This document shows, in pieces, positions 1 to 64,000 of a stretch of DNA of 64,000 nt. The stretch covers positions 2,641 to 66,640 of the forward strand of contig CAZCUC010000004.1 in assembly GCA_964502225.1 (NCBI GenBank). The letters run 5' to 3'. The position numbers and the translations under genes are program-made. This stretch comes from an uncultured Pseudomonadales bacterium (GTDB taxonomy: Bacteria; Patescibacteriota; Microgenomatia; UBA1400; UBA12108). The number at the start of each line of letters is the position of its first letter. The first letter of the stretch is position 1. Below the pieces are notes generated by a model that worked only from the letters and a program-made list of their open reading frames with translations, was not told the origin of the DNA and made no database searches.

Positions 1-43
1 TGTGCAGTCCCTAGTTTAGTTTTTAGTGCTTGTAGTTGGTCGT

Positions 44-1501
44 TCATATGTCGTCTAACTTTTTCTTATAGGCTATTATAGCGTCTTTTGGCTGGACGTC
101 AAGGTTGGGGGAGAAAAAGATCCCACACTCCTTGCCGGCCTCGACTAGTTTAACCTCTTCTTTACCTATCCTGATACTGCGAACTTTGGCATTTTTGACT
201 ACATCACCTCTGACCAAATGGATGGTATCCCCTACCTCGAATCTACCTGAGGTGATCGAGGATCCCGCAATGTGGTCACCGTTGATATCAAATACTTTGA
301 GAATGGTGGCTGTACCCAGCTGATCTTCGTCGATACTAGGCTCCATGAGTTTGAGGACTTTTTTCTCGACATACTCGAGTATTTCGTAGATAATTTTGTG
401 GTTTTTGATGACGACATTTTCGGTTTCGGCCAGCTTGGTAACAGAAGAGTTGACGCGAACGTTAAACCCTAAAATGATGGAGCTAGTGGTAGAGGCGAGG
501 AGAACATCGCTCTCAGTGATATCACCAGTACCCGAGCTCACGAGGTAAACATCGGGAGTAAAGCTACCCTTGATAGCTTCAAGCGAGCCAGCTGTGTCAG
601 CTTTGACAATGATATTGAGTCTTTTAAGACTAGGGTCGATCACCGGAGCAGGAATATTTTCGAGTGTATTGCCAGAGATGTTATTCTCAAAAGTACCATG
701 CACGATGACCTCCCCTACCTGAGGGAGAGTCACATAGCCCAGGATCTGCACGGGCATGCCAGGAGTAGCTGATTTGATACTCTGACCTTGGTCATTGAAA
801 AAAGCACGTACTTTGCCACCCGCTGTTTCGCTCCTCACTACATCCCCGACCGTGAGAGTACCTACCTTGACGATGGCAGAGACCAGTGCTCCCTTTTTGG
901 GATCGAGTTTGGCTTCGATAATGGGGGCGGAGAGATCGAGCTCTGGTTGGTACGGGAGCTCCTCAAGCTCTGCTAGCAGGAGAATTGTCTCGAGGAGATT
1001 GTCGACTCCAGCGCCAGTTTTGCCAGAAATCAAGACAAAGGGAGTATTGCCGCCGTAACCCTCGACAAATACTTCGTGCTGGGTGAGCTCGGCTTTGACT
1101 ACCTCGACGTTGGCCCCTGGCAAGTCGATTTTGTTGATCGCAACTACGTAGGGTACTCCAGCAGATTTGATGTGCTTGATGGATTCGATAGTTTGAGGTT
1201 TGACACTATCGTCTCCAGCCACCACGAGGACCACAACATCTGCAATACTCGCACCACGAGAGCGCATTTTGGAGAAAGCGGCGTGACCAGGAGTATCGAT
1301 AAAGGTAAGTTTTTTGCCGTGGAACTCTGCTTGGTAGGCACCGATAGATTGGGTAATACCTCCAGCCTCGCGGTCGGCAATGTGAGCCTGGCGGATATAG
1401 TCGAGGAGAGTGGTTTTACCGTGGTCTACATGGCCGAGAATGGCTACGATTGGTTGTCTAGTTAACTTTGTTTGAGTAGTATCTTGATTCGCTTTTTTCA
1501 T
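44..1501 (-). CDS. infB: translation initiation factor IF-2 (short form, G domain onward)
   Basis: GTPase motifs AILGHVDHGKTTLLD, DTPGH, NKID; C-terminal IF-2 beta-barrel; likely ATG at 1499-1501 (the track TTG extension MFM is not needed). Confidence 0.9.
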   Translation of the reverse strand: MKKANQDTTQTKLTRQPIVAILGHVDHGKTTLLDYIRQAHIADREAGGITQSIGAYQAEFHGKKLTFIDTPGHAAFSKMRSRGASIADVVVLVVAGDDSVKPQTIESIKHIKSAGVPYVVAINKIDLPGANVEVVKAELTQHEVFVEGYGGNTPFVLISGKTGAGVDNLLETILLLAELEELPYQPELDLSAPIIEAKLDPKKGALVSAIVKVGTLTVGDVVRSETAGGKVRAFFNDQGQSIKSATPGMPVQILGYVTLPQVGEVIVHGTFENNISGNTLENIPAPVIDPSLKRLNIIVKADTAGSLEAIKGSFTPDVYLVSSGTGDITESDVLLASTTSSIILGFNVRVNSSVTKLAETENVVIKNHKIIYEILEYVEKKVLKLMEPSIDEDQLGTATILKVFDINGDHIAGSSITSGRFEVGDTIHLVRGDVVKNAKVRSIRIGKEEVKLVEAGKECGIFFSPNLDVQPKDAIIAYKKKLDDI

Positions 1502-1519
1502 AAACAAACCTTTCCAGGT

Positions 1520-1569
1520 GATTTATGATTTATGATTCATGAATCTAGATTCTTAAATCTTAAATCAAG
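1520..1569. repeat. heptamer tandem-array element, copy a (TGATTTA units in both orientations, hairpin-forming) in the nusA-infB spacer
   Basis: gatttatgatttatgattcatgaatctagattcttaaatcttaaatcaag; the right half is the reverse complement of (A/T)GATTTA units. Confidence 0.6.
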
Positions 1570-1572
1570 TTG

Positions 1573-2811
1573 TTACTTTAACTCGGCATCGCGCTCGGCT
1601 TGGTAGCGAGCCATTTTCTCCAACTCTTCTTTGGCCATATTTTGCTTTTTGTGGAAGCGGAGAATAGCTTTTTCGGTTTCCTCTGGGCCTCTGACGTCGA
1701 GCTCAGCAAAGACAACTTTGACTTCGTCGATCTTGGCTTCGAGCTCTTTAACCGTGGTGATACCCATGTCGATGAGAGTGTTTCTGAGCTTGCTAGAGAG
1801 GCCGAGCGCGTCGATCTCGAACTGCTCATCTCCAGATGTGGAGAGAGCGATTTTACTGGCTTCGGCTCCCTTGATGTCGATCTTGTAGCCAGTCAATTTG
1901 GCCGCTAAGCGAGCGTTTTGGCCACCCTTGCCGATGGCAAGTGAGAGCTGATCATCTGGGATAGTGATCGTAGCCTTGCGGAGCTTGTCGTCGATTACGA
2001 CATTCAAACCCTCGGCTGGGGCTAGCGCGCTTGCGATGTAAGCTTTGAGATCCTTGGAATACTCGATAATATCGACTTTTTCACCATTGAGTTCGTTGAT
2101 GACTGCCTGGACACGAATACCTTTTTGGCCTACGCATGACCCAACTGGATCGACACCGTCTTGAGTGCTTTTGACGGCGAGCTTGGTACGATGACCAGCT
2201 TCACGTGCAATCGCGACAATCTCGACAGCGTTAGAGCCTACTTCGGGAACTTCGCGGGCAAAAAGCTCTTTGACTAACTCAGGAGCAGAGCGACTGACAA
2301 TAATAGCCCTACCCTTGTAGGTTTCGCGAATTTCTTTGATGTAAACGGCAATGCGCTGATTGAGACGATAAAATTCGTTCGGGATGGCTTCGCTTGGTGG
2401 CATCATAGCCTGGCCACGACCAATGTCGACAACGACATTTGGACCATCAAAGCGGAGAATCATGCCCGTAACCATGGTGCCTATCTTGGCTTCGTATTCC
2501 CCTAAGATCGCATCTTTTTCGGCTTCGCGTACCCTTTGCATAATGACCTGCTTGGCAACCTGAGCGGCAATGCGACCAAAGCCAGCAGGAGTGGCGTCTT
2601 TGCCATCTTTGAGCACTTCGATGGCACCGGTTTCTTCGTTGATGTTGACCACGTAGCCAACTAGAGCCTCTTCGTCGGACAAGCCGAGGTCTCGCTTGAG
2701 AGCCGCAAGCAAGGCCTGCTTGATGGACTCGATGACAACTTTGGGATCAATCCCGCGTTCGGCACAAATTTGGTTTAGAGCTAAGGCAAATTCTGATTTG
2801 GTTTGGGACAT
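1573..2811 (-). CDS. nusA: transcription termination/antitermination factor NusA
   Basis: NusA N-domain, S1 and KH homology; start moved to MSQTKSE (ATG 2809-2811) with AAGGAG SD upstream; the track N-extension is rejected. Confidence 0.9.
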   Translation of the reverse strand: MSQTKSEFALALNQICAERGIDPKVVIESIKQALLAALKRDLGLSDEEALVGYVVNINEETGAIEVLKDGKDATPAGFGRIAAQVAKQVIMQRVREAEKDAILGEYEAKIGTMVTGMILRFDGPNVVVDIGRGQAMMPPSEAIPNEFYRLNQRIAVYIKEIRETYKGRAIIVSRSAPELVKELFAREVPEVGSNAVEIVAIAREAGHRTKLAVKSTQDGVDPVGSCVGQKGIRVQAVINELNGEKVDIIEYSKDLKAYIASALAPAEGLNVVIDDKLRKATITIPDDQLSLAIGKGGQNARLAAKLTGYKIDIKGAEASKIALSTSGDEQFEIDALGLSSKLRNTLIDMGITTVKELEAKIDEVKVVFAELDVRGPEETEKAILRFHKKQNMAKEELEKMARYQAERDAELK

Positions 2812-2869
2812 ACAACTCCTTTGGAGTAATAAACAAATAACAATAATCAATTATTGAAGTGGACATACT

Positions 2870-2890
2870 AAAAAGGTGGGCTAGCCCACC
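2870..2890 (-). terminator. candidate intrinsic terminator after the upstream lipoprotein gene
   Basis: stem ggtgggc/gcccacc followed by a T-run on the minus strand. Confidence 0.4.
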
Positions 2891-2970
2891 TTGTCAATAC
2901 TTTACACTACAACCTGCTTAGTATAGCACTCTACTTCGCCTTTGGCTACGCTTGGGGCACGGCCCCACCC

Positions 2971-3216
2971 CTAATTCAAATCGGAGAAGTCTTCTTCGAT
3001 AATGGTCGTGCTGTTGATGTCTAGCTCGAGACTATCCGTGTCGGTTGATTCTGAGGTTGCGGGCATGGTGGTGAGGGCTGGATCTGGAGCATCGGGGGAT
3101 GCCTGTGGTGCTGTCATCTCGTCTTTGGCGGCGCGGTCGCCTCTAAATACGTCGCCGAGAGTACAACCACCGAGTAAAAGAGCCGAGAGTGTAACGAGGA
3201 TCATTTTTTTGAGCAT
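2971..3216 (-). CDS. small lipoprotein (lipobox LLGGC), acidic
   Basis: signal peptide plus LGGC lipobox. Confidence 0.5.
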   Translation of the reverse strand: MLKKMILVTLSALLLGGCTLGDVFRGDRAAKDEMTAPQASPDAPDPALTTMPATSESTDTDSLELDINSTTIIEEDFSDLN

Positions 3217-3225
3217 ATAGTCTCC

Positions 3226-3807
3226 TTAGTTGTTGGTATTTTGAACGGCGGCACTGGCGGCGGGAAGAGCTGGTTTTGAAACCATTTTTAGTTCTTTAAC
3301 CGCTTCTTTGAGAAGGGTGTGGACCTCCATATAGAGCTTGCGAGCTGAGTTGGCTAAATCGCGAGCCGCAAGAGCGGCGGCTTTTTGCTGTGCGAATTTG
3401 GCTGGGTCGATGGAGCGGAAAGCGTCTATTGCCTCGTCCCCTTTTGTCTTGGCTTCGAGGAGCTTGGTTTTGGCTAAGGTAAGTTTGGTTTTAATCTTGA
3501 CAACAGCTGGATCGGAAGAATTGAGAGAGTTGAGGCGAGTGTTAAAGCGAGCAATTATCGCGTTTAGGCGATCAAAGTAAAATCCAAAGCGCTTTTCTAG
3601 GCGATTGGCGTGATTCTCGGCGACATTACTCCTAACTTCTTGTCTGTTTTCCTGTCTTTCTTCCCTACGATCCTGACGGATCTCCTGGATTTCTACCTGA
3701 GCTGGGCGATCGGGACGACGACGAGTCACATTTTCGTCGGACTCGGCTAGAGCATGACTAGGCATGAGGAGGATGAGAGTGAGTCCGAGTAAGAGTGATT
3801 TGCGCAT
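3226..3807 (-). CDS. secreted hypothetical protein, Arg/Glu-rich and Ala/Lys-rich helical regions
   Basis: N-terminal signal peptide MRKSLLLGLTLILLMPSHALA. Confidence 0.5.
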   Translation of the reverse strand: MRKSLLLGLTLILLMPSHALAESDENVTRRRPDRPAQVEIQEIRQDRREERQENRQEVRSNVAENHANRLEKRFGFYFDRLNAIIARFNTRLNSLNSSDPAVVKIKTKLTLAKTKLLEAKTKGDEAIDAFRSIDPAKFAQQKAAALAARDLANSARKLYMEVHTLLKEAVKELKMVSKPALPAASAAVQNTNN

Positions 3808-3821
3808 ATATTAACCTCCTG

Positions 3822-4715
3822 TTAAAACGAAAATAAATTGAGTAATCGATCAAAACCAGTATACTCTGTGCGGAGGAGATCCCCTGTCTCGGCCGAAAGG
3901 ATGGCGCGAGTTTTTAGTGAAACTTTAAACAGCCCAAGAACACGTTTTTCTTTTTGGGCGTTAATTTTGTAAACGGATTCTCCGTTTTCTTCCTCAAGAT
4001 CTGGCAAGTTGGCGGAGCCCGTAGATGTATCTAGTCGATCGTCCAGGGGGAGGATGTTTTGCTCGCGTAGCTTGACCATCGCCTGGTCAGGCAAAACAGT
4101 CAGCGTGCGCTCGGTACCATCTGGACGGGTGACGACAAGTTCGTTGCTAGTGTTTACTCGAACCTTGAGCTTGGTGTGGACACGGGTGTCTTGACGCTCG
4201 ATTTGCAGTGAGTCGTCTGCGCCTGGACTCATAATTATCTTGTCTTTTGCCTCACCAGAGCGAGACTCTAACTGCAGCTCCTCTTTGTCACCCATCTCTA
4301 GTTGAGTTTCGGTTTCTCTCCCTGTGGCATCGCGGGTTTTTTGCTTGATCTTGAGCTTGTCGCCATCGACTTCGATCTCTGATTCTCTTTCGAGTTTATT
4401 TTTTGTAGTTTTAATTTCGTTGACCTTGATGGCCGATTCGAGTCTCTGCTTGGCTTTTTCGCGATCTTGTTCGGCAAGTTTTTTTTCGATTTCTTGGCGT
4501 TGCTCAACAGCTTTTTTGTCAGACTCGCGCGAGCTCTCGTCGGTTTTTGCTTCATCTTCTTGCTCGTCATTGTCCCCGAGCACAAGTGGATCTAGCAGGA
4601 GGAGACTGCCTGAGCGATCGATGAGCCAGGTCGCAGAAGCGTGGGGAACTTGCAGGGACAAGGTGAGCGAGAGAGTCAAAACAGCAAAAGTGATGAGTGT
4701 AATATTTTTTGACAT
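3822..4715 (-). CDS. secreted hypothetical protein with a charged coiled-coil region
   Basis: start reassigned to MSKNITLITFAVLTLSL (ATG 4713-4715) because a signal peptide begins there. Confidence 0.5.
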   Translation of the reverse strand: MSKNITLITFAVLTLSLTLSLQVPHASATWLIDRSGSLLLLDPLVLGDNDEQEDEAKTDESSRESDKKAVEQRQEIEKKLAEQDREKAKQRLESAIKVNEIKTTKNKLERESEIEVDGDKLKIKQKTRDATGRETETQLEMGDKEELQLESRSGEAKDKIIMSPGADDSLQIERQDTRVHTKLKVRVNTSNELVVTRPDGTERTLTVLPDQAMVKLREQNILPLDDRLDTSTGSANLPDLEEENGESVYKINAQKEKRVLGLFKVSLKTRAILSAETGDLLRTEYTGFDRLLNLFSF

Positions 4716-4716
4716 A

Positions 4717-5730
4717 TTAATATAGAACAAAGGTTTTTTTCTGCTCGTTAATATTGCCGCGAGCATCGGTGATTTTGACTGCGTAGGTATGGGATGAGCC
4801 AGCAGAACCCTTGAAGCAGTATTGTCCGCCTGTTTGGGAGGCCCATGACTCGGCATCAACTTGCTGTTCTACTTTGAGGTTGGCGATTGCAGTAACATTA
4901 TCTTCGACATATTGGGTGAGCAAGCAAGTACCATTTGTGCCCCAATCAAAGGGTCCGACCAAAGTAAAGTTAGGGGCGATTTTGTCCGCCAAGTTTTCCC
5001 AATCGATGCGGGCAAGATTGTTGTTGGAGTTATTTTCTTTGAGAGATTTGTCGGAGTTGAGCTGGAGTTTGGCGGTGTGTTTGCCGATACCAGTAGTTGA
5101 GTCGTGACACCAGTCGTAAGTCTTGCCTGCCTCGAGTTTGTCGTAAGTTCCTAAGTTGTCTTCTAGCTCTTGTTTATCATCGAGGGAAAAAGTAAATTTG
5201 ATGTCCTTGCCTGAGACTGACTCGTTTGCGACAATGTGGAAGCACAAAGTAACCTTTGGGGACCAACTAGACTTGACTTCGTCAAACTGACCTGCCTGGA
5301 TACTGGTGAATTCACGGTAAATCACGCGCCCGTCCCCATTGCCTTCGTCGATTGTCTGTTTGAAGTTGCCACTGGGATTGCCAAAGCGGAGATCTAGACT
5401 CGGTAAAACAACGGCAACTGGAGTGGGACGAGGGGTGGAAGTGGTCGTATTTTTGGGGCTACTACTAGGCTTGAGAGACGATTTGGGACTCGCTGAAGGA
5501 GTGGATGAGGGATCAGTGGTAGTGGGGAGAGTAGAAGCAATTGGGCTCGGGCTAGGAGAGGGCGAGGAGGAGAGTTGGTTTTTGTAATACACGACCCCGA
5601 CGACAGCCGCCAAGATGATCACTAGCAAAAAGCCAAAAATGAGGGGGAGGATAGACGATTTGGGCTTGGGTGGCACCACGGGAATAGGCGGGGTTTCAGC
5701 AACGGGTTGATTGAGGTTATCACCTAACAT
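4717..5730 (-). CDS. membrane-anchored surface protein (Pro-rich N-terminus, one TM, Ser/Pro/Thr linker, globular ectodomain)
   Basis: TM segment ILPLIFGFLLVIILAAVVGVVYY; SPSPSPSP linker. Confidence 0.55.
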   Translation of the reverse strand: MLGDNLNQPVAETPPIPVVPPKPKSSILPLIFGFLLVIILAAVVGVVYYKNQLSSSPSPSPSPIASTLPTTTDPSSTPSASPKSSLKPSSSPKNTTTSTPRPTPVAVVLPSLDLRFGNPSGNFKQTIDEGNGDGRVIYREFTSIQAGQFDEVKSSWSPKVTLCFHIVANESVSGKDIKFTFSLDDKQELEDNLGTYDKLEAGKTYDWCHDSTTGIGKHTAKLQLNSDKSLKENNSNNNLARIDWENLADKIAPNFTLVGPFDWGTNGTCLLTQYVEDNVTAIANLKVEQQVDAESWASQTGGQYCFKGSAGSSHTYAVKITDARGNINEQKKTFVLY

Positions 5731-5738
5731 GGACTCTA

Positions 5739-6605
5739 CTATAGTTCATTTTCTAGCTGTTGTACAAGGTCTCGTCCCCTTTTACTCAACTTATCTGGGA
5801 GCATGACTTTTAGTTTGATATAAAAGTCCCCACGGCCAGACCCACGAAGATGCTTCATACCTTTGCCGGACAATCGGACAGTGGTCGATGGCTGGGTGCC
5901 TGGGCGAATTTTGATGAGCAAATCGCCATCGAGTGTGGGAATGGTAGTTTCGCCGCCCAATATCGCGAGAGGGAGCGAAATCTCGTGATAGATGAAAACA
6001 TCATCGCCATCGCGCCGGAAGATTTTGTGAGGTTTGACGTTTAAAGAAACGTCAAACTCGGAGTAGCGCATGCGAGTACCGTCATCTGCACCGGCAGGGA
6101 TTTTGACGGTATATTGCTTACCCTGATGGACAAAAGTTTTTTCGGCACCATTCACGGCTTCCATAAAGTCGATGCTCAGAGAGTAATGGGGTTTTTGCTG
6201 AAATTGGGAGCCAAAGGGATTTTGCCCGCCAAAGAAGGACTCAAAAATGTTGAAAGGATCGTTAAAGCCTTGCTGGCCACCAAACATATCCTCAAATCCA
6301 CCCCCAGTAGAGTAAGTGTAGGTGAAGGGTCCTTGGCGGTACGACTGACCACCCTGCCCACCACCAAAGCCAGCAGATGGGTCGAAAGCGGCATGACCAA
6401 ACTGGTCATACTTGGCTTTTTTGTCTGGGTTGCTTAAAATTTCGTACGCTTCGTTGATTTCTTTAAATTTGGCTTCGGCTCCAGGCTCTTTGTTTTTGTC
6501 GGGATGCCATTTGAGGGCCAGCTTGCGATAGGCCGATTTGAGATCGGAGGAAGACGAGGATTTGGTAACACCTAAAATATCGTAGTAGTCGCGTTTGGTA
6601 GCCAT
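5739..6605 (-). CDS. DnaJ-family J-domain chaperone, class II (no Zn-finger), CbpA-like
   Basis: J domain DYYDILGV...HPDKN, G/F-rich region, C-terminal substrate-binding domains; no CxxCxGxG repeats. Confidence 0.85.
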
Positions 6606-6651
6606 ATGCAGTGATTATAATGGGTAGTCAAGCAGTAAACAAGGCCGAGTG

Positions 6652-7347
6652 CTAAATGGTGCCAAACTGGCGGTCGCCGGCATCGCCCAATCCGGGAACG
6701 ATGTATTTGTGTTCGTTTAAACGATCGTCTACCGCGGCCACAGTGATTGCGACATCGGGGTGCTCACGGTTGAGTACTTTGATCCCTTCTGGGGCGGCAA
6801 TCATGGAGATCATTTTGATTTGTCCCTGGGGATAGATGTCCTTGATCCGCCGAATGGTTTCGACTGCCGAGCCTCCGGTTGCGAGCATCGGATCAAGGAT
6901 GAGAAACACTACTCCCGTACCGTGATTTAAGTGCTCGAGCTGTTTGAGATCGTAGTACCAGTGAGGGATGGCGGTGGCCTCGTCCCTCGCCATGCCGGCA
7001 AAAATGGTGGGTGCAGAGGGAAAAATATTTTGAGCTGGTTCGTGCATCCCAATACCTGAACGAAGGACGGGGATCAAGACTATGCGGTCCTTGATTTTGG
7101 ATGCTTGCAGATCGGCGAGCGGAGTCGAGACCTTCACCGTGGATTCGTGTAGGTCGGCAGTTGCGGCAAAGATGAGGTGGTAGGCGAGGGCGTGGACACA
7201 GCGGCGGAATCCCACCAGACTAGTCTTACCATCGCGCATGACACGCAGTAAGTCGCGTACCAGCGGGTGGTCGACGATGGTCACTGAAAGTGAAGAGTCT
7301 TTTTGGGCTTGAGTTAATAGGGCTTTCTCGTCGTAGACGTTTGTCAT
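6652..7347 (-). CDS. upp: uracil phosphoribosyltransferase
   Basis: UPRT homology including the PRPP-binding LDPMLATGGS motif; start moved to MTNVYDE (ATG 7345-7347). Confidence 0.85.
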   Translation of the reverse strand: MTNVYDEKALLTQAQKDSSLSVTIVDHPLVRDLLRVMRDGKTSLVGFRRCVHALAYHLIFAATADLHESTVKVSTPLADLQASKIKDRIVLIPVLRSGIGMHEPAQNIFPSAPTIFAGMARDEATAIPHWYYDLKQLEHLNHGTGVVFLILDPMLATGGSAVETIRRIKDIYPQGQIKMISMIAAPEGIKVLNREHPDVAITVAAVDDRLNEHKYIVPGLGDAGDRQFGTI

Positions 7348-7366
7348 TGTGATTATTATAGCGAAT

Positions 7367-7594
7367 TCAATATTCAGGAGGGTGTGATTTGAATTGTCGA
7401 CCGACAATTTCACCTGATTCATCTTGAATGGCAGTAAACATGTGACAGATCAAGAAGGCGCAGTCAACGCAAATTTCGTCGATATTGACGACAAGGCTGT
7501 TGTGCATATCCCCTTCCTCCGGTTCACAGTAACCGGTGCGAACAATGGCTTTACGGGGTGGTAAATCTCTAAAAAATCCCGACTCAGCGGGCAT
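7367..7594 (-). CDS. small hypothetical Cys-containing protein (75 aa)
   Basis: ORF only; it is preceded by a terminator-like hairpin and has no SD, so it is uncertain. Confidence 0.3.
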   Translation of the reverse strand: MPAESGFFRDLPPRKAIVRTGYCEPEEGDMHNSLVVNIDEICVDCAFLICHMFTAIQDESGEIVGRQFKSHPPEY

Positions 7595-7618
7595 AAAAAA
7601 AGAACCCTCTCAGGTTCT
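7595..7618 (-). terminator. intrinsic terminator hairpin plus U-run
   Basis: stem agaacc/ggttct, 6-nt loop, A7 run on the plus strand (U-run on the minus transcript). Confidence 0.5.
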
Positions 7619-7675
7619 TCCTCGTCAAAAACTTTTTGTGTGCAATCCCCAGGTTCATTTAGCCCCCGGGAGTTT

Positions 7676-7705
7676 ATTGTAGCGAAATTGGGGTGGCAGA
7701 GTCAA
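7676..7705 (-). promoter_or_regulatory. candidate sigma70-like promoter TTGACT-18-TACAAT on the minus strand
   Basis: plus-strand agtcaa (7700-7705) and attgta (7676-7681); a transcript from here would stop at the 7595-7618 terminator after about 75 nt. Confidence 0.35.
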
Positions 7706-7746
7706 CAGAATCTAAAACTCTAATTATTCCTCCTTCGCACTTTGAG

Positions 7747-8322
7747 CTATGGACGGACACGGTCGAATAGTTGGAGTAATTCGGGGAGTTCTAGGCTACC
7801 TTCTTCGGAAGTAATGTGACCTTTATTGTGGAGAGTAATAATCTCAGGGTTGAGCTTGTCTCTGAACATCTGCTTGTTTTGAATATAAGGAACCCAAGGG
7901 TCATTGTCAGAAAAAATTGTAATAAAGTCTTTGGCCTTGGTTTTAATTTGAGAAAAATCCATCGGGGTTTTTAGCCATGGATCTGCGATGTGCCACATTT
8001 CGTCGTTTTCCAGATTGGTGAGGGTAAACCACGGGGCCACAAGAATTATTTTGCCAGCTTTTCCTACAGCTTTTTCGAGGTAACGCAAAATGGTTTGACA
8101 ACCAATACTATGGCCAATAAAGATGTCGCTCTCACGCATTGATCCGACGATATTAGATAAGTAGTCTACCCACGGTCTAATAACTGGGACATCGGTGTCT
8201 GGCATTTGGGGAGCAGTTACTTCGTATCCCTTTTCTTCCAGTGACTTGACTGCCCAGGGGAGCCAATCACCCTGAGGGGATCCGCTCCAGCCATGGATGA
8301 GAAAAATGCGTGATTTATACAT
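7747..8322 (-). CDS. alpha/beta-hydrolase fold serine hydrolase (YdeN/RBBP9-like)
   Basis: GHSIG nucleophile elbow; size about 190 aa. Confidence 0.7.
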   Translation of the reverse strand: MYKSRIFLIHGWSGSPQGDWLPWAVKSLEEKGYEVTAPQMPDTDVPVIRPWVDYLSNIVGSMRESDIFIGHSIGCQTILRYLEKAVGKAGKIILVAPWFTLTNLENDEMWHIADPWLKTPMDFSQIKTKAKDFITIFSDNDPWVPYIQNKQMFRDKLNPEIITLHNKGHITSEEGSLELPELLQLFDRVRP

Positions 8323-8349
8323 GTAATTATTGTAGCAAAGATTATCTTC

Positions 8350-8380
8350 TTGACATTACAGTAACTGGAATGTTTATATT
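8350..8380 (+). promoter_or_regulatory. MerR-type promoter: TTGACA, 19-bp spacer containing a dyad, TATATT
   Basis: ttgaca 8350-8355, spacer ttacagtaactggaatgtt, tatatt 8375-8380; palindrome acattacagt a actggaatgt; ATG lies 6 nt after the -10. Confidence 0.55.
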
Positions 8381-8386
8381 GGAGGA

Positions 8387-8830
8387 ATGAATGTACAACT
8401 GACGATAGGAGAACTGGCAAAGGAGACTGGGGTACCGACGAAGACGATCCGGTTTTATGAAAGCATTGGGCTAATAGAACAGCCCCAGCGGCAGGAAAAT
8501 GGGTACCGAGTGTACCCAGTGTCAAGGATAGAAGAACTGACCATTATCAAAAACGTCCGGGACCTGGGACTGCCCATCCCGCAGATCAAAAAACTGATGC
8601 GTGGGTGTGAAAATGGCGACTGCAGTCATAGTGGTGAGTACATAGACAAAGAGATTGCGGAATATACAGAAGTATTGAGCGCCAAAATTACCCAACTCAC
8701 CCACCTTAAGACGCAATTACAAAAACTGCGCAAAAATGTGGCACAGTGCGAGGGAGAGACTTGCGGGACTTATTGCTGTAATGTACTTGGCCAAATAGCT
8801 GAGTTAGAGAAAGGAGGTGAAGAGAAATGA
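8387..8830 (+). CDS. MerR-family transcriptional regulator with a Cys-rich C-terminus
   Basis: N-terminal HTH LTIGELAKETGVPTKTIRFYESIGL; C-terminal CENGDCSHSG and CEGETCGTYCCN. Confidence 0.8.
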   Translation: MNVQLTIGELAKETGVPTKTIRFYESIGLIEQPQRQENGYRVYPVSRIEELTIIKNVRDLGLPIPQIKKLMRGCENGDCSHSGEYIDKEIAEYTEVLSAKITQLTHLKTQLQKLRKNVAQCEGETCGTYCCNVLGQIAELEKGGEEK

Positions 8831-8874
8831 CAGACGGAACATGTTGTGGAGGACAAGATACGTGTAGCTGCTAA
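8827..8874 (+). CDS. candidate translationally coupled micro-ORF, 15-aa Cys-rich peptide MTDGTCCGGQDTCSC
   Basis: ATGA overlap with the merR-family stop; AAGGAGGTG SD 10 nt upstream; 5 of 15 residues are Cys. Confidence 0.3.
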   Translation: MTDGTCCGGQDTCSC

Positions 8875-8909
8875 TTTAACTGAGTGTGCTCACGAGCTAG
8901 CCGTGGGCA

Positions 8910-9461
8910 CTACCAGTATCCGCGACCGTAGTGGAACGTTTCTGAATTGTTCATAATTAAATCGTATTTTTCTTGTGAACATAGCGGAATGAACATGGTG
9001 CCGGGCTCGCAGATGATTTCACCGCGCACATTTTCAAAGGAGATGTCGCGCTGGATTAGAGTAAAGCCGAGTTTTTGGTAGATAGGATAAATTTTCTTTT
9101 CGAGATCGACATTGAGACAAGCTACGTCACATTTTTCTTCGCGAAGTATTAGTAGGGCCCGTTTGAGCATACTACTGGCCACGCCGTGGTGGCGATGAGC
9201 TGTAGTCACGCATACCCCACCGATACCACCGACCATTATGTTTTGACCGGCAAATACCACTTCACGTTTAAAAAGTGCCACCCGGCTGATCATTTCTGTC
9301 CCGATCATGGCGAATAAATAGGCTAATGGCTCGGCGATAAAATTCTCAGCTATTTCTTGAGCTGGGACGTCACCAAAACACTCATGGTTGAGTGCCTCGA
9401 GCCCTGTTTGCTGGTCGGGCGTTAGCTCCCCTACTCTTACTAGTTCGATGGCAAAGTTCAT
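8910..9461 (-). CDS. GNAT-family N-acetyltransferase
   Basis: acetyl-CoA binding motif A-like region (VCVTTAHRHHGVASSMLKRA); start moved to MNFAIELV (ATG 9459-9461). Confidence 0.7.
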   Translation of the reverse strand: MNFAIELVRVGELTPDQQTGLEALNHECFGDVPAQEIAENFIAEPLAYLFAMIGTEMISRVALFKREVVFAGQNIMVGGIGGVCVTTAHRHHGVASSMLKRALLILREEKCDVACLNVDLEKKIYPIYQKLGFTLIQRDISFENVRGEIICEPGTMFIPLCSQEKYDLIMNNSETFHYGRGYW

Positions 9462-9486
9462 GAGGGTATTGTAGCAGTTGGTATCC

Positions 9487-9511
9487 GGTTCGATGGTTCG
9501 AACCATCGAAC
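9487..9511. repeat. GGTTCGATGGTTCGAACCATCGAAC palindrome, copy 1 (abuts the HIT stop)
   Basis: 12-bp arms with zero loop; the same 26-bp palindrome recurs at 38205-38230. Confidence 0.7.
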
Positions 9512-9975
9512 TATTGGAGTTTGGAGCGGAGCTTGTCGGCGTATTCTTTACGCTTAGCTGGATCGGCGAGTTGTTTGTTCGACATATTCTCGTGCAAAGC
9601 ATCATTTTCATAGCGAGGAAAAATGTGGAGGTGGTAATGGAAGGCGTGCTGGCCGCCGGCGGGCTCGTTGTTTTGTAGGGTCGTGATGCCGTCACATCCA
9701 TATGCTTCTTTCATGGCGATGGCGACTTTTTTAGAAATGTTGAAAATGTGGATACCTAGATCACTGGGAAGATCATAGAGATTTTCGTAGTGATCGTTTG
9801 GGACCACTATCACGTGGCCGGGATTGTTTTTGATCCAAAAGGAATTGATAAAAGCGGTTACAAACTCGTCGATATAGACGATGTCGGTGAGACTCAAGAG
9901 AGTATCCTCACTCTCTACCCCGCTGACTCCTAGGCAGATGGGGCAAATGTAGTCGGCTGAGGCGTGGTTGTGCAT
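9511..9975 (-). CDS. HIT-family (histidine triad) hydrolase
   Basis: HYHLHIFPR histidine triad. Confidence 0.85.
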   Translation of the reverse strand: MHNHASADYICPICLGVSGVESEDTLLSLTDIVYIDEFVTAFINSFWIKNNPGHVIVVPNDHYENLYDLPSDLGIHIFNISKKVAIAMKEAYGCDGITTLQNNEPAGGQHAFHYHLHIFPRYENDALHENMSNKQLADPAKRKEYADKLRSKLQ

Positions 9976-9999
9976 AGATTACTATTATATCGACCAATC

Positions 10000-10557
10000 C
10001 TACCTTAATAAGGGTTTTTCTATCAAGGCCGGAGTCGAAAAGTCTAATCGCCTAGCCTGATCTAAAAAGAGCTTAATAGTTGCTTCGAAGTCTACATATT
10101 CAGGTAGAGCGGCTTCTTGGAGAATTCCTTCCTCCAGCATGGCTACCATAGCTTCGCTACTGGAGATGCCCATTGGATTGGCTGTCATACCACTAAATCT
10201 TTTATATCCACCGGTGCTATGATCGTAATAGTACATTTTATCCTGACCTGTCGAAGATACTCCAGAAACTTCTAGACCATACCGTGGTTCATCGTTTTCT
10301 TCCCAACGCATCATTCCTCTCATTAATCCAACCCAGCTATCTCCAATTCGAACTACTAATGCTGCATTCAACTGACCAGACTTAACTCCTTCTCCCCACT
10401 CCCACTTGTAGAACACCCATTTTCTACTACCGTCTGAACTAAATACTTCTCGTTCATTTGATTCCTCTCTGCTGGCTAATCTGTCTATCGCTCGTCTTAG
10501 TCCTTTGAAAAGAGATACACCTTTTCTTTTCGGACCGTTGAACCCTTCGATACTCAT
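10000..10557 (-). CDS. hypothetical protein (185 aa), no recognizable domain
   Basis: ORF only; sits between the complete HIT gene and a duplicated HIT 5' fragment. Confidence 0.45.
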   Translation of the reverse strand: MSIEGFNGPKRKGVSLFKGLRRAIDRLASREESNEREVFSSDGSRKWVFYKWEWGEGVKSGQLNAALVVRIGDSWVGLMRGMMRWEENDEPRYGLEVSGVSSTGQDKMYYYDHSTGGYKRFSGMTANPMGISSSEAMVAMLEEGILQEAALPEYVDFEATIKLFLDQARRLDFSTPALIEKPLLR

Positions 10558-10593
10558 CTAGTTATTGTAATCTATAGGTCAAATCATTTCGTA

Positions 10594-10635
10594 TTAGATG
10601 GGACAAATGTAGTCGGAATCAACGTGGTTGTGCAT
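10594..10635 (-). pseudogene. truncated duplicate of the HIT gene 5' end (MHNHVDSDYICPI*)
   Basis: about 38 bp match 9937-9975 (MHNHASADYICPI...) with 7 mismatches, then an immediate stop. Confidence 0.55.
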
Positions 10636-11380
10636 TTTGTTGTAATTTTTTCTTATTTAAAACTAGCAAATATGCTTTTTCTAAGTTATCAATTAATGAT
10701 TGTTTCGTTGTATCTCCGATTTCTAAATAGACATGGATAGCAATAATTATAAGCAAACTTGATAAAGTATACTGGCTTAAGAGAAAAGTTTTTACTACTA
10801 AAATAACTAACGCAACAATTAATCCTTTTAATAAATTAAACCTCTTATTATATTTCGTACTTAGAGTCCCATCATTTTCTTTACACATTTGCTTACTAAG
10901 TCTAAATAATTCATAAGAATTCCCGCTGATTGAGAAATATTCATTTAGTTTTTTTACTAGTGTGTTTTTATATTCTTCGCTGATCAAATGACTTTCTTGG
11001 TCAAGAGGACTCGGTAAACTGAAATAAAGACGAATCGACTTAATCTTCTTATTTGCCCAGCTCCATTTTTTAGTTATAAAGAGTAAAAGTAGTAGAGATC
11101 TATCTGTTGTTCCTATTACCGCACTAAACACCAGATCATTGACTATTCCAATCAAAAGTAAAATTAGCATTGATATAGATAACTGTATTAATCCAACGTT
11201 ATAGTCTAATAAGATAGATAAAATCCACATCCATTCACTCAGGTTATTTCCGATGAAAAAATATGCAAGAGCAAGAAGAGAAAATGCGCCAGAAATAATA
11301 AGTGATGACCATGTAACTATTTCTGTTGTTACCAGGTTGTTTAAATTTATATCTTTTAGTATTTCTTTTGCGTTAAGCAT
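10619..11380 (-). CDS. AT-rich polytopic membrane protein, hypothetical (likely horizontally acquired)
   Basis: strong drop in GC across 10640-11400; 4-5 predicted TM segments; no homology recognised. Confidence 0.5.
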   Translation of the reverse strand: MLNAKEILKDINLNNLVTTEIVTWSSLIISGAFSLLALAYFFIGNNLSEWMWILSILLDYNVGLIQLSISMLILLLIGIVNDLVFSAVIGTTDRSLLLLLFITKKWSWANKKIKSIRLYFSLPSPLDQESHLISEEYKNTLVKKLNEYFSISGNSYELFRLSKQMCKENDGTLSTKYNKRFNLLKGLIVALVILVVKTFLLSQYTLSSLLIIIAIHVYLEIGDTTKQSLIDNLEKAYLLVLNKKKLQQNAQPR

Positions 11381-11396
11381 AATTATTATTATACTA

Positions 11397-11423
11397 AAAG
11401 CCCCGGGGTGACCGGGGCTTTTA
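11397..11423 (-). terminator. dnaK intrinsic terminator
   Basis: stem agccccgg/ccggggct with a U-run on the minus transcript, directly after the dnaK stop. Confidence 0.75.
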
Positions 11424-11437
11424 AGTTTTAAATAAAC

Positions 11438-13393
11438 TTATTTCTTTTTCTTTTTGGGTCCGTCGTCGACGACCTCGCCTTCCTCGGCTTTTTCGGAAGA
11501 GTCGGTGGGTCCTTCGGCAGGCTCAGATGGTTCGGGCTGCGGTCCTTCGGTAGACTCAGGACCTTTCTGGCTATCGCCAGATGCGGCTTTGTAGAGACGC
11601 TCGCCGTATTTGGAGAGCGACTCGGAAGCTTTCTTGTAGACCTCATCGATCGACTCGGCCGTCGCATCGGATTTGTCCTTCTCTTCTTTGAGAGCCTTGA
11701 TAGCTTCCTCGATCTCCTTCTTCTCGTCTTCGGTGATTTTGTCACCGGCATCTTTGACGGATTTTTCGGCGGTGAAGATCAAGGTTTCGGCTTCGTTCTT
11801 TTTGTCGACGAGCTCTTTCTTTTTCTTGTCTTCGTCGGCGTATTTCTCGGCCTCTTGCTTCATGCGCTCAACCTCTTCGTCGGTCAAGTTGGTGGCGTTC
11901 TGGATGCTAATCTTCTGTTCCTTGCCCGTGCCTTTGTCCTTGGCGCTCACGTGCAAGATGCCAGAAGCATCGATGTCAAAGGTGACTTCGATTTGTGGGA
12001 CGCCGCGGGGAGCGGGAGCGATGCCGTCCAGGATAAAGCGGCCGAGCGTTTTGTTGTCGGCAGCCATGGGGCGCTCACCCTGCAAAATATTGATCTCGAC
12101 CTGGGGCTGGTTGTCAGCGGCAGTACTAAAGACCTGTGATTTGCTGGTTGGCACCGTGGTGTTGCGATCGATCAAAGGAGTGCGGACTGCACCCATAGTC
12201 TCGATACCGAGAGTGAGCGGGGTCACGTCGAGCAAGAGCACGTCGTGGACTTCGCCACCTAAGATACCAGCCTGAATGGCGGCACCTACGGCAACGACTT
12301 CGTCGGGATTGACGCCTTTGTGGGGCTCTTTGCCAAAGAAGTCGGCCACGGCTTTTTGTACGGCTGGCATGCGAGTTTGGCCACCTACGAGGACTATTTC
12401 GTCGATCTCACTGGCTTTGACTTTGGCGTCGGCCAAACATTTTTTGACTGGTTCCATGGAGCGCTTGATCAGGTCAGCCGTGAGCTCTTCGAGCTTGGCG
12501 CGCGTGATCTTCATGGTCAAGTGGAGAGGACCGTTTGGACCCTGAGTAATGAAGGGCTGGTTGATCTCGGCTTCCATAGAAGTAGAGAGCTCGATTTTGG
12601 CTTTTTCGGCACTGTCGCGCACGCGCTGGAGAGCTTGTTTGTCGGATGACAAATCGACGCTGTTCTCTTTTTTGAACTCAGAGACGATGTGCTCGATGAG
12701 CTTGCTATCAAAATCATCACCACCGAGGAAGGTGTCGCCATTGGTCGCTTTGACTTCAAAAACTCCGTCGCCAATCTCGAGGACTGAGATATCGAAAGTT
12801 CCACCACCGAGGTCATAGACGGCGATCTTGCCGGATTTCTTTTTGTCCAGGCCGTAGGCGAGAGCGGCGGCTGTTGGCTCGTTGACGATGCGTTTGACGT
12901 CTAGTCCAGCAATTTTGCCGGCTTGCATGGTGGCCTGGCGCTGAGAGTCGTCGAAGTAGGCGGGAACAGTGATGACCGCGGAGTCTACTTTGGTACCCAA
13001 ATAGGCTTCGGCATCGGCCTTGGCTTTTTGCAGAATCTTGGCGGAGATTTCTTGTGGGCTATAGACTTTGCCATCGACCTTGACACTCGCCATGTCGTCT
13101 TTGCCGCCGACGATTTCGTAGGCGACTTTTTTCATGGTGTCTTTGACCATAGCGTCGCCCATTTTGCGACCCATGAGACGTTTCACACTGTAGATAGTAT
13201 TTTTGCTATTGAGAATCATTTGGTTTTTGGCCACGGCTCCGACCAAGTTTTTGACTGGCTCGACGATAGAGGGGAAAGTGTTACTACCCTCGTGGGTAGG
13301 GATCACTTTGGCTTTACCGCCTTCCATAACGGCGATACAACTATTGGTGGTACCGAGGTCGATACCGATGGTTTTACTGTTTGTGGTTGACAT
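11438..13393 (-). CDS. dnaK: molecular chaperone DnaK (Hsp70)
   Basis: [22 protein letters not shown], full Hsp70 architecture. Confidence 0.95.
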
Positions 13394-13419
13394 ATTTTGT
13401 CTCCTTGTAAAATAAATAT

Positions 13420-13911
13420 TTAATTTGATGCGGGAGGATGATCATCCGCCCCTACGGGATCGCCATTACCAACAACAACTCGAGCGGTGCGCAACACTCG
13501 GTCGTGCAGGCGGTAGCCGGGACGGATAACTTTGACGACTTTGTCTTTCTCTCCCTCGCCCATTTCCTGACATTCCATAGAGGCAGGATCGTAGAGACCA
13601 TCAGTTTTGACTTGGGTTACCCCCTCTTCAACCAAGAGTTTGTCAAAGGAGCCCAGAATCATGGTAAGGCTTTGGTCTTTGAGCTGAGTGCTCGCCATAG
13701 CGAGGTGATCGCGGATGTCTAGGAGTTTGGTGAGGAGATCCGCTTTGGCAAATTTGACGACAGCAGAGCTCTGGTCGGCAAAGCGACGCTCGAGGTTGGC
13801 GTAGTCGGCGAGGGCACGGGCGAGACTAGATTCTAGGAGAGAGATGCGAGATTCTAGAGGGGAGGATTGAGGAGCTAGGGTTGGGTCAGTTTTGGGTTGA
13901 TTCTTTTTCAT
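13420..13911 (-). CDS. grpE: nucleotide exchange factor GrpE
   Basis: GrpE coiled-coil plus C-terminal beta domain; position between hrcA and dnaK. Confidence 0.85.
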
Positions 13912-13914
13912 AAT

Positions 13915-14646
13915 TTAGTTCCAGCTAGCGGATATTTCGTCGATAAGACTAGACATGTGGCGGAGCATGGGCATGACGTAGGGATAGTTGAGACGAGCAG
14001 GACCGATCACGCCAATATGACCGGTTTGGCCGCCGGCGGAGTAGTCTAGGTAGGCCATGGCGCAAGGATAGAGGTACTCGTTGCCGAACTCGTCGCCGAG
14101 TACGATATGAAAAGGCTGGACGTCTTCGATACGGGCAAAAATACCCTCGAGCTGTTTGTAGGATTCGACCATTTGTAGGACTTGGCGGGTGACATCGATG
14201 TCAAAAAACTCGGGGAGCGATAAAAGATTGGAGTAACCGGCGGAGTAAACACTGCCGTCGCTAGAAGTGGCAAAGGCGATATTGCCGGTTTTTTCGGAGA
14301 GAACCCGAGTGGCTTCACGCAAAAGCTGATCTAGTTCGGAGCGGTGATCCCAGATACGCTCCTTGACGGCCACCTCTTCGGTGACAGAGAGATCTTCTTC
14401 GTGCATGAGCTCGGAGACATAGAGCTTGAGGGCGATTGGGGTGGGGATGCGGCCGGCGCTGGTGTGTGGCTGTTTAAGATACCCTAAATCTTCGAGCCGG
14501 ACCATCTCGTTGCGGATGGTAGCGGGGCTTACTCCCAGGTTAAATTTCTTGTCCAGGGTATCGGAGCCGATTGGCTCACCGGTTGAGGTATACTCCTCGA
14601 CGACGGCCTTGATGATTTGGATTTGGCGCGGGCTTAAAGGTTTCAT
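13915..14646 (-). CDS. hrcA: heat-inducible transcriptional repressor HrcA (short)
   Basis: N-terminal wHTH (SPRQIQIIKAVVEEY...IGS); start moved to MKPLSPRQ (ATG 14644-14646); CIRCE immediately upstream. Confidence 0.8.
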   Translation of the reverse strand: MKPLSPRQIQIIKAVVEEYTSTGEPIGSDTLDKKFNLGVSPATIRNEMVRLEDLGYLKQPHTSAGRIPTPIALKLYVSELMHEEDLSVTEEVAVKERIWDHRSELDQLLREATRVLSEKTGNIAFATSSDGSVYSAGYSNLLSLPEFFDIDVTRQVLQMVESYKQLEGIFARIEDVQPFHIVLGDEFGNEYLYPCAMAYLDYSAGGQTGHIGVIGPARLNYPYVMPMLRHMSSLIDEISASWN

Positions 14647-14648
14647 AG

Positions 14649-14675
14649 TTAGCACTATGATAACGAGAGTGCTAG
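14649..14675. promoter_or_regulatory. CIRCE operator (TTAGCACTa-N9-GAGTGCTAg) upstream of hrcA-grpE-dnaK
   Basis: 8/9 plus 8/9 match to the TTAGCACTC-N9-GAGTGCTAA consensus with exact 9-nt spacing. Confidence 0.8.
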
Positions 14676-14695
14676 CTAGTGTCAAGTACCCCAAA

Positions 14696-16567
14696 TTAGA
14701 TCTTGAGGATTTCGGTGAAGGCTTCCTGGGGGACGGAGACGGAGCCAAGTTGTTTCATTTTCTTTTTCCCCTTCTTTTGCTTGTCGAGGAGTTTGCGGTT
14801 GCGAGTCATGTCGCCACCGTGGAGCTTGGCGGTTACGTCTTTGCGGAAGGCTTTAACCGTCGATCTAGCGATAATCTTGCCGCCGATGGCGGCCTGGATA
14901 GCTACTTCGATTAGAGACCTGGGGATGACCTCGGCTAGCTTGTCTACGAGCACGCGCGCACGCGATTCGGCGGAGTGGCGAGGTGAGACAAAAGACAAGG
15001 CCTCGGCAGGCTCACCGTTTAACAAAATATCTACTTTGGCGGCATCAACCTCGGAGTATCCTGCGTGGTCGTATTGTACGGAAGCATACCCTGAGGAGAC
15101 GGATTTGAGCCGGTCATAGAAATTGGTGATTAGCTCGGATAGTGGCATGAGATAGTTGAGGCGGACCCGGCCGGCCACGTACTGCATATCGACAAACTCG
15201 GCCCTTTTCCCCTGGGTGAGCTCCATAATCCCACCCACATATTGTTCTGGGGTATAGATGGTTAAAGTAACCATAGGTTCCTCGATATTCTGGATCTGGT
15301 CGGGACTGGGCCAGTCGGCGGGAGAGGAAATCTCTACGAAATCTTCGGGCGAAGACAGGGCTTCGCCCCTACGCATATGCATACGGTATGGGACAGAGGG
15401 CGCGGTATTAACCACAGACACCTCAAACTCGCGACTCAAACGCTCGGTGACAATCTCTGCGTGCAAAATACCCAGGAATCCGACGCGAAAACCGTGGCCG
15501 AGGGCGGGACTAGAGGCGGCGTGGTAGGTGAGAGAAGCGTCGTTTAAGGCCAGCTTGCCCAGGGCATCCACCAAGTTGCGATAATCTCCAGCATCGATTG
15601 GGTAGAGGTCCATAAAGACCATGGCTTGGGGTCGCTGATATCCCTCAACTGCAGTGACATCGGAACCCACGGTTGTGAGAGTATCGCCGATCGTGACGGC
15701 ACGGATATCTTTGTGACCGGTCGCGATATAGCCCACCTCCCCTACTTCGACATGATCAGAGGCACGCATGTCGGGAGAGAAGAAACCGATTTCTAGAGGA
15801 GAGAGCTTTTCTTTGGTAGCCAAAAGCATGAGGTTGTCCCGATTCTTCTTGTTGATCTCACCGGAAATGACTTTGACAAAAGCAATCACACCTTTGTGGG
15901 TGTCAAAAGTAGAGTTGAAGACGAGGGCTCGAAGAGGTTCAAAGTTCCGATCACTCGCCGAGGTATCTGCAAGGATCGGAACTGAGGGAGCGGGGACACG
16001 GGCGACGATGGCATCGAGGAGCTCGGTCACGCCGATGCCGGATTTGGCGGAGCCAAACAAAATATCTTCGGTTTTAAACCCAAGCGTTTCAACTAGCTCA
16101 GTCGCCACTCGCTCGGGCTCGGCGGCGGCCATATCGATTTTGTTGATGAAAGGAATAACAGTGAGCCCAGCTTCTTTGGCTTTGTCAAAATTGGCAATGG
16201 TCTGCGCCTGGATACCCTTGGTAGCGTCCACCACGAGGACCGCACCTTCGCAGGCGTGGAGGGCACGACTCACTTCGTAGCTAAAGTCGACGTGTCCGGG
16301 AGTGTCAATCAAGTTCAGAATAAATTCTGAACTTGATTGAGAAGATAGGAGAGAGATGTTAGATGCTAGGGGGGTGTAGAGCATGCGGACAGGGGCGAGC
16401 TTGATGGTGATCCCACGCTCGACCTCGATGGGGTTGCTATCCATGAGGCGGACCGTGCCACCCTTGGCGACTGTGCCGGTAGCCTCTAATAGACGGTCGG
16501 TCAAAGTAGTTTTGCCGTGGTCGATGTGGGCGATAATGCTAAAATTTCTAATTTGTTGAATACTCAT
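14696..16567 (-). CDS. lepA: elongation factor 4 (LepA)
   Basis: GTPase motifs IIAHIDHGKTTL, DTPGHVDF, NKID; LepA C-terminal domain; carries a ~10-aa insertion encoded by a palindrome. Confidence 0.95.
   Translation of the reverse strand: MSIQQIRNFSIIAHIDHGKTTLTDRLLEATGTVAKGGTVRLMDSNPIEVERGITIKLAPVRMLYTPLASNISLLSSQSSSEFILNLIDTPGHVDFSYEVSRALHACEGAVLVVDATKGIQAQTIANFDKAKEAGLTVIPFINKIDMAAAEPERVATELVETLGFKTEDILFGSAKSGIGVTELLDAIVARVPAPSVPILADTSASDRNFEPLRALVFNSTFDTHKGVIAFVKVISGEINKKNRDNLMLLATKEKLSPLEIGFFSPDMRASDHVEVGEVGYIATGHKDIRAVTIGDTLTTVGSDVTAVEGYQRPQAMVFMDLYPIDAGDYRNLVDALGKLALNDASLTYHAASSPALGHGFRVGFLGILHAEIVTERLSREFEVSVVNTAPSVPYRMHMRRGEALSSPEDFVEISSPADWPSPDQIQNIEEPMVTLTIYTPEQYVGGIMELTQGKRAEFVDMQYVAGRVRLNYLMPLSELITNFYDRLKSVSSGYASVQYDHAGYSEVDAAKVDILLNGEPAEALSFVSPRHSAESRARVLVDKLAEVIPRSLIEVAIQAAIGGKIIARSTVKAFRKDVTAKLHGGDMTRNRKLLDKQKKGKKKMKQLGSVSVPQEAFTEILKI
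16305..16340. repeat. perfect 36-bp palindrome (16-bp arms, loop taaa) inside lepA coding sequence
   Basis: tcaatcaagttcagaa taaa ttctgaacttgattga; encodes SSQSSSEFILNLI, which is extra relative to the usual LepA spacing before the DTPGH motif. Confidence 0.75.
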
Positions 16568-16679
16568 ATATCCTGTAGGGTCTGACCCGGTCTCCTTATT
16601 TGTAATATGAGTCGACTAAACATCTTGGCGTTCCGCCAGGATTTCCTTAGCAGGTCAGACCCTGTGATTATACCAGAGG

Positions 16680-18332
16680 TTAGACGGTAGGTTCGGAGGT
16701 TTCGAGGGTTTCGTCGGACTCGGAGAGGGCTTTGTGCCAGCCGCCGATCTTTTCGGCTAGGCGCACAAAAATGCCGAGCTCTTTGATGTTGAAGAGGTAT
16801 GACAAGGCAATATAGACACCCATACCAATCAATCCAACAGTTACAGTCAGGAGAATGAGAGGAATCGTGCGAGTGGTGTCGAAGATCAAGTTGTCAAAGA
16901 CACGCAGTGGTACCCAAAGCGCTAGTGAAGTGATCAAAGTAATCCCGAGCATTTTGATAGTGGGGTACAAGAGATGGGTGCCGGCAAAGTTGGCCAGACT
17001 ATAGAGCAAACTGGTTAAAACGACTGTCTCGATGAGGGAAGCGACAGTAATAGCAAAAGCCATGCCGATGACGCCGGATTTTAAGACAAACAAGAAATAG
17101 TAGCTGAGTCCAATGTTGATGGTGGTCGAGAGTAAGTTGGTGATAAAGGGAGTACTTGTGTTGTGCAGGGAGTAAAAAACTCGAACCAAGATGTGAGTCA
17201 GCGACCTGGCGGCAATCGAGACAGCCAAAATCGCAACTAGTTTGCCGGTTAAAACTGTTTCTGCCCAAGGGAACGAATCGGCTCCGTAGGCCAAGCGGAC
17301 AAGGGGGATGCGCAGAATTAGCACAATTACACTAGAGGGAAGGGCTAGATAGAGCATCTCAAGAATCGTGTTGTTGACCATGGTAGCCAGAGAGTGGAGA
17401 TCGTTTTTGGAGGTTTCTTTGGTAAAGAACGGGAGTGAAGCCTGGCCAATGGGGATGCCGATCAAGCGAACGGGCAAGTTGGCGAGTTGCTGGGCGATCG
17501 AGATAATTGTTACTGTTCCCACAGAGAGCCAACTAGAAAAAGTAACAATGGCCGTTGCCTCGATCTGGACGAGCGAGAGAGTCAAAACACGAGGGAGCAT
17601 GAGCAGACTCATTTCTTTGACTGCGCCGTGACTCTTGTCCCAGACGAATCGATACTTAAAACCAAGTTTGCGAGCGAGAGGGAGCTGGGCTAAGAGGTGG
17701 AGACAAGCTCCAATCACAACACCAACTGCGGCGCCATAAATACCGAGAGTTTTGCCAAAAGCCAAGATGCCGATAATAATCCCGACGTTGTAGAGGACTG
17801 GAGAGAGAGCTGGAATCAAGAACCGTTTATGAGTTTGGATCACGCCAGTTAAAAACGATGAAAAACCAAAGAAAAGCTGGGCAAAGGCCATAATCCGCGT
17901 GAGGCCAACCATGAGTCTCAGCTGATCCTGCGAAAATCCACCAGCAATCAAACGACTCAAGGGATAGGCAAAAATAATAACCAGGATGGTCAAGCTAATC
18001 ATCACAATCATGACGGAGTTGATCATGGAGGAGGCAATGAGATTGCTTTCGTCTTTTTTGCCGAGGTAGCGACTAAAGACTGGAATAAAAGCAGAGGATA
18101 AAGCGCCAACAATAATGATTTGAAAAATCATGTCTGGAATCCGAAAAGCGGCCCAGAATACATCTACCACAGCTTTGTCGGCGTAAAAATACTGAATAAG
18201 TAACCTGGTGCGAACTAGTCCCAAAAGGGCCGAAACCAGTGTGGCTCCCATGATAATAGTGGCGGCAGAGAGGATAGAGGAACTTTCTTTTTCAAAGAGA
18301 TTTTTGCCGTTTTGGACTAAGCGTTTGAACAT
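16680..18332 (-). CDS. murJ: lipid II flippase MurJ/MviN
   Basis: about 14 TM segments, MviN family features; start moved to MFKRLVQ (ATG 18330-18332). Confidence 0.8.
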   Translation of the reverse strand: MFKRLVQNGKNLFEKESSSILSAATIIMGATLVSALLGLVRTRLLIQYFYADKAVVDVFWAAFRIPDMIFQIIIVGALSSAFIPVFSRYLGKKDESNLIASSMINSVMIVMISLTILVIIFAYPLSRLIAGGFSQDQLRLMVGLTRIMAFAQLFFGFSSFLTGVIQTHKRFLIPALSPVLYNVGIIIGILAFGKTLGIYGAAVGVVIGACLHLLAQLPLARKLGFKYRFVWDKSHGAVKEMSLLMLPRVLTLSLVQIEATAIVTFSSWLSVGTVTIISIAQQLANLPVRLIGIPIGQASLPFFTKETSKNDLHSLATMVNNTILEMLYLALPSSVIVLILRIPLVRLAYGADSFPWAETVLTGKLVAILAVSIAARSLTHILVRVFYSLHNTSTPFITNLLSTTINIGLSYYFLFVLKSGVIGMAFAITVASLIETVVLTSLLYSLANFAGTHLLYPTIKMLGITLITSLALWVPLRVFDNLIFDTTRTIPLILLTVTVGLIGMGVYIALSYLFNIKELGIFVRLAEKIGGWHKALSESDETLETSEPTV

Positions 18333-18422
18333 AGATGTTAGTTTACCCCACTTCGCCAAGGCTACGCTAGGGGCAAGAAGTCGTTGCGCAGGAACGCGAG
18401 ACCTGGTATACTCCACAGCATT

Positions 18423-18659
18423 ATGCCAATAACAAAGTCAGCAATCAAAAAAGCCCGCGTAGATAAAAAGCGCACCCTGGGAAACATGAGTGCCAAAGGT
18501 CGTTTGAAAACTACAATCAAAGAAGCAAGAGCTAACCCAGGAGTCGAGACTCTAAAGGCCCTATATTCTGCGATGGATAGAGCAGTGAAACACCATTTGG
18601 TGGCCAAGGGTCATGCCGCTCGTCTCAAGTCACGTATCTCCAAATTGGGCAAGAAATAA
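18423..18659 (+). CDS. rpsT: 30S ribosomal protein S20
   Basis: MPITKSAIKKARVDKKRT...; the track N-extension is rejected. Confidence 0.85.
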   Translation: MPITKSAIKKARVDKKRTLGNMSAKGRLKTTIKEARANPGVETLKALYSAMDRAVKHHLVAKGHAARLKSRISKLGKK

Positions 18660-18697
18660 ACCAAGCAAAATTCTCATAAATTAGCTATACTGGAGGC

Positions 18698-19285
18698 ATG
18701 AAACTGCCTGCCTTTTTTGGTCATAAACGATCGATAAACTTGTTGCCTCGGGATGCATTTGAGAGTAGTACTCTGGGAGTAATCCTGGAATGGTCGTTGG
18801 TTTTTGGCAAGTGGGCGGTGATTGTCACACAGCTTGTGGTGATGGGAGCTTTTTTGTATCGCTTTACCCTGGATCGTAACCTGACGGACTTGCGCAAATC
18901 GATCGCCAAAAACGTGGCAATTGTAAAATCGTATGAGCAAGTAGAAAGAGATTATGTCTTGGCACAAAAGCAAGTATTGCGAGCAAAAACGGCCTTGGCG
19001 GCACAGGACAAAATGAGCCAAACCCTCTCGGTCTTGGGACAAATAACTCCGAGCGAGATCTGGTACGACCGAATTAGCATTACCCCTGAAGCACTATCGC
19101 TAAATGCATTTGCCGCAACACTACCTGGATTTGGCAAGTTTTTGACTGCGGCTCAGCGGAGCCCGTCATTTGAGGGGATTAGACTAACCAAACTAGAAAG
19201 TAGCTCGGCTAAAGGCGCGCAAATACAGTTTGAGGTGTCTCTCGATCTAATTGCAGACAAAACTGCACCGGGGACTAAAAAATGA
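18698..19285 (+). CDS. pilN: type IV pilus assembly protein PilN-like
   Basis: hallmark INLLP motif, then a single TM and a periplasmic domain; GGAGG SD. Confidence 0.7.
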   Translation: MKLPAFFGHKRSINLLPRDAFESSTLGVILEWSLVFGKWAVIVTQLVVMGAFLYRFTLDRNLTDLRKSIAKNVAIVKSYEQVERDYVLAQKQVLRAKTALAAQDKMSQTLSVLGQITPSEIWYDRISITPEALSLNAFAATLPGFGKFLTAAQRSPSFEGIRLTKLESSSAKGAQIQFEVSLDLIADKTAPGTKK

Positions 19286-19953
19286 ACATCAATACTCGGA
19301 GATACTCACAGGATTTACGTCGTTATTATCGGATGCCGGCAGTGCAAGTATCGCTAACTTTGGTGTTGTCGGTGTTTTTGATGAGTGTTTTTGTCGTCTT
19401 TGCACTGCGCCCAACAATCTTGTCGATCGTCAACCTGAAAAAAACTATTAGTGAATCGAAAAAAGTACTACAACAACTAGAGACTAAAGTTAATTTTTTA
19501 CAAAAAGCCTCTAACCAATTAGAAACTTTGCGACCAGTAATCCCAAATATCAACAACAGTATTCCCAATAATGGAGCTATGTATTCGCCCATCACCCTAG
19601 CGATAGACGAGCTGGCTTATCAGGTAGGAGTAATAGTCGAGAGCGAGTCGCTAGGGCCAACACTCCTTTACTCGCGAATCCTCTCCCCTTTTACCCCAAA
19701 CAAGAATCAAAAAGTGGTTGAGCTGAGCTTTAGCCTGAGAGTAAGCGGCGGATATAGCGAAGTGACTGATTTTTTGAATATGATGATGAAAATGGAGCGG
19801 ATCGTCTTGGTTGATAATGTCACCATCGCCAAACAGGCAGGCGCGAAAAACTCCACTGCCAGCGTAACGATGAATGTAAGTGGACTGGCTTTTTACCTGG
19901 CAGATGCAACACAGCTAGACAAAGCATTGATCCAGAAAAAGGGAGGTAAATAA
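19282..19953 (+). CDS. pilO: PilO-like pilus assembly protein
   Basis: TM followed by a coiled-coil then an alpha/beta domain; ATGA overlap with pilN. Confidence 0.5.
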   Translation: MNINTRRYSQDLRRYYRMPAVQVSLTLVLSVFLMSVFVVFALRPTILSIVNLKKTISESKKVLQQLETKVNFLQKASNQLETLRPVIPNINNSIPNNGAMYSPITLAIDELAYQVGVIVESESLGPTLLYSRILSPFTPNKNQKVVELSFSLRVSGGYSEVTDFLNMMMKMERIVLVDNVTIAKQAGAKNSTASVTMNVSGLAFYLADATQLDKALIQKKGGK

Positions 19954-20228
19954 TGGCCGTTCGAGATACTATCTTAGTCAGTAAAACGCTGTATCAGATC
20001 GGAGTGGTGACCTTGATTACCGCAATCATGTGGGTTGGAATTGTGGTTTACCAGGCCGCTACTAAACCCTTAGCCGTAGAGATTGATAAATCGATTTTGG
20101 AACCTATCAATACAACAATCGATCAAGAGACAATTACAGCGATCACAAATCGATTGAAAATTGAGCCCAGATTAATAGAGCTTACGGCGAGCGAGAGTGC
20201 TACTATAGAGGAAGATAAAGGCATATGA
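19953..20228 (+). CDS. small single-TM protein (91 aa), possibly pilus-assembly associated
   Basis: ATGA-coupled on both sides. Confidence 0.4.
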   Translation: MAVRDTILVSKTLYQIGVVTLITAIMWVGIVVYQAATKPLAVEIDKSILEPINTTIDQETITAITNRLKIEPRLIELTASESATIEEDKGI

Positions 20229-21577
20229 GCTTGTTAACAAAGAGATTTCCAACTATTTTGGGGTTGTTTTTTTTGGTGGTGATTGTGGTGGGAATTTTCG
20301 TTTATTACTCTAGTACAAAAACAGCTAAAGTGGCGAGTGAGATAGTCCCGACCAAAGTAAGGATTACCAATGTGGCTGATAACAAATTTAGTGTGTCGTG
20401 GATAACATCTAGTCTTACAACAGGTGAGGTTGAGTATGGACAAGTAGGCGAAAAGCTGACTACCCGTGCCAAAGATGATAGAGACACGAGCGTGGCGGGC
20501 CAGTTTGTGACTCACCATGTCACCGTCGAGGGATTGCAACCGAGTACACAATACGCATTTCGAATCTTGACTGGAGACAAGCCAACGAGGTTTGACAACA
20601 GTGGAAGCCCGTACACAGTGGCCACTGGTCCTGTAATTGGCGCGACTCCGGGCTCGCAGAATTTTTACGGTAACGTAGTGCTCCCCTCAAAACAACCAGC
20701 CGAAGGTGCGCTTGTTTATATTTCGTTCCCAGGTGCCGCACCAGCCTCGGCGATTGTGAGAGATGGAGGTAACTACGCCTTCACTTTGTCGACTTTGCGA
20801 TCCAGCGATAACCGCTCCTATATTACCTATGATCCATCTGCAAGTATCGCGAGTATTACAGTTGAATCTGGCAAACAACAATCGATTGTGTCGGCATCTC
20901 TCGCCAACTCTGCACCCGTGCCGCCAATTACCCTAGGGCAGAATGCTGAGTTTTTGAACCAACCACAAAAAGTAGATGAGGTCGCACAGGTGGAAGTAGT
21001 CGCCGAGAAACCAGCAATTTTTAATGTTGAGCCGCTTGTTGCAGATACTGCCAATATCAATGCGATTTCGACAACGACAGTGACGATCTTGAACCCGAAA
21101 GAACCTGGTGAAGTACTCAAGACACTCCGACCCGAGTTCCGCGGGACGGGCCCTGCTGGTACTACTTTGTCGATTGCACTAAAAGGTCAAAAAGCTATTA
21201 GTGATACTACCCAGGTAGGGACTGATGGAACCTGGACTTGGGCGCCGGTGATTGATTTAAAAGTCGGGAAACAGACAATCACTGTGAGTTACTTGCCAAG
21301 TGGTGGCACCACCCAAAAAGTAGAGCGAGAATTTAGTGTGAGCACAAGTACAACCGGACTAGATCCGGCGTTTGTCTCCTCCCCTTCTGCTTCGGTAAAA
21401 ACCACAACGACTCAGGCTTCGAGCAGTCCTGTGAGCAGTAGCTCCGCAACCCCGCGGGTGACGATGCCAAATACGGATGAAGGTACCCCTGTGACAGGAG
21501 TAATAGAGAATACGCTATTGACTGGAGCACTAGGACTGGTCATTATGGTAGTAGGAGCAGTGCTTTTGGCACTGTAG
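20225..21577 (+). CDS. N-anchored surface protein with FN3-like and Ig-like domains and a C-terminal TPVTG-type sorting-like signal
   Basis: N-terminal TM; FN3-like ITNVADNKFSVSW...YAFRI; C-terminus MPNTDEGTPVTGVIENT plus a 20-aa hydrophobic tail. Confidence 0.6.
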   Translation: MSLLTKRFPTILGLFFLVVIVVGIFVYYSSTKTAKVASEIVPTKVRITNVADNKFSVSWITSSLTTGEVEYGQVGEKLTTRAKDDRDTSVAGQFVTHHVTVEGLQPSTQYAFRILTGDKPTRFDNSGSPYTVATGPVIGATPGSQNFYGNVVLPSKQPAEGALVYISFPGAAPASAIVRDGGNYAFTLSTLRSSDNRSYITYDPSASIASITVESGKQQSIVSASLANSAPVPPITLGQNAEFLNQPQKVDEVAQVEVVAEKPAIFNVEPLVADTANINAISTTTVTILNPKEPGEVLKTLRPEFRGTGPAGTTLSIALKGQKAISDTTQVGTDGTWTWAPVIDLKVGKQTITVSYLPSGGTTQKVEREFSVSTSTTGLDPAFVSSPSASVKTTTTQASSSPVSSSSATPRVTMPNTDEGTPVTGVIENTLLTGALGLVIMVVGAVLLAL

Positions 21578-21590
21578 GAAAGTTATATTT

Positions 21591-22787
21591 ATGGCAGATA
21601 CGCTTGTACAACAACCAATCCCCCAGCCTAGTGAGGTACCGCCCGTCACGAGTGCACCACCTGTCATGAACACGCCTCCCGTCATGAGTGTACCTCCATC
21701 ACCGATTAGCCAAAAGGTAGAGCCACCAAAAAGCAAGATTAGCCTGGTCGTGGCAGGAGTCGTGGCACTGGTGATGATGGTCGGAGTGGGAGTATGGGGA
21801 TACTCGCAGTACAGTGGGACAAAGACACCACAAATAGCCAAGTTAACTGAGGAGTTGGATGGAGGAATTACAGTTACACAAACTCCGTCTGAAGAGGCAC
21901 AAGGCAAAGGTGGAACTGTATTTAAGGATGGGATACTGATTGGACATTTGAATAATTTAGAAGTAAACATTCCAGCAATTATCGCTAAGTGCAAGAAAGA
22001 CAAGGCAGAAACAGGCTGTACGATATCAGATATGAAAACATACCTGACGAATGCAGATAATAATTATGACAGTGTGATTGGCGGATCTTGTTCCGGTATT
22101 GAAAACAGCGAGTCACCATCCATTTGTGCTCAAGGACAGGGTCATTGTGTAGGTGGAATATGTCAGCCGGCGAATTGTGCAAATGGATATACCCCTTCTG
22201 CTGAGGGCTGTGTACCAAACCCTAGCTTGGCTTGTAAAGGTACAGACTATGGAGCTCCTGTGTGCTGTTACGACACCTCGTGTGCAGGGGGAACAATTGT
22301 TTGTGAGGCACCAGGCAGAAAGGAATGCAAAAGCACTGGTATAAATGGAGAAAAACACTGCCTTTTGGAGGCTAATTCTGTGGACTGCGGTGGTAAGGTG
22401 GATGAGCCAAATGAAAGGCGGAGTCCTAATCCTTCTCCAAGCGTGTCACCAAGCGTGAGACCTTCCCCTTCTCCATCTCCCTCACCAACCATGGCATGTA
22501 CTGGACTGACACAAACACCCGCGACACAACCAGTAGTAGGATCTAAACTTACATTCACTTGTGCAGGTTCTGTGACACCAAGCAACGCCTCTACCCTTTC
22601 CTACAATTTCCGCTACGCCATTAACAACGGAGCCTGGGTCAATCTAACCAACAAAACCACGGCGACGGCCGAGTTGACCATCAGCGCTTGCGGAACATAT
22701 AAAGTAGAGTGTAGAGCCTGCGCCACATTTGGTGGTTTAATCAAGTGTGATCCATTCTGGCAATATGCAGGAGTCCAACCACTATGA
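21591..22787 (+). CDS. surface protein A: Pro-rich cytoplasmic N-terminus, TM, Cys-rich region, Ser/Pro linker, C-terminal Cys-containing beta domain
   Basis: domain MACTGLTQTP...CRACATFGG shared with the 23992..25152 product. Confidence 0.55.
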   Translation: MADTLVQQPIPQPSEVPPVTSAPPVMNTPPVMSVPPSPISQKVEPPKSKISLVVAGVVALVMMVGVGVWGYSQYSGTKTPQIAKLTEELDGGITVTQTPSEEAQGKGGTVFKDGILIGHLNNLEVNIPAIIAKCKKDKAETGCTISDMKTYLTNADNNYDSVIGGSCSGIENSESPSICAQGQGHCVGGICQPANCANGYTPSAEGCVPNPSLACKGTDYGAPVCCYDTSCAGGTIVCEAPGRKECKSTGINGEKHCLLEANSVDCGGKVDEPNERRSPNPSPSVSPSVRPSPSPSPSPTMACTGLTQTPATQPVVGSKLTFTCAGSVTPSNASTLSYNFRYAINNGAWVNLTNKTTATAELTISACGTYKVECRACATFGGLIKCDPFWQYAGVQPL

Positions 22788-23968
22788 AAAAAGGTTTAAT
22801 CATCGGCTTCTCACTGTTTGCATTGGTGGTACTGATTGTGGGTGTCGTGTATATGGTACGTAAACCAAATATCAATGTAGTGACGGCTGATTGTGCTCCT
22901 AGGTACTACTACAATCTAGAATCAAAGTCCTGTGCCGCTACCACCAGAAACTACAACGCGGCCGAGATCGATTGTGATGGAGGCACTGGCAAGACATGTG
23001 TGGTGAATCTACAGGAATGGATGCCAGGGAAAACTGCCGGATCTTGTTACAAAACTATTGCTCAGTGCCAAGCGGCCAATAGTGGGACAACCACCACCTG
23101 TACTCCTCGCTACTACTACAACACGAAGACTCAGACCTGCACGGCCACTAATCGTAGCTACAACTCTCAAGACGTAGATTGTGATGGAGGTACTGGCAAG
23201 ACATGCGCGGCTAATCTACAAGACTGGGAAGCAGGCAACACAACTGGAATCTGCTATCCTTCTCAGATTGCATGTGCCAACGCTAATGGAGGCGGATCTA
23301 CAACCACCAACTCGTGCTCGAAAACATTTACAGTCGCTTGTGCTAACCCATCGGTTAGTCCTTCGCCAATCCCAAGTACCTCCGCCCCAGTTTATCCTTC
23401 CCCATCGCCCTCTAGCCCATCATCGGCTAGCTTGGACTGTGTCGCCAAGAAAATGTATGAGAATGATAGCCGCAACCGAGCTGGATTCTATTACATGGAG
23501 CGTGAGATCACAGATACCAACACAGTCCAGAATGGCCAAATCATTGTGTACAACATCGTGACCAGAAACAATGGAGGCAACAGCGTACCTGACACAACAA
23601 TTACCGACAGACTATCGACCAACCTAACTTATGTCGATGGAGATAGTGGCTGTGGCTATGACTCAAATACAAGGACTGTGACCTGTACGATTGGAACACT
23701 CTCACCAAATAGTGAAGCTCAGAGATCGTTTAGAGCTAGTGTGACAGTGGCTGGGACTACCTCGGTCGCCAACACAGCTGAGGTGACCTCGACCAACGGA
23801 CAAAGAGATAGTTGCAGTGTCTCAATTGATGCGACTGGAAGAGTGAGCGTTGTATCCTCTCCGGCACCTACTGCACTACCAGTTGCTGGTGTGTTTGAGG
23901 TGACAGCACTACCCCTCACCCTCGGACTACTACTACTGATCATTGGTGGACTGGGACTACTGGTGCTA
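22774..23968. repeat. direct repeat copy 1 (1195 bp, appears 100% identical to 25151-26345)
   Basis: identical DNA from 10 nt upstream of the ATG to the last sense codon of gene B. Confidence 0.8.
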
Positions 23969-23971
23969 TAG
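22784..23971 (+). CDS. surface protein B: signal-anchor, two Cys-rich PRYYYN/DCDGGTGKTC modules, Ser/Pro linker, DUF11-like domain, LPVAG-type C-terminal signal
   Basis: DUF11-like YNIVTRNNGGNSVPDTTITDRLSTNLTYV...TVTCTIGTLSPNSEAQRSFRASVTV; C-terminus LPVAGVFEVT plus hydrophobic tail. Confidence 0.65.
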   Translation: MKKGLIIGFSLFALVVLIVGVVYMVRKPNINVVTADCAPRYYYNLESKSCAATTRNYNAAEIDCDGGTGKTCVVNLQEWMPGKTAGSCYKTIAQCQAANSGTTTTCTPRYYYNTKTQTCTATNRSYNSQDVDCDGGTGKTCAANLQDWEAGNTTGICYPSQIACANANGGGSTTTNSCSKTFTVACANPSVSPSPIPSTSAPVYPSPSPSSPSSASLDCVAKKMYENDSRNRAGFYYMEREITDTNTVQNGQIIVYNIVTRNNGGNSVPDTTITDRLSTNLTYVDGDSGCGYDSNTRTVTCTIGTLSPNSEAQRSFRASVTVAGTTSVANTAEVTSTNGQRDSCSVSIDATGRVSVVSSPAPTALPVAGVFEVTALPLTLGLLLLIIGGLGLLVL

Positions 23972-23991
23972 ATTGACGTTTCTGAATATAT

Positions 23992-25152
23992 TTGAGACTA
24001 TGGAAGCAGGCACTGCGTATGGTGCTAATTGAGAGTAAGAATATGCCCGACTCAACCATAGATCCAAATTTATCCAACCCCCAAGCTTTAGTTGATGCCG
24101 CCTTGAGCGACACTACCGCACCAAAGCCGAGTTTACCTACGCTCGAGCCTCTGCAACCTAGCGAACCAGCACCCGTAGAAAAGTCTCCTGAAGTAGTAGT
24201 GGCTGATGTAAAAGTTCCTGAAGTAAAGGCTCCTGAAGTAAAAGTTGAAACTAACAACATAGAGATGAGTGACGAGACGCCCCTACAGTTCGTACAGCCG
24301 AGTGAGCCAGTCACACAGCCAATCCCCTTAACAGAGCCAGTTACACCACCCCTACCCAACCCACCCATGCCTCCGTCACCGACAGTAGTGGATAGCCAAG
24401 CGATGAAACCAAAAAGTAAACTGGGAGTAGTAGTTGGGGGAGTACTAATACTAGTATTGGCGCTGGGCGCTGGAGTGTGGGGCTATCTAGGGAGTCCGAC
24501 CGAAAAAAAACCTGCTCAGATAGCAGAGGCACAGGTTGCAGATGGGTGTACTGAAAACTGTGAAAGTAGTGGGAAAGTTTGTATATATAGTACAACCAAG
24601 AAAACTTACAGTTGTCAGAAAACTGGAGGACAAGAGGCATGTATACATACTATTTGCCCTGTTAACTATGTATGTGTAGAAGGAGGAGCTCAGGGAACTT
24701 ATTGTGAACCAAAAGAAGGAGGTAAGCCGCCGGGAGAAACGCTAACTTGCCCGCCAGGGACAAGAAGCAATGGACAGTGTGAGGATGGAGTTTTGAGACC
24801 ACCGTGCTGTGAACCAGATACCTCCCCATCCCCCTCACCGTCGACAACTACCACCGCCACAATGGCGTGCACAGGTCTGACCCAAACTCCAAGTACAACC
24901 CCAGTAGTTGGATCTAAACTAACATTCACTTGTAGTGGTTCAATTACCCCAAGCAATGCAGGTACCTTGTCGTATGAGTTTGTTTACAAACTCAATGCCG
25001 GCGGGTGGAAAAGCTTGAGTAACAAAACTACAAACACGGCCGAGCTGACTATCGCAACTTGCGGAGAATATATTGTGCATTGCCGTGCGTGTGCCACGAT
25101 CAATGGTAGCAAGCAATGTGACCCTGTTTGGAAGGACGTAGTAATACAATGA
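23992..25152 (+). CDS. surface protein A' (diverged paralog of A)
   Basis: same architecture; C-terminal domain MACTGLTQTPSTTPVVGSKLTFTC...CRACATINGSKQC. Confidence 0.55.
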   Translation: MRLWKQALRMVLIESKNMPDSTIDPNLSNPQALVDAALSDTTAPKPSLPTLEPLQPSEPAPVEKSPEVVVADVKVPEVKAPEVKVETNNIEMSDETPLQFVQPSEPVTQPIPLTEPVTPPLPNPPMPPSPTVVDSQAMKPKSKLGVVVGGVLILVLALGAGVWGYLGSPTEKKPAQIAEAQVADGCTENCESSGKVCIYSTTKKTYSCQKTGGQEACIHTICPVNYVCVEGGAQGTYCEPKEGGKPPGETLTCPPGTRSNGQCEDGVLRPPCCEPDTSPSPSPSTTTTATMACTGLTQTPSTTPVVGSKLTFTCSGSITPSNAGTLSYEFVYKLNAGGWKSLSNKTTNTAELTIATCGEYIVHCRACATINGSKQCDPVWKDVVIQ

Positions 25153-26345
25153 CAACCACTATGAAAAAAGGTTTAATCATCGGCTTCTCACTGTTTGCAT
25201 TGGTGGTACTGATTGTGGGTGTCGTGTATATGGTACGTAAACCAAATATCAATGTAGTGACGGCTGATTGTGCTCCTAGGTACTACTACAATCTAGAATC
25301 AAAGTCCTGTGCCGCTACCACCAGAAACTACAACGCGGCCGAGATCGATTGTGATGGAGGCACTGGCAAGACATGTGTGGTGAATCTACAGGAATGGATG
25401 CCAGGGAAAACTGCCGGATCTTGTTACAAAACTATTGCTCAGTGCCAAGCGGCCAATAGTGGGACAACCACCACCTGTACTCCTCGCTACTACTACAACA
25501 CGAAGACTCAGACCTGCACGGCCACTAATCGTAGCTACAACTCTCAAGACGTAGATTGTGATGGAGGTACTGGCAAGACATGCGCGGCTAATCTACAAGA
25601 CTGGGAAGCAGGCAACACAACTGGAATCTGCTATCCTTCTCAGATTGCATGTGCCAACGCTAATGGAGGCGGATCTACAACCACCAACTCGTGCTCGAAA
25701 ACATTTACAGTCGCTTGTGCTAACCCATCGGTTAGTCCTTCGCCAATCCCAAGTACCTCCGCCCCAGTTTATCCTTCCCCATCGCCCTCTAGCCCATCAT
25801 CGGCTAGCTTGGACTGTGTCGCCAAGAAAATGTATGAGAATGATAGCCGCAACCGAGCTGGATTCTATTACATGGAGCGTGAGATCACAGATACCAACAC
25901 AGTCCAGAATGGCCAAATCATTGTGTACAACATCGTGACCAGAAACAATGGAGGCAACAGCGTACCTGACACAACAATTACCGACAGACTATCGACCAAC
26001 CTAACTTATGTCGATGGAGATAGTGGCTGTGGCTATGACTCAAATACAAGGACTGTGACCTGTACGATTGGAACACTCTCACCAAATAGTGAAGCTCAGA
26101 GATCGTTTAGAGCTAGTGTGACAGTGGCTGGGACTACCTCGGTCGCCAACACAGCTGAGGTGACCTCGACCAACGGACAAAGAGATAGTTGCAGTGTCTC
26201 AATTGATGCGACTGGAAGAGTGAGCGTTGTATCCTCTCCGGCACCTACTGCACTACCAGTTGCTGGTGTGTTTGAGGTGACAGCACTACCCCTCACCCTC
26301 GGACTACTACTACTGATCATTGGTGGACTGGGACTACTGGTGCTA
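25151..26345. repeat. direct repeat copy 2 (1195 bp)
   Basis: identical to 22774-23968. Confidence 0.8.
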
Positions 26346-26348
26346 TGA
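25161..26348 (+). CDS. surface protein B' (exact duplicate of B)
   Basis: 395-aa product identical to B; start at MKKGLIIGF is preferred over the 25128 extension. Confidence 0.65.
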   Translation: MKKGLIIGFSLFALVVLIVGVVYMVRKPNINVVTADCAPRYYYNLESKSCAATTRNYNAAEIDCDGGTGKTCVVNLQEWMPGKTAGSCYKTIAQCQAANSGTTTTCTPRYYYNTKTQTCTATNRSYNSQDVDCDGGTGKTCAANLQDWEAGNTTGICYPSQIACANANGGGSTTTNSCSKTFTVACANPSVSPSPIPSTSAPVYPSPSPSSPSSASLDCVAKKMYENDSRNRAGFYYMEREITDTNTVQNGQIIVYNIVTRNNGGNSVPDTTITDRLSTNLTYVDGDSGCGYDSNTRTVTCTIGTLSPNSEAQRSFRASVTVAGTTSVANTAEVTSTNGQRDSCSVSIDATGRVSVVSSPAPTALPVAGVFEVTALPLTLGLLLLIIGGLGLLVL

Positions 26349-27352
26349 AAAAAGCGTTGCTGATTGCTCTACCTATTTTGATTGTAATTGGAGTGGTGGT
26401 TGGATACTTTTTCTATAGCAGAGAGAAAGTAGGGATTAATGAAGTAGTTCCAACTACTTGCGCACCCGGAACTCACCAAGTTTTTAATTATAATGCGGCA
26501 GGTAATCAGATTCCGCCTTACTGTGCCGCCGATACAACAGGGGCGACCAATACCCAGGCATCAGCGGCACCATCTACTTCGAGTAGTTGTGAGACAAAAC
26601 CAAATTGTTTGATAGTAAACCCGCCGACCTGCAAGGGACTACAGCCACCCGATGGTAAGACTTGGTGCGCAACCACGACAACTACTACTACCACAACGAC
26701 TACCACGGGTGATGCAACCTGCGCTAAGCGATACTACTATAGTTTAGATTCAAAGGGATGTGTTGCGACAACAAGAAATTATAACTCGGCAGAAATGGAT
26801 TGTGATGGCGGAACGGGTAAAACATGTGTGGTGAATCTGCAGGAAGCACTGCCCGGTAAAACTGGGGGCTCTTGTTTTAAAACTGAAGAGCTATGTCTGG
26901 CTTCTAAAGCAATTTGTTCTCCCAGATATTATTACAACACCGTGACTAAACTTTGTGTAGCGACAAACCGGAGCTATGACTCGAAGGATGTCGATTGTGA
27001 TGGCCAGACAAATAAAACCTGTACGGCCAATCTGCAAGACTGGGAGCCAGGGAGAACTACGGGAGTCTGTTATGCGTCTCAGACTACCTGCTTAGATGCC
27101 AACAAAACAACAACACAAACTACTAGTACCACGACAACTACTGCCGCAAGCCCGAGCCCGAGTCCCAGTGTGTCCTCTGGACTAGGAGGTGGGACAACAG
27201 TGACCCCTACCCCCTCGCCCTCTCCTAGAGCTGCTATGCCAGACACTAGTGAAGGAACACCAGTAACTGGCGTGTTTGAAGTGACGGCGGGAACTATTGG
27301 AATTGGTTTGTTGCTGTTGATCGCTGGTATATTTGGAATATTGATGTTTTGA
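26345..27352 (+). CDS. surface protein C: two PRYYYN/DCDGGTGKTC Cys-rich modules, poly-Thr linkers, TPVTG-type C-terminal signal
   Basis: modules CAKRYYYSLDSKGC...DCDGGTGKTC and CSPRYYYNTVTKLC...DCDGQTNKTC; C-terminus MPDTSEGTPVTGVFEVT plus hydrophobic tail. Confidence 0.6.
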   Translation: MKKALLIALPILIVIGVVVGYFFYSREKVGINEVVPTTCAPGTHQVFNYNAAGNQIPPYCAADTTGATNTQASAAPSTSSSCETKPNCLIVNPPTCKGLQPPDGKTWCATTTTTTTTTTTTGDATCAKRYYYSLDSKGCVATTRNYNSAEMDCDGGTGKTCVVNLQEALPGKTGGSCFKTEELCLASKAICSPRYYYNTVTKLCVATNRSYDSKDVDCDGQTNKTCTANLQDWEPGRTTGVCYASQTTCLDANKTTTQTTSTTTTTAASPSPSPSVSSGLGGGTTVTPTPSPSPRAAMPDTSEGTPVTGVFEVTAGTIGIGLLLLIAGIFGILMF

Positions 27353-27366
27353 GAAGCCGTAATTAT

Positions 27367-29766
27367 CTATCGCCAAGTCGGGAAGAGCTTGAATAAATTG
27401 TCCCAGTAAATGTTTGAGGTAGGCAAGCCATATATCATAGGACTAATCAGGAGTAACCCTAAAACAGAGAGGACAAGAACTAGACGGCGATAAAGAGGAT
27501 TTAAACGTACCAACCAGCTCGCCAAGATAGTAGTCAAAAAGTAGGCGGAGGGAAGGTAGTGGTAAAAAAACATGATGCGAGGCGAAATAACCCAGGGAAT
27601 AAAGAGGACGAAATAAAGTGAATAAAGAATGGAGTATGGATAGAGAAATAGATACTTGAGATTGATAACGGCGGCGAACAACCCTAACCAGAGAATGATC
27701 GGATTGCCAATTGCGTAGATATTGGAGAGAAAGTTGTCCTGATAATTGACGTAGTACCATACTGGCCGCAAATCGAAGATCCATTTGATGGGGGTGGACT
27801 GGTAAGCATGGGTGGCGACCAGGTGCGTGTGGTAATACCACATTTGGCGGTGGAGCTCCCACCACTGCGCCCAGGTATGACCGGCCAAAATAAAAGGAGT
27901 AAAAGTTAGCGTATAAACGGTTAAAACTATTAATGATAAACGGACAGCGAATAAAAAATGTAAGACCCCAGACTTTAGATGCCAGTGTCTAAGCGGATTT
28001 TGATGGAGATAGAGTAGGGCGAGGGGAACGATGCCATAGAGCGCGCTCCACTTGGAGGCAAGCGCAAGACCATAAAGAATGGCGGCTCCTTTCCAGCGAG
28101 ATTTGACCGCCAAGTACATGGACCAAATATAAAAACACAACATATAAGTATCATTCATGGCGATGCGAGATTGAACGAGATGGAGACCTTCGATGCTAAC
28201 TAAAAATGTTGCAAGCAAAGCCAAGTGTTTGTTGCTGGTGAGCGCAGTGAGAAAGAGATATAGTCCTAGCAAACTAACTACGCCAAAGGTGGCCGAGCCA
28301 AACCGCCAACCGAGGCTGTTTTCACCAAACAGCAACATACCAGCGACCATGCCGTACTTGGCGAGAGGAGGGTGAGTCCATTCGTAAGCCACCCCTTCTG
28401 GGGGCGTAGTCCACCACTCCCAGGCCTCGACGTGGTTATTTAAATACTCACGGGAGGTAAAAGCATGGTAGACTTCGTCGAAAATGTAGGCTGGAGGATG
28501 AGAGAGATTGACGAAGCGAAGGAGTGATGCAAAGATCAAGATTCCAACCAGCAACTGATTGGATTTTACTTTAACAAAAATAGATTTTAATAAACTAGGC
28601 CATGACCAAACGAAGACTAACAACAAAGCCGCAAGGACTGTAACCCAAGAAATAAGAGAGATGGTCGAGAGTGAAAATGGCCATATCTGAGCGTGATTGA
28701 CCCAATAGTAAGCACCATACAAATTGAGCGTGAAGGTGGTAGTTAAGAGAGTAAGGGGAATGAGGAGGTAGTAGTCGGTCATGGCGGCCAGCGTGAGAAA
28801 GGGCAATCCAAAAAGAAGGTGCCGCTCATGCATGCGGGTAGTAAAGGTAAAAAAGATAACCATAATAGTCGCGGCAACTCGCCAGGCATACTGGGGAGAA
28901 AAATCTTGTTTGCGCCAAGCATTAAAAGTGAAGAGAGTGAGTGAGACAAAGAGGATGGTGCCCAACGCCTGGCCAGACAAATTGAATACGCTAGTAGAAT
29001 CTGGAATCCAACTCAAGTTGGGATGGAGCGACCAAAAATTGAAAGCGTTGACAGTCAAAAATGGATAGGTACCGGTTTGTGAAGTGATGCGGTCAAAAAT
29101 ATGAGAAACAAAGCCCAGCCCACCTGTAGGAACCCCAGTGAGAAAAAAGGTGATCATGGAAAAAGTAGGTAGTTGCCACCATGGTCGTTTTTGAACGATG
29201 GTGACCAGCCACAGGACAGGTGCCACCAACACCATGATTGGCTTGTAGGCAACTGCCAGTCCAAATAAGATGCTAGAAGAGAGGAGTGAGGTCTGGGGAT
29301 TGATAATTTTTGTAAGCGAGAGTAAGGCAAGAAGTGCAGGGATCGTATCAACTTGGCCCCAAAAAGCGTTGTCGCCGATTAGCGCTGGGGAGAGTAAAAG
29401 GAGGTAAATACTAAGAGAGAAGAGAGAGGATTTGGGAGTAGATTTAGCGATGAAGAAGATCAAGATGAGTTCGAGGACAATATGAAGTAATTTGAATACT
29501 ATCCCAAAAGGCAAGTGGAAAAAATCGGCTACAAGTGAGATAGGGGCGAATGTCAGGATGGGGAGTGGGAGATAATCTGACCAGACGGTACTAAAAAATA
29601 AGCTGGGTGATTGGAGCCAAAATGAACGAGACCAAGACTCGTAGGTACCGATATCGTAATATTGCGCGGGAATTGTGAGTCCGTAGAGACGGACGAGGAT
29701 GGCAGTCACCCAAACTAGTGTTAAGAAGTATATTTTATTTTGCCAAATTTGCTTTAACATAAGCAT
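27367..29766 (-). CDS. large GT-C family glycosyltransferase (PMT/GT39-like phospho-lipid-carrier dependent O-mannosyltransferase-like), two fused GT-C halves
   Basis: 799 aa with more than 20 TM segments; second half carries the PMT-type DE motif region IFDEVYHAFTSREYL...THPPLAKY. Confidence 0.65.
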   Translation of the reverse strand: MLMLKQIWQNKIYFLTLVWVTAILVRLYGLTIPAQYYDIGTYESWSRSFWLQSPSLFFSTVWSDYLPLPILTFAPISLVADFFHLPFGIVFKLLHIVLELILIFFIAKSTPKSSLFSLSIYLLLLSPALIGDNAFWGQVDTIPALLALLSLTKIINPQTSLLSSSILFGLAVAYKPIMVLVAPVLWLVTIVQKRPWWQLPTFSMITFFLTGVPTGGLGFVSHIFDRITSQTGTYPFLTVNAFNFWSLHPNLSWIPDSTSVFNLSGQALGTILFVSLTLFTFNAWRKQDFSPQYAWRVAATIMVIFFTFTTRMHERHLLFGLPFLTLAAMTDYYLLIPLTLLTTTFTLNLYGAYYWVNHAQIWPFSLSTISLISWVTVLAALLLVFVWSWPSLLKSIFVKVKSNQLLVGILIFASLLRFVNLSHPPAYIFDEVYHAFTSREYLNNHVEAWEWWTTPPEGVAYEWTHPPLAKYGMVAGMLLFGENSLGWRFGSATFGVVSLLGLYLFLTALTSNKHLALLATFLVSIEGLHLVQSRIAMNDTYMLCFYIWSMYLAVKSRWKGAAILYGLALASKWSALYGIVPLALLYLHQNPLRHWHLKSGVLHFLFAVRLSLIVLTVYTLTFTPFILAGHTWAQWWELHRQMWYYHTHLVATHAYQSTPIKWIFDLRPVWYYVNYQDNFLSNIYAIGNPIILWLGLFAAVINLKYLFLYPYSILYSLYFVLFIPWVISPRIMFFYHYLPSAYFLTTILASWLVRLNPLYRRLVLVLSVLGLLLISPMIYGLPTSNIYWDNLFKLFPTWR

Positions 29767-30706
29767 GAAGATCCTCTTGCGTGGTTGTCGGGATCAAAAC
29801 CCATTGCCCACCATATTCACGAGTAGATTTGGGGTTCTTGAGATGATCGGTGAGAACAATACTAGAAATATTGTCTTGGTTGCCTAGGGATAAGGCGAGT
29901 TTGATAAAGCTCCCCTGTTCGACGCTCGTAATATCTGTATCGATGGAGGAGGACAAGTTGGATTTTAACCGCTCGATAATTTCGGTATTAAAGAGAGTGC
30001 CAGCAGAAAAAAGCTTGTCTCGAAAAGCGAGGATTATTTTTTGTTGTCTCTGACCACGAGCAAAGTCGGTACCCTCCTCCCCCTGCGCATAACGCGATCG
30101 AGCAAATTTGAGAGCAGTAGCACCATCTAGATGAGTCCTGCCAGCTTCAAAATGAATATGTTCATATCTATCACTCTCTGGTTCGACTGTTTCCTTGCCG
30201 GGAATCGGATATTTGTAATCATCGAAAGTGTTGTCGATGGTTAAGTCGATCCCACCGACAGAGTCGATGGCTTTGACGAACCCACTAAAATCGACAAGGA
30301 GAAGATAGTGGATGGGTACCCCCAAAACCTCTGACACGGCCGATTTGGCCAGGTCCCGTCCTCCCCCATCACGTCGCTCGTTGCCGTAGTGATAAGCAGT
30401 ATTGATTTTGGCTTTTAGAGAGGGAACCCAGATGTCTCTTGGGATAGAGATCGTAGTGCCAGTATTATTTTTGAGATTGAGCGAGAGTACTAGCATGCTA
30501 TCGGTCAAATCAGAGCCTTCGTGGCCGGCGCCACCAATGCCTAAAAGTAAAATGTTGGTGTTACCCTCGTATGAATTGAGGACAGAGGAAGGATCTGAAA
30601 TAACGCCGCTCACGATGTTTTTGACAGTCTGGTTGCGAACATACCACGAGACAGTCAAGACACAAGCCGACAAAAATATCGCAAGAAGTATTTTTTTAGC
30701 CAACAT
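29735..30706 (-). CDS. LytR-CpsA-Psr (LCP) family cell-envelope polymer transferase
   Basis: N-terminal TM plus LCP core (LLLGIGGAGHEGSDLTDSMLVLSL...ISIPRD); start either 30706 (MLAKK) or 30775. Confidence 0.75.
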   Translation of the reverse strand: MLAKKILLAIFLSACVLTVSWYVRNQTVKNIVSGVISDPSSVLNSYEGNTNILLLGIGGAGHEGSDLTDSMLVLSLNLKNNTGTTISIPRDIWVPSLKAKINTAYHYGNERRDGGGRDLAKSAVSEVLGVPIHYLLLVDFSGFVKAIDSVGGIDLTIDNTFDDYKYPIPGKETVEPESDRYEHIHFEAGRTHLDGATALKFARSRYAQGEEGTDFARGQRQQKIILAFRDKLFSAGTLFNTEIIERLKSNLSSSIDTDITSVEQGSFIKLALSLGNQDNISSIVLTDHLKNPKSTREYGGQWVLIPTTTQEDLHAYVKANLAK

Positions 30707-31358
30707 GGGAACACTCGCGAATAATAGATAAAAAACTAGCTGGATCAAGAGAGGCAGTCGCAACCAATACGCCATTTAATCCCAGAGGGAGAAGCTGTGA
30801 GACATTGTCTGGTGTGACAGATCCACCATAGATAACCTTGGAACTAGGAGCAAATGAGCGAATCTCGGCAACCACTTCTTTGATTAAACTAATGGGTGCG
30901 ATCGTGGTGCCACCGATATCCGCAGATGGTTCGAAGCAGAAGAGAGAGTTGTCGATTAGATCGTCGTCGAGGAGAGCAAATTGGGGTGCGATTTGATTGC
31001 GCTCTAGGCAGACTAGTGGAGTGATTCCGACTGCGAGCAATTCTTTGATCTTACTAGCGATATCTGCGGGAGTTTCGTGGAAATACCTGCGCCGCTCCGA
31101 GTGGCCGACAATGGCATACTTTACCCCATAGTCCAGGAGTTGAGTTGCGTTGACGGCGCCAGTGTATGAGCCTACGGGGAAGGGAGAGACATCCTGGGCA
31201 CAGAGTGAGAGACTAGAAGAGAAATGCGAGAAGAGAGGAAGATGAAGAAATGAGGGGGCGATGACCATACCAGGCACAGGTTTGACGGCTGTAAGCCAAG
31301 ATTGAACCTGCTCTTTAGTTAAATTGGACTTGAAGTTGGCGATAACAAGGAAGTTCAT
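30696..31358 (-). CDS. tpiA: triosephosphate isomerase
   Basis: ANFKSN, AIVGHSERR, YGGSV motifs; start moved to MNFLVIANFK. Confidence 0.85.
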   Translation of the reverse strand: MNFLVIANFKSNLTKEQVQSWLTAVKPVPGMVIAPSFLHLPLFSHFSSSLSLCAQDVSPFPVGSYTGAVNATQLLDYGVKYAIVGHSERRRYFHETPADIASKIKELLAVGITPLVCLERNQIAPQFALLDDDLIDNSLFCFEPSADIGGTTIAPISLIKEVVAEIRSFAPSSKVIYGGSVTPDNVSQLLPLGLNGVLVATASLDPASFLSIIRECSHVG

Positions 31359-31396
31359 AGAAGTAGTATAACCCAAGCGGGTATTTTTGGGGTATT

Positions 31397-33415
31397 ATGG
31401 ATGACATGGCATTTGTATACCTAGACGAACTTAACAACGAACAGAAAGCCGCAGTTGAACATAAGGGATCTCCTCTCCTTATTATGGCTGGAGCAGGGAG
31501 CGGCAAAACTAAAACTCTAACATACAAGGCGGCTTACTTGATCCATAGCGGTACTATTAGCCCTGATCAACTCCTGATGGTGACATTCACTAATAAGGCC
31601 GCGGGAGAGATGAAGGAGAGACTGCTCAAGGTAGTGGGTAAGCGAGTGCCGAATGTAGGCACTTTTCACTCTATGTCTGCCAAGATCTTGCGACGGGACA
31701 GCGAGGCCGCAGGACTGTCGCGCGATTTTGTGATTTACGATGACGGCGATCAGGAAGCGCTGGTTAAGGAAATTATGGGCACTCTTTCGGTTGATCCCAA
31801 GCGCTACAAACCGCGGTCTCTCATGTCAACGATCTCAAGCGCCAAACAAGAAATGGTCAACCCTGAACAATATACCTCGATGGCGCACGGACCATTTCAG
31901 GAAGTGGCGGCGCAAGTATATGAAAAATACCAAAAACAACTAAAAGCTTACGGGGCAGTCGATTTTGACGACTTACTCAATCTGACAGTCCGACTCCTGC
32001 AAGAGAATCCAGCAATTTTAGAAAAGTATCAAGATTTATTTCGTTATATTTTTGTTGATGAGTACCAAGATACTAATACGGCTCAGTACCTCTTTACCAC
32101 CTTACTTGCCCGCAAGTACAAGCAACTGACCGTGGTTGGGGATGCCTCTCAATCTATTTACCGATGGAGAGGGGCTGATTATCGCAATATGGCTAAACTA
32201 AAAAAAGAATATAGTAACTTGACTGAACTAAAACTGTCCCGCAACTATCGCTCAACCCAGAATATTCTGGACGCTGCGTATCAGGTTATTGGCCACAACA
32301 AGAACCACCCAATTCTTTCGCTCTGGACTGAGGAAGGCGCTGGGGACAAAATTACTCTGATCGAAGCGTACAGCGGAAGCGATGAAGCTGGGAGGATCGT
32401 CGATGAGCTGCAACGGTTGCATAGCGGGTCGACACAGGGGTCAACCCCTACAAAATGGAATGAAATGGCGCTCTTGTATCGCACCAACGCGCAATCGCGC
32501 AGTATTGAAGAAGGTTTTATCCGTGCTGGGATACCCTACGTACTCATCGGGGGGACTAAATTTTATGAGCGCAAGGAAATAAAGGATCTCCTCTCCTATC
32601 TGCGCGTGGTGCTGAACCCCGAGGACCAGATTAGTTTTAAGAGAGTGGAGAAACTAGGTAAGCGCAAGCTAGCACAAGTACAAAATATCCCGTATGAAAT
32701 GGACGTGCAGGCGGCCACTCCATCGGAACTACTGGAAAAAGTACTCGAGAACTCGCAGTATCTCCAACAGTTTGACGAAGAAATTGAAGAAGAGCTGGCG
32801 AGAATTGAAAATATTAAAGAACTCCAGTCCGTGGCCACGGAATTTGATAACCTAAGCGAATTTTTAGAGAATATTGCGCTCGTACAAAGTGAATACTCGG
32901 AAGGTGAGAAATTTGGCAGTGACAGCAAGCGCGACGCTGTTACTTTGATGACACTGCACGCCGCCAAGGGACTAGAATTCCCCATCGTTTTTCTGATAGG
33001 AATGGAGGAAGGACTGTTCCCCCACTCCCGTTCGCTGATGGAGGTCGAGGAGATGGAGGAGGAGCGAAGACTGGCTTACGTGGGCATCACTAGAGCGAAA
33101 TATAAACTATACCTGTCGTGGGCCAAGCAGAGAGTGGTGTGGGGTAACACCAGTGCTCAGAATAGATCGAGGTTTATTGATGAGATTGATCCAACGTTAT
33201 TTCAGTACGTCAGACAATCGGAAAACTCAGATAAAGGGAGTGTCGATAAATCAGATTATCTGGGTATCGGAAAGTCAGAAAAAGATTTTTGGACACAGCA
33301 TGGAGCTGAGTTTAAGACGAAAAAATCGGGAATCAGAATCGATGCCCTCCGCGACGATACCCTAGATGATTTTCTCTCTGGCAATATGTCAGTTGAGGAT
33401 CTCTTAAATCGTTAA
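31397..33415 (+). CDS. pcrA: ATP-dependent DNA helicase PcrA/UvrD
   Basis: SF1 motifs AGAGSGKT, DEYQDTN, VGDASQSIYRWRGA, TLHAAKGLEF; alternative leaderless start at 31406. Confidence 0.9.
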   Translation: MDDMAFVYLDELNNEQKAAVEHKGSPLLIMAGAGSGKTKTLTYKAAYLIHSGTISPDQLLMVTFTNKAAGEMKERLLKVVGKRVPNVGTFHSMSAKILRRDSEAAGLSRDFVIYDDGDQEALVKEIMGTLSVDPKRYKPRSLMSTISSAKQEMVNPEQYTSMAHGPFQEVAAQVYEKYQKQLKAYGAVDFDDLLNLTVRLLQENPAILEKYQDLFRYIFVDEYQDTNTAQYLFTTLLARKYKQLTVVGDASQSIYRWRGADYRNMAKLKKEYSNLTELKLSRNYRSTQNILDAAYQVIGHNKNHPILSLWTEEGAGDKITLIEAYSGSDEAGRIVDELQRLHSGSTQGSTPTKWNEMALLYRTNAQSRSIEEGFIRAGIPYVLIGGTKFYERKEIKDLLSYLRVVLNPEDQISFKRVEKLGKRKLAQVQNIPYEMDVQAATPSELLEKVLENSQYLQQFDEEIEEELARIENIKELQSVATEFDNLSEFLENIALVQSEYSEGEKFGSDSKRDAVTLMTLHAAKGLEFPIVFLIGMEEGLFPHSRSLMEVEEMEEERRLAYVGITRAKYKLYLSWAKQRVVWGNTSAQNRSRFIDEIDPTLFQYVRQSENSDKGSVDKSDYLGIGKSEKDFWTQHGAEFKTKKSGIRIDALRDDTLDDFLSGNMSVEDLLNR

Positions 33416-33504
33416 TCCGTGTAGCCGTATATCAGTAAATCCGTCAATCGGACCCGCCTGCAAAAGCTATCGCTTTAGCGACCGCGGGCAGGTAGAATGA
33501 AGAT

Positions 33505-34497
33505 ATGATTTCAAAGACTGAATGGAATAAACAAGTAGATCACCCACTACAGGCTTACGAGTGGGGGGAGTTTAGGCAGGCTACTGGAGTAAAGGTAGTG
33601 AGAGAGAGTGGGATGCAGATTACGATCCACAAGATTCCGCACACCCCCTGGAATGTAGGATATGCACCAAAGACGGGGATGATAACGGAGAAACAAAGTA
33701 GCGTCCTCAGTAAAGTCGCAAAAGAGAATAATTGTATTTTTATCAAAGTGGAGCCGAAGATAGAAATGCAAGATTCTAGGAGAGAGATGTTGGATTTTAG
33801 GAAATGGGGATTTGTCGCAGGGCGACCACTGTTTACCAAATTTAACTTTGTGCTGGATGTGACTCCGAGTGAAGAGGTACTGCTCTCGAGCTTTAAACAG
33901 AAAACTAGGTACAACATTAAAGTGGCAGAGAAACGAGGAGTAACAGTAGAAATTGATAATAGTGAGGCCGCATTTGAGCGATACTTACAACTGACCGAAG
34001 AGACCACTAAACGACAAGGTTTTTATGCTCACTCGCGTGAGTACCACAAAAGGATGTGGGAGGTGCTAAATAATTCTCCAATCTCAAATTCTCAAATTCT
34101 CAAATTGAGCGCAAATCTATTGGTTGCGAGATATCAGGGCGAGATAATTACAACCTGGGTGCTGTTTAGCTTTGGCGACACGCTCTACTACCCCTACGGT
34201 GCTAGTACCAGAGAACATCGAGAGGTAATGGCGAACAATCTAGTAATGTGGGAGGCGATCAAGTTGGCCAAGAAATGGGGACTGCGATATCTGGATATGT
34301 GGGGAGCACTAGGGCCTGAACCAGATAGTCACGATCCGTGGTACGGATTCCATAACTTTAAATCGGGATACGGGGCACGACATGTCGAGTACGTAGGTAC
34401 ATGGGATTACGTGGCCATGCCACTACTGTACAAACTTTACAGAGTGGGTGAGAAGTTGAGATGGTGGTGGCTACGAACCAAAAAAGCTCGTGACTAG
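33505..34497 (+). CDS. FemAB-family peptidoglycan interpeptide-bridge peptidyltransferase-like protein
   Basis: FemABX-like twin GNAT-fold layout, TRYNIKVAEKRGV-type motif. Confidence 0.55.
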   Translation: MISKTEWNKQVDHPLQAYEWGEFRQATGVKVVRESGMQITIHKIPHTPWNVGYAPKTGMITEKQSSVLSKVAKENNCIFIKVEPKIEMQDSRREMLDFRKWGFVAGRPLFTKFNFVLDVTPSEEVLLSSFKQKTRYNIKVAEKRGVTVEIDNSEAAFERYLQLTEETTKRQGFYAHSREYHKRMWEVLNNSPISNSQILKLSANLLVARYQGEIITTWVLFSFGDTLYYPYGASTREHREVMANNLVMWEAIKLAKKWGLRYLDMWGALGPEPDSHDPWYGFHNFKSGYGARHVEYVGTWDYVAMPLLYKLYRVGEKLRWWWLRTKKARD

Positions 34498-34524
34498 AGG
34501 CAGGATATAGATTAGTCACGAGCT
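34485..34524. terminator. inverted repeat (12-bp arms, 16-nt loop) between convergent femAB-like and histone-like genes
   Basis: agctcgtgacta ... tagtcacgagct. Confidence 0.3.
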
Positions 34525-34531
34525 ACTTCGG

Positions 34532-34717
34532 TTATTTGCGTTTTTTAGCAACTTTTTTGACGGTTTTCTTGACAACTTTCTTTACAGGTTTCTTAGCGAC
34601 TTTTTTAACTACTTTTTTAACAGTCTTTTTGACAGCTTTTTTAGGAGCAGCTTTCTTGGCTGGAGCTTTCTTTACTGATTTCTTGGACAACAATTTTTTG
34701 AATAGTTTTTTTAGCAT
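34532..34717 (-). CDS. Lys/Ala-rich histone H1-like DNA-binding protein (61 aa)
   Basis: (KKxVKK)n repeats; start at MLKKLFKK with an AGGTGA SD. Confidence 0.55.
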   Translation of the reverse strand: MLKKLFKKLLSKKSVKKAPAKKAAPKKAVKKTVKKVVKKVAKKPVKKVVKKTVKKVAKKRK

Positions 34718-34757
34718 GAGATTATTCACCTCTCTCTCTGATTGCAAGTTTAAATAA

Positions 34758-35057
34758 TTATTTTTCGCGTTGGACGGTAATTGTGCACTCGGTTAGGAGA
34801 GCGGCAATTGCACCGATAACAACCAAGGGTGGAAGGAGGAGAGCTCCGACTACTCCAGCAGTGACGGGAAGAGAGAGGATTACTTTGCCCTTGCTGTCTT
34901 TGACAGTGATTTTGCGGACATTACCCTCTTTGATCAAAGCTTTGACTTTGCTAACTACTTTCTTGCCTTCGACTTTGAATTCTTCCTGAGTTTTTTTACT
35001 AACTAAGGGTTTTTTGACTTTCTTTTTTGCGGGCATAGTGATTCCTTCCTTCGACAA
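34758..35057 (-). CDS. DUF4342-like small protein (Lys-rich N-terminus, hydrophobic C-terminal segment)
   Basis: KITVKDSKGKVILSLPVTAGVVGALLLPPLVVIGAIAALLTECTITVQR. Confidence 0.45.
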   Translation of the reverse strand: MSKEGITMPAKKKVKKPLVSKKTQEEFKVEGKKVVSKVKALIKEGNVRKITVKDSKGKVILSLPVTAGVVGALLLPPLVVIGAIAALLTECTITVQREK

Positions 35058-35138
35058 GCTCAGGACAAGCTTTGTATTTATATAACAAATTAATTAAATC
35101 ACATTAAATGAAATGTATATATAGCTATAAAGATAAAA

Positions 35139-38100
35139 TTATTTAACGGGCAGACCGTTTTGATAACAATGGTCTTTGAAATAGCAGTTTTCGCATTTTT
35201 TAAGGTCAGTGGTGCGGGGGAACTTTAGTGAGCGGATCGAATCCATGGAGAAATGAATAGTCTTTTTGAGTTTTTCGATTTGCTCATCATTCACCTGGAA
35301 GCTGCGCTCACCGGATTTGCCTTTGAGATTTGGCTCTTCGACGAAGTCGAGCATACCCTCCCCGAATTTGTAATTGAGACTCTTATCGGAATCGATGAGG
35401 AGTTTGTAGAACTCTAGCTGGCGGAGTAATTCCCCGTCACTATCCTGGGTCGTGCCTTCTATTTGCCCCATGGTTTTGGGCTGGCCGGTTTTGTAGTCCA
35501 CTACTTTCACCGTGCGACTTGCTTGGTCAGACCACTCTAACCGGTCGAGCTTACCAGTCAACTGAATGTCGCCCAAGTTGGCTCGCAAATTTTTCTCGGT
35601 GGCGAGTGGGAGACTGAAGTGATCCTCATTCAGTTTAAAGTAGGCAGTTAAGACCTCTTCACCTTTTTTCAAATAAACAGTTAAATCTTGCTTGGTAATA
35701 ACTGAGGCGGTGAGGGCAGAGCGGAACTGGGAGAGTAAGTATTCGAGATTTGGGGGAACGCCATCCTCTTTGAATTTCAAATAGAAATGCTCTAAGGCAC
35801 TATGGATCGCCGTGCCAAAAGTTAAGTGGGCTTTTTTGGCGTGGGGAACTTTTAACAATTTATCGAGCTTAAATTTGTAGGCACAGTATAGATAGGAGTT
35901 AAGTGAAGTGGCGGCCAGTTTGAAGTCATCCACGATGTCCTGTAAGTAGGCTTTTTCACTCTCTAGCGTGTCTTGCACGGCCTGACTGCCGAGAATCGTT
36001 TCGATGTGTTTGTGGGCGGTTTCTTCTACTTGGGTCACATCAATTGCTGTAAGGAGATCGCCATTTAATTCTTCTAGGAACATGGTGGGACTAGCAATAG
36101 TCGCTTTGCCGTAGCTAGAGTAGGTGTTGGCACGAGTGATCGTCAGATTAGATTTGGCACGGGTCATGGCCACATAGAAGAGCCTACGCTCGTCTTCGTT
36201 TTTCTCTTTGTCGGAGGGCTTCACATTTTTTAGTAAAGACCCAGGGAGAGTGATGAGCTCGGCTTTTTTGTTGTTGCCCCAGTTGCCATCGATGGCCTTA
36301 TAAATATAAACATGCTCCCATTCCAAACCCTTGCTTTTGTGGGCGGTGGTTAAAGTAATGGCGTCACGACTGACACCGTAGCTCGATTCTTCGATGCGGA
36401 TATGATTCTCTTCCATAATCTCCAAATTTTCGATGAAGCCTTTGAGATCCAAGTTGTGGTCAGAGCGATTCATACGCTTAACCTCGTCGAACAAGGTATT
36501 CATTTTGGCTAGGCGGTGAGTGGCACCACGTACCTGTTCTTTGTAGACTGTTCCTTCGTCTAAGATCCAGTTGAGATAGCCGGATTTATTTAAGACGTCT
36601 TCAAAAAATTCCACAAAGGTTTTGTTGGCGTCTAGGCTCTGCCAGTTTTGGAGCTTGGTAAAGGTCGCGTCGATTTGCTCGCGTGAGGATAGATCTAGAG
36701 TGGAGAGCGAGTCGGGATTGCCCAGCACATCAAATAGGGTAAGGCGAGCAGACCCTGCTTCCCTCGCAATTTTTAGGACATCGAGAGGGTTGATGCCAAA
36801 AATATCGTAGTGGAGAATGGTAAACAAATCTTCGTCTTCTAACTTCTCTCGCATTTCATAAATGACTTTGAGGATTTTGAGAAAGTTGCGCACCGTAGGG
36901 TCTGATAAGACATTGGCTCCGCCCTGCACGGTGTAGTCGATGCCGTACTTGGAGAGCGTATCGGCAATCACCGTAGCCTCGAAGTTTTTGTGGTAGATCA
37001 CGGCGATGTCGCTAGGGGCAACACCCGTCTTTACTTTCTGCTTGATATTCTCGGCAATAAAAATAGCCTCAGCAGTGTTGCCACTGAGCTGTGCGGTGCC
37101 GATTTTGTCCCCTGCCCCAATTTGAGAAATGAGGTGGGGATCGATACCTGGCACCACATCGTTAATCCGTAGATTGTTGTTTACGATCAGTGAGTCGGCG
37201 ACGTCTAAAATATTTTGAGTACTACGATAATTTTGTTTGAGGGTGATAACGGTAGCACCTGGGTACGCTTGTACGAATGAAAGTTGATTTTCGATAGAGG
37301 CACCCTGGAAACGCATAATACTTTGATCGGGGTCACCGGTCACAAATACGTTGGCCTCAGTGCCCCAGTATTTGGCAAGGAGTAGCATGAGCTCGTTTTG
37401 GGCAGAGTTGGTGTCCTGATACTCGTCGACTAAAATATACAAATATTTTTCTTGGCAGGAAAATAAGAGTTCGTCGTTTGATTTAAAGGCGTCCACCACA
37501 CTCGTGATCATGTCCTCGAAATCAAAGCTCCCCTCTTCTTTTAATACTACTTGGTATTTGCGAAATAGCTGGTTGAGCTCTTGGTTCTTGGCGAGATTGC
37601 GCTGACGTTTGGCTATTTCGGTTTTCTTTAATTCGCTCACGTCATCGGATTTGAGAAAATGATCTTCTTGGATAAGTAGCTCGTCGAACTCATCGGGATC
37701 GACTCCCTCTCTTTTTAAATCACTGATAGCACTAAGGATTGCAGAGGCATAATGGTAGGGCGCACCAGTTGGACGCAAAACCTTGAGATTTGTTTTGTCT
37801 ATTAGTCCGCGAACGAGTTTGAGTCGCTCTAAATCGGATAAAGGTTCACTCGCGGGGTTGATTGTAAAGACGTCGGGATTGTCTTTGATCACGCCCTGAC
37901 AAAAGGCGTGGAAAGTAGAGATGTTGGCGTAATAGGCTTCGGAGCCAATCATCTGTGTGAGGCGTGATTTCATCGCACGTGCGCCTGACTCGGTGTAGGT
38001 AAGGGCGAGGATGGAGCTGGCTGGCGTGTCTGTTTTACGGATAATGTTGGCGATACGGAGTGCCAAGGTTTGGGTCTTGCCGGTACCCGGACCGGCGACC

Positions 38101-38195
38101 AGCATGACGGGACCCTCGATCGTGTCGACCGCTAAGCGTTGCTCGGCGTTTAACTTCTTGTACGCTAAATCAAATTCTTTGGTGGTTTTGGTCAT
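35139..38195 (-). CDS. UvrD-family SF1 helicase fused to a C-terminal PD-(D/E)xK nuclease with a Cas4/AddB-like Fe-S Cys cluster
   Basis: helicase motifs AGPGTGKT, DEYQDTN, TGDPDQSIMRFQGA, TAHKSKGLEW; C-terminus YCAY...CENCYFKDHC (C...CxxCx5C). Confidence 0.8.
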   Translation of the reverse strand: MTKTTKEFDLAYKKLNAEQRLAVDTIEGPVMLVAGPGTGKTQTLALRIANIIRKTDTPASSILALTYTESGARAMKSRLTQMIGSEAYYANISTFHAFCQGVIKDNPDVFTINPASEPLSDLERLKLVRGLIDKTNLKVLRPTGAPYHYASAILSAISDLKREGVDPDEFDELLIQEDHFLKSDDVSELKKTEIAKRQRNLAKNQELNQLFRKYQVVLKEEGSFDFEDMITSVVDAFKSNDELLFSCQEKYLYILVDEYQDTNSAQNELMLLLAKYWGTEANVFVTGDPDQSIMRFQGASIENQLSFVQAYPGATVITLKQNYRSTQNILDVADSLIVNNNLRINDVVPGIDPHLISQIGAGDKIGTAQLSGNTAEAIFIAENIKQKVKTGVAPSDIAVIYHKNFEATVIADTLSKYGIDYTVQGGANVLSDPTVRNFLKILKVIYEMREKLEDEDLFTILHYDIFGINPLDVLKIAREAGSARLTLFDVLGNPDSLSTLDLSSREQIDATFTKLQNWQSLDANKTFVEFFEDVLNKSGYLNWILDEGTVYKEQVRGATHRLAKMNTLFDEVKRMNRSDHNLDLKGFIENLEIMEENHIRIEESSYGVSRDAITLTTAHKSKGLEWEHVYIYKAIDGNWGNNKKAELITLPGSLLKNVKPSDKEKNEDERRLFYVAMTRAKSNLTITRANTYSSYGKATIASPTMFLEELNGDLLTAIDVTQVEETAHKHIETILGSQAVQDTLESEKAYLQDIVDDFKLAATSLNSYLYCAYKFKLDKLLKVPHAKKAHLTFGTAIHSALEHFYLKFKEDGVPPNLEYLLSQFRSALTASVITKQDLTVYLKKGEEVLTAYFKLNEDHFSLPLATEKNLRANLGDIQLTGKLDRLEWSDQASRTVKVVDYKTGQPKTMGQIEGTTQDSDGELLRQLEFYKLLIDSDKSLNYKFGEGMLDFVEEPNLKGKSGERSFQVNDEQIEKLKKTIHFSMDSIRSLKFPRTTDLKKCENCYFKDHCYQNGLPVK

Positions 38196-38204
38196 AAAGT
38201 ATAT

Positions 38205-38230
38205 GGTTCGATGGTTCGAACCATCGAACC
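38205..38230. repeat. GGTTCGATGGTTCGAACCATCGAACC perfect 26-bp palindrome, copy 2 (between the rmuC stop and the helicase-nuclease start)
   Basis: 13-bp arms, zero loop. Confidence 0.7.
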
Positions 38231-38232
38231 GT

Positions 38233-39189
38233 TTAATCTTCTAATAATTTGTCGGAGGGGGTGTCGCCGGTGAGCTGGCGGGTGGAATCCAATTTTTGGC
38301 CGATTTGGTTAAACTCGGTCTGGACCTGCGAGAACTTGTTGTAGGCATTGGTTAGGTGGGAACCCAAGGTGACCATAGAGTCGCTAGTTTTGCCAAAATC
38401 TTTTTGGATCCCGCGCATGAGCTTGAAAACCTCTTTGGCTTTGGCCTCGATCTTTTTACCTTCGAATGACAAGAGAATGGTTTGGAGGGCGGCGTAAAGA
38501 GTATTGGGTGAGACAGGATAGACGCGGGACTCACGGGCAAACTCCATGAGCTCCTCTGCGCTTGCCACCTCGTAGAAAACAGACTCGGAAGGAATATACA
38601 TGAGCGCAAAGTCGAGCGTATTTTCTTCCGGCAAAATATATTTTTTGGAGATGGCAGTGACGTGGGTTTTGATATCACGAACGAATGTACGACGGAGAGA
38701 GTCGATTTCTGTTTTGTTTTGGGTGGACATCATTTTTTGGAAATTTTCCATCGGGAACTTGGAATCGATCGGGAGTAGACCCGCGTCCGTTTTAATAATC
38801 GCGTCTACAATACTACCGGACTTGAACGCGTGTTGGAGTTCGAAGGAGCTGACCGGGAACATTTGACTAATTAAATCTTTGAGCACCATCTCGCCAATGT
38901 TGCCGCGGAGCTTGGGTGATTGGAGGTAGTCCTGCAGGGATTTCATGGAGCGACTAATCTCGGAGAAGGCGCCGGCCTCACGCTTCAAATCCCCAATGAC
39001 TTCGGTCGCACGAATGAGACGATCATTAATGTCCTTGGTGTTGCTGGCCAGGCTCGAATTGATAGTGTCTTTGGTCAAATCCACGGAACTTTTGAGTGAT
39101 TTCAAATCATCTTTGAAGAATTTGAGCACCAAGAGCATGAATCCGAGTAAGAAAAAAACAATAATGAGGGTTAAAGTAGTGACTTCCAT
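38233..39189 (-). CDS. rmuC: DNA recombination protein RmuC
   Basis: N-terminal TM and coiled-coil plus RmuC nuclease-like C-terminal domain; start MEVTTLTLI is preferred. Confidence 0.75.
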   Translation of the reverse strand: MEVTTLTLIIVFFLLGFMLLVLKFFKDDLKSLKSSVDLTKDTINSSLASNTKDINDRLIRATEVIGDLKREAGAFSEISRSMKSLQDYLQSPKLRGNIGEMVLKDLISQMFPVSSFELQHAFKSGSIVDAIIKTDAGLLPIDSKFPMENFQKMMSTQNKTEIDSLRRTFVRDIKTHVTAISKKYILPEENTLDFALMYIPSESVFYEVASAEELMEFARESRVYPVSPNTLYAALQTILLSFEGKKIEAKAKEVFKLMRGIQKDFGKTSDSMVTLGSHLTNAYNKFSQVQTEFNQIGQKLDSTRQLTGDTPSDKLLED

Positions 39190-39209
39190 ACTGCTATTAT
39201 AGTCATAAT

Positions 39210-39575
39210 ATGAAGTGGATACCAAAATTGATGAGCTTGACAGTTCTCTGGGGTAGTCTAGTCGTTGTGATTGTTTATGTAGATCCTTTACTACTAAAGG
39301 ATTTTTTTATCCCAAATTCGTATTCCTCATTTTTTGTTCTTCTAGAGATAGTTATTTGGTACACCTTGGCATTAATCTTCAAATCTCCCCTGAAAAGTTT
39401 ATTGGTATCGTCTACGATCGTCTTGGGTATTGGACTCACGGTGGCGAGATTGATGCATGCTGGACTGATAATAGTATTGCTCTTGACTTTATGTATTGAA
39501 AGTTGGTATATCTATCGTAGCCATGAAAAAATCAAACAATCCAATGAATCAAAAGATAGAGAGCCAGGTGTATAA
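39210..39575 (+). CDS. small polytopic membrane protein, hypothetical
   Basis: 3-4 TM segments; 3' end overlaps the next gene. Confidence 0.4.
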   Translation: MKWIPKLMSLTVLWGSLVVVIVYVDPLLLKDFFIPNSYSSFFVLLEIVIWYTLALIFKSPLKSLLVSSTIVLGIGLTVARLMHAGLIIVLLLTLCIESWYIYRSHEKIKQSNESKDREPGV

Positions 39576-39885
39576 GATCCTGTACCAAGTGATTGCTGAT
39601 GCCAAAAACGAGATTGACGTCGAAATAACCCTCAAAGCCCTGATGAGTGAGAACGAGCTATCGGCGATTGCCAAGCGACTGGCGATTGCGGTGTTTTTGG
39701 ATAAGCGACAATCATATGACCATATCAAGGATGTACTTAAAGTTTCGACTGCTACGATTGCCTCGGTAGCTGAAAATATGAATAACCGCGGCATCCAGCA
39801 GGCTCTGACTAGGGTAAAGGCTGAGGAATGGGCGGATGTATGGAGTATCCGTCTCTCCCGCGCCCTCGAGAAATTGATGAAATGA
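39544..39885 (+). CDS. TrpR-like (YerC/YecD family) DNA-binding protein
   Basis: HTH region SENELSAIAKRLAIAVFLDKRQSYDHIKDVLKVSTATIASV. Confidence 0.55.
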   Translation: MNQKIESQVYKILYQVIADAKNEIDVEITLKALMSENELSAIAKRLAIAVFLDKRQSYDHIKDVLKVSTATIASVAENMNNRGIQQALTRVKAEEWADVWSIRLSRALEKLMK

Positions 39886-39963
39886 CCTGGTATCCTCCTT
39901 CGCCGAGCTTCGGAAGGATTGCACATATTTTGATAATTGCCTGGTAGCGTTTATACTTAGCAC

Positions 39964-41424
39964 ATGGCTAAAAGCTTTTATTTAACGACTACCCTGCCTT
40001 ACGTCAATTCCAAACCCCACATCGGGTTCGCCCTGGAAATTATTCAAGCCGATGCGATTGCTCGCTACCACCAAAGTCTTGGCGAAGAGATCTTCTTTAA
40101 CACAGGAACGGATGAGCACGGTAAAAAGATTTATGAAAAAGCAATTGAGGAAGGTAAAGACCCGCAAGCTTATACTGATGAATATGCCGCTAAATTTGAT
40201 GCGCTTAAATCTTCGCTTAATCTAAGTTACAACCATTTCATCCGTACTACTAATCCACACCACAAGCAGGCGGCTCAAGAACTGTGGAAACGATGCGAAC
40301 AAAATGGATATATTGAAAAAGCAGTGTATGAGGCCAAATACTGTGTAGGGTGCGAACTAGAGAAAACTGACTCAGACTTGGTGGAGGGCAAGTGTCCCCT
40401 GCATCCCAACAAAGAGATTGAATTGATTAAAGAGGAGAACTATTTCTTCAAATTTTCTGACCCAAGGGTTCAAAAAGCGCTCCTTGCCCATATGGACAAA
40501 TACAGCGACTTTGTGGTGCCGGCACATAGGCAAAAGGAGATTCGCAACTTTGTGGAGGGAGGACTGCAAGACTTCTCCATTTCGCGCCTCAAAGAAAAAA
40601 TGCCATGGGGAGTAGAAGTTCCCGGTGACCCTGATCACGTGATGTATGTGTGGTTTGATGCGCTCACCAACTATATAAGTACGATTGGCTGGCCCTCCTC
40701 CGCTGAAGCTTCGGCGGGCAGGCCCTCTGAATTTGAGAAGTATTGGGGAACAAAGGAACAACCTCAAGCCGTGCAAATTGCCGGCAAAGACAACCTGCGC
40801 CAGCAATCGTCTATGTGGCAAGCCATGCTTTTTGCGGGTGATCTGCCACTGACCAGACAAATCCTGATCCACGGATTTATTACGTCGGGTGGACAGAAAA
40901 TGAGCAAGTCACTGGGTAACGTAATTGACCCACTGGAATACAGCGAGAAGTATGGGGTGGATGCATTGCGCTATTACTTACTAGCCAAAGTGAGTCCGTT
41001 TGAAGACAGTGATTTTACTAAGGAGAAGTTTGAGGAAGTCTATAAATCTGATTTGCAGAACGGGCTAGGTAACCTCGTCGCTCGCGTGGCGGCGATGGCG
41101 GAAAAATCAGACTTAAGATTTAAGATTTTAGATTTAAGAATGAGCACTGAGATCACAGATGCGCTGGGTGAATACAAGTTTGATACTGCGATGGCGAGTA
41201 TTTGGGACAAAATAAAAAAGGCTGATCAATTCGTGTCAGAAAAACGAGTTTGGACTTTAAGTGGCGGTGAACTAGAATCTGCATTACAGAGACTAGTAAA
41301 TGACATTGGACAAATCGCAATTGATCTGACACCGTTTATGCCAGAGACCGCGAAAAAAATTGCTATGCAGTATAACCAAGAAAAAATATCTAAGAGCGAA
41401 CCAATGTTTCCGCGCCTCGCTTAA
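39964..41424 (+). CDS. metG: methionyl-tRNA synthetase (short form)
   Basis: class I aaRS HIGH-region variant (KPHIGFALEI), KMSKS, anticodon-binding domain. Confidence 0.9.
   Translation: MAKSFYLTTTLPYVNSKPHIGFALEIIQADAIARYHQSLGEEIFFNTGTDEHGKKIYEKAIEEGKDPQAYTDEYAAKFDALKSSLNLSYNHFIRTTNPHHKQAAQELWKRCEQNGYIEKAVYEAKYCVGCELEKTDSDLVEGKCPLHPNKEIELIKEENYFFKFSDPRVQKALLAHMDKYSDFVVPAHRQKEIRNFVEGGLQDFSISRLKEKMPWGVEVPGDPDHVMYVWFDALTNYISTIGWPSSAEASAGRPSEFEKYWGTKEQPQAVQIAGKDNLRQQSSMWQAMLFAGDLPLTRQILIHGFITSGGQKMSKSLGNVIDPLEYSEKYGVDALRYYLLAKVSPFEDSDFTKEKFEEVYKSDLQNGLGNLVARVAAMAEKSDLRFKILDLRMSTEITDALGEYKFDTAMASIWDKIKKADQFVSEKRVWTLSGGELESALQRLVNDIGQIAIDLTPFMPETAKKIAMQYNQEKISKSEPMFPRLA
41110..41143. repeat. heptamer array element, copy b, in-frame in metG (encodes DLRFKILDLRM)
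   Basis: gacttaagatttaagattttagatttaagaatg = (AGATTTA)x3-4. Confidence 0.65.
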
Positions 41425-41425
41425 T

Positions 41426-41968
41426 ATGAATTACCGCGACCAATCATTTAGTGCGGATGAATTAAAGGGAGAACAATTCGATAATTGTACCTTTAGTAAC
41501 TGCAAATTCTTTAAAGCCAATCTCAAATTTAGTTCGTTTGTGAAATGTGAGTTTAATTCATGCGATTTCACTGGTGTCATCCTTGAATCTACTTCGTTTG
41601 AGAAATGCATTTTCCCGGGATCAAAACTGAGCAACAATGATTTTGTCTCGACCATTTTTATCGAGTGTAACTTTGGTGAATGTGTGATGGACAATACCAT
41701 CTTCCATACTGGCAAACTAAAGAAGTGTATTTTTGCAAAATCGTCGCTGGTTGGATCGGTGTTTGAAAAATGTGATGTCAGCGAGTTTAATTTTAACGGA
41801 GCAAAACTAAGCAGAGCACTCTTTGATACCTGTAAAATGAAAAAGACTACCCTGCTCGAAGCGGATCTCGAAGGTACGAGCTTCCTTGGCTCCATGATCG
41901 ACCAAACAGAGCTGGACATGCAAGGATTTGTGCAATACGGACAAGGACAAGGATTTAAACTATGTTGA
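41426..41968 (+). CDS. pentapeptide-repeat protein
   Basis: tandem A(D/N)LxF-like pentapeptides (CTFSNCKFFKANLKFSSFVKCEFNSCDF...); start at MNYRDQ. Confidence 0.7.
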   Translation: MNYRDQSFSADELKGEQFDNCTFSNCKFFKANLKFSSFVKCEFNSCDFTGVILESTSFEKCIFPGSKLSNNDFVSTIFIECNFGECVMDNTIFHTGKLKKCIFAKSSLVGSVFEKCDVSEFNFNGAKLSRALFDTCKMKKTTLLEADLEGTSFLGSMIDQTELDMQGFVQYGQGQGFKLC

Positions 41969-42723
41969 TCGACACACACGCGCATTTGTGGTGGGACAGC
42001 TATAAAGATGACCTAGATCAGGTTTTGGCGCGCGCGAAAGAGGCCAGGGTAGAGAAAATTATTGCCCCCGGGACAGACATGGAGAGCAGTAGAAAGGCAG
42101 TGGAGCTGGCCAGGAAGTACCCTGGAGTGATTTATGCCAGCGTGGGGGTACACCCGGAGGAGGTAGGCAAGATTGATTTAAGATTTATGATTCAAGATTT
42201 AAGAAAAATGGTGACCGAGCATAAGGGTGTCGTTGTCGCCACTGGAGAGATTGGGACTGATGCGAGTACTGAAGAATTAAAAAACTGCATGAGTCAGCAA
42301 AAAGAATTGTTTAGAGAGCAGTGCTTGCTGGCACTAGAATTCGAGTTGCCGGTAATTATTCACACTAGAGAGAGCCTGAATGAGGCGCTAGAAGTACTCG
42401 ACTCGCTACCCAACATGCCTCGGGGTCAGTTCCATTGCTTCTCTCATGATGAGGCGGGGTTAAAGGAGGTTTTAGCGCGAGGATTTTACGTGAGTTTTTG
42501 TGGCAATATAACCTGGAGTAAGCGGGTAGCCAAGCTCGTTACTCTTGTGCCAGATGGCCGACTGCTCCTGGAAACGGACTCGCCATTTATGTGGGCTGGG
42601 GCAAGGAATGAGCCGACAAATGTGGCAATCCTGGCAGAAAAGATTGCGGAACTTAGAGGAATAAGTGATAGAGAAATCGAAGAGATAACAACGAAGAACG
42701 CAAACACGTTATACAAGTTATAA
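41962..42723 (+). CDS. tatD: TatD-family metal-dependent hydrolase/DNase
   Basis: IDTHAHL...; TIM-barrel TatD motifs. Confidence 0.85.
   Translation: MLIDTHAHLWWDSYKDDLDQVLARAKEARVEKIIAPGTDMESSRKAVELARKYPGVIYASVGVHPEEVGKIDLRFMIQDLRKMVTEHKGVVVATGEIGTDASTEELKNCMSQQKELFREQCLLALEFELPVIIHTRESLNEALEVLDSLPNMPRGQFHCFSHDEAGLKEVLARGFYVSFCGNITWSKRVAKLVTLVPDGRLLLETDSPFMWAGARNEPTNVAILAEKIAELRGISDREIEEITTKNANTLYKL
42175..42210. repeat. heptamer array element, copy c, in-frame in tatD (encodes DLRFMIQDLRKM)
   Basis: gatttaagatttatgattcaagatttaagaaaaatg. Confidence 0.65.
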
Positions 42724-42731
42724 TAGTTCCA

Positions 42732-44246
42732 ATGAAAAATTTGCGAAAATGGATGCATAGACACCCTCTCCGGACTAAAAGGTTCTTGGAGATACTCCCT
42801 GGGACGGTCTCTTGGTTTCTGATTTTGTTCCCCGTCTGGGGATCGTTTGTAATCCCAAACGTTGTCGCCTACTACATCATCGCCTTTTCGGTGTACTGGT
42901 TTTATCGATCGATGACGACAGCGGCGACGGCAATCCTTGGCTATTTCAAGATGAAGTCGTTCCAGCTATATGACTGGATGGGTGACGTGGCTAACTTTTC
43001 TGATTGGAAGAAAATCCATCATATAATTATCATTCCGACCTATAAAGAGCCCGTTTCTACCCTAGAGAGAACGCTAGATAAGTTGGGTGAGCAGACATAT
43101 CCAACTGACCATTTACATATCATGCTGGCATTTGAAGATCGAGAGGGAGATGAGGCAAGACAAAAAGCCAAAACTCTGATCGCGAAGTATAAAACTCGAT
43201 TTGGGCATTTATGGGCTACTTACCACCCGGATTTGCCTGGTGAGGTCAAAGGGAAGTCTTCAAATACTTCTTGGGCGGCGAAAGAAGCTAAGCGAATATT
43301 AATCGATGAAGAAAAAATGAATATTGACTACGTAACTATCACTAGTGAGGACGCCGATGCACTCCTACCACCACAATATTTTGCTTGCTTAACATACCAT
43401 TTTTTGGATTCTCCAACGCGATACACGACAATCTGGCAAGGCATTTTGCAGTTTTACAACAATATCTGGAAAGTTCCCTTGTTTGTGAGAGTCTTTTCTT
43501 CGTCTGCTTCGGTGATGTTGCTATCGACCGTAACCAGGAAGGACAGGTTAATTAATTTTTCTACTTATACTGCGAGTTTGAAAATGATTGATTCTATTGG
43601 ATATTGGGATACTGATGTGATCCCTGAAGATTGGCGACTGTTCTTCAAGGCCTTTTTTGCACTCCAAGGTAAAGTAAGTGTAGAACCACTGTTCCTCCCG
43701 ATTATGGCGGATGCGGCGGAGGCTGAGGGTACCTGGAAAACTTATTCCAACCAGTATGAGCAAGTGAAGCGGTGGGCATGGGGAGTATCTGACACTCCTT
43801 ACGTGGTATCACGCTGGGTGATGGCCGAGGATGTACCATTCTGGGAGAAGACGATAAGAGTCATCCGGGTATTAGAAGACCATTTCCTCTGGCCAGTGAA
43901 CTGGTTCGCGATCACGATCGGGGCGCTCCTACCCCCTTTCCTCAACAAAGAGTTTTCGCGGACTATTATCGGCAAAACACTACCTCAAGTCACTTCTGGG
44001 ATTTTGACTCTGTGTTTACTAGCCTTACTGGTGATGATAGTGCTCAACTTTAAACTACGACCAAGAAAAGAAGGGGCAAGTAAGTTCTCGTTGTTTAGAG
44101 TGATTTTTGAGTCACTGGAGTTTGTGACTCTCCCAGTTGTTGGCTTCTTCTTTACTGCTCTCCCGGGAATTGACGCTCATACCAGGCTAATGTTGGGTAA
44201 ATATATTGAGTATAAAGTGACTGAAAAAGTCGCCCCTAAGGAGTAG
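42732..44246 (+). CDS. membrane-integrated family-2 glycosyltransferase (processive synthase-like)
   Basis: N-terminal TMs, GT-A core (IIIPTYKEP...EDADAL), C-terminal TM bundle. Confidence 0.65.
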   Translation: MKNLRKWMHRHPLRTKRFLEILPGTVSWFLILFPVWGSFVIPNVVAYYIIAFSVYWFYRSMTTAATAILGYFKMKSFQLYDWMGDVANFSDWKKIHHIIIIPTYKEPVSTLERTLDKLGEQTYPTDHLHIMLAFEDREGDEARQKAKTLIAKYKTRFGHLWATYHPDLPGEVKGKSSNTSWAAKEAKRILIDEEKMNIDYVTITSEDADALLPPQYFACLTYHFLDSPTRYTTIWQGILQFYNNIWKVPLFVRVFSSSASVMLLSTVTRKDRLINFSTYTASLKMIDSIGYWDTDVIPEDWRLFFKAFFALQGKVSVEPLFLPIMADAAEAEGTWKTYSNQYEQVKRWAWGVSDTPYVVSRWVMAEDVPFWEKTIRVIRVLEDHFLWPVNWFAITIGALLPPFLNKEFSRTIIGKTLPQVTSGILTLCLLALLVMIVLNFKLRPRKEGASKFSLFRVIFESLEFVTLPVVGFFFTALPGIDAHTRLMLGKYIEYKVTEKVAPKE

Positions 44247-44255
44247 AATGTTTAT

Positions 44256-45749
44256 ATGAGTAAGTGGTGGAAGAACATGCATGCTTGGTGTAATAAGTAT
44301 GAGTGGATGATTTTTTTGGTGATCCTCGTACTAGTGCTTAGATTGCCGAGCTTTGTGATGCCACATCATTACGGGGATGAAGAGATTTACTTTGTGATGG
44401 GGAGAGCCTGGAGTGAAGGTGTCCCTCTTTATCAAGCCATGTTTGACCACAAACCCCCGCTCATCTATATTATGGCGGGATTAGCTCCGACAATGTTTGC
44501 GTTTCGGGGATTGCTGGCTATCGTAATGGTGATCCATACCTTGTTTTTTGCCAAACTAGCTGAGTACTTTTGGCAAAAAACTCGCCCGACCCTGCAGTAT
44601 CTGAGCACGATAGCATTTGTGCTCTTGACCAGCCTCCCGACGCTCGAAGGACTGACAGTAAACGCCGAGTTGCTCATGATGGCGCCGGTTACGGTTGCGG
44701 TAGTTTTACTGTGGAAAGCAAAGGAGGGTGAGTGGCAAAAATTTGCTTTGGCTGGGCTACTGGGTGGAATAGGCTGGCTATTTAAAATACCCGTCATCGC
44801 CGACATGGTGGCGATCGGTTTATATTTCTTTGTGTATAAAAAGAAAACTGTAAGTGAAGGTGTGAGGGCGATATTTTCTAAAGCTTTTTTGGCCTACGCC
44901 ATAGCATTTGTGACCCCTTTACTGGCTACGTTTGTTTACTACTACCTCAAAGGAACCGGACCAGATTACTTGGCGACAGTGCTGACCGTAAACTTGGGAT
45001 ATGTTTCCTCGTGGTCAACTAGTTCTTATACATTTAACCCGTTCCGGAGTGGGCTGGTAGTCAGAGGAAGTGTGCTCGCGGGATATGCACTGATGTTGTA
45101 CCTGATGCGCAAATATTTGGATAAAAATTTAGTTTTTGCGGCGCTATGGTTGGGATTCTCGTTGTTTGGAGCACTACTTTCTGCGAGACCATATCCACAT
45201 TATCTACAAGAACTGATGGCACCCCTGGCATTACTGATACCCTTTGTTTTTGTGGCTGAGAATGTTTTGACTTGGATTTGGATTGCAGTGATAGTGGGGA
45301 TTGGAATACTTGTTCAGCGACAAATCAAGTTTTGGGCATATGAGACAGTGAGTGTGTACAAAAACTACTACGAGTACGTGAGTAAAAAAATTAAGTGGAA
45401 TGAGTATTTGGGACGCTTTGATAATGCCAAGCGTAATTATGAGATTGCAAAGTACCTGAATGAAAGAATGTCGGATAGTGATCAAATATATATCTGGGGA
45501 ACAGACCCAACAATCTACAATCTAACCGGAAGACTACCCACAGGTGGCAAGTATATTGTGAGTTTTCATGTACGTGACCTGAATAAGTATGATTATGTAA
45601 TGGAAAACTTAGAAATAAGTAAACCAAAATATATTGTGATCCTACCTGGGTCAGGTGAGTTTAATGAGTTGGCATCTAAAATATCACAACAGTACGTGCT
45701 GGCAAAAACCACAGACGGGGCAGAAATTTATATTTTGTTAGATAAATAG
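44256..45749 (+). CDS. GT-C fold glycosyltransferase (ArnT/PMT-like)
   Basis: polytopic; the first extracytoplasmic loop has an acidic motif (HHYGDEEIYF); large C-terminal soluble domain. Confidence 0.55.
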   Translation: MSKWWKNMHAWCNKYEWMIFLVILVLVLRLPSFVMPHHYGDEEIYFVMGRAWSEGVPLYQAMFDHKPPLIYIMAGLAPTMFAFRGLLAIVMVIHTLFFAKLAEYFWQKTRPTLQYLSTIAFVLLTSLPTLEGLTVNAELLMMAPVTVAVVLLWKAKEGEWQKFALAGLLGGIGWLFKIPVIADMVAIGLYFFVYKKKTVSEGVRAIFSKAFLAYAIAFVTPLLATFVYYYLKGTGPDYLATVLTVNLGYVSSWSTSSYTFNPFRSGLVVRGSVLAGYALMLYLMRKYLDKNLVFAALWLGFSLFGALLSARPYPHYLQELMAPLALLIPFVFVAENVLTWIWIAVIVGIGILVQRQIKFWAYETVSVYKNYYEYVSKKIKWNEYLGRFDNAKRNYEIAKYLNERMSDSDQIYIWGTDPTIYNLTGRLPTGGKYIVSFHVRDLNKYDYVMENLEISKPKYIVILPGSGEFNELASKISQQYVLAKTTDGAEIYILLDK

Positions 45750-45751
45750 TC

Positions 45752-46135
45752 ATGAGTAAGAACACCAAGACCTTTAATATCAAAGAAACCGCGGAGACAC
45801 TAGTACCTGACAAGCTCGGAAGAACTAGTTACCTGATAGGCCTAATCATAACTATGGTGATGATTGCGGTAATCGCCGTTTTGTATAACAGATTGCCCAG
45901 ATCTATCCCCCTCTACTACTCCCTGCCATGGGGAGAGTCGAGGGTTGCGCCAAGAATTATGATTTATCTTCTACCGCTCTCAGCGATGGGTTTTTTTGTT
46001 CTTAACTTGGTGCTTGGACTAATTGAGAGTAAACTTTCACCCCTGTTACCTAGGGTACTGGCGGTTGCGACAGCGGTGATGGCTTCGATGTGTCTGATGG
46101 CTCTGTTGTTTATTATCCAATCAATTACTTTATGA
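45752..46135 (+). CDS. small membrane protein (127 aa), hypothetical
   Basis: 4 TM segments; ATGA-coupled to the next gene. Confidence 0.4.
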   Translation: MSKNTKTFNIKETAETLVPDKLGRTSYLIGLIITMVMIAVIAVLYNRLPRSIPLYYSLPWGESRVAPRIMIYLLPLSAMGFFVLNLVLGLIESKLSPLLPRVLAVATAVMASMCLMALLFIIQSITL

Positions 46136-47169
46136 TTGCGACACTGGTAGTGGTCCCGTTTGTACTGAGCTTGATAGCTTCGGTGGCGATAACTTATATA
46201 ACGATTTTGGTTTACCGAGGACTTGGACTACTAGATAAATCGACGAAAAATGAACATGCCAAACATATCCACTCGACGCCAGTACCACGAGGTGGCGGAA
46301 TACCCATCTTTGTAGCGATGCTGTTTAGCGTATTGTTGTATGGAAAGATTGATACTCAAATCGCGGGGATATTTGTAGGAGGGTTAATCATCGCCGTAAC
46401 TGGGATAGTAGATGACATTTTTGACATTTCCCCTTATCTACGACTGATCATTGGAGTGATAGCGGCGGGGATTGTAGCGCTAAGCGGAACGATGATTGCG
46501 TATATTAGCAATCCAGTGGGAATGGGCGTGATTCAGTTTAATCTTACCTGGTTGACCAGTGCTATTACGATTTTGTGGGTCGTATGGGCAATGAATTTTG
46601 TGAATATGGGAGCCAAAGGATTGGATGGTCAACTGCCGGGAGTGACAACGATCGCGGCGATAGTGATGGGGATATTGTCTCTGCGGTTTGTGGGCGACCC
46701 CACCGCTTGGCCAAGCGCCTATATGTCTTTTGCCTTGGCAGGAGCATATGCAGGCCTACTGAGCTTTAATATTTATCCACAAAAAATTATGCCAGGCTGG
46801 GGTGGAGGAGCACTGGCGGGGTATTTTTTGGCGGTTTTATCCATTCTCTCGGGAGCAAAAGTAGCGACAGCACTGATTGTGCTTGGAGTACCCCTCATGG
46901 ATGTTGTTTATGTCATAGGAAGACGAATAGCGGAGGGGAAGTCGCCCGTGTGGGGAGATACGAACCACCTACATCACCAACTGCTCAAGCTCGGATGGAG
47001 CAAGAGACAAGTGGCAATGTTTTACTGGTTAGTGACGGCGCTCCTCGGATCGATAGCCTTACAATTGAATAGCCAAATGAAAGTCTATACAATCTTGTTA
47101 ATCGCAATTAGTGTAGGAGGGATACTGCTGTGGATAAACTTGTTCTTGTCTTCAAATCGATCAGAGTAG
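46132..47169 (+). CDS. polyprenyl-phosphate N-acetylhexosamine-1-phosphate transferase (GT4; WecA/MraY family)
   Basis: DD motif region GIVDDIFDISPYLRL, NFVNMGAKGLDG, about 10 TM segments; start MIATLVV. Confidence 0.75.
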   Translation: MIATLVVVPFVLSLIASVAITYITILVYRGLGLLDKSTKNEHAKHIHSTPVPRGGGIPIFVAMLFSVLLYGKIDTQIAGIFVGGLIIAVTGIVDDIFDISPYLRLIIGVIAAGIVALSGTMIAYISNPVGMGVIQFNLTWLTSAITILWVVWAMNFVNMGAKGLDGQLPGVTTIAAIVMGILSLRFVGDPTAWPSAYMSFALAGAYAGLLSFNIYPQKIMPGWGGGALAGYFLAVLSILSGAKVATALIVLGVPLMDVVYVIGRRIAEGKSPVWGDTNHLHHQLLKLGWSKRQVAMFYWLVTALLGSIALQLNSQMKVYTILLIAISVGGILLWINLFLSSNRSE

Positions 47170-48062
47170 GTCAGTGGGTGAAAAATGTCGTCGTCTTTGC
47201 GCCGATTATTTTCTCCGGGTTTTTGTTTGTGCCAGGCTATTTTGGTAAAGTTCTTTGGGCTTTTAGCTTGTTTTGTTTGTTGTCCTCGGCGATATATTTA
47301 TTTAATGACTTGATTGACATAAAAAGCGATCGGCTCCATCCGTTTAAAAAAAATAGACCAATCGCTAGTGGGAAACTCGCGGTAGAGTATGCGATCTTTT
47401 TGTTTTTACTACTTTCTGGCCTATCGCTATGGCTAGGCTTGATGACTTCGACTTTCTTTTTTGTGAGTATGGGAGTTTATTTTGTAATGAATATTCTTTA
47501 CTCCCTGTGGTTAAAACAAATTCCCATCCTTGATGTGTTTGTAATTGCGGCGGGATTTATCTTGAGAATCTATGCGGGATCTTTTGTGATCAATGTCCAC
47601 ATGGATGTGTGGTTTTTGCTCACTGTAGTTTCGGCGTCGCTATTCCTGGCTGTCGGGAAGAGAAGAAGTGAAATGACACTCCTTAGTGGTTCGGGGATTG
47701 AAGCGAAGAATTTGCGCGGTACTTTGATCCATTACACGCCGTCACTGCTAGATGCTTATACGTCGATGTTTGCGAATACTACGTGGTTGACCTACGCCCT
47801 GTTTTCTTTTTTACATCCTCCCTTCACTGCCGAGGGGAAAGTACTGAAGTTGTTTGCACTCCTCCCCAGGACTTTGCTCGTAGACAAGTGGCTAATGGCC
47901 ACGGTCCCGGTCGTGATTTTTGGAGTGATGAGATATATGCAGTTAATTTATGAAAAGAATGAAGGTGAGTCTCCACACAAAGTGATTATGTCGGATAAAC
48001 CACTATTGTTGGTCGTAGGACTGTGGGGAATGATGGTGATTACGATTTTATACTTCGTATAA
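47130..48062 (+). CDS. UbiA-family prenyltransferase, decaprenyl-phosphate phosphoribosyltransferase-like
   Basis: UbiA motifs NDLIDIKSDRLHP...RPIASG; 8-9 TM segments. Confidence 0.7.
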   Translation: MDKLVLVFKSIRVGQWVKNVVVFAPIIFSGFLFVPGYFGKVLWAFSLFCLLSSAIYLFNDLIDIKSDRLHPFKKNRPIASGKLAVEYAIFLFLLLSGLSLWLGLMTSTFFFVSMGVYFVMNILYSLWLKQIPILDVFVIAAGFILRIYAGSFVINVHMDVWFLLTVVSASLFLAVGKRRSEMTLLSGSGIEAKNLRGTLIHYTPSLLDAYTSMFANTTWLTYALFSFLHPPFTAEGKVLKLFALLPRTLLVDKWLMATVPVVIFGVMRYMQLIYEKNEGESPHKVIMSDKPLLLVVGLWGMMVITILYFV

Positions 48063-48071
48063 CTTAATAAT

Positions 48072-48968
48072 TTACTTTACTACTGTAGTATATTTGGCTG
48101 AAACCCAACCAATCGAGTTTTCAAACTGCACTTTGTGCCAACCTAGATCAGTAGTTTCTCCTAGATATGGCAAAGTCTCGCCAGTATTGGCTTTGCCTAA
48201 CTCCTCTGATGATCCTGAAGCCTCTTTGCGTACCCTGAGCCAAGTAGTTCCCGTCTCACCAATTAGCACATACGGTTTTGGCATCGTAGTCCCGCTAGAT
48301 GGCTTGGGAGTGCTAGATGAAAGTGTTGAAACTGAAGGGGTGGGAGTGACATCTGGACTCAGGGATTGGGTAGCAGAGGGGGTGGCGGGAGCTGGTGGGG
48401 TAAGGGTGATGGTTTGGCTCGCGAGTTTAAAATTGACAATCAAGTTGTACCCTTTGACAGTGTTGAGAGAGAGATTTTGTTCTAAATAACCGGGAGAGGT
48501 GGCCAAGATATTGTGAGCACCGGGTGAAGTGGCGATTTTAGAGAGCGGAGTAAAGCCACTTGGCTTGTCGTCGATCGTGACATTGATCGTGTCGGGCTCA
48601 GAGATGACTGAGAGATAAGTCTCGCCAGAGGGATCCTCTTGGAGCTGGAGAGTATAGCCAGATGAATCAAGGTCTGAGGAGGCGAAGGTGCGATTGACAA
48701 CTGTTGAGACCTTGGAGGTCAAGAGAATCTTGGTTTCGTAGGGCACGAGATTGTCACTGCCACTGGGGACTAGGCGAAGAGTATATTCACCTGGTTTGAG
48801 ATTTTTGTCGGAATAGGGAGTTTCGCCTTTGTTGTCGCCATTTAAGTAGACTGTTGAGGTGGGGGTTGAAGTAATATCTAGCCCGGCCGGTGGTTTGACA
48901 AAGAGATCTTTGGGAGTGCAACCGCCTAGCACCAGTGAAGCGCCTAGAATCAGGAAAAGTTTTTTCAT
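48072..48968 (-). CDS. lipoprotein with PEGA-like repeats, Ser/Pro/Thr linker and a C-terminal SH3b domain
   Basis: lipobox LVLGGC; start at MKKLFLILG; C-terminal SH3b-like TTWLRVRKEASG...GWVSAKY. Confidence 0.55.
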   Translation of the reverse strand: MKKLFLILGASLVLGGCTPKDLFVKPPAGLDITSTPTSTVYLNGDNKGETPYSDKNLKPGEYTLRLVPSGSDNLVPYETKILLTSKVSTVVNRTFASSDLDSSGYTLQLQEDPSGETYLSVISEPDTINVTIDDKPSGFTPLSKIATSPGAHNILATSPGYLEQNLSLNTVKGYNLIVNFKLASQTITLTPPAPATPSATQSLSPDVTPTPSVSTLSSSTPKPSSGTTMPKPYVLIGETGTTWLRVRKEASGSSEELGKANTGETLPYLGETTDLGWHKVQFENSIGWVSAKYTTVVK

Positions 48969-49046
48969 ACGGTTATATGGTAACACCCCCTTTAACCTTT
49001 GGCTACCAACCCAAATCTTGAGTTTAATCAGGATTGAGGACGGGTA

Positions 49047-49075
49047 TTGACAAAAATATCCCCTCTTTTTATACT
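49047..49075 (+). promoter_or_regulatory. sigma70-type promoter TTGACA-17-TATACT for hsp20
   Basis: ttgaca 49047-49052, tatact 49070-49075; CIRCE begins about +1. Confidence 0.6.
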
Positions 49076-49080
49076 GCATA

Positions 49081-49107
49081 TTAGCACTCGACAAGCTAGA
49101 GTGATAA
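49081..49107. promoter_or_regulatory. CIRCE operator (TTAGCACTC-N9-GAGTGaTAA) upstream of hsp20
   Basis: 9/9 plus 8/9 match with a 9-nt spacer. Confidence 0.8.
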
Positions 49108-49152
49108 CCTCAGCAATATTATAAGTTAGACGAGTGCGAGAGGAGATAATAT

Positions 49153-49557
49153 ATGACTATCATAAGATGGGATCCGATGAGTTCGATGCTCCGCTGGCCT
49201 AATATCTGGGAAGATGAGGACTTTGGGGTAGCGGCAGTTGGATCTGATAACCTGGATGTCTATGAGACCAAAGACGAAGTGGTCGTGAAGGCCAACGTGG
49301 CAGGAGTCGACCCGGATAAGGTTGAGATTACCTTTGAGAAAGGTGTGCTGACCTTGACTGCTCGCGAGGAAGTCGAGCAAAAAGAAGGGACAAAGTACTA
49401 CAAAAAAGCAACCAGATCTTACTCGTACCGCGTGGCGGTACCGGGGAACATTGACCTAGGTTCTGAGCCAGAAGCAAAAGTAACTCACGGAATTGTGTCA
49501 GTGACTTTTAAAAAGGCCGAGGAAGCAAAGCCAAAGAAAATTTCTATTAAAAAATAG
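49153..49557 (+). CDS. Hsp20/alpha-crystallin family small heat-shock protein
   Basis: alpha-crystallin domain (DVYETKDEVVVKANVAGV...GVLTLTA); AGAGGAG SD. Confidence 0.85.
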   Translation: MTIIRWDPMSSMLRWPNIWEDEDFGVAAVGSDNLDVYETKDEVVVKANVAGVDPDKVEITFEKGVLTLTAREEVEQKEGTKYYKKATRSYSYRVAVPGNIDLGSEPEAKVTHGIVSVTFKKAEEAKPKKISIKK

Positions 49558-49576
49558 AAATTTTAGATACCTAGTT

Positions 49577-49603
49577 AGAGCCCCCTGCTAGACAGGGGGC
49601 TCT
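49577..49603. terminator. hairpin terminator after hsp20
   Basis: stem agagccccctg/cagggggctct, 5-nt loop. Confidence 0.55.
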
Positions 49604-49623
49604 GTTATAATCGGGTAGTGATT

Positions 49624-49698
49624 GGCGCAATGGCGAAGTGGTAACGCTGGAGTCTGCAAAACTCCCATGCGAGGGTCCGATTCCCTCTTGCGCCTCCA
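49624..49698 (+). tRNA. tRNA-Cys (anticodon GCA)
   Basis: manual cloverleaf: acceptor ggcgcaa/ttgcgcc, anticodon stem ggagt/actcc with loop ctGCAaa, T-arm gaggg/ccctc, U73 discriminator typical of tRNA-Cys, encoded CCA; TATAAT 12 nt upstream. Confidence 0.8.
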
Positions 49699-49731
49699 TA
49701 CTTTGATCTTGTTGAAATTGTGCAATTAATG

Positions 49732-50805
49732 CTAGTTGTTGGCGATATCTCGCACAGTTTCGATGAGGCGATTGGAATAGCCCCATTCGTTGTCGTACCA
49801 TGCGAATACTTTGACTAGATCACCCCCGATGACTTGGGTGAGTTCGAGATCGACAATGGCAGATTCTCGCCGACCGATAATGTCAGATGAAACCAAGGGT
49901 TCGTCTGTGACAGCCAAAATACCACTGAGCTTGTCAGTCAAGATAGCCTGGCGGAAGAAATTGTTGACTTCTGCAACAGTTGTGGGACGCTTGACGATAA
50001 AAGTGAAGTCAGTGATCGAACCAGTGATGGTAGGAACTCTCAGGGCAATGCCGTCAAATAACCCCTTGAGCTCTGGAATAGCCTCGGTGGCGGCGATCGC
50101 GGCGCCGGTAGAGGTGGGGACGATGTTTTGGGCGGCGGCTCTAGCGCGCCTCAAGTCTTTGTGAGAAGCATCCTGGAGGTTTTGGTCATCGGTATAGCTA
50201 TGGATGGTAGTCATGGCGGCCTTGGCAATGCCTAAGCGCTCCTGGATCACAGAGGCTACAGGGGCTACACAGTTGGTGGTACAAGACGCGTTGTTCAGGA
50301 CTGCGATGGTGTTTTTGTGGTCACTGGCCACGATTTGGTCTTCGTTGACGCCAATGACACTGGTTGGAATCTCCCCTCCTTTAGCTGGTGCAGAGATAAT
50401 GACCTGCTTGGCTCCACCGGCAAGGTGCAGTCTGGCACCACTTTCGCTGGTAAATGCACCCGTAGATTCTATTACTACCTCGATATTGTGTTTGCCCCAA
50501 GGGATCTTGGCTGGATCACGCTGAGCGAAAACGGGGATACGGTACGAAGTATTGAGGATAAGGTATCCGAGCAAGGGGTCAGAATCTGTAACCTCTTTGG
50601 CTGATTGGTATTTCTCATAGGATATATCGCCTGGGAAAAGACCATAAGTGGTGTCGTACTTGAGGAGATGTGCCCATCCCTCGATATCCATGGAGCCAGA
50701 AGTATTAATGGCGCCAAGCTGGAGTGAGTCGCGGTGATATTGCCACCAGACACGCAGAGATAAGCGTCCGATACGACCGAAACCATTGATGGAGAAATTC
50801 TTCAT
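49732..50805 (-). CDS. gap: glyceraldehyde-3-phosphate dehydrogenase
   Basis: NGFGRIGR Rossmann motif, catalytic SCTTNC. Confidence 0.9.
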   Translation of the reverse strand: MKNFSINGFGRIGRLSLRVWWQYHRDSLQLGAINTSGSMDIEGWAHLLKYDTTYGLFPGDISYEKYQSAKEVTDSDPLLGYLILNTSYRIPVFAQRDPAKIPWGKHNIEVVIESTGAFTSESGARLHLAGGAKQVIISAPAKGGEIPTSVIGVNEDQIVASDHKNTIAVLNNASCTTNCVAPVASVIQERLGIAKAAMTTIHSYTDDQNLQDASHKDLRRARAAAQNIVPTSTGAAIAATEAIPELKGLFDGIALRVPTITGSITDFTFIVKRPTTVAEVNNFFRQAILTDKLSGILAVTDEPLVSSDIIGRRESAIVDLELTQVIGGDLVKVFAWYDNEWGYSNRLIETVRDIANN

Positions 50806-50818
50806 ACTTTCAGTATAG

Positions 50819-50843
50819 CCGTAAATCAGTAAATCAGTAAATC
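50819..50843. repeat. octamer tandem repeat (GTAAATCA)x3 = revcomp (TGATTTAC)x3 in the gap promoter region
   Basis: gtaaatcagtaaatcagtaaatcgg; related to the TGATTTA heptamer units. Confidence 0.55.
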
Positions 50844-50986
50844 GGTTTAGTTTGATATACTTTGATATATATGACAGATTTACTCTGGATTTTACCTTTT
50901 CTAGCCTGGATTATTGACCTATAAGTATTGACTTTTAGGGAAAGTTTGGTAGGATCACACGCTTCAGGGCTAACTTAACCCTAAAT

Positions 50987-51541
50987 ATGAGAAAAACCTG
51001 GCATAAAGCCGCAATTTTTGATAAACAGACTTTTTCGCGTGTGTTTGGGATGCAGATGGCTGGCATGGCTATGGCCCTGTCGATTGTGACCTATCCGACA
51101 CATGCGTTTGACTATAACCTCACAACTGAAGGACAGAGAGAATCTCAGGATCTAGTGGTCACTACTTCTACCCAGTACCAGTTCCCGGTCAGCCAAACTC
51201 TGGGTATGTCTCAGGGATATCATGCCTTGCATGCTGGGATTGATTTGCGTGCACCACGTGGAACAGCTATTTTGGCCATGGACGGTGGAGTAGTGATCGA
51301 GGTCGAGAAAATGTTGGTTGGATATGGCCATTTTGTACGTATTGCTCACCAGGGTACTCTATCTACCCTTTATGCCCATCTAGATCAAGTAAGCGTAAAA
51401 CCTGGCGAGAAAGTGGAGAGAGGACAACAGATCGGCACAGTGGGGATGACTGGCTGGTCGACTGGGCCACATCTACACTTTGAGGTCTATGACGGGAACA
51501 AAGCGGTGAATCCAATGGGATATATCGGGAACAAGAATTAA
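50987..51541 (+). CDS. M23-family (LytM-like) metallopeptidase
   Basis: HxxxD (HAGIDL) and HLH (GPHLHFE) zinc-ligand motifs. Confidence 0.75.
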   Translation: MRKTWHKAAIFDKQTFSRVFGMQMAGMAMALSIVTYPTHAFDYNLTTEGQRESQDLVVTTSTQYQFPVSQTLGMSQGYHALHAGIDLRAPRGTAILAMDGGVVIEVEKMLVGYGHFVRIAHQGTLSTLYAHLDQVSVKPGEKVERGQQIGTVGMTGWSTGPHLHFEVYDGNKAVNPMGYIGNKN

Positions 51542-51563
51542 GATTCTAGATTTATGATTTAAG
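51534..51563. repeat. heptamer array element, copy d, between the convergent M23 and pyrH stop codons
   Basis: aagaattaagattctagatttatgatttaag. Confidence 0.55.
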
Positions 51564-52280
51564 CTATTTTACGAGGGTGCCAATCTTCTCTCCCATCACT
51601 GCCCGCTTAGCGTTGCCTTTTTCGAAGAAGTTAAAGACCATAATCGGGAGCTTGTTGTCCATACAGAGGGCAAAGGCAGAAGTATCCATAACCTCTAACC
51701 TGTCCTTGAGCGCGTCCATGTAGCCGAGTTCGGCATATTTCTTGGCATCTGGATATTTGTTGGGATCACGATCATAGATGCCATCGACCTTGGTGGCTTT
51801 CATGATCACATCACAGCCTAGCTCTAGCCCGCGCAAGGCGGCGCCAGTGTCGGTCGTAAAGTAGGGAGCACCAGTACCAGCGGCGAGGATCAGCACCCTC
51901 CCCTTGTCCATGTGGCGGATAGCCCGGCGGCGGATATAGGGCTCTGCCACAGCTGGCATTTCGAGACCTGACTGGACGCGGGTATCTACCCCTATCTTCT
52001 CGAGTGCATCTTGGATGGCTAAACTATTCATGACAGTCGCCAGCATGCCCATGTAGTCGGCGGTAGAGCGCTCGATGCCGTTGGCGGCCCCAGCGATGCC
52101 CCGGAAGATGTTGCCTGCGCCAATGACTACAATGACTTGAGTACCGGTTTCGTGAACAGATTTGATCTCTTGTGCGACCTCTTTGGCCGCCTGGGGATCG
52201 ATGCCGTATTCGCGGTCACCAAGGAGCGATTCTCCCCCGAGCTTGAGTAGGACACGCTTGAAATGTGGGGTAGTTGCCAT
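51564..52280 (-). CDS. pyrH: UMP kinase
   Basis: KLGGESL...IGAGNIFRG amino-acid kinase fold motifs. Confidence 0.9.
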
Positions 52281-52343
52281 ATGTTTTATGATAACACAGT
52301 GAAGCCTGCATGAATGAAGTGATCATCGAAAGAGGTGATTATT

Positions 52344-55244
52344 TTACTCACAATCAGTATTGTCCCAGGTATATTTTTGATTAAAACTATAAACAACATC
52401 ACCTCCACCCTCGAAGGCAACTGGGCAATCGCCTCTTTTGGCAATATCAGGGTCGCCACTTGAACCCCATTCTGTAGGGGTACTTGCGGTAATATTTCTG
52501 GGCTTTTGATCATAAACAATTGAACTTGCGATGCTCTCTAGGGTAATTCCTTCCTTTTCTAGTTGTGATAGATATTGATTCCAGGTCTTTAAGTCGTCTT
52601 CTGGTGTTCCTTTTATCTGTAAATTGTTGTACCTTTTCCCGGCAGACTCCATATATGCTCCGGTAAAATTGAGTACTCCTGCTTTACAATCGGCTTGGGA
52701 GGTACAATAAGGTCCCCTACCTTCAAGACCACTTCCCCACAATTGATTGGCAGAGGCCTCGGAAATAGCCTGAAGGAGTGCCACATCTCCACCAGATTCT
52801 GCAACCAACATCATGGCAGTAAACTCGGCCGGGGTAAGATCACTGTCTTCGTTCCACCAGCCATCATTATCCCTGTACCAGCTGTATAACTCATACATTC
52901 TGGAACCGTCACAGTAAGTGTTGCCACGGCGGATACAATTGCCAGAACCTTTACTACTGAGTCCATTTGGAGGAGTATAAACAGCCCCGGGTACGTTAAC
53001 CGCCGGTTGGCCGGCGGGATTGGAGACGACTGGGTTAGACACAAGTGGGCCGGTATCTAGAGCTGTAGTACCAGTTTGGGCTACCTGTGGAACGGCAGGG
53101 TCAGAGGTCGTGTTGAGAGGTGTCAGGCTAGAGGTTTCTTGAGCGGGAGAGGATTGGAAAGGATTGTTCTCACATGTATCACTACCAAATGAAAATGGAC
53201 TGTCCAAGAGACTATTGTCTGCACAGTAGTTACTCGCACAGTCACTATCTTTACTACAAATATATGTATTTTTTCTTTTTAAAACCTTTCCATTGGTTGG
53301 GTTTAAAATATTATCAGTAAAAGTACTTTTCGCCATACATGTCCAGGCCCTCGTCTCAGTAGTTGGATTGCGGATATATCTACAGTCGCCACTTATGCAA
53401 GAGTCGTCGGATCCCTTGCCTGCACAGCTAGCGCCAGATTCGAGGGATCCATCTTTGGGTTTGGCGTTTACTGGGCTGTCTGGATCATAAACACACTCCC
53501 CTCCATTTCTACCCTCACCGCACATATATCCCGGATTACAGTTGCATGTGGATAATCCTGTACTCTGTGTGTCGATGGCTTCTGGAGGGAAACAGTCGTA
53601 TGTATTCTTTGGATGAGTAGCATCTTTATAGTGGATTTTGGAAATAGACCCCTTTGGACAATGGTCGCCCATAGGAATGTTTATTGGATTCGAATTACTC
53701 CATGGCTGATCCGGATTCTCAAGTTTGTCCTTTTCTTCCTCACTGAGGTTTTGTATCTCTGAGGTTGGAGTGGTACCGGCGGGGGCGACAGCTGAATTTT
53801 CACCAGGGTAAGTAACATTGTCAATGAGTGGTGGTTTGGTATTGGGGTTGCCTGTTGAGTAGTTACATTTACCACCTACTGCGTCATATATACATTTACT
53901 CTCTTCGCCAGGTTTGACGGATTCGCCACCCGTATATATACCATTAGGGTGTACTTTTTCGCCAACCCCTTTCGTCGCACACCCATAGTCTTTAATGTAC
54001 TCTCCACCTCCACTACAGAAATTATAGGATTGAATACCACGAGTGGTAGTGGCTTTGGTATCACAGGTGACGTAAGTCGTCTTATCTCCCAGTTTCTGCA
54101 AACCATCTTTACAGGCGGCTAGAAGAGCTGCTTGCTGTGTTGTTGTAAGGGTGGCGTTTGGCTTACATGATCCATCCGAACCATAAACATACCCTGGGTG
54201 TTGTGTATGACATTCTTTTTCCGATATGGTAAGCGGTTTGAGAAGTTTTAGAGTACATTTCTTATTGGATTCATCGTAAACGTAACCAGATGTGTTGCAA
54301 GATTTTTTAGCAGCTTTTTCCTCATCAGAGAGAGTAGTCCCACTATCCCCATTGCCACCGGGTGGGGTGTTTTTGGCTAACAGTTCTTGACTCAAACTTT
54401 TTACGGTGGCAGTGTCGTAGATGCCGAGAGAATTGAGATAAGCCTTTACACTTTCCTCTGATCCGTTTCCGACATACTTATCTAAGGATTTTTTTGCCGA
54501 CTCTAGAGTTTTTGCATATTCACGCTGAGTGTCGGGAAGATTAATCACATAGAGCTTGTATCCGTCTTTGTCATTCCCCCAGCAGTAGTAACCAGCGACG
54601 CTATTCCCACATTTTTCGTCACCTTTCCAAGAAAAGTCGTATGGGCAACCAAATTTGCCTGAGTTTACCCCAGGGCAGTTACTGTTACCAGAGTCTCCTG
54701 ACTTGTCGTCGGATTTTGGAGTGCTTGGTGAATCTGAAACGTATGATTTTATGCCAGTCTCGGTTAAAGTAAGATCTCCATTATCATCAGTCTTAATAAG
54801 AGGTTCGAAAGGCACGTTGTTGCCCAAATCCCCTCTTTTAGGATCCGTGAGGGTTTCAATAGCTGCTTGTTTAGCTTTGTCATAGTCAGTGGTGGCGTTA
54901 GTAGTCTCAGATTTTTTTGCAAGCTCGACTGCTTTAGTGTATGCAGTGCCAGCTATTAATAAATCAGCTGTAGTTTTGATTTTTTGTTTTTCGGTTTTAG
55001 CTTTATCGGCTTTGTCCGCCGCTTTATTAAGTTCTTCTGCGGCTTTGCGCTCCAAGTCTGTGCCTGCCGTGCTACTGTCTACTTCGGTTATCTTATTTAT
55101 GTTTGGAGAGGCAACAAAGTTATTAAGAATTAGTTTGGAATTGACTAGAAGAAGGAATAGCGTAACCAAGCCTAGTAAGATCCCAATATGCTTCCATGTA
55201 GAGAGTTTGGACTTGCTAAGTTTTAATTTTTTTAGTTTTTTCAT
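52344..55244 (-). CDS. giant (966 aa) N-anchored, extremely Cys-rich extracellular protein, hypothetical
   Basis: N-terminal signal-anchor; about 60 Cys in CxxxC/CxC-type clusters; no recognised domain. Confidence 0.55.
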   Translation of the reverse strand: MKKLKKLKLSKSKLSTWKHIGILLGLVTLFLLLVNSKLILNNFVASPNINKITEVDSSTAGTDLERKAAEELNKAADKADKAKTEKQKIKTTADLLIAGTAYTKAVELAKKSETTNATTDYDKAKQAAIETLTDPKRGDLGNNVPFEPLIKTDDNGDLTLTETGIKSYVSDSPSTPKSDDKSGDSGNSNCPGVNSGKFGCPYDFSWKGDEKCGNSVAGYYCWGNDKDGYKLYVINLPDTQREYAKTLESAKKSLDKYVGNGSEESVKAYLNSLGIYDTATVKSLSQELLAKNTPPGGNGDSGTTLSDEEKAAKKSCNTSGYVYDESNKKCTLKLLKPLTISEKECHTQHPGYVYGSDGSCKPNATLTTTQQAALLAACKDGLQKLGDKTTYVTCDTKATTTRGIQSYNFCSGGGEYIKDYGCATKGVGEKVHPNGIYTGGESVKPGEESKCIYDAVGGKCNYSTGNPNTKPPLIDNVTYPGENSAVAPAGTTPTSEIQNLSEEEKDKLENPDQPWSNSNPINIPMGDHCPKGSISKIHYKDATHPKNTYDCFPPEAIDTQSTGLSTCNCNPGYMCGEGRNGGECVYDPDSPVNAKPKDGSLESGASCAGKGSDDSCISGDCRYIRNPTTETRAWTCMAKSTFTDNILNPTNGKVLKRKNTYICSKDSDCASNYCADNSLLDSPFSFGSDTCENNPFQSSPAQETSSLTPLNTTSDPAVPQVAQTGTTALDTGPLVSNPVVSNPAGQPAVNVPGAVYTPPNGLSSKGSGNCIRRGNTYCDGSRMYELYSWYRDNDGWWNEDSDLTPAEFTAMMLVAESGGDVALLQAISEASANQLWGSGLEGRGPYCTSQADCKAGVLNFTGAYMESAGKRYNNLQIKGTPEDDLKTWNQYLSQLEKEGITLESIASSIVYDQKPRNITASTPTEWGSSGDPDIAKRGDCPVAFEGGGDVVYSFNQKYTWDNTDCE

Positions 55245-55247
55245 AGG

Positions 55248-55598
55248 TTACTCAGACACGATAATTTTTTGAACGACCATAGACAAAGGATTGGGATTTA
55301 ACACACCAGTTATGGTAACAGGTAAACCATCTAGTTGATCAACGCCCTTGACATCAAGGGAAACAGTGCGGCGGTCAGGGAGGACTAAGACAAAATTGCC
55401 AGCCAAATCTTTATGTAAACCACCAGATATAGTGGTATTGCCATATGTAAGTGGCGCTGGGGTGATGGCCATAATGTTGATTGGAGTCGGGGAGAAGTAT
55501 GTTTTATATAGTCCGAAGCAGATTGCGACGAGAAGAGAGAAGACTAGAACCAGATAGATAGGCTTGCGAGAAACACGACGATTACGTTGTTTGGACAT
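55248..55598 (-). CDS. small N-anchored protein, hypothetical (likely co-transcribed with the Cys-rich giant)
   Basis: start at MSKQRNRR; one TM; 4-nt gap to the downstream gene. Confidence 0.4.
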   Translation of the reverse strand: MSKQRNRRVSRKPIYLVLVFSLLVAICFGLYKTYFSPTPINIMAITPAPLTYGNTTISGGLHKDLAGNFVLVLPDRRTVSLDVKGVDQLDGLPVTITGVLNPNPLSMVVQKIIVSE

Positions 55599-55614
55599 GA
55601 ATCTAATGTGACAC

Positions 55615-55644
55615 AAAAAAGCCCCTTGTGCAAGGGGCTTTTAA
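55615..55644 (-). terminator. groEL intrinsic terminator
   Basis: stem agcccctt/aaggggct, 4-nt loop, U6 on the minus transcript. Confidence 0.75.
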
Positions 55645-55664
55645 GCTTTTGTTTATAAACCAGA

Positions 55665-57606
<1,942 letters not shown>

Positions 57607-57631
57607 AGCTCCTCCTTGTAAAATAATAATT

Positions 57632-57658
57632 TTAGCAGTTAAACGATTCGAGTGCTAT
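57632..57658. promoter_or_regulatory. CIRCE operator (TTAGCAgTt-N9-GAGTGCTAt) upstream of groES
   Basis: 7/9 plus 8/9 match, 9-nt spacer, in the groES leader. Confidence 0.7.
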
Positions 57659-57729
57659 ATTAGCTTAGTCGGAGGAAGATTGTCAATGGTTAGACAAGCT
57701 CACCAATGATTGGTATACAATAGCAAAGT

Positions 57730-58743
57730 ATGAATGGAACAATGCTGGCCGTAGTAAAGGAAAAACCAGAGCCTGGGGTAGCTGTAAAGCAAGTGCCAAT
57801 ACCGAGTCCTGAAGAGGGTGAGCTGTTGATCAAAGTGAAGGCGGCCTCGATTTGCGGTACTGATATAGGAATTTATGATTGGACGCCATGGGCTGAATCC
57901 CATATTAAACCCCCAATTGTGATTGGTCATGAAGTGCTGGGCGAAGTGGTTGAGATAAACGGCGAGAGCGAAACCGTTAAGGTGGGAGATTTGGTCTCCT
58001 CTGAAACCCATATCTTCTGCGGCAAGTGTTTCCAGTGCCAGAACAACAGGCGTCACATTTGCGAGAATATGCAGTTGTTTGGGATCGGTAGGAATGGTGG
58101 GTTTGCCGAGTATGCAACCGTGCCAATCCGTACTAGCTGGAAAAACGATCCTGAGATAAAGCAAGATTGGATGTCGGTACAGGAACCATTTGGAAATGCG
58201 GTGCACGCGGTGACAAAGGCAAGTGTGGTAGGCAAGAAAGTGGTAATTTTTGGGTTAGGCCCAACTGGACTCGCCGCCTCGGCAGTAGCAAAGGCCAAAG
58301 ATGCCAGCGAGGTAATAGGGATCGACCCAGTCGAGTATCGTCGCAAGTTGGGAATGGCGATGGGATGCGACAAAGTTTTTGAGGCACTACCTGCAGAGTA
58401 CGACAACACGTGTGATGTGGTGATTGATATGTCTGGATTCCCCCCTGCGATTGCGAGAGCGTTTGACGCCGTCAGAATTGGTGGAGTACTCATGGCCTTT
58501 GGGATCCCCAAGACGCCTATTGCTATCGATTGGGGTAAATATATGATCAACAAAGAACTGACTATTTTGTCTGTTTTTGGACGACACATCTGGGAAACTT
58601 GGGAGGAAACGACAAAATTGCTCAAATCAGGAAAAATCGACTTGGATCCGATTATCACCCATCGTTTCCCGCTCTCGCAGTTTGAAGAAGCCATGGCAGT
58701 GATGAAGTCGGGACAATCGGGCAAGATTGTACTCACGCCGTGA
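57730..58743 (+). CDS. tdh: L-threonine 3-dehydrogenase (Zn-dependent MDR family)
   Basis: catalytic Zn ligands C..H..E, structural Zn Cys cluster CGKCFQC...C, GLGPTG Rossmann motif; adjacent kbl. Confidence 0.8.
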   Translation: MNGTMLAVVKEKPEPGVAVKQVPIPSPEEGELLIKVKAASICGTDIGIYDWTPWAESHIKPPIVIGHEVLGEVVEINGESETVKVGDLVSSETHIFCGKCFQCQNNRRHICENMQLFGIGRNGGFAEYATVPIRTSWKNDPEIKQDWMSVQEPFGNAVHAVTKASVVGKKVVIFGLGPTGLAASAVAKAKDASEVIGIDPVEYRRKLGMAMGCDKVFEALPAEYDNTCDVVIDMSGFPPAIARAFDAVRIGGVLMAFGIPKTPIAIDWGKYMINKELTILSVFGRHIWETWEETTKLLKSGKIDLDPIITHRFPLSQFEEAMAVMKSGQSGKIVLTP

Positions 58744-58774
58744 GGGAGGCTAGATACAAGGAGATAGATATTAG

Positions 58775-59950
58775 ATGCTAGTATGGGAGAACAAAAATAT
58801 GCGACCATGGGAAGATCCTAATTTAGTAGTTCCAGATAAAAGGGTGGTTGAATCACCCCAGGGCGCGTGGCTGATCGTGAATGGGAAAAAAGTATTGAAT
58901 ATGTGTTCAAATAATTACTTGGGGTTAGCAGGTGATACACGGATTGGGCAAGCGGCAATTGAGGCAATACAGAAATATGGGGTTGGGCCAGGGGCAGTTA
59001 GAACACTTTCTGGCAACACAAAAATGCATGAAGAGCTGGAAGCAAAGTTGGCCAAGTTTAAAGGTGCCGAGGCCGCACTCGTTGTACAAGGCGGATATAT
59101 TGCCAACCTGGTTGCGATCCAAACATTGATGACGAAGGAAGACTACATCGTATCCGATGAACTTAATCATGCGTCAATTATTGATGCCATCCGACTGGCG
59201 GGAGTGAAAAACAAGTATATCTACAAACACAATGACATGGCCGATCTAGAGGAAAAACTAAAAGAGATTGGGGCTACGGACAAACAAGTGATGATTGTCA
59301 CGGACGGAGTTTTTTCGATGGACGGAGATATTGCTCCCCTGCCAAAGATTGTAGAGCTCGCAAAAAAATACAACGCCATCACAGTGGTTGATGATGCTCA
59401 TGGTGAAGGCGTGCTCGGAAATGCCCGGGGGATAGTAGAGCACTTTAAGCTACATGGCCAGGTAGATGTAGAAATTGGGACCCTGTCGAAAGCGTTTGGG
59501 GTAGTGGGTGGAGTCATTGCTGGCAAAAAACAATTGATTGACTACTTGAGAACCAAGGCAAGACAGTTTTTGTTTTCGACAGGAATATCGATTCCTGATG
59601 CGGCCGCGCTGATTGCGGGTGTTGAGATCTTAGAACAATCGGATGAGTTGGTGCACAAGCTTTGGGAGAATGGTGATTATCTAAAGAGCGAGTTTAAGAA
59701 AGCTGGGTTTGATACGGGAGTATCTGAGACCCCAATCACCCCAGTAATGATCGGCGATGAACAAAAATCGATTGAGTTTTCTAGAGAACTGTTTAACGAA
59801 GGCATTTTTGCCACCCCAATCAAGTTCCCGATGGTGGCACAAGGCAAGGCTAGGATCAGAGTGATGCCATCCGCCTCGCACAGCAAAGCAGATCTTGATA
59901 TCGCGATTGCTGGATTTGTGAAAGTAGGGAAAAAGTTGGGAATAATTTAG
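58775..59950 (+). CDS. kbl: 2-amino-3-ketobutyrate CoA ligase (glycine C-acetyltransferase)
   Basis: PLP-dependent alpha-oxoamine synthase family; PLP-Lys region TLSKAFG; partner of tdh. Confidence 0.8.
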
Positions 59951-59974
59951 TCCTTCGGCAAAGCTCAGGGCTTG

Positions 59975-60526
59975 TCAGCCGACGGCTACTTCGGAAAGCA
60001 AGACTCCCTCGCAGATGAGCCCGCGGTTTTGGAATTCGGCGTTGAGCTCCTTTTTGAGGGCTCCTTCGAGCTCTGCACGAGAGTTTTTGACGACATTTGC
60101 GTCAACGGTCGAAAAAATTGCTGAGATTTTGCTACGACTAAAAGGCCGGATCACTTTAGAGACAAAGTGTTCGCCAATGTTTTCCCATAACTCTGGTGCG
60201 TTTTGCTTGTCAATGCGAAATAGAATAGAACCTTCGACTGTAACCCCTACCCCGTCTTTGGTGGTTGATTTGATGGGTTCATCCCCGAGTATTTCTTTGT
60301 TTTTGAGATCAAAACCTTTGTGAATGGTGTACTCGAGAACCTGGGCATTGAATAGCTTGGCAACCTGCCAAAAAGGTATTTTTAAGTGGAGACCAGGACC
60401 GTAGACATTTTTGAGCACCCCGCGACCTCGATCATAGACACAGGCGACGTGGCCGGGCGGAACAGAGATGAAAAATCCCCCTACTACCTCGTCAGCCAAA
60501 AATGAGACTACTAGATTGTCAAACAT
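59975..60526 (-). CDS. SPFH/band-7 domain protein
   Basis: SPFH-like core (VPPGHVACVYDRGRGV...). Confidence 0.5.
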   Translation of the reverse strand: MFDNLVVSFLADEVVGGFFISVPPGHVACVYDRGRGVLKNVYGPGLHLKIPFWQVAKLFNAQVLEYTIHKGFDLKNKEILGDEPIKSTTKDGVGVTVEGSILFRIDKQNAPELWENIGEHFVSKVIRPFSRSKISAIFSTVDANVVKNSRAELEGALKKELNAEFQNRGLICEGVLLSEVAVG

Positions 60527-60613
60527 ACAGTGCTAATTGTAGCATCTTTCGGCTAATCGGTATGCCAGATAGCCAGAAAACTCGGAGATCCAGGGTTTCT
60601 GAGAATCTGACAA

Positions 60614-61393
60614 TCAGACAGTCTGGTCTATCTGGCTTTCTGAGTGTTCTGGTTGTCTGATTTCTTCTGGCGGTTTTGGCGTGTATTTGTCCACTAGTTT
60701 TTGACCCCACTCCTGGAGGAGCTTGACTGCGTGGTAGACGGCCGAAAAAACCAGTGAAGTAATGACAAAAATCTTTTTACCTGAGGGAAGAAACATAAAA
60801 ATAACAAAAGAACCAATGGGTAAGACTATTTGGAGCAGGGCTTTGTCTTTGCGGGAAATAGGCAAGGGAGACCGCAAAGCAACCAAAACTTCAACAACAA
60901 AAATCATAATTGATTGAACTAAGTTGAGAGTGGCGTTGGTATGGCTAAGATCATATTTGCCTAAGAATAGTAGATTGATGTGGTCTGGAGTCGGAACAAA
61001 ATCGTAGAGGAGGTAAAAATCGGCCCCCTCGAGACCGGTCGTAAATATGCGGTAAAGCATGATGATAATGGCAAGGCCAATAATTAGGTTGGCAGTAGTC
61101 GCCAAGACCGAGCGAAGATTACTACGCATGATTGATTTGATCTCGGCTCGTAGGCGGATGGGCTCGTGTGAGTAGACCTGTTTGGCTTGTTCGACTTGGT
61201 CGATGATTTTCTTTTTTTCTTCTTCGGAGCGCTCACCTGCCAGACGAAGGGGGAAAAGAATAACTTGAATAATAATCGAAAAAATAATGACGGCAACACC
61301 CATGTCGGCCAACTCGGGGGAGATTTTGCCTAGTAGCTCGTAGAGTCCGACGAGAATATTAAAAAAGGGTGCGTAGACGTATTTCTCAAACAT
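60614..61393 (-). CDS. yidC: YidC/Oxa1-family membrane protein insertase (short type)
   Basis: 5 TM core with the conserved hydrophilic groove region (IIQVILFPLRL...), coiled-coil cytoplasmic loop. Confidence 0.65.
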   Translation of the reverse strand: MFEKYVYAPFFNILVGLYELLGKISPELADMGVAVIIFSIIIQVILFPLRLAGERSEEEKKKIIDQVEQAKQVYSHEPIRLRAEIKSIMRSNLRSVLATTANLIIGLAIIIMLYRIFTTGLEGADFYLLYDFVPTPDHINLLFLGKYDLSHTNATLNLVQSIMIFVVEVLVALRSPLPISRKDKALLQIVLPIGSFVIFMFLPSGKKIFVITSLVFSAVYHAVKLLQEWGQKLVDKYTPKPPEEIRQPEHSESQIDQTV

Positions 61394-61417
61394 AAGTTAG
61401 ATTATAGACGATAGATG

Positions 61418-61960
61418 TTAGATGTTGGCTTTTTGGATGATCTTGGTGGTGGAAATATCTGGATTCCAGTCGTGGACAATGACCAAGCGACCGCCGTATT
61501 TTTCGGTTAGTAGTTGTTTGTTGTTGAGATAGGAGGTGTGGGAACTCACGGCATAGATATCGGGGCGGACGGCTGACATGAGGGACTCGTAGGCTTCGAG
61601 GTGATCAAAATTGGAAGAAAGAGAAATGACAAAATCAACTATGTGTCCATTAGGGCCAGGCCTCGCAGGTAAACTGCTCGGACCTGCAAGGCCTGGCCCT
61701 GCAGGGATATCGAGATCCAATAGATGCTGACAACGTACTGGCTGGGTTTCGACGGGTCTCCCCTCACCTTTAATTTTGCGGGCTCGCTCATCGGACTCGA
61801 CCCCGACGATCAAAACATCCCCTGATGCCTTGGCTTTTTGCAGGAAATTCACGTGCTCAGCGTGAAGGAGATCAAAGAAGCCAGTGGCGAGAACGATAGT
61901 TTTACCCTCAGCGTGGAGCTGGACGCAGATGGGAGTAATAGTTTTGATAGTGTGAAACAT
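61418..61960 (-). CDS. cytidylyltransferase-like nucleotidyltransferase (TagD/RfaE domain II-like) with an in-frame Pro/Gly-rich insertion
   Basis: GxFDLLHxxH signature (TGFFDLLHAEH); 21-aa insert IPAGPGLAGPSSLPARPGPNG encoded by a GC-rich inverted repeat. Confidence 0.6.
   Translation of the reverse strand: MFHTIKTITPICVQLHAEGKTIVLATGFFDLLHAEHVNFLQKAKASGDVLIVGVESDERARKIKGEGRPVETQPVRCQHLLDLDIPAGPGLAGPSSLPARPGPNGHIVDFVISLSSNFDHLEAYESLMSAVRPDIYAVSSHTSYLNNKQLLTEKYGGRLVIVHDWNPDISTTKIIQKANI
61652..61700. repeat. 19-bp inverted repeat (1 mismatch) with an 11-nt spacer, in-frame inside the cytidylyltransferase gene
   Basis: agggccaggcctcgcaggt aaactgctcgg acctgcaaggcctggccct; also a nested palindrome ccctgcaggg. 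Confidence 0.65.
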
Positions 61961-61967
61961 GAAGATA

Positions 61968-62825
61968 TTATACCTTTGGGGCGGGATCCTTGGGGTGGAA
62001 GAAGGCAGAATTGAGAGTGATGTATTCGCGAGTGATTTTTGGGCGCATGTAGGAGAGTTGAAGGCGGTATGACAGGGATTCTATAACCATGAATACTCTC
62101 CTCCCAGCTGCCGCTGGACCCTTCTCGACTTGCAGTCGGGAATTCCTGTTGAGGAGAGTCCTCTTCGGGAGCGGGAAATTGGGGAGATAAGAAGAAATCC
62201 AGGAGTTGGCAAAGAGGAGAGCTGAGCGAGTATTGTGGGGGTCGTGCAGTGGGATGGCCTGAATAAGCTCGTAAGCAGTGTAGAGAGATCTGCGATCAGG
62301 TGGTAGAAGATAGGAGGAAGGAGAGAGGTAGAGGTTGAGACATAGTTTTCCTGTGTTGTGCTTGGAGTGAGGGGTGCGGCGTAAACCGAGTATCGAAGTA
62401 TAGAGAGTGAGGAGGAGGCGCGTAGTCCAGAGTCGACCTGGGCGCGTAATGATCATAAAGTCGATATCTGAACTCTGACTAGAGTTGTGCATCGCGAGCG
62501 AACCAGTCAAGTAAATTGCATAAACCCCGGGGATACGCGCGAGTCGCCCTGATAGAGATTTGGCACGGACAAGATGAGGAGAAGATAGTTGTGTGCGTTT
62601 GTGCCGGCGAGCAACCAGCGAGGACCTACCTGGGAGATGATAGTAGTCACCAGTCCGGAAGATGGTGTCCTTTTTTAGCATAGATTTTAAAGTTCCGAAC
62701 ACTCGTTCTAGAGAACAAGGTTCGGAACTATATAGCCGCAGGTGGATTTCTTTGAGAGTCAAGGGGAAGCCAAAGTGATCGGAATATTTGAGAGTCCGGA
62801 GAATAGCGGTAGCGAGTGAGGTCAT
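61968..62825 (-). CDS. hypothetical protein with a Pol-beta-type nucleotidyltransferase-like motif
   Basis: GS...DIDFMII motif (GSLAMHNSSQSSDIDFMI). Confidence 0.4.
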   Translation of the reverse strand: MTSLATAILRTLKYSDHFGFPLTLKEIHLRLYSSEPCSLERVFGTLKSMLKKDTIFRTGDYYHLPGRSSLVARRHKRTQLSSPHLVRAKSLSGRLARIPGVYAIYLTGSLAMHNSSQSSDIDFMIITRPGRLWTTRLLLTLYTSILGLRRTPHSKHNTGKLCLNLYLSPSSYLLPPDRRSLYTAYELIQAIPLHDPHNTRSALLFANSWISSYLPNFPLPKRTLLNRNSRLQVEKGPAAAGRRVFMVIESLSYRLQLSYMRPKITREYITLNSAFFHPKDPAPKV

Positions 62826-64000
62826 TTGGCCTCGGGATATTTGGCCAGGACTTGGGTTACACCGTCATCGAGGGTTTTGAGGATACTCCCGACAGTAGAG
62901 CCCCCATTGATGGCGTTGATCGCATCTTCGTAGTACTTGCTGAGACCGTCGTTGAGACCGTCGTCGTAGGTGCGATCAGCGAGATACCAAGATTTGTAAT
63001 TGGGGCCCTGAGAAACAAAGGGGGCGGCGAGAGGGTCGCTGGCGAGAGTACTACCGAGACTAACGAGGGGATATGGCTCACCGAGCGCCCTGATTTGAGA
63101 GGCACCAGCATACATTTTTTGAAGGACAGCGGGAGAGCTGAGATATTTGATAAATTTCCAGGCTTCGGTTTGGTTTTTGCTGTAGATGGGGACGGCCTCG
63201 GCCCAGTAACTGGCCCAGGCATAATTGGCGGATGGGAGCACGGGTGCTGGGGCGACCTTGAAGTTTAAGTTGGGGTTGATGGCTTTAATTTCGGAGATTT
63301 GCCAGGATGGCGCAATTATCATGGCGACGGTACCAGTTGCGAAAGCATAAACAGAGTTGGGCTGGCTGGCGTCCCAGGACTTGTCCTGCGTAGAGACGAT
63401 GGTGTAGAAAGTGAGGGCGTCTTGGACGGCTGTCTCACTAGGCTTGCCCGGATTGCCTGAGTTTTGTAATATGAGGAGCCCCAAGATGTCGGACCAGTGC
63501 TCGACGTTGTTGGTAGTGCCGAGGGCTACCCCTGCTCGCTCGATGATTTTGGTTTCGGGGTTGGTTTTGGTCAAATCAAAGGCTAGCTTGCGCAGAGTGT
63601 TCCAATCGGCAGGTGGGGTACTCCCGGTTTCTTTGAAGATATCTTCGTTATAAAGAAGCGCGAGACCATCAATCTCGAGAGGTAGTGCATAGATTTTGCC
63701 GCCACTGACAAAGTTTTTTTGGACGATAGGATAGTAGTCGCTCAGATCGGAAGCTTTAAGGATAGTCTCTGGTGCTGGACTCAAGTCTTTTTTGAGCATT
63801 GGTAGCCAGGTATTGTGGATGCGAACTATATCGGGAGGATTGGCCTGGGTCCCGGCAGACAAAAAACGAGTCCGGTAGTTTTTGGCATTTTGCATAGTGT
63901 AGTTGATTTTGACGTTTGGATTGGCGCTCTCGTAGTCTGCAATCACTCCTTGCAAGACGGAACTGGGCTCCCAGAGTCCCCAGTAAGTGAGCGTGACGGG
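62822..64000 (-). CDS. ABC transporter substrate-binding protein, family 1 (sugar-type); 5' end lies beyond the window edge
   Basis: SBP_bac_1-like sequence; the reading frame stays open to position 64000, so the track TTG start is internal. Confidence 0.7.
   Translation of the reverse strand, partial: PVTLTYWGLWEPSSVLQGVIADYESANPNVKINYTMQNAKNYRTRFLSAGTQANPPDIVRIHNTWLPMLKKDLSPAPETILKASDLSDYYPIVQKNFVSGGKIYALPLEIDGLALLYNEDIFKETGSTPPADWNTLRKLAFDLTKTNPETKIIERAGVALGTTNNVEHWSDILGLLILQNSGNPGKPSETAVQDALTFYTIVSTQDKSWDASQPNSVYAFATGTVAMIIAPSWQISEIKAINPNLNFKVAPAPVLPSANYAWASYWAEAVPIYSKNQTEAWKFIKYLSSPAVLQKMYAGASQIRALGEPYPLVSLGSTLASDPLAAPFVSQGPNYKSWYLADRTYDDGLNDGLSKYYEDAINAINGGSTVGSILKTLDDGVTQVLAKYPEAK

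What the first reader, a model, noticed from the sequence alone, without database searches (positions are those of the whole stretch)
16305..16340. Perfect 36-bp palindrome inserted in-frame in lepA
The palindrome tcaatcaagttcagaa-taaa-ttctgaacttgattga has 16-bp arms with no mismatch. It lies within one of the most conserved bacterial genes and encodes an extra ~10 residues (SSQSSSEFIL) just before the DTPGH switch motif, relative to the usual LepA spacing. A perfect stem implies recent origin or selection for the secondary structure.
Basis: seen in the sequence. Interest (0 to 1): 0.6.

Follow-up and report, generated by a model that had tools for sequence, protein, structure and literature searches.

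The report
Self-copying coding palindrome in lepA
A perfect 36-base DNA palindrome inside the translation-factor gene lepA is real: one half is the gene's own conserved code and the other is a mirror-image copy that adds a harmless protein loop, most likely made and kept perfect by a known DNA-copying slip rather than by a foreign element or a proven function.

Summary
Window 16305-16340 is a perfect inverted repeat with 17-nt arms and a 2-nt centre, in frame in lepA (14696..16567, minus strand) of a Microgenomates/Woesebacteria-like bacterium. Simulated sequences reach only 8-11 nt. It is not an inserted palindrome. The 3' arm is the native code for the invariant strand ILNLID before DTPGH. 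Only the 5' arm (QSSSE) lies in the lineage-specific 15-residue loop extension. At least 11 independent assemblies carry a palindrome on the same symmetry axis. Seven of 16 stem pairs show changes on both sides: silent changes in ILNLID codons are mirrored by amino-acid changes in the loop. G-U intermediates are almost absent, and stems are either 12 nt or longer, or absent. Right-arm Leu codons whose mirror would be a stop never occur. The insert is dispensable and patchy: two strains 99.4% identical differ by exactly 36 nt, carried on a recombination tract. The arm is not a dispersed repeat, and no Rfam family, promoter or terminator matches. Best reading (about 0.6): fold-back template switching copied the neighbouring code into a permissive surface loop and keeps the arms identical. 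This is a bacterial counterpart of the nematomorph mitochondrial 'coding palindromes'. A selected hairpin is not excluded.

The parts
14696..16567 (-). lepA (elongation factor 4) coding sequence, 623 aa
   Evidence: ORF. The homologues are LepA/EF4 proteins with Pfam GTP_EFTU, EFG_C and LepA_C domains. It matches solved LepA structures at E = 1e-50 to 1e-57.
16305..16340 (.). Perfect 36-nt palindrome: 17-nt arms and a 2-nt centre. As a hairpin this is a 16-bp stem with a 4-nt loop.
16305..16321 (-). 3' arm on the mRNA strand: ATT CTG AAC TTG ATT GA. This is the native code for Ile83-Leu-Asn-Leu-Ile-Asp88, the beta3 strand leading into the DTPGH (G3) motif.
   Evidence: My codon-by-codon reading. 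LNLIDTPGH is conserved in the 118 homologues whose loop could be parsed, except one with LDLI. It is also conserved in the 80-odd related loci, apart from a few Phe or Tyr in place of the first Leu, whatever the loop length. The insert-free allele L166 has ATT CTA AAT TTG ATT GAC at this place.
16322..16323 (-). Centre of symmetry: 2nd and 3rd bases of the Phe82 codon (TTT). The axis lies after the 2nd base of the Tyr/Phe codon that precedes ILNLID.
   Evidence: All 15 palindromic relatives share the same axis. Codon position 1 pairs with position 1 and position 2 with position 3. This is 'phase 1' in the sense of PMC6649704.
16324..16340 (-). 5' arm: T CAA TCA AGT TCA GAA T, an exact reverse-complement copy of the 3' arm. 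It is translated as (Ser76)-Gln-Ser-Ser-Ser-Glu81-(Phe82) in the enlarged beta2-beta3 loop.
   Evidence: The residues encoded here change together with silent changes in the 3' arm. AlphaFold2 places residues 74-81 in a coil; mean pLDDT for residues 71-80 is 62.
16322..16375 (-). Lineage-specific loop segment, codons 65-82 (TPLASNISLLSSQSSSEF). It replaces the 3 residues (QDH or QDY) of the closest insert-free relatives, a net gain of 45 nt.
   Evidence: Loop comparison across 120 homologues and 88 loci. DNA-level comparison of a filled and an empty allele for the sister 28-residue type.
16346..16375 (-). Outer, non-palindromic half of the insert (TPLASNISLL). Its origin is unresolved. It is 25/30 identical, in the same reading frame, to a segment of grpE 2.5 kb downstream.
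13834..13863 (-). 5' segment of grpE ([10 protein letters not shown]), the possible template or relative of the outer half of the lepA insert.
   Evidence: This GrpE segment is native; LESRIAILES is present in the distant relative L172.

Best explanation
The palindrome is a 'coding palindrome' produced inside the gene. Replication fold-back (template switching) at a small natural palindrome, the TAT|ATT junction of Tyr/Phe-Ile, copied the adjacent conserved beta3-strand code (ILNLID) in reverse complement into the neighbouring permissive beta2-beta3 surface loop of the LepA GTPase domain. Since then, a mismatch between the arms has tended to be erased by the same template-switch process. Conversions that would change ILNLID are removed by selection on the protein. 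The surviving changes are therefore silent changes in the 3' arm that get copied onto the 5' arm, and the loop residues (Ser/Asn/Leu/Asp, Glu/Lys) simply follow the silent sites of the conserved strand. The extra peptide is a tolerated hydrophilic passenger. The insert as a whole is dispensable, is gained and lost, and moves between related strains by homologous recombination. Shown here: the anatomy, the conserved axis, the paired changes, the all-or-nothing distribution, the avoidance of stop codons, dispensability, the recombination tract, and the lack of dispersal. Inferred: template switching is the generating and maintaining process, and the structure has no required function.
For: (1) The 3' arm is native code and the 5' arm is its exact mirror.
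(2) The symmetry axis is the same in 15 palindromic alleles, whose loops range from 26 to 56 residues.
(3) On 14 distinct sequences, 7 of 16 stem pairs have changes on both sides (11 cells), 0 of 500 shuffles reach that, and slid controls give 0-2 such pairs. There is only one G-U pair within the 12 core pairs (L084) and two U-G cells at the poorly paired outer end. Examples: AAC->AAT with AGT->AAT; CTG->TTG with GAA->AAG; TTG->TTA with TCA->TTA; TTG->CTG with AAT->GAT; ATT->CAG with GAA TAT->ACT TAC.
(4) The distribution is two-state. The perfect run about the axis is 12-17 nt in 15 sequences and 7 nt or less in 153. PMC6649704 attributes the same pattern to active arm conversion.
(5) Leu codons CTT and CTC, whose mirror would be TAA or TGA in the 5' arm, are absent from 13 palindromic alleles. 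In 137 non-palindromic alleles they make up 38% and 29% of the two Leu positions. The decaying palindrome L118 has a CTT exactly at one of its two mismatches, and an uncompensated CTA at the other.
(6) The structure is dispensable. L165 and L166 are 99.4% identical over 4.1 kb and differ by exactly 36 nt. Nearly all their other differences lie in lepA nt 1-857, which indicates a recombination tract. Divergence between other relatives is likewise mosaic along the gene.
(7) Loop types are patchy among sequences 88-99% identical in protein.
(8) The arm occurs only at this site in 848 kb of window plus related loci.
(9) No Rfam family, promoter or terminator matches.
(10) The insert maps to the beta2-beta3 loop, which is shorter in solved LepA structures, and is modelled as a lower-confidence loop.
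(11) Published work shows that template switching creates perfect stems, produces multi-base compensatory changes in single events, and preserves perfect inverted repeats in bacteria and in coding DNA: PMC8794818, PMC5941160, PMC8604942.
Against: Template switching was not observed directly; it is inferred from the pattern.
Paired changes in a stem are also the classic sign of a selected RNA structure. With 14 sequences, the scarcity of G-U intermediates is suggestive but not decisive.
Palindromes on the same axis occur in lineages whose LepA is only 47-55% identical to each other and to the window (L092, L126, L118). This requires either repeated independent origin at one spot, very long maintenance, or transfer.
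Some loop motifs (NLGF[RE]NS) are shared between those distant lineages and remain unexplained.
The outer half of the insert shows no local template in the gene flanks. Its only relative is in grpE, so the whole 45-nt gain is not explained by a single fold-back.
CTG and TTG are over-represented in right arms beyond what stop avoidance requires; this could reflect shared ancestry or a sequence preference.
Confidence: 0.6

Rival explanations
1. The hairpin is a selected nucleic-acid structure. It could be an mRNA stem that modulates lepA translation, stability or processing (for example a ribosome pause before the G3 motif, an RNase III site or a thermosensor upstream of hrcA-grpE-dnaK). Alternatively it could be a DNA palindrome bound by a dimeric protein.
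For: The stem is strong and highly non-random. Seven of 16 pairs co-vary while the axis stays fixed. The stem is kept in alleles with very different loops and in distant lineages. lepA lies directly upstream of hrcA-grpE-dnaK.
Against: The stem is absent from most relatives, including the closest ones (16- and 20-residue loops fold at about -3 kcal/mol) and a strain 99.4% identical to a carrier. Arm length varies from 12 to 17 nt with no fixed outer boundary. G-U pairs are almost absent. No Rfam family, promoter or terminator matches. There is no slippery site upstream of the stem (my reading). Sequence conservation of the core is already explained by the coding constraint on ILNLID together with stop avoidance.
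Confidence: 0.2
2. The insert is a small mobile palindromic element, like a Rickettsia palindromic element or a MITE, that lands in frame in permissive loops. Its end is complementary to the target site, and it spreads among LepA genes by transposition or by homing-like recombination.
For: Distribution is patchy among near-identical LepA sequences, and there is a recombination tract that carries the insert. Similar loop motifs occur in lineages only about 52-55% identical. The outer half of the insert has three relatives elsewhere in the window, against 0.00 expected. Other CPR (candidate phyla radiation) LepA genes do carry in-frame copies of dispersed hairpin repeats, some flanked by 9-14-nt direct repeats.
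Against: Half of the palindrome is native host code. The arm is found nowhere else in the 64-kb window or in 848 kb of related DNA. There is no target-site duplication and there are no terminal repeats of its own. The window relatives of the outer half are a native GrpE segment, the antisense strand of another gene, and a ribosome-binding site, so they are not clearly copies of an element. Transfer in the one resolved case was by an ~860-nt homologous tract, not by precise insertion.
Confidence: 0.13
3. The loop peptide (SxSE[YF]) is selected at the protein level, and the DNA palindrome is incidental.
For: The motif [SN]S[EK][YF]ILNLID recurs in many insert-bearing LepA proteins.
Against: Loop residues change exactly as dictated by silent changes in the opposite arm: Ser<->Asn, Ser<->Leu, Asn<->Asp, Glu<->Lys. 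Protein-level selection cannot produce that. The loop is dispensable and is modelled as a low-confidence coil.
Confidence: 0.03
4. It is an assembly or amplification chimera.
For: Inverted junctions are a known artefact of whole-genome amplification (my own knowledge, not tested here).
Against: The palindrome is present in at least 11 independent assemblies from four sources, it preserves the reading frame, and it shows evolutionary variation.
Confidence: 0.01

Closest known systems
[quoted passage not shown] 2019, PMC6649704)
   Same: These are perfect inverted repeats inside translated genes. Identity is all-or-nothing, either perfect or absent. They are gained and lost among relatives. The phase-1 codon arrangement is favoured. 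Hydrophilic insertions accommodate the mirror of an indispensable hydrophobic segment. The authors propose arm conversion or template switching and a possibly parasitic character.
   Different: This case is a bacterial chromosome (CPR/Microgenomates) rather than an animal mitochondrion. It involves one hotspot in one housekeeping gene rather than dozens across a genome. The arms are 12-17 nt rather than up to 284 bp. One arm is an invariant GTPase strand and the other is an inserted loop, rather than two conserved regions.
Template-switch (quasipalindrome) mutation and correction of inverted repeats (Ripley model; PMC8794818, PMC5941160, PMC8604942, PMC7202029)
   Same: The mechanism creates perfect stems in one event, produces multi-base 'compensatory' changes without intermediates, homogenises arms, keeps perfect inverted repeats conserved in bacteria, and causes clustered amino-acid replacements and parallel evolution in coding DNA.
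   Different: Those studies describe the process genome-wide or in RNA genes. This case is a single long-lived example in which one arm is locked by protein function, so the conversions that persist run one way. The process itself was not observed here.
Rickettsia palindromic elements and prokaryotic MITEs inserted in frame (Ogata et al. 2000, from my own knowledge; mentioned in PMC6649704)
   Same: These are palindromic DNA inserted in frame in conserved genes, translated as extra surface segments and tolerated by the protein.
   Different: They are 100-150 bp multi-copy dispersed elements in which both arms are foreign, and they decay with time. In this case the arm is single-copy, half is native, and it stays perfect.
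Lineage-specific length variation of the beta2-beta3 hairpin loop in translational GTPases
   Same: The insertion sits in the loop between the switch-I strand (GITIK...) and the G3 motif DTPGH. This loop is 20-21 residues long in 64 of 72 LepA genes parsed from diverse phyla and 16 to 66 residues in Microgenomates.
   Different: Ordinary loop indels carry no nucleic-acid symmetry with the adjacent conserved strand.

Membership tests
Coding palindrome / inverted repeat maintained by template switching | Perfect or near-perfect inverted repeat lying wholly inside an intact, conserved reading frame | tested here: met
   The ORF is intact in all relatives.
Coding palindrome / inverted repeat maintained by template switching | All-or-nothing identity: arms are perfect or the repeat is absent, with few intermediates | tested here: met
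   Run lengths about the axis are 12-17 nt in 15 sequences and 7 nt or less in 153. Only 3 of 14 distinct palindromes carry a single internal mismatch, and one (L118) is decaying.
Coding palindrome / inverted repeat maintained by template switching | Arms evolve in concert, with changes on both sides and without G-U or mismatch intermediates | tested here: met
   Seven of 16 pairs have changes on both sides. One G-U lies within the 12 core pairs. No shuffle of 500 reaches the observed value.
Coding palindrome / inverted repeat maintained by template switching | Dynamic gain and loss among close relatives | tested here: met
Coding palindrome / inverted repeat maintained by template switching | Direct demonstration that template switching generates or corrects the repeat | not testable with these tools
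   This needs mutation-accumulation or reporter assays, or dense population sequencing.
Dispersed palindromic element (RPE / MITE / REP) | Multiple copies dispersed in the genome | tested here: not met
   The arm has no other copy in the window or in 848 kb of related loci. The outer half has three weak relatives whose nature is unclear. Only 64 kb of this genome was available.
Dispersed palindromic element (RPE / MITE / REP) | Both repeat arms belong to the inserted DNA, with a flanking target-site duplication | tested here: not met
   The 3' arm is native ILNLID code. No direct repeat flanks the insert.
Structured cis-regulatory RNA | Match to a curated RNA family | tested here: not met
   Rfam gave nothing at gathering threshold or at E <= 1.
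Structured cis-regulatory RNA | Structure conserved in orthologues, with covariation that includes wobble pairs | tested here: inconclusive
   There is strong Watson-Crick covariation among carriers. However, the stem is absent from most orthologues, including near-identical ones.
Intrinsic terminator or sigma-70 promoter | GC-rich stem followed by a U-tract, or -35/-10 hexamers | tested here: not met
   No sites were found in 15900-16800 on either strand.
LepA / EF4 | GTP_EFTU, EFG_C and LepA_C domains with G motifs (AHIDHGK, DTPGH, NKID) | tested here: met

The most novel reading that the evidence does not exclude
The LepA beta2-beta3 loop of CPR bacteria may be a hotspot where hairpin-forming DNA is actively propagated in frame. 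The hairpins include locally generated palindromes that copy the invariant ILNLID code, and tiny dispersed hairpin elements with target duplications. On this reading the palindrome behaves as a conversion-driven, quasi-selfish or functional structure that has persisted or recurred across lineages with only about 50% LepA identity. This could reflect a peculiarity of CPR replication or repair, or an mRNA- or DNA-level role tied to the lepA-hrcA-grpE-dnaK locus.
Probability: 0.2. Interest if true: 0.7.

Novelty: new member of a known kind. Interest (0 to 1): 0.5.

Why it matters
This is a very clean natural example of a nucleic-acid symmetry writing protein sequence. The amino acids of an inserted loop are set by the silent third positions of an invariant GTPase strand.

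It shows that stem covariation, normally read as proof of a functional RNA, can arise in a dispensable coding insert. This is a caution for RNA-structure discovery in coding regions.

It extends 'coding palindromes' from an odd animal mitochondrion to bacterial chromosomes. It also flags a universal marker gene (lepA) of CPR bacteria as hypervariable and recombining at one loop, which matters for phylogenetics and indel-signature work.

If the maintenance turns out to be active or functional, it offers a tractable 36-nt system to measure template-switch conversion or coding-hairpin effects.

Tried and rejected
- The exact-protein look-up of the window LepA found nothing.
These later served as an outgroup.
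- No Rfam family, promoter or terminator matched.
- The palindrome does not extend beyond 17 nt: the flanks do not pair (and my reading).
- I considered whether the whole insert is a single inverted copy of the downstream 36-45 nt. In the 28-residue type only about 24 nt align, and only with indels. This is not claimed.
- I considered whether L084 keeps a direct-inverted-direct triplication (VLNLAS upstream). Only 8 of 15 nt match, so I rejected it.
- A k-mer test for local templating of the outer half was negative for the window clade. It was positive only in L134, L147, L152 and L154.
- The dispersed-element reading of the arm is rejected.
- On the antisense strand of the insert, the AGGAG..ATG sequence opens only 7- and 13-codon frames (my reading), so an antisense gene is rejected.
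- HrcA/CIRCE operator: the sequence does not resemble the CIRCE consensus TTAGCACTC-N9-GAGTGCTAA (from my own knowledge). I did not pursue it.
- The low divergence of the loop between the window and L082 is not palindrome-specific conservation. It is part of a wider low-divergence tract, codons ~51-130.
Full report
OBSERVATION. Window 16305-16340 reads tcaatcaagttcagaa-taaa-ttctgaacttgattga. The repeat finder scores it as 17-nt arms, 100% complementary, with 2 nt between them. It is the only perfect inverted repeat of 14 nt or more in the 64 kb. The longest perfect inverted repeat with a spacer of 10 nt or less in 60 first-order Markov simulations of the window was 8-11 nt, against 17 observed. 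The strand folds at -23.8 kcal/mol as RNA (z = -6.0) and -15.8 kcal/mol as DNA (z = -7.2). The palindrome lies in frame in a 623-aa ORF on the minus strand, 14696..16567. That ORF is LepA/EF4 of a Microgenomates/Woesebacteria-like CPR (candidate phyla radiation) bacterium (source names and Pfam domains; solved LepA structures match at E = 1e-50 to 1e-57). The gene order is murJ - lepA - hrcA - grpE - dnaK, as in relatives.

ANATOMY. Read on the coding strand, the palindrome is (TC)T CAA TCA AGT TCA GAA TTT ATT CTG AAC TTG ATT GA(C), which translates as S76 Q S S S E F82 I83 L N L I D88. The 3' arm (16305-16321) is therefore the native code for ILNLID, the beta3 strand that leads into the G3 motif DTPGH. 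LNLIDTPGH is conserved in the 118 homologues whose loop could be parsed, with one exception (LDLI), and in the related loci apart from a few Phe or Tyr in place of the first Leu, whatever the loop length. Only the 5' arm (16324-16340), which encodes QSSSE, lies in the lineage-specific segment. Between GITIK and DTPGH the window protein has 31 residues. The closest relatives without an insert (93% aa identity elsewhere) have 16 (LAPVRMLYQDHILNLI). Solved LepA structures and 64 of 72 LepA genes parsed from other phyla have 20-21. The extra segment is codons 65-82 (TPLASNISLLSSQSSSEF), a net gain of 45 nt. AlphaFold2 models it as a short helix (residues 68-73) followed by a lower-confidence coil (74-81) between strands 60-64 and 82-86, which fits an enlarged surface hairpin loop.

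NOT AN ARTEFACT, NOT A DISPERSED ELEMENT. The identical palindrome is in an independent NCBI assembly (L081, 96% nt identity over the gene). A one-mismatch version is in an ENA assembly (L082, 86.6% nt identity). The arm has no other copy in the window. In 848 kb of window plus 172 related loci it occurs only at this lepA site. Rfam gives nothing at either threshold, and there is no promoter-like or terminator-like site.

RELATIVES. I obtained DNA for 88 Microgenomates/CPR lepA loci and 80 from other phyla. I measured base pairing about one fixed axis: after the 2nd base of the Tyr/Phe codon that precedes [I/Q]LNLID. The perfect run is 1-4 nt in 148 sequences, 5-7 nt in 5, and 12-17 nt in 15. 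This is a two-state distribution. The palindromic alleles have loops of 26, 28, 30, 31, 32, 49, 51 and 56 residues, and the outer sequences of these loops are unrelated to one another.

Within homologous insert types the arms change together.
- Window AGT/AAC versus L083 and L084 AAT/AAT.
- Window GAA/CTG versus L084 AAG/TTG.
- L165 TCA/TTG versus L167 TTA/TTA.
- L169 GAT/CTG.
- L171, where Ile is replaced by Gln (CAG TTA): ACT TAC and TTTAA.

On a 14-sequence gapless alignment, 7 of 16 stem pairs have changes on both sides (11 cells). No shuffle of 500 reaches this, and slid controls give 0-2 such pairs. Only one G-U pair occurs within the 12 core pairs, plus two U-G cells at the poorly paired outer end. 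The repeat is 'phase 1': codon position 1 pairs with position 1, and position 2 with position 3. Third-position silent changes in ILNLID therefore dictate second-position, amino-acid-changing differences in the loop (Ser/Asn, Ser/Leu, Asn/Asp, Glu/Lys). Selection on the loop peptide cannot produce this pattern.

A CODING CONFLICT THAT SHAPES THE PALINDROME. I enumerated all 1296 synonymous versions of the right arm. A Leu codon CTT or CTC at either Leu position puts TAA or TGA into the mirrored arm. Those codons make up 38% and 29% of the two Leu positions in 137 distinct non-palindromic alleles, and 0 of 13 in palindromic alleles. The one decaying palindrome (L118, 13 of 19 positions paired) has CTT exactly at one of its two mismatches and an uncompensated CTA at the other. 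This accounts for part of the convergent codon usage without invoking a sequence-specific function.

DISPENSABLE, PATCHY, RECOMBINING. Loop types are scattered on the LepA tree. P0006 (28 residues) and P0022 (16 residues) are 99.8% identical outside the loop. P0087 (32) and P0097 (16) are 97.5% identical. At the DNA level L165 and L166 are 99.4% identical over 4.1 kb. They differ by exactly 36 nt, AGTGACGCTGTGTCACTGCAATCAAATTCAGAATAT, inserted between CAC and ATT. This creates a 34-nt perfect palindrome. The empty allele has CTA where the filled allele has CTG. Thirty-six further substitutions lie in lepA nt 1-857, against about 6 in the other 3.5 kb, so the loop allele travelled on a homologous recombination tract. 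Divergence between the window and L081 or L082 is likewise mosaic. The near-identity of the loop between the window and L082 is part of a wider low-divergence tract, codons ~51-130, and is not palindrome-specific. Alleles without the insert have no stable structure here (-3.1 kcal/mol). Any function must therefore be accessory.

MECHANISM. The best-supported account is fold-back template switching. The native Tyr-Ile junction (TAT|ATT) is a 2-4-bp palindrome in most LepA genes; the baseline run is 2-3 nt, which gives a nucleus for the event. A nascent strand that folds back there copies the ILNLID code in reverse complement into the adjoining loop. Later switches erase mismatches. Conversions that would alter ILNLID are purged, so silent right-arm changes propagate to the left arm. 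Published work shows that template switching creates perfect stems, yields multi-base compensatory changes in one event, homogenises arms in coding DNA with parallel evolution, and keeps perfect inverted repeats conserved in bacteria (PMC8794818, PMC8604942, PMC5941160). The closest described phenomenon is the 'coding palindromes' of nematomorph mitochondria. They show the same all-or-nothing perfection, dynamic gain and loss, phase-1 preference and hydrophilic accommodating insertions, and their authors propose the same mechanism (PMC6649704). The anatomy and the evolutionary pattern are shown here. The process is inferred. I put this explanation at about 0.6.

RIVALS. A selected mRNA or DNA structure (0.2) is supported by the covariation and by persistence in lineages whose LepA is only 47-55% identical (L092, L126, L118). 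It is weakened by dispensability, variable arm length, the scarcity of G-U pairs and the absence of any recognisable signal. A mobile palindromic element (0.13) is suggested by the patchiness, by loop motifs shared between distant lineages (NLGF[RE]NS), by relatives of the outer half elsewhere in the window, and by true dispersed hairpin repeats in other CPR LepA genes. Against it, half of the palindrome is host code, the arm is single-copy, and there is no target duplication. Protein-level selection (0.03) and artefact (0.01) are effectively excluded.

UNRESOLVED. The outer half of the insert, ACCCCCCTAGCATCTAACATCTCTCTCCTA (TPLASNISLL), has no template in the gene flanks. It is 25/30 identical, in the same reading frame, to the native 5' region of grpE 2.5 kb downstream ([10 protein letters not shown]). 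It also resembles two other sites, where shuffles expect 0.00. It could be a second templated piece, a small motif, or a CT-rich coincidence. Whether the distant palindromes are independent origins at the same nucleus or ancient or transferred copies is also open.

VERDICT. The finding is a new bacterial member of a known kind: a coding palindrome or inverted repeat maintained by template switching. It has an unusually clear read-out, and moderate interest (0.5).

Noticed in passing
window 13834-13863, 33771-33800 and 58758-58781 (all read on the minus strand), compared with 16346-16375: The outer half of the lepA insert has three relatives in the window, where shuffles expect 0.00. The first is the 5' region of grpE (25/30 identical, same reading frame, PL[AE]S[NR]ISLL). 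The second is the antisense strand of a FemAB-like gene on the plus strand; it shares a 19-nt exact match, CATCTCTCTCCTAGAATCT, with grpE. The third is the reverse complement of the Shine-Dalgarno sequence plus ATG of the gene at 58775. Their meaning is unclear.
   Followed up: partly
L147 lepA beta2-beta3 loop (exact coordinates not recorded); L092 1977-1997; L107 3340-3358: The same ~21-nt GC-rich hairpin, CCTGCCTCGCCGGCAGGCAGG (peptide PASPAGR), sits in frame in LepA of three distant CPR lineages at two different loops. In L147 it is flanked by a 14-nt direct repeat (AATTCTCAATTCTC). In L092 it is flanked by a 9-nt direct repeat (TTAGTCAAA). This looks like a tiny mobile hairpin with a target-site duplication.
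   Followed up: partly
L153 loop and L164 3575-3640; L009 loop and L047 1206-1232; L146 loop: Other CPR LepA genes carry in-frame copies of dispersed hairpin repeats. One family encodes 'VIASEAKQ...ARND', another 'CHPERSEGS...QND', and another 'CHPELVSGS...KQVRHD'. Copies of the first two occur at other sites or in other genomes at 96% identity over 25-27 nt. L164 carries one at a second position in LepA, near residue 400.
   Followed up: partly
L134/L139, L092 and L126 lepA loops: Long loops in distant lineages contain further direct and inverted copies of the native ATTCTGAAT (ILN) unit. They also contain long-range perfect stems. In L092, AAAATCCGAAATTCGAA pairs with TTCGAATTTCGGATTTT 66 nt away. 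In L134, a 20-nt stem is built from tandem AATTCAGAAT units.
   Followed up: partly
L165 and L167 loops (the 28-residue type): The outer part of this insert carries its own perfect hairpin, but in a different register in each lineage: CAGTGAC-GCTGT-GTCACTG in L165 and CAGTGTCA-CAG-TGACACTG in L167. It looks as if stems are being re-made repeatedly.
   Followed up: no
lepA of the window compared with L081, L082, L165 and L166: Divergence along lepA is strongly mosaic. For example, the window and L081 are nearly identical over codons 1-400 and then differ at 14-21 positions per 30 codons around codons 420-470. This indicates frequent homologous recombination among these Microgenomates.
   Followed up: partly
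32-residue loops (L169, L171, P0082) compared with L092 and L126: The loop motif N-L-G-F-[RE]-N-S (AATTTRGGATTT...AATTC) is shared between lineages whose LepA is only about 52-55% identical. The cause could be transfer of the insert or convergence.
   Followed up: no
window 38200-38235: An 18-nt-arm, zero-spacer inverted repeat (TATATGGTTCGATGGTTC/GAACCATCGAACCGTTTA, 89%) lies at the 5' end of a 1033-aa minus-strand reading frame (35142..38240). It looks like an operator.
   Followed up: no
window 61652-61700, 34476-34533 and 1520-1567: Three other inverted repeats. One is a GC-rich 19-nt stem inside a stop-free minus-strand frame (61421..62080). The other two lie at gene ends: after the FemAB-like gene, and after an IF-2-like gene that ends at 47..1522. 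These two are probably terminators.
   Followed up: no
window 49624-49695: The only Rfam hit at gathering threshold in the window is a tRNA on the plus strand.
   Followed up: no
window 13915-14748: The hrcA ORF as listed starts at a TTG that overlaps the last 53 nt of lepA. The real start may be the internal Met (MKPLSPRQIQ...).
   Followed up: no

What the first reader, a model, noticed from the sequence alone, without database searches (positions are those of the whole stretch)
22774..26345. Exact 1195-bp tandem duplication of gene B, while the paired A/A' genes have diverged
The A-B unit (21591-23971) is repeated as A'-B' (23992-26348). B and B', including 10 nt of upstream sequence, appear 100% identical at the DNA level. 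A and A' share only their C-terminal domain. This implies either a very recent duplication of B or ongoing gene conversion (concerted evolution) acting on B but not A. It is also a site prone to assembly collapse or expansion and to copy-number variation.
Basis: seen in the sequence. Interest (0 to 1): 0.6.

Follow-up and report, generated by a model that had tools for sequence, protein, structure and literature searches.

The report
Twin surface-protein genes kept identical
In an uncultured Woesebacteria (CPR) genome, a conserved surface-protein gene occurs twice as byte-identical 1194-bp copies on either side of a fast-evolving partner gene, and related metagenomes show the pair is old and kept identical by recombination between the copies: a clean but textbook case of concerted evolution.

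Summary
Window 22776-23969 and 25153-26346 are 100% identical over 1194 bp, from 8 nt before the ATG of gene B to the first base of its stop codon.

It is not an assembly artefact. Logan unitigs from run SRR12762304 end exactly k-1 = 30 nt inside the repeat and carry the A->R, R->Y and Y->R junctions.

It is not a recent duplication. The same two junctions occur in at least five other metagenome lineages, whose B DNA differs from the window's by 1.7-13%. Within each lineage the two B copies differ at 0-1 sites and share that lineage's own substitutions.

Directly upstream of the repeat, the conserved C-terminal domains of A and A' are saturated at synonymous sites (dS 1.6-2.2), while B and B' have dS = 0. 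So this is an old [A-B][A'-B'] tandem pair in which B evolves in concert, by gene conversion or unequal crossing-over.

- **B** is a membrane-anchored protein with a CLIPPER/DUF11 domain, under strong purifying selection (dN/dS 0.02).
- **A and A'** are N-terminally anchored proteins with a hypervariable cysteine-rich ectodomain segment that recombination swaps between strains.
- **Copy number** probably varies, but this is unproven.

It is a new example of a known process, of moderate interest.

The parts
20225..21577 (+). Upstream gene of the same co-directional cluster: a 450-aa secreted FN3/Big_13 protein with the same kind of C-terminal hydrophobic anchor (…TPVTGVIENT + helix).
   Evidence: ORF. 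Pfam fn3/Pur_ac_phosph_N/Big_13. Conserved synteny in other Woesebacteria.
21591..22787 (+). Gene A (398 aa): Pro-rich N-terminus, one TM helix, hypervariable Cys-rich ectodomain, P/S linker, conserved C-terminal beta-sandwich domain. Its stop overlaps the B start (ATGA).
   Evidence: A differs from the L001 A at 68% aa identity (dN 0.28, dS 0.59), while the flanking FN3 gene has dS 0.10.
21854..22471 (+). Hypervariable middle of A. It gives no blastn match to the L001 strain, whose flanking DNA is about 98% identical.
   Evidence: (the alignment breaks between 21853 and 22472).
22491..22754 (+). Conserved C-terminal FN3/Ig-like domain of A (MACTGL…CDP). It is the ancient paralog of 24862-25125.
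   Evidence: 65% nt identity to the A' domain, dN 0.29, dS 1.6-2.2.
22776..23969 (+). Repeat R, copy 1 (1194 bp).
22784..23971 (+). Gene B (395 aa): N-terminal TM/signal helix, two Cys-rich modules, P/S linker, CLIPPER/DUF11 domain (aa 217-355), LPVAG…E.T motif and a C-terminal helix.
   Evidence: Pfam DUF11 46.1 bits against a 24.6 cutoff. AF2 model. Best PDB fold match is 9ifr, a CLIPPER domain. dN/dS 0.02.
23970..25152 (+). Unique spacer Y (1183 bp) between the two R copies: a 49-73 nt intergenic head plus gene A'.
   Evidence: Recovered as its own Logan unitig, flanked by 30 nt of R on each side.
24043..25152 (+). Gene A' (369 aa from ATG 24043; gene callers use ATG 24019, giving 377 aa). 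Same architecture as A, with a longer Pro-rich N-terminus. Its stop lies 8 nt before the B' ATG.
   Evidence: AF2: TM helix 127-149 and a C-terminal beta-sandwich 273-368 with pLDDT above 90, with weak FN3/Ig-like fold matches.
24179..24246 (+). 15-nt tandem repeat (PEVKx units) in the A' N-terminal region. Copy number differs between lineages.
24530..24720 (+). Hypervariable segment of A' (approximate limits). Allele types are only about 40% identical and are exchanged between lineages.
   Evidence: L005 and L017 are 100% identical elsewhere but 42-63% identical here. L017 is 96-99% identical to the window here.
24862..25125 (+). Conserved C-terminal FN3/Ig-like domain of A'.
25153..26346 (+). 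Repeat R, copy 2 (1194 bp).
25161..26348 (+). Gene B', whose protein is identical to B. Some gene callers start it at ATG 25149, giving 399 aa. Its stop overlaps the ATG of C.
26345..27352 (+). Gene C (335 aa): a diverged paralog of the N-terminal half of B (two Cys-rich modules at 61-77% nt identity), a poly-Thr linker, the same C-terminal anchor, and no CLIPPER domain.
   Evidence: dN/dS 0.04-0.09.
27367..29766 (-). Protein O-mannosyltransferase-like membrane protein (PMT/PMT_2/PMT_4TMC). It is the conserved neighbour of the A-B(-C) cluster in all related species.

Best explanation
An old tandem duplication produced two [A-type gene + B gene] modules in a Woesebacteria cell-envelope gene cluster (FN3 protein, A, B, A', B', C). 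Since then the two B copies have been repeatedly homogenised by homologous recombination between them, through intrachromosomal gene conversion and/or unequal crossing-over, so they evolve in concert and are now identical over the whole stretch in which they are alignable. Homogenisation stops on the left at a 6-nt indel followed by A/A' sequence that is only 65-70% identical, too diverged to recombine. It stops on the right where homology ends at the stop codon. A and A' have escaped homogenisation. They are N-terminally membrane-anchored proteins with an exposed cysteine-rich segment that is hypervariable and is swapped between strains by recombination. B is a strongly conserved, membrane-anchored protein with a CLIPPER/DUF11 beta-sandwich. 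Shown here: the repeat, its reality at the junction level, its presence with the same junctions in diverged lineages, the within-lineage identity of the copies, the contrast in selection, and the mosaicism. Inferred: the recombination mechanism itself; that A and B act together (each A-type gene is immediately followed by, and probably translationally coupled to, a B gene); that these are adhesion or host-contact proteins; and that the 1.2-kb repeats cause gain or loss of the A'-B unit.
For: (1) The repeat is exact over 1194 bp and is the only long repeat in the window.
(2) Logan unitigs from run SRR12762304 are 100% identical to the window. They end exactly 30 nt (k-1) inside R: L003 covers 17866-22805 and L004 covers 23940-25182. 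The A->R, R->Y and Y->R junctions are therefore present in raw reads.
(3) The same junction sequences flank R in other metagenomes. L023 shows A-tail->R->Y. L017, L018 and L020 show A'-tail->R->C. L005 and L006 are closed R+Y cycles whose terminal overlap equals the assembler k (141 and 127) and which start at R base 1.
(4) R differs from the window's R by 17-20 sites (L001, L023), by 33-35 sites (the L005/L017/L018 group) and by 158 sites (L006). Between copies of one lineage it differs at 0 sites (window; L005 versus L017) or 1 site (L019 versus L020).
(5) Within single contigs, the L017 upstream B tail (127 nt) is identical to its own downstream B' tail and carries 5 substitutions relative to the window. 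The L018 upstream tail (116 nt) shares 2 lineage-specific substitutions with its own B' and differs from it only at R position 1158.
(6) The A versus A' C-terminal domain, which ends 21 nt (A) and 27 nt (A') upstream of R, has dN 0.29 and dS 1.6-2.2. B versus B' has dS = 0, and B of the window versus L006 has dS 0.79.
(7) Purifying selection cannot explain DNA identity: all 17 coding differences between the window's B and the L001 B are synonymous.
(8) A-B adjacency is conserved across nine Woesebacteria species representatives.
(9) The HVR mosaic of L017 and L005 shows recombination acting at this locus.
Against: No reads were available, so the number of Y-R units (n>=1) and the exact identity of the two copies in the sequenced population rest on assemblies. 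Short-read assemblers cannot phase a 1.2-kb exact repeat and may pop small bubbles.

The SRR12762304 unitigs probably come from the same reads as the window's contig. They confirm the junctions but are not a biological replicate.

In the most diverged lineage (L006), the evidence for two B copies is only a cycle contig.

Four contigs run A'-tail->R->Y. That path should not exist if n=1, so the true structure may be more complex.

Gene conversion cannot be told apart from unequal crossing-over.

The functional coupling of A and B is inferred only from gene order, a fusion protein in another species (L014) and the selection pattern.
Confidence: 0.75

Rival explanations
1. A very recent segmental duplication of B (or of the A'-B unit) in the window's own lineage, with too little time since for any substitution.
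For: The copies show zero differences and sharp edges. Close relatives appear to have a single A-B-C: L001 and L002.
Against: Identical R->Y and Y->R junctions occur in lineages whose R differs from the window's by 20 to 158 sites. L017 and L018 carry both copies with shared lineage-specific substitutions. A and A' next to R are saturated at synonymous sites. L023 has the L001-type A allele yet carries R->Y.
Confidence: 0.04
2. An assembly artefact: there is only one B, and two co-existing strains (…A-B-C and …A'-B-C) were stitched into a false tandem.
For: Exact repeats in metagenome assemblies are a classic source of misjoins. A is strain-variable.
Against: A bubble of two alleles gives no R->Y junction. 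That junction (…CTGGTGCTAT|AGATTGACG…) is present in a raw-read unitig (L004) and in L005, L006, L007, L017, L018, L019, L021 and L023, which come from different projects and assemblers. L023 spans A-tail, the whole of B and the A' head in one contig.
Confidence: 0.03
3. The locus is a larger or dynamic array: A-R-(Y-R)n-C with n>=2 in some genomes, and/or excised R+Y circles. The assembled n=1 would then be a collapse. Homogeneity would be maintained mainly by expansion and contraction (unequal crossing-over) rather than by gene conversion.
For: Contigs run A'-tail->R->Y (L019, L021). Closed cycles of R+Y+k occur (L005, L006). The apparent n=0 forms L001 and L002 would be the contraction products.
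Against: These paths can also arise from lost entry or exit edges in low-coverage de Bruijn graphs (L023, for example, has coverage about 4). Both cycles start exactly at R base 1, which indicates an entry branch and not a free circle. R+Y contains no replication gene.
Confidence: 0.15
4. A' and its B copy were imported from another strain by homologous or Campbell-type recombination anchored in B, so the twin B copies are a by-product of integration.
For: Strains clearly exchange DNA at this locus: the HVR mosaic, the mosaic C head in L002 and the A allele shared by L001 and L023.
Against: This would have to be a single old event, because all lineages share the junctions. That again requires later homogenisation of B. 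GC content and skew show no foreign segment.
Confidence: 0.03

Closest known systems
Concerted evolution of duplicated bacterial genes by gene conversion (for example tufA/tufB and rRNA operons, from my own knowledge; survey in Wang & Chen 2018, PMC6053082; conversion rates between E. coli rRNA operons in PMC8022953)
   Same: The paralogs within a genome are more alike than orthologs between lineages. The duplication is older than the lineage split. Identity drops abruptly at the edge of the homologous tract.
   Different: The homogenised gene here is a lineage-restricted surface protein in a CPR bacterium, not a core translation or metabolic gene. The copies are only 1.2 kb apart in direct orientation. 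They flank a gene that is evolving in the opposite mode, by diversification.
Fibrillar adhesins and pilins with CLIPPER (DUF11, PF01345) stalk domains (bioRxiv 10.1101/2025.04.25.650565; PDB 9ifr)
   Same: B has one CLIPPER domain above the Pfam threshold. Its AF2 model's best PDB match is 9ifr, followed by Gram-positive pilins and AgI/II C-domains. It also has an N-terminal signal/TM helix and a C-terminal anchor.
   Different: B has a single CLIPPER domain in a 395-aa protein, not a long tandem stalk. Isopeptide-forming residues were not verified. There is no canonical LPXTG plus basic tail, and no sortase gene in the window.
Adhesin loci that vary by segmental recombination, for example Mycoplasma genitalium mgpB/mgpC with MgPar repeats (PMC2169797)
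   Same: It is a surface protein with conserved flanks and a variable internal segment replaced by homologous recombination, in a small-genome, host-dependent bacterium.
   Different: No archive of silent cassettes was found in the window. Variation appears to be exchanged between strains, not within a genome. The exact repeat here is the conserved partner gene, not the variable segment.
Hypervariable surface-protein gene of a Gracilibacteria (CPR) genome that fragmented its assembly (Sieber et al. 2019, PMC6851277)
   Same: It is a CPR genome with a predicted extracellular, N-terminally anchored protein. It shows extreme local variation within a population and breaks assemblies.
   Different: That case is variation inside a short 9-mer (PTD) repeat array. 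Here the variable part is a non-repetitive Cys-rich segment, and the repeat is a whole conserved gene.

Membership tests
Concerted evolution of paralogs | [quoted passage not shown] | tested here: met
   Between copies within a lineage there are 0 differences (window), 0 (L005 versus L017) and 1 (L019 versus L020; the L018 tail versus its own B'). Between lineages there are 17-158 differences.
Concerted evolution of paralogs | The duplication predates the split of the lineages compared. | tested here: met
   The R->Y and Y->R junction sequences are identical in all lineages, including L006, whose R is 13% diverged. The adjacent A/A' domain has dS 1.6-2.2, against B window-L006 dS 0.79.
Concerted evolution of paralogs | Lineage-specific substitutions are shared by both copies. 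| tested here: met
   L017 has 5 of 5 tail substitutions in both copies. L018 has 2 shared plus 1 copy-specific, at R position 1158. Only the last 116-127 nt of the upstream copy are on the same contig as the downstream copy.
Concerted evolution of paralogs | The mechanism is identified (gene conversion versus unequal crossing-over). | not testable with these tools
   This needs phased long reads or population time series. Contigs running A'->R->Y hint at array expansion.
CLIPPER / DUF11 domain (PF01345) | A sequence match above the curated Pfam threshold. | tested here: met
   46.1 bits against a gathering score of 24.6, residues 243-342. TIGR01451 scores 24.7 against 24.
CLIPPER / DUF11 domain (PF01345) | A CnaA-like Ig beta-sandwich fold. 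| tested here: met
   AF2 residues 217-355 are mostly at pLDDT above 90. The top Foldseek PDB hit is 9ifr, a CLIPPER domain, E 6e-6, TM(target) 0.59.
CLIPPER / DUF11 domain (PF01345) | An intramolecular Lys-Asn isopeptide bond with a catalytic Asp/Glu (present in only some members). | tested here: inconclusive
   K222, N330/N338 and D275/D285 are invariant in the 40-sequence family alignment. Their geometry was not examined, and no PDB relative was found by sequence.
Sortase-anchored (LPXTG) cell-wall protein | An LPXTG-type pentapeptide, then a hydrophobic stretch, then a basic tail. | tested here: not met
   B has an invariant LPVAG followed by VFEVT and a hydrophobic helix, but the protein ends …GLLVL with no basic tail. 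No NCBIfam sorting-signal model hit.
Sortase-anchored (LPXTG) cell-wall protein | A sortase is encoded in the genome or nearby. | tested here: inconclusive
   No sortase family was found among the window ORFs scanned. The rest of the genome was not available.
Diversity-generating retroelement target (considered for A/A') | A nearby reverse transcriptase and a template/variable repeat pair differing at adenines. | tested here: not met
   There is no second copy of the variable segment in the window and no RT among the scanned ORFs. Alleles differ by indels and about 40% identity, not by A-specific substitutions.

The most novel reading that the evidence does not exclude
A and B form a two-subunit surface device. 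A would be a variable, strain-specific recognition subunit, and B a conserved CLIPPER stalk or anchor made in 1:1 coupling from the gene directly downstream. Concerted evolution would keep every B copy interchangeable, so the array can gain, lose or swap A-type cassettes (n = 0, 1, 2…) without breaking the A-B interface. That would make it a recombination-driven repertoire system for host or surface recognition in an episymbiotic CPR bacterium.
Probability: 0.2. Interest if true: 0.6.

Novelty: new member of a known kind. Interest (0 to 1): 0.4.

Why it matters
This is a clean natural example in which two adjacent genes of one duplicated module evolve in opposite modes. One is homogenised to identity and the other diversifies, and the switch happens within a few nucleotides.

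It documents concerted evolution and probable copy-number change in a cell-surface locus of Woesebacteria, uncultured CPR bacteria. Almost nothing is known about how these organisms contact hosts or surfaces, and the A/B/C proteins have no described function.

There is also a practical point. The 1.2-kb exact repeat and the hypervariable neighbour break or mis-route short-read assemblies of these genomes: there are cycle contigs, and contigs that end at the A/B junction. Gene content at this locus in public MAGs should therefore not be taken at face value.

Tried and rejected
- **Recent duplication.** Rejected because the junctions are shared across diverged lineages.
- **Two-strain misassembly.** Rejected because the R->Y junction is in raw-read unitigs and in many independent assemblies.
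- **Foreign or mobile DNA.** There is no GC or skew anomaly. R+Y holds no transposase, integrase or replication gene. No inverted repeats were found.
- **DGR mutagenesis of A/A'.** No TR/VR pair and the wrong pattern of variation.
- **A promoter or terminator in the conserved 73-nt head of Y.** No site passed the consensus scan, and overall counts were no higher than in shuffles.
- **Rfam and tRNA scans.** Only a tRNA-Cys, far from the locus.
- **Search of JGI metagenome contigs with A'.** It returned only the contig already held, L006.
- **Sequence search of the PDB with the B family profile.** Nothing meaningful.
- **Literature searches.** Woesebacteria+DUF11 and Patescibacteria+sortase/adhesin found no description of this locus.
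- **Which assemblies hold the small Y contigs P0026 and P0027.** This could not be determined because the look-ups were exhausted. Whether the single-copy L001 is a real deletion or an assembler collapse therefore stays open.


Full report
**Observation.**
A base-by-base comparison at offset 2377 shows that window 22776-23969 and 25153-26346 are identical over 1194 bp. A self-BLAST finds no other long repeat in the 64-kb window. The left edge lies 8 nt upstream of the ATG of gene B (22784). The right edge is the first base of the stop codon. B ends in TAG and is followed by a 49-73 nt spacer and then gene A'. B' ends in TGA, which overlaps the ATG of gene C. Outside the repeat, identity at the same offset is random at about 25%. 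With a 6-nt indel placed exactly at the left edge, the 3' ends of A and A' align at about 65-70% identity. The finding's description is therefore correct apart from small details: 1194 bp, not 1195, and 8 nt upstream, not 10.

**Source and context.**
The exact B protein is NCBI MBP9670421.1, a 'DUF11 domain-containing protein [Candidatus Woesebacteria bacterium]'. The window belongs to a 76,590-bp NCBI contig. The cluster runs on one strand: PilN-like, PilO-like, a 91-aa protein, a 450-aa FN3/Big_13 protein, then A, B, A', B' and C. It converges on a protein O-mannosyltransferase-like gene and an LCP gene. The rest of the window is ordinary chromosome:
- IF-2, NusA, DnaJ/K, GrpE, HrcA, LepA, MurJ and S20;
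- TIM, UvrD, FemAB, an AddA-like helicase-nuclease, RmuC, MetRS and TatD;
- GAPDH, GroEL, YidC and others.
GC content and skew show no foreign segment.

**Is the tandem real?**
Two unitig-style contigs from the Logan assembly of run SRR12762304 are 100% identical to the window.
- L003 covers 17866-22805 and ends exactly 30 nt into R.
- L004 covers 23940-25182: 30 nt of the 3' end of R, all of the spacer Y (23970-25152), and 30 nt of the 5' end of R.

With k=31, this is the signature of a repeat node with two entries (A tail, A' tail) and two exits (Y, C). The raw reads therefore contain the junctions A->R, R->Y and Y->R. A mix of two strains carrying alternative A alleles would not create an R->Y junction. 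These reads are probably the ones the window's contig was built from. They validate the junctions, but not the number of Y-R units, which stays n>=1.

**Other populations.**
Homologs of A' and exact or near-exact B proteins led to contigs from several projects and assemblers. R is ungapped in all of them, and the flanking junction sequences are the same.

| Path | Contigs | Source |
|---|---|---|
| A-tail->R->Y | L023 | SPAdes, ERZ2271759 |
| A'-tail->R->C | L017, L018, L020 | MEGAHIT, ERZ272962xx/960xx |
| A'-tail->R->Y | L019, L021 | |
| closed R+Y cycle | L005, L006 | exact terminal overlaps of 141 and 127 nt (the assembler k); both start at R base 1 |
| A-tail->R->C, no Y | L001, L002 | GCA_018060585.1 (flanks about 98% identical to the window); Logan SRR12762303 |

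**Age of the duplication and concerted evolution.**
Relative to the window, R differs at 17 sites (L001), 20 (L023), 33-35 (the L005/L017/L018-L022 group) and 158 (L006). The two copies within a lineage differ at 0 sites in the window. L005, which exits to Y, and L017, which exits to C, also differ at 0 sites. L019 versus L020 differ at 1 site.

Evidence from single contigs points the same way.
- The 127-nt B tail that precedes Y in L017 is identical to the tail of L017's own downstream B', and it carries five substitutions relative to the window.
- In L018, the 116-nt upstream tail shares two lineage-specific substitutions with its own B'. It differs from it only at R position 1158, which is 37 nt from the right edge.

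The conserved C-terminal domain of A and A' (88 codons) ends 21 nt (A) and 27 nt (A') upstream of R. It has dN 0.29 and dS 1.6-2.2, so it is saturated. B versus B' has dS = 0, and the window's B versus the L006 B has dS 0.79.

Selection on the protein cannot explain identity at the DNA level. All 17 coding differences between the window's B and the L001 B are synonymous, and dN/dS for B is about 0.02 throughout. If B and B' had been diverging only since the split from L001, about 17 differences would be expected. The Poisson probability of none is about 4e-8.

This meets the definition of concerted evolution: paralogs more similar within a lineage than orthologs between lineages (PMC6053082). 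The duplication predates a 13% DNA divergence.

The edges fit this reading. On the left, homogenisation stops at an indel followed by sequence too diverged for homologous pairing. On the right, homology simply ends. The one copy-specific SNP seen lies near an edge, where conversion tracts reach least often.

**What the genes are.**

*B (395 aa).* B has:
- an N-terminal TM/signal helix;
- two cysteine-rich modules of about 50 aa;
- a P/S-rich linker;
- a CLIPPER/DUF11 domain, at 46.1 bits against a 24.6 cutoff;
- an invariant LPxAG…E.T motif;
- a C-terminal hydrophobic helix without a basic tail.

The AF2 model is confident for residues 217-355. Its best PDB match is the CLIPPER domain 9ifr, followed by Gram-positive pilins and antigen I/II C-domains. 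CLIPPER domains are described as stalk domains of fibrillar adhesins, and some carry an isopeptide bond (bioRxiv 10.1101/2025.04.25.650565). Whether B forms such a bond was not established.

The core B family, about 280 aa and without the Cys-rich modules, is widespread and highly conserved in Woesebacteria-like contigs.

*A (398 aa) and A' (369-377 aa).* Both have:
- a Pro-rich N-terminus with short tandem repeats;
- basic residues followed by one TM helix, so the rest of the protein is predicted to lie outside the cell;
- a Cys-rich segment;
- a P/S linker;
- a conserved beta-sandwich of about 95 aa with pLDDT above 90 and weak FN3/Ig-like fold matches.

*Gene spacing.* A's stop overlaps B's start. 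A' ends 8 nt before B'. B' overlaps C. Translational coupling is therefore likely, though this is an inference.

*Conservation.* The A-B adjacency is conserved in nine species representatives. In one of them (L014), a single ORF fuses a CLIPPER-like domain to the A-type C-terminal domain. This is a weak Rosetta-stone hint that the two work together.

**Opposite evolutionary modes.**
A differs between the window and L001 at 68% aa identity (dN 0.28, dS 0.59). The flanking genes have dS of only 0.06-0.10, so A's middle has been replaced, not mutated in place.

In A', a segment around 24530-24720 is only about 40% identical between allele types. L017 and L005 are 100% identical everywhere else, including R, but 42-63% identical in this segment. 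L017 is 96-99% identical to the window there. L023 carries the L001-type A allele together with R->Y.

The variable segments are therefore shuffled between strains by homologous recombination. This is the pattern expected for an exposed protein under diversifying selection. It is not DGR-like: there is no template repeat, no RT was seen, and the differences are indel-rich.

**Copy number.**
Recombination between 1.2-kb direct repeats should delete or amplify the Y-R unit. L001 and L002 look like n=0. The A'->R->Y contigs and the cycles look like n>=2 or excised circles.

Each of these can also be an assembly outcome. Entry or exit edges may be lost at low coverage, or the loop may be skipped during repeat resolution. 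An NCBI contig of 1295 bp carrying an A' variant (P0027) could even belong to L001's own assembly. I could not resolve this. Copy-number variation is therefore plausible, not shown.

**Verdict.**
- The repeat is real and its junctions are real.
- The 'recent duplication' reading is rejected.
- The 'gene conversion acting on B but not A' reading is supported, with unequal crossing-over as an equally possible mechanism.
- The phenomenon itself is well known in bacteria. The locus, the organism group and the sharp juxtaposition with a hypervariable partner are new details.
- The functional proposal, a conserved B subunit paired with variable A-type subunits on the cell surface, is an inference that needs structural or biochemical tests.

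Noticed in passing
window 26539-26560 (gene C): Six SNPs are clustered in 22 nt between the window and both L001 and L002, while the rest of the C 5' region is nearly identical. L002 is window-like at four other sites, so the C head is a small recombination mosaic.
   Followed up: partly
window 22904-23056, 23111-23263 (B); 25281-25433, 25488-25640 (B'); 26732-26884, 26927-27079 (C): A cysteine-rich module of about 150 nt (CxPRYYYN…C) occurs twice in B, twice in B' and twice in C, at 61-77% identity. Most Woesebacteria B homologs are about 280 aa and lack it, so it is a lineage-specific insertion shared by B and C.
   Followed up: partly
window 27367-29766 (-) and the S/T/P-rich linkers of A, B, A' and C: A protein O-mannosyltransferase-like gene is the conserved neighbour of the A-B(-C) cluster in all related species. 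The cluster's proteins have PSPSPS and poly-Thr linkers, which are plausible O-glycosylation substrates.
   Followed up: no
L014 502-1461: In another Woesebacteria species, one ORF fuses a CLIPPER-like domain to the A-type C-terminal FN3-like domain, directly upstream of a B homolog that lacks the Cys-rich modules.
   Followed up: partly
C-termini of the proteins at window 20225-21577, 22784-23971, 25161-26348 and 26345-27352: They share a C-terminal motif, P-V-[TA]-G-V-[FI]-E-x-T, followed by a hydrophobic helix and no basic tail. LPxAG…E.T is invariant in the B family. It resembles a sorting signal but fits no known one, and no sortase was found in the window.
   Followed up: partly
window 24179-24246 (A') and 21638-21697 (A): Short in-frame tandem repeats (15 nt, PEVKx units; 18 nt) lie in the Pro-rich N-terminal regions. 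The A' repeat differs in unit number between lineages (proteins of 372, 373, 377 and 378 aa).
   Followed up: partly
L008, L010, L013, L014, L015 (species-representative MAG contigs): Several MAG contigs end inside A, at the A/B junction or inside B. This suggests the locus breaks assemblies in other species too, through hypervariable A and/or repeated B.
   Followed up: no
Record titles of L008, L009, L013-L015 and source names of P0008/P0040: Contigs with this Woesebacteria-type synteny are labelled 'uncultured Pseudomonadales bacterium' or 'Thiothrix sp.' in their records. These are probably mislabelled or mis-binned MAGs.
   Followed up: no
window 52344-55244 (-), 3822-4859 (-), 4717-5730 (-), 10000-11380 (-), 44256-45749 (+): These are large ORFs without any Pfam family, including a 966-aa protein. 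They were not examined further.
   Followed up: no
window 23970-24042 (head of Y): The non-coding stretch between B and A' is more conserved than synonymous sites of B. It has 1 mismatch in the first 45 nt against L006, whose B differs by 13%. The consensus scan found no promoter or terminator there.
   Followed up: partly

What the first reader, a model, noticed from the sequence alone, without database searches (positions are those of the whole stretch)
27367..31358. tpiA - LCP - giant PMT-like GT-C operon next to S/T/P-linker surface proteins: probable O-glycosylation and wall-anchoring module
An 799-aa double GT-C protein with a PMT-type DE motif overlaps an LCP-family transferase, which in turn overlaps tpiA, all on the minus strand. 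They sit immediately downstream (convergently) of surface proteins rich in SPSPSP and poly-Thr linkers, the classic substrates of bacterial protein O-mannosyltransferases. Placement in one operon with a core glycolytic gene suggests constitutive, essential envelope decoration.
Basis: partly seen in the sequence, partly recalled or inferred. Interest (0 to 1): 0.6.

Follow-up and report, generated by a model that had tools for sequence, protein, structure and literature searches.

The report
Fused two-module protein O-mannosyltransferase operon
An uncultured Woesebacteria (CPR) genome encodes one 799-residue membrane protein that joins a PimE/ALG6-like sugar transferase to a PMT-type protein O-mannosyltransferase, in an operon with a cell-wall LCP ligase; it probably sugar-coats Ser/Thr/Pro-rich surface proteins, and it is a new member of a fusion type already noted elsewhere.

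Summary
Three overlapping minus-strand genes encode a divergent but intact triose-phosphate isomerase, an LCP phosphotransferase and a 799-aa polytopic protein.

- **C half (aa ~399-799):** a MIR-less GT39/PMT enzyme. It has the DE motif (D430-E431), the Pmt1-R138 equivalent (R488) and a PMT_4TMC module.
- **N half (aa 1-398):** not a duplicate of the C half. It is a separate GT-C module of the PimE/ALG6 type. It has no Pfam hit itself, but 16 of 34 homologues hit GT87.
- **Fusion:** conserved in about 74 Woesebacteria/Microgenomates loci. Split, inverted and lectin-containing versions occur elsewhere.
- **LCP:** lies upstream in 56 of 62 loci. Fusions outside this conserved region (three loci checked) lack it. 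tpiA is linked only in the closest clade.
- **Convergent neighbours:** Ser/Thr/Pro-linker proteins with LPx[AST]G-type sorting signals, in a pilN-pilO operon.

Best reading (confidence 0.5): a single-chain equivalent of the mycobacterial Pmt/GT87-partner complex. It O-mannosylates secreted linker-rich proteins, and the N module may extend the glycan. The LCP probably acts separately.

A GT87::GT39 fusion was already noted for Paenibacillus in a 2026 preprint. Interest is moderate.

The parts
30696..31358 (-). tpiA: a short (220 aa from the ATG; 226 from the upstream TTG at 31376), divergent triose-phosphate isomerase and the first gene of the co-directional trio.
   Evidence: Pfam TIM E 1.6e-44. 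It scores below the NCBIfam equivalog cut-offs. The N-x-K, GHSERR and FEP catalytic motifs are visible in the translation. It is linked to LCP only in the closest clade, 14 of 62 loci.
29735..30706 (-). LCP (LytR-CpsA-Psr) phosphotransferase with an N-terminal membrane anchor. The probable start is the ATG at 30706; the maximal ORF extends to 30775.
   Evidence: Pfam 112.9 bits; TIGR00350 97.8 bits against a cut-off of 62.3. The closest solved structure is B. subtilis TagV (E 1e-21), with the TDS, SIPRD, ARSR and DFARGQRQ motifs aligned. Orthologue ORF lengths of 321-323 aa favour the 30706 start.
28573..29766 (-). N module of the fusion (aa 1-398): a PimE/ALG6-like GT-C (GT87-like) with 40 invariant residues.
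   Evidence: The window protein has no Pfam hit, but 16 of 34 homologues hit GT87, best E 4.4e-9. The AF2 model has pLDDT 92. Foldseek matches are ALG6 at E 1.8e-5 (TMq 0.66) and PimE at E 2.3e-4 (TMt 0.63). The module occurs as a stand-alone ~400-aa gene in L083, L043 and L044 and in thousands of clusters.
29653..29655 (-). D38: an invariant Asp at the start of the first juxtamembrane helix after TM1 of the N module, and the candidate catalytic base.
   Evidence: It is invariant in A1 and A2 and in the distant clade. Its position matches the PimE D58 rule, 'tip of JM1' (PMC12041525). This is an inference, not a formal alignment.
28819..28839 (-). The invariant T-R-M-H-E-R-H motif (aa 310-316) of the N module, a candidate site for binding the donor phosphate.
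   Evidence: It is invariant in 34 sequences. The pair of His residues recalls PimE H321/H322. This is an inference.
27367..28572 (-). C module of the fusion (aa 399-799): a MIR-less GT39/PMT protein O-mannosyltransferase core plus PMT_4TMC.
   Evidence: Pfam PMT 56.7 bits, PMT_4TMC 52.2 bits and PMT_2 44.1 bits, all above their cut-offs. The profile aligns to yeast Pmt1 at the DE motif, at R138 and across the 4TMC motifs. Foldseek's top hits are Pmt4, Pmt1 and Pmt2.
28474..28479 (-). The DE motif (D430-E431) in 'YIFDEVYHAF', in the first extracytoplasmic loop of the C module.
   Evidence: It is invariant and aligns to Pmt1 'VVFDEVHF', D77-E78.
26345..27352 (+). Convergent 335-aa surface protein with an N-terminal anchor, poly-Thr and SPSPSP linkers, Cys-rich repeats and a C-terminal TPVTG plus hydrophobic tail. 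It is a candidate acceptor.
   Evidence: Translation. It is 85% S/T/P in its richest 20-aa window, and the sorting-signal pattern was found.
20225..26348 (+). Five further S/T/P-linker surface-protein genes: an fn3/Big_13 protein, two S386-type paralogues and two identical DUF11 genes. Three of them have LPVAG or TPVTG sorting signals.
   Evidence: Pfam, translations, S/T/P scan. Orthologues in 21-63 loci keep the linker, and fn3 and DUF11 orthologues also keep the LPx[AST]G signal.
18698..20228 (+). pilN, pilO and a 91-aa gene that head the surface-protein operon. These are context, not part of the GT-C operon.
   Evidence: Pfam PilN E 1.3e-5, PilO E 3.6e-9. The order pilN-pilO-small-fn3 is kept in 57 of 58 loci.

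Best explanation
The 799-aa protein is a single-chain version of a two-partner protein O-mannosyltransferase.

**C module.** It is a MIR-less GT39/PMT enzyme. It takes mannose from polyprenyl-phosphate-mannose on the outer face of the membrane. Its DE motif (D430-E431) acts in the transfer of the first sugar to Ser/Thr in disordered S/T/P-rich stretches of proteins as they are exported.

**N module.** It is a PimE/ALG6-type GT-C and occupies the place of the second protomer. That place is held by Pmt2 in yeast and by the GT87-like Rv0051 homologue in mycobacteria. Unlike Rv0051, it keeps a full set of invariant polar residues, so it probably also works as an enzyme. The likely activity is extending O-mannose to short oligomannose, as PimE does in mycobacteria.

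**Acceptors.** The likely acceptors are the many S/T/P-linker surface proteins of this organism. These include the sortase-signal proteins encoded convergently next door.

**LCP and tpiA.** The co-translated LCP is a normal glycopolymer-to-peptidoglycan ligase. It shares envelope-directed expression with the fusion rather than its chemistry. tpiA is a lineage-specific passenger.

**What is shown and what is inferred.** Shown: the gene structure, family assignments, motif conservation, fusion/fission pattern and synteny. Inferred: the donor sugar, the protein acceptors, catalytic activity of the N module, and independence of the LCP.
For: - **GT39 signatures in the C module.** Pfam PMT, PMT_4TMC and PMT_2 score above their cut-offs. 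PDB sequence hits are exclusively PMTs, and D77-E78, R138 and the 4TMC motifs align. Foldseek's top hits are Pmt4, Pmt1 and Pmt2 at E 3e-9 to 5e-6.
- **GT-C identity of the N module.** GT87 hits in 16 of 34 homologues. Fold matches to ALG6 and PimE. Forty invariant residues, including D38, D64, K92, Q138, D140, K175 and R311-H316, also kept in the 31-37% identity clade.
- **Match to PimE functional residues.** D38, D140 and K175 sit at a constant offset of 20 from PimE D58, D160 and K195. PimE has 12 TM helices with both termini cytoplasmic, which would put both catalytic loops of the fusion outside.
- **Confident packing of the two modules.** The whole-protein AF2 model has pLDDT 87 and pTM 0.85.
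- **The two modules are separable units that recur together.**
  - Split adjacent genes in L083 and L068.
  - An inverted N module in L023 and L024.
  - Extra stand-alone N paralogues in L043 and L044.
  - Larger GT87::lectin::PMT fusions, P0199 and P0226.
  - Fusions outside the conserved region lack an LCP.
- **Literature.** PMT initiates and the GT87 enzyme PimE elongates O-mannose in mycobacteria (PMC12757957). M. smegmatis Pmt pulls down a GT87-like partner, and Paenibacillus GT39 is fused to GT87 (bioRxiv 10.64898/2026.07.15.738315).
- **Candidate acceptors.** Six adjacent and at least two distant genes in the window have 70-85% S/T/P linkers, and orthologues keep them.
Against: - No biochemical data exist for any CPR PMT-like enzyme.
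- The window encodes no polyprenyl-phosphate-mannose synthase. The rest of the genome could not be searched.
- The C module scores only 43.9 bits against the actinobacterial Pmt equivalog model, whose cut-off is 800. It is not an orthologue of any characterised bacterial Pmt.
- The N module of the window protein itself misses Pfam GT87 and has no sequence hit in the PDB. The residue correspondence to PimE rests on numbering and fold, not on an alignment.
- LCP lies upstream in 56 of 62 Woesebacteria loci. In the distant clade, 1-3 further GT-C-like genes sit between LCP and the fusion. That looks more like a glycopolymer-assembly island than a protein-glycosylation unit.
- Adjacency to the surface proteins cannot be separated from region-wide synteny.
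Confidence: 0.5

Rival explanations
1. Wall-glycopolymer assembly. Both GT-C modules, and the extra GT-C genes in related genomes, add sugars from polyprenyl-phosphate donors to a lipid-linked secondary cell-wall polymer on the outer face of the membrane. The co-translated LCP then ligates that polymer to peptidoglycan. This would parallel mannan/arabinan assembly and Lcp1 ligation in Corynebacteriales.
For: - LCP is upstream on the same strand in 56 of 62 loci and overlaps the fusion gene in all 15 loci of the close clade.
- In the distant clade, 1-3 further polytopic PMT_2-like or GT-C-like genes lie between LCP and the fusion.
- The region also holds FemAB and MurJ.
- The characterised GT87 and ALG6-type enzymes closest in fold to the N module act on lipid-linked glycans.
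- The window encodes a WecA-like initiator and a decaprenyl-phosphate phosphoribosyltransferase-like enzyme.
Against: - According to the sources read, characterised GT39 enzymes glycosylate proteins, and the C module has the full GT39 motif set.
- GT87::PMT fusions in other contexts have no LCP neighbour, nor do the split genes in L083.
- The WecA/UbiA/GT2 cluster is 13-19 kb away and has its own GT-C-like gene.
- The LCP linkage sits inside a block of general synteny.
Confidence: 0.27
2. LCP-dependent protein glycosylation. The GT-C modules build or decorate a lipid-linked glycan that the LCP transfers onto the sortase-signal surface proteins before they are anchored.
For: - The LCP and GT-C genes are translationally coupled.
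- The neighbouring proteins combine S/T/P linkers with LPx[AST]G sorting signals.
- The LCP catalytic Arg/Asp motifs are intact.
Against: - Nothing specific supports it beyond adjacency.
- The model leaves the PMT module's own protein-directed chemistry redundant.
- The closest solved LCP relatives are teichoic-acid ligases, TagV, TagT and TagU.
- Fusions outside the conserved region lack an LCP.
Confidence: 0.08
3. The N module is a non-catalytic scaffold. It only dimerises with the PMT module and helps recruit the acceptor, as proposed for mycobacterial Rv0051/ML2687c and yeast Pmt2. The protein then adds single mannoses only.
For: The preprint reports a catalytically dead GT87-like partner of Pmt and cites the Paenibacillus fusion as evidence that dimerisation is general. 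The window's N module misses the Pfam GT87 model.
Against: Forty invariant residues are kept over 31-75% identity. They include an Asp at the canonical catalytic position and Lys/His/Arg clusters that match the PimE donor-binding residues. A scaffold would not need this pattern. The mycobacterial partner is said to have lost these residues.
Confidence: 0.15

Closest known systems
Paenibacillus GT87::GT39 fusion (UniProt V9WAU2) and the mycobacterial Pmt/Rv0051 (GT87-like) complex, both from bioRxiv 10.64898/2026.07.15.738315
   Same: A GT39 PMT core paired with a GT87-type GT-C. In Paenibacillus the pairing is by translational fusion. In mycobacteria it is by complex formation, supported by a pull-down. 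Neither has a MIR domain.
   Different: The Woesebacteria protein comes from a CPR lineage. Its N module is only marginally GT87 by sequence. Unlike Rv0051, it retains candidate catalytic and donor-binding residues. No relationship to V9WAU2 could be computed here. In Woesebacteria the fusion is embedded in an LCP operon.
Actinobacterial protein O-mannosylation: Pmt (Rv1002c, GT39) initiation plus PimE (GT87) elongation
   Same: The same two enzyme families, and by inference the same donor. The acceptors are S/T/P-rich regions of secreted proteins.
   Different: In actinobacteria the two enzymes are separate genes. The C module here is not an orthologue of actinobacterial Pmt: 43.9 bits against a cut-off of 800. 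No activity has been shown.
Yeast Pmt1-Pmt2 heterodimer (PDB 6P25)
   Same: The DE motif, the R138 equivalent and the C-terminal 4TM module align. The architecture of two GT-C units is the same.
   Different: There is no MIR domain. The partner is a different GT-C family rather than a PMT paralogue. The two units are one polypeptide.
PimE (PDB 9DM5, 9DM7) and ALG6 (PDB 6SNH)
   Same: They are the best fold matches to the N module, at TM 0.56-0.66. The Asp at the start of JM1 and the Lys and His positions are comparable with those of PimE.
   Different: There is no detectable sequence similarity to either. Those enzymes act on lipid-linked acceptors.
LCP ligases TagT, TagU, TagV and Cps2A
   Same: The LCP domain and its catalytic motifs are present.
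   Different: The substrate is unknown, and the gene overlaps a GT-C gene.

Membership tests
GT39 / PMT protein O-mannosyltransferase (C module) | Asp-Glu (DE) motif in the first extracytoplasmic loop | tested here: met
   D430-E431 are invariant in 34 sequences and align to Pmt1 D77-E78.
GT39 / PMT protein O-mannosyltransferase (C module) | PMT core and C-terminal four-TM module (PF02366, PF16192) above Pfam gathering scores | tested here: met
   56.7 bits against 22.7, and 52.2 bits against 32.4. All 34 homologues hit PMT_4TMC.
GT39 / PMT protein O-mannosyltransferase (C module) | Conserved Arg equivalent to Pmt1 R138 | tested here: met
   R488 is invariant and aligns to R138.
GT39 / PMT protein O-mannosyltransferase (C module) | Luminal MIR domain (eukaryotic PMTs only) | tested here: not met
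   There is no MIR hit and the module is only ~400 aa. According to the preprint, bacterial Pmts also lack it, so this does not exclude membership of the bacterial branch.
GT39 / PMT protein O-mannosyltransferase (C module) | Orthology to characterised actinobacterial Pmt (NCBIfam NF058602) | tested here: not met
   43.9 bits against a cut-off of 800, with a partial match only.
GT39 / PMT protein O-mannosyltransferase (C module) | Transfer of mannose from polyprenyl-phosphate-mannose to protein Ser/Thr | not testable with these tools
   This needs an enzymatic or glycoproteomic assay.
GT87 (PimE-type polyprenyl-phosphate-mannose mannosyltransferase) (N module) | Match to Pfam GT87 (PF09594) | tested here: inconclusive
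   The window protein has no hit at E<=10. Sixteen of 34 homologues hit, best E 4.4e-9. Related stand-alone and fused proteins also hit GT87, and some hit Alg6_Alg8 as well.
GT87 (PimE-type polyprenyl-phosphate-mannose mannosyltransferase) (N module) | GT-C fold with a catalytic Asp at the tip of JM1 and Lys/His binding of the donor phosphate | tested here: inconclusive
   Fold matches to PimE (TMt 0.63) and ALG6 (TMq 0.66). Invariant D38, K175, H313 and H316 sit at comparable positions. No residue-level structural alignment was available.
LCP (LytR-CpsA-Psr) glycopolymer-peptidoglycan ligase | LCP domain above curated cut-offs, with conserved Arg/Asp catalytic motifs and an N-terminal membrane anchor | tested here: met
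   Pfam 112.9 bits; TIGR00350 97.8 bits against 62.3. Motifs align to TagV. A hydrophobic N-terminus is visible in the translation.
Triose-phosphate isomerase | TIM barrel domain with catalytic Lys, His and Glu motifs | tested here: met
   Pfam E 1.6e-44. The motifs ANFK, GHSERR and FEP are in the sequence. It scores below the NCBIfam equivalog cut-offs.
Sortase substrates (neighbouring surface proteins) | C-terminal LPXTG-like motif, hydrophobic segment and charged tail | tested here: inconclusive
   LPVAG or TPVTG plus a hydrophobic segment is present but without a charged tail in this clade. Distant-clade orthologues have LPx[AST]G, a transmembrane segment and a Lys-rich tail. No sortase gene was looked for outside the window.
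Operon tpiA-LCP-GT-C | Co-directional, overlapping genes without an internal terminator, conserved in relatives | tested here: met
   Overlaps of 11 nt (with the LCP start at 30706) and 26-32 nt. No terminator above chance. LCP-GT-C overlap is seen in 15 loci. tpiA is present in only 14 of 62 loci.

The most novel reading that the evidence does not exclude
Both halves are active. The protein would then be a self-contained 'initiate-and-extend' O-mannosylation machine built as an intramolecular Pmt1-Pmt2-like pseudo-heterodimer. Woesebacteria would use it, in step with the co-translated LCP, to coat sortase-anchored proteins encoded in the type IV pilus operon. That would make protein O-mannosylation a core, conserved feature of the CPR cell surface and of the organism's attachment apparatus.
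Probability: 0.15. Interest if true: 0.65.

Novelty: new member of a known kind. Interest (0 to 1): 0.4.

Why it matters
- **Independent support for a proposed complex.** A natural gene fusion in CPR bacteria supports the recent proposal that bacterial PMTs work as a pair with a GT87-type GT-C. Because the partner module here keeps its active-site residues, a single polypeptide could be used to ask whether that partner is an elongating enzyme or only a scaffold.
- **A first experimental handle on the CPR surface.** The result predicts that uncultured, ultrasmall Woesebacteria O-glycosylate their linker-rich, wall-anchored surface proteins. These include proteins encoded in a type IV pilus operon. 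This gives a concrete way to study CPR surface chemistry.
- **Limits.** The family assignment is conventional: the gene is already annotated as a GT39 or phospholipid-carrier-dependent glycosyltransferase. The fusion type has been noted before. The impact is therefore incremental.

Tried and rejected
- **Internal duplication.** BLASTP of the N half against the C half found nothing (best E 0.38). Rejected.
- **ArnT, lipid-A or OST identity.** ArnT and OST appear only as weaker fold matches, and no sequence hit was found. Rejected.
- **Artefactual fusion by frameshift.** About 74 loci have one ORF of 780-812 aa. Rejected.
- **The 486-488-aa 'C-only' database hits as natural stand-alone forms.** In L003 the ORF is actually continuous (9044-11461), so P0114 looks like a gene-calling truncation. 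Genuine split forms are L083 and L068.
- **Sequence searches of the N module against the PDB.** A profile and a GT87-positive relative both returned no hits, so no residue alignment to PimE was obtained.
- **Cluster look-up of distant fusions.** It returned no names or taxa.
- **Search for a polyprenyl-phosphate-mannose synthase or GtrA-like flippase.** None was found in the window or in the LCP-fusion gap of distant loci. The gaps hold GT-C-like membrane proteins instead.
- **Promoter scan.** Nothing above chance.
- **Transmembrane parity of the N module.** It could not be settled by hand from helix lists. It rests on homology to the 12-TM PimE.

Full report
**What is there**

Three co-directional minus-strand ORFs occupy 27367-31376.

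- **tpiA.** The protein is a short TIM (Pfam E 1.6e-44). It scores below NCBIfam equivalog cut-offs. The ANFK, GHSERR and FEP catalytic motifs are visible in the translation.
- **LCP.** The middle gene encodes an LCP phosphotransferase: Pfam 112.9 bits, TIGR00350 97.8 bits against a cut-off of 62.3. Its catalytic Asp/Arg motifs align to B. subtilis TagV.
- **The 799-aa protein.** The third gene encodes a polytopic membrane protein.

The junction sequences show stop/start overlaps. tpiA ends at 30696-30698. The LCP most likely starts at the ATG at 30706, because orthologous ORFs allow only 321-323 aa. The GT-C start (ATG at 29766 or 29760) lies 32 or 26 nt upstream of the LCP stop and is preceded by AGAGGA. 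No terminator or promoter signal exceeds chance. pcrA diverges 38 nt from the tpiA ATG. The convergent gene 26345..27352 ends 14 nt from the GT-C stop.

**The 799-aa protein has two different GT-C modules**

*C module.* Pfam PMT, PMT_2 and PMT_4TMC hits fall only in aa 410-706. A profile of 34 homologues hits only PMTs in the PDB. It aligns YIFDEVYHAF to the Pmt1 DE motif (D77-E78), R488 to Pmt1 R138, and the LHRQMWYYH...YQSTP...RPVWY and PRIMFFYHYLPS motifs to the Pmt1 four-TM C-terminal module. There is no MIR domain.

*N module.* The N half (aa 1-398) has no Pfam hit at E<=10 and no similarity to the C half. Three lines of evidence still place it in the GT-C superfamily:

- 16 of 34 homologues hit Pfam GT87, best E 4.4e-9.
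- An AF2 model of the N half (pLDDT 92) matches ALG6 (E 1.8e-5, TMq 0.66), PimE (E 2.3e-4, TMt 0.63), ALG3, ArnT and PIG-U.
- Forty residues are invariant. They include D38 at the start of the first juxtamembrane helix, W62-x-D64-Y-L-P, K92, W-G-Q138-x-D140, K175-P-I and T-R-M-H-E-R-H (310-316). They persist in the 31-37% identity clade.

The PimE paper places the catalytic D58 at the tip of JM1 and names D160, K195 and H321/H322 as functional residues. It reports 12 TM helices with both termini cytoplasmic (PMC12041525). D38, D140 and K175 sit at a constant offset of 20 from D58, D160 and K195. This is suggestive, but it is not a formal alignment. The even TM number would place both catalytic loops of the fusion outside the membrane.

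The full-length model (pLDDT 87, pTM 0.85) implies a defined packing of the two modules. Its best PDB matches are Pmt4, Pmt1 and Pmt2.

**Distribution of the fusion**

The closest database protein is 99% identical and is named Candidatus Woesebacteria. About 800-aa homologues extend down to 41% identity in the first search. A genome scan gave 80 loci from distinct Woesebacteria/Microgenomates species at 31-91% identity. About 74 of 83 loci carry the fused ORF.

The modules are separable:

- Adjacent split genes occur in L083 (Daviesbacteria) and L068.
- L023 and L024 have the C module after the LCP and the N module inverted.
- L043 and L044 have two extra stand-alone N paralogues.

The N-module profile finds 8,084 clusters (E<=1e-3) in 1.84 billion representatives. 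Many are ~400-aa stand-alone proteins. Others are 800-1300-aa fusions, including GT87::PMT with CBM_4_9 or F5/8-type-C inserts.

**Gene context**

The whole region is syntenic across these genomes. The order is: AddA, FemAB, PcrA(-), then [TIM]-LCP-[0-3 genes]-fusion(+), then (-)DUF11/S386/fn3, small gene, PilO, PilN, then MurJ(+), LepA.

- Of 62 loci with enough upstream sequence, 56 have the LCP upstream on the same strand.
- In 15 of those, all in the close clade, the LCP overlaps the fusion gene.
- In the rest, the two are 1-4 kb apart.
- tpiA is present in only 14 of the 62 loci.
- 57 of 58 loci have fn3 and PilO downstream.
- The gaps in the distant clade hold more polytopic GT-C-like proteins, some with PMT_2 hits.
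- GT87::PMT fusions outside this synteny block (L084, L085) and the split genes in L083 have no LCP nearby.

**The neighbouring surface proteins**

Genes 20225-27352 belong to an operon headed by pilN and pilO. They encode proteins with an N-terminal anchor, 70-85% S/T/P linkers and, in four of the six, a C-terminal LPVAG or TPVTG followed by a hydrophobic tail. The orthologues of fn3 and DUF11 keep both the linker and an LPx[AST]G signal. In the distant clade a Lys-rich tail follows, which completes a classical sortase sorting signal. S/T/P linkers also occur in distant window genes, 4717..5730 and 48072..49094. They are therefore a general property of this proteome.

**Interpretation**

*Literature.*

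- A review states that in mycobacteria the GT39 Pmt initiates O-mannosylation and the GT87 enzyme PimE elongates it (PMC12757957).
- A July 2026 preprint (bioRxiv 10.64898/2026.07.15.738315) reports three things:
  - M. smegmatis Pmt pulls down a GT87-like partner, the Rv0051 homologue.
  - The pair is predicted to resemble the Pmt1-Pmt2 heterodimer.
  - The preprint remarks that Paenibacillus GT39 enzymes are fused to a GT87 enzyme.

*Best reading.* The Woesebacteria protein is therefore best read as a single-chain PMT complex. Its N module, unlike Rv0051, keeps candidate catalytic residues and may be an elongating transferase. Fusions occur without an LCP in other contexts. The window also holds a separate WecA-like, DPPR-synthase-like, GT2 and GT-C-like cluster that could supply an LCP substrate. 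For both reasons I treat the LCP as functionally separate, with reservations.

*Main rival (0.27).* The LCP and the GT-C genes together assemble a wall glycopolymer. The deep LCP linkage and the additional GT-C genes in relatives support this.

*What is not supported.* The 'wall-anchoring' and 'essential because of tpiA' inferences are not supported.

**Novelty and score**

This is a new, CPR member of an already noted architecture, GT87::GT39, with a lineage-specific operon context. No function has been shown in any organism. Interest is 0.4.

Noticed in passing
window 22776-23969 and 25153-26346: A perfect 1,194-nt direct repeat. The DUF11/LPVAG surface-protein gene is present twice, and each copy is preceded by a diverged S386-type paralogue (21591-22787 and 23992-25152). 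This is either a recent duplication or gene conversion, or an assembly artefact.
   Followed up: partly
window 42732-48062 (+): A cluster of four genes. The first is a membrane GT2 (Glyco_trans_2_3). The second is a 497-aa GT-C-like protein ('YGDEEIY...KPPLIY', no Pfam hit). The third is a WecA-like phosphotransferase (E 1e-27). It overlaps the fourth, a decaprenyl-phosphate phosphoribosyltransferase-like UbiA enzyme (230.6 bits against a cut-off of 234). The cluster suggests a glycopolymer built on a polyprenyl-phosphate-pentose donor in a CPR bacterium, and it is a possible source of the LCP substrate.
   Followed up: partly
window 18698-21577; loci L001-L082: An fn3/Pur_ac_phosph_N/Big_13 protein with an S/T/P linker and an LPxTG-like signal follows pilN-pilO-small gene in 57 of 58 loci. 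It looks like a conserved, wall-anchored component of, or partner to, the type IV pilus machinery in Woesebacteria.
   Followed up: partly
window 20225-27352; orthologues in L001-L083: The C-terminal sorting signals read LPVAG or TPVTG plus a hydrophobic segment, with no charged tail, in this clade. The distant clade has LPx[AST]G, a transmembrane segment and a WKK/WKxSE tail. No sortase gene was identified in the window.
   Followed up: no
L030 8235-9893; L042 5769-8896; L075 5765-9985; L078 8788-9990; L036 8851-10032: In the distant Woesebacteria clade, 1-3 additional polytopic GT-C-like genes lie between the LCP and the fusion. Some have PMT_2 hits, and several are on the opposite strand. 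Together they form a GT-C island.
   Followed up: partly
P0199 (1257 aa), P0226 (1303 aa; L084 3571-7482), P0126 (903 aa; L085): Larger GT87::PMT fusions from unidentified organisms carry CBM_4_9 or F5/8-type-C lectin-like domains. The F5/8-type-C domain in P0226 sits where eukaryotic PMTs have the MIR domain. Their neighbours are housekeeping genes, with no LCP.
   Followed up: partly
L023 9965-12381; L024 5620-8015; L083 9884-12307; L068 1212-3833; L043 and L044 8377-10825: Natural rearrangements of the two modules. L023 and L024 have the C module after the LCP with the N module inverted downstream. L083 and L068 have split adjacent genes. L043 and L044 have tandem extra N-type paralogues.
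   Followed up: partly
record titles (e.g. L006, L008, L026-L028): Many GenBank MAG records carrying this Woesebacteria-type locus are titled 'uncultured Pseudomonadales' or 'Gammaproteobacteria'. These are probably mislabelled bins.
   Followed up: no
window 4717-5730 (-) and 48072-49094 (-): Further S/T/P-linker proteins lie far from the GT-C operon. One has PEGA and SH3_3 domains. This shows that such linkers are common in this proteome.
   Followed up: no
window 30696-31376 (-) and 49732-50805 (-): tpiA is short and scores below NCBIfam equivalog cut-offs. GAPDH lies 18 kb away in a different context, so the glycolytic genes are scattered. tpiA sits in the envelope operon only in the closest clade.
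   Followed up: partly
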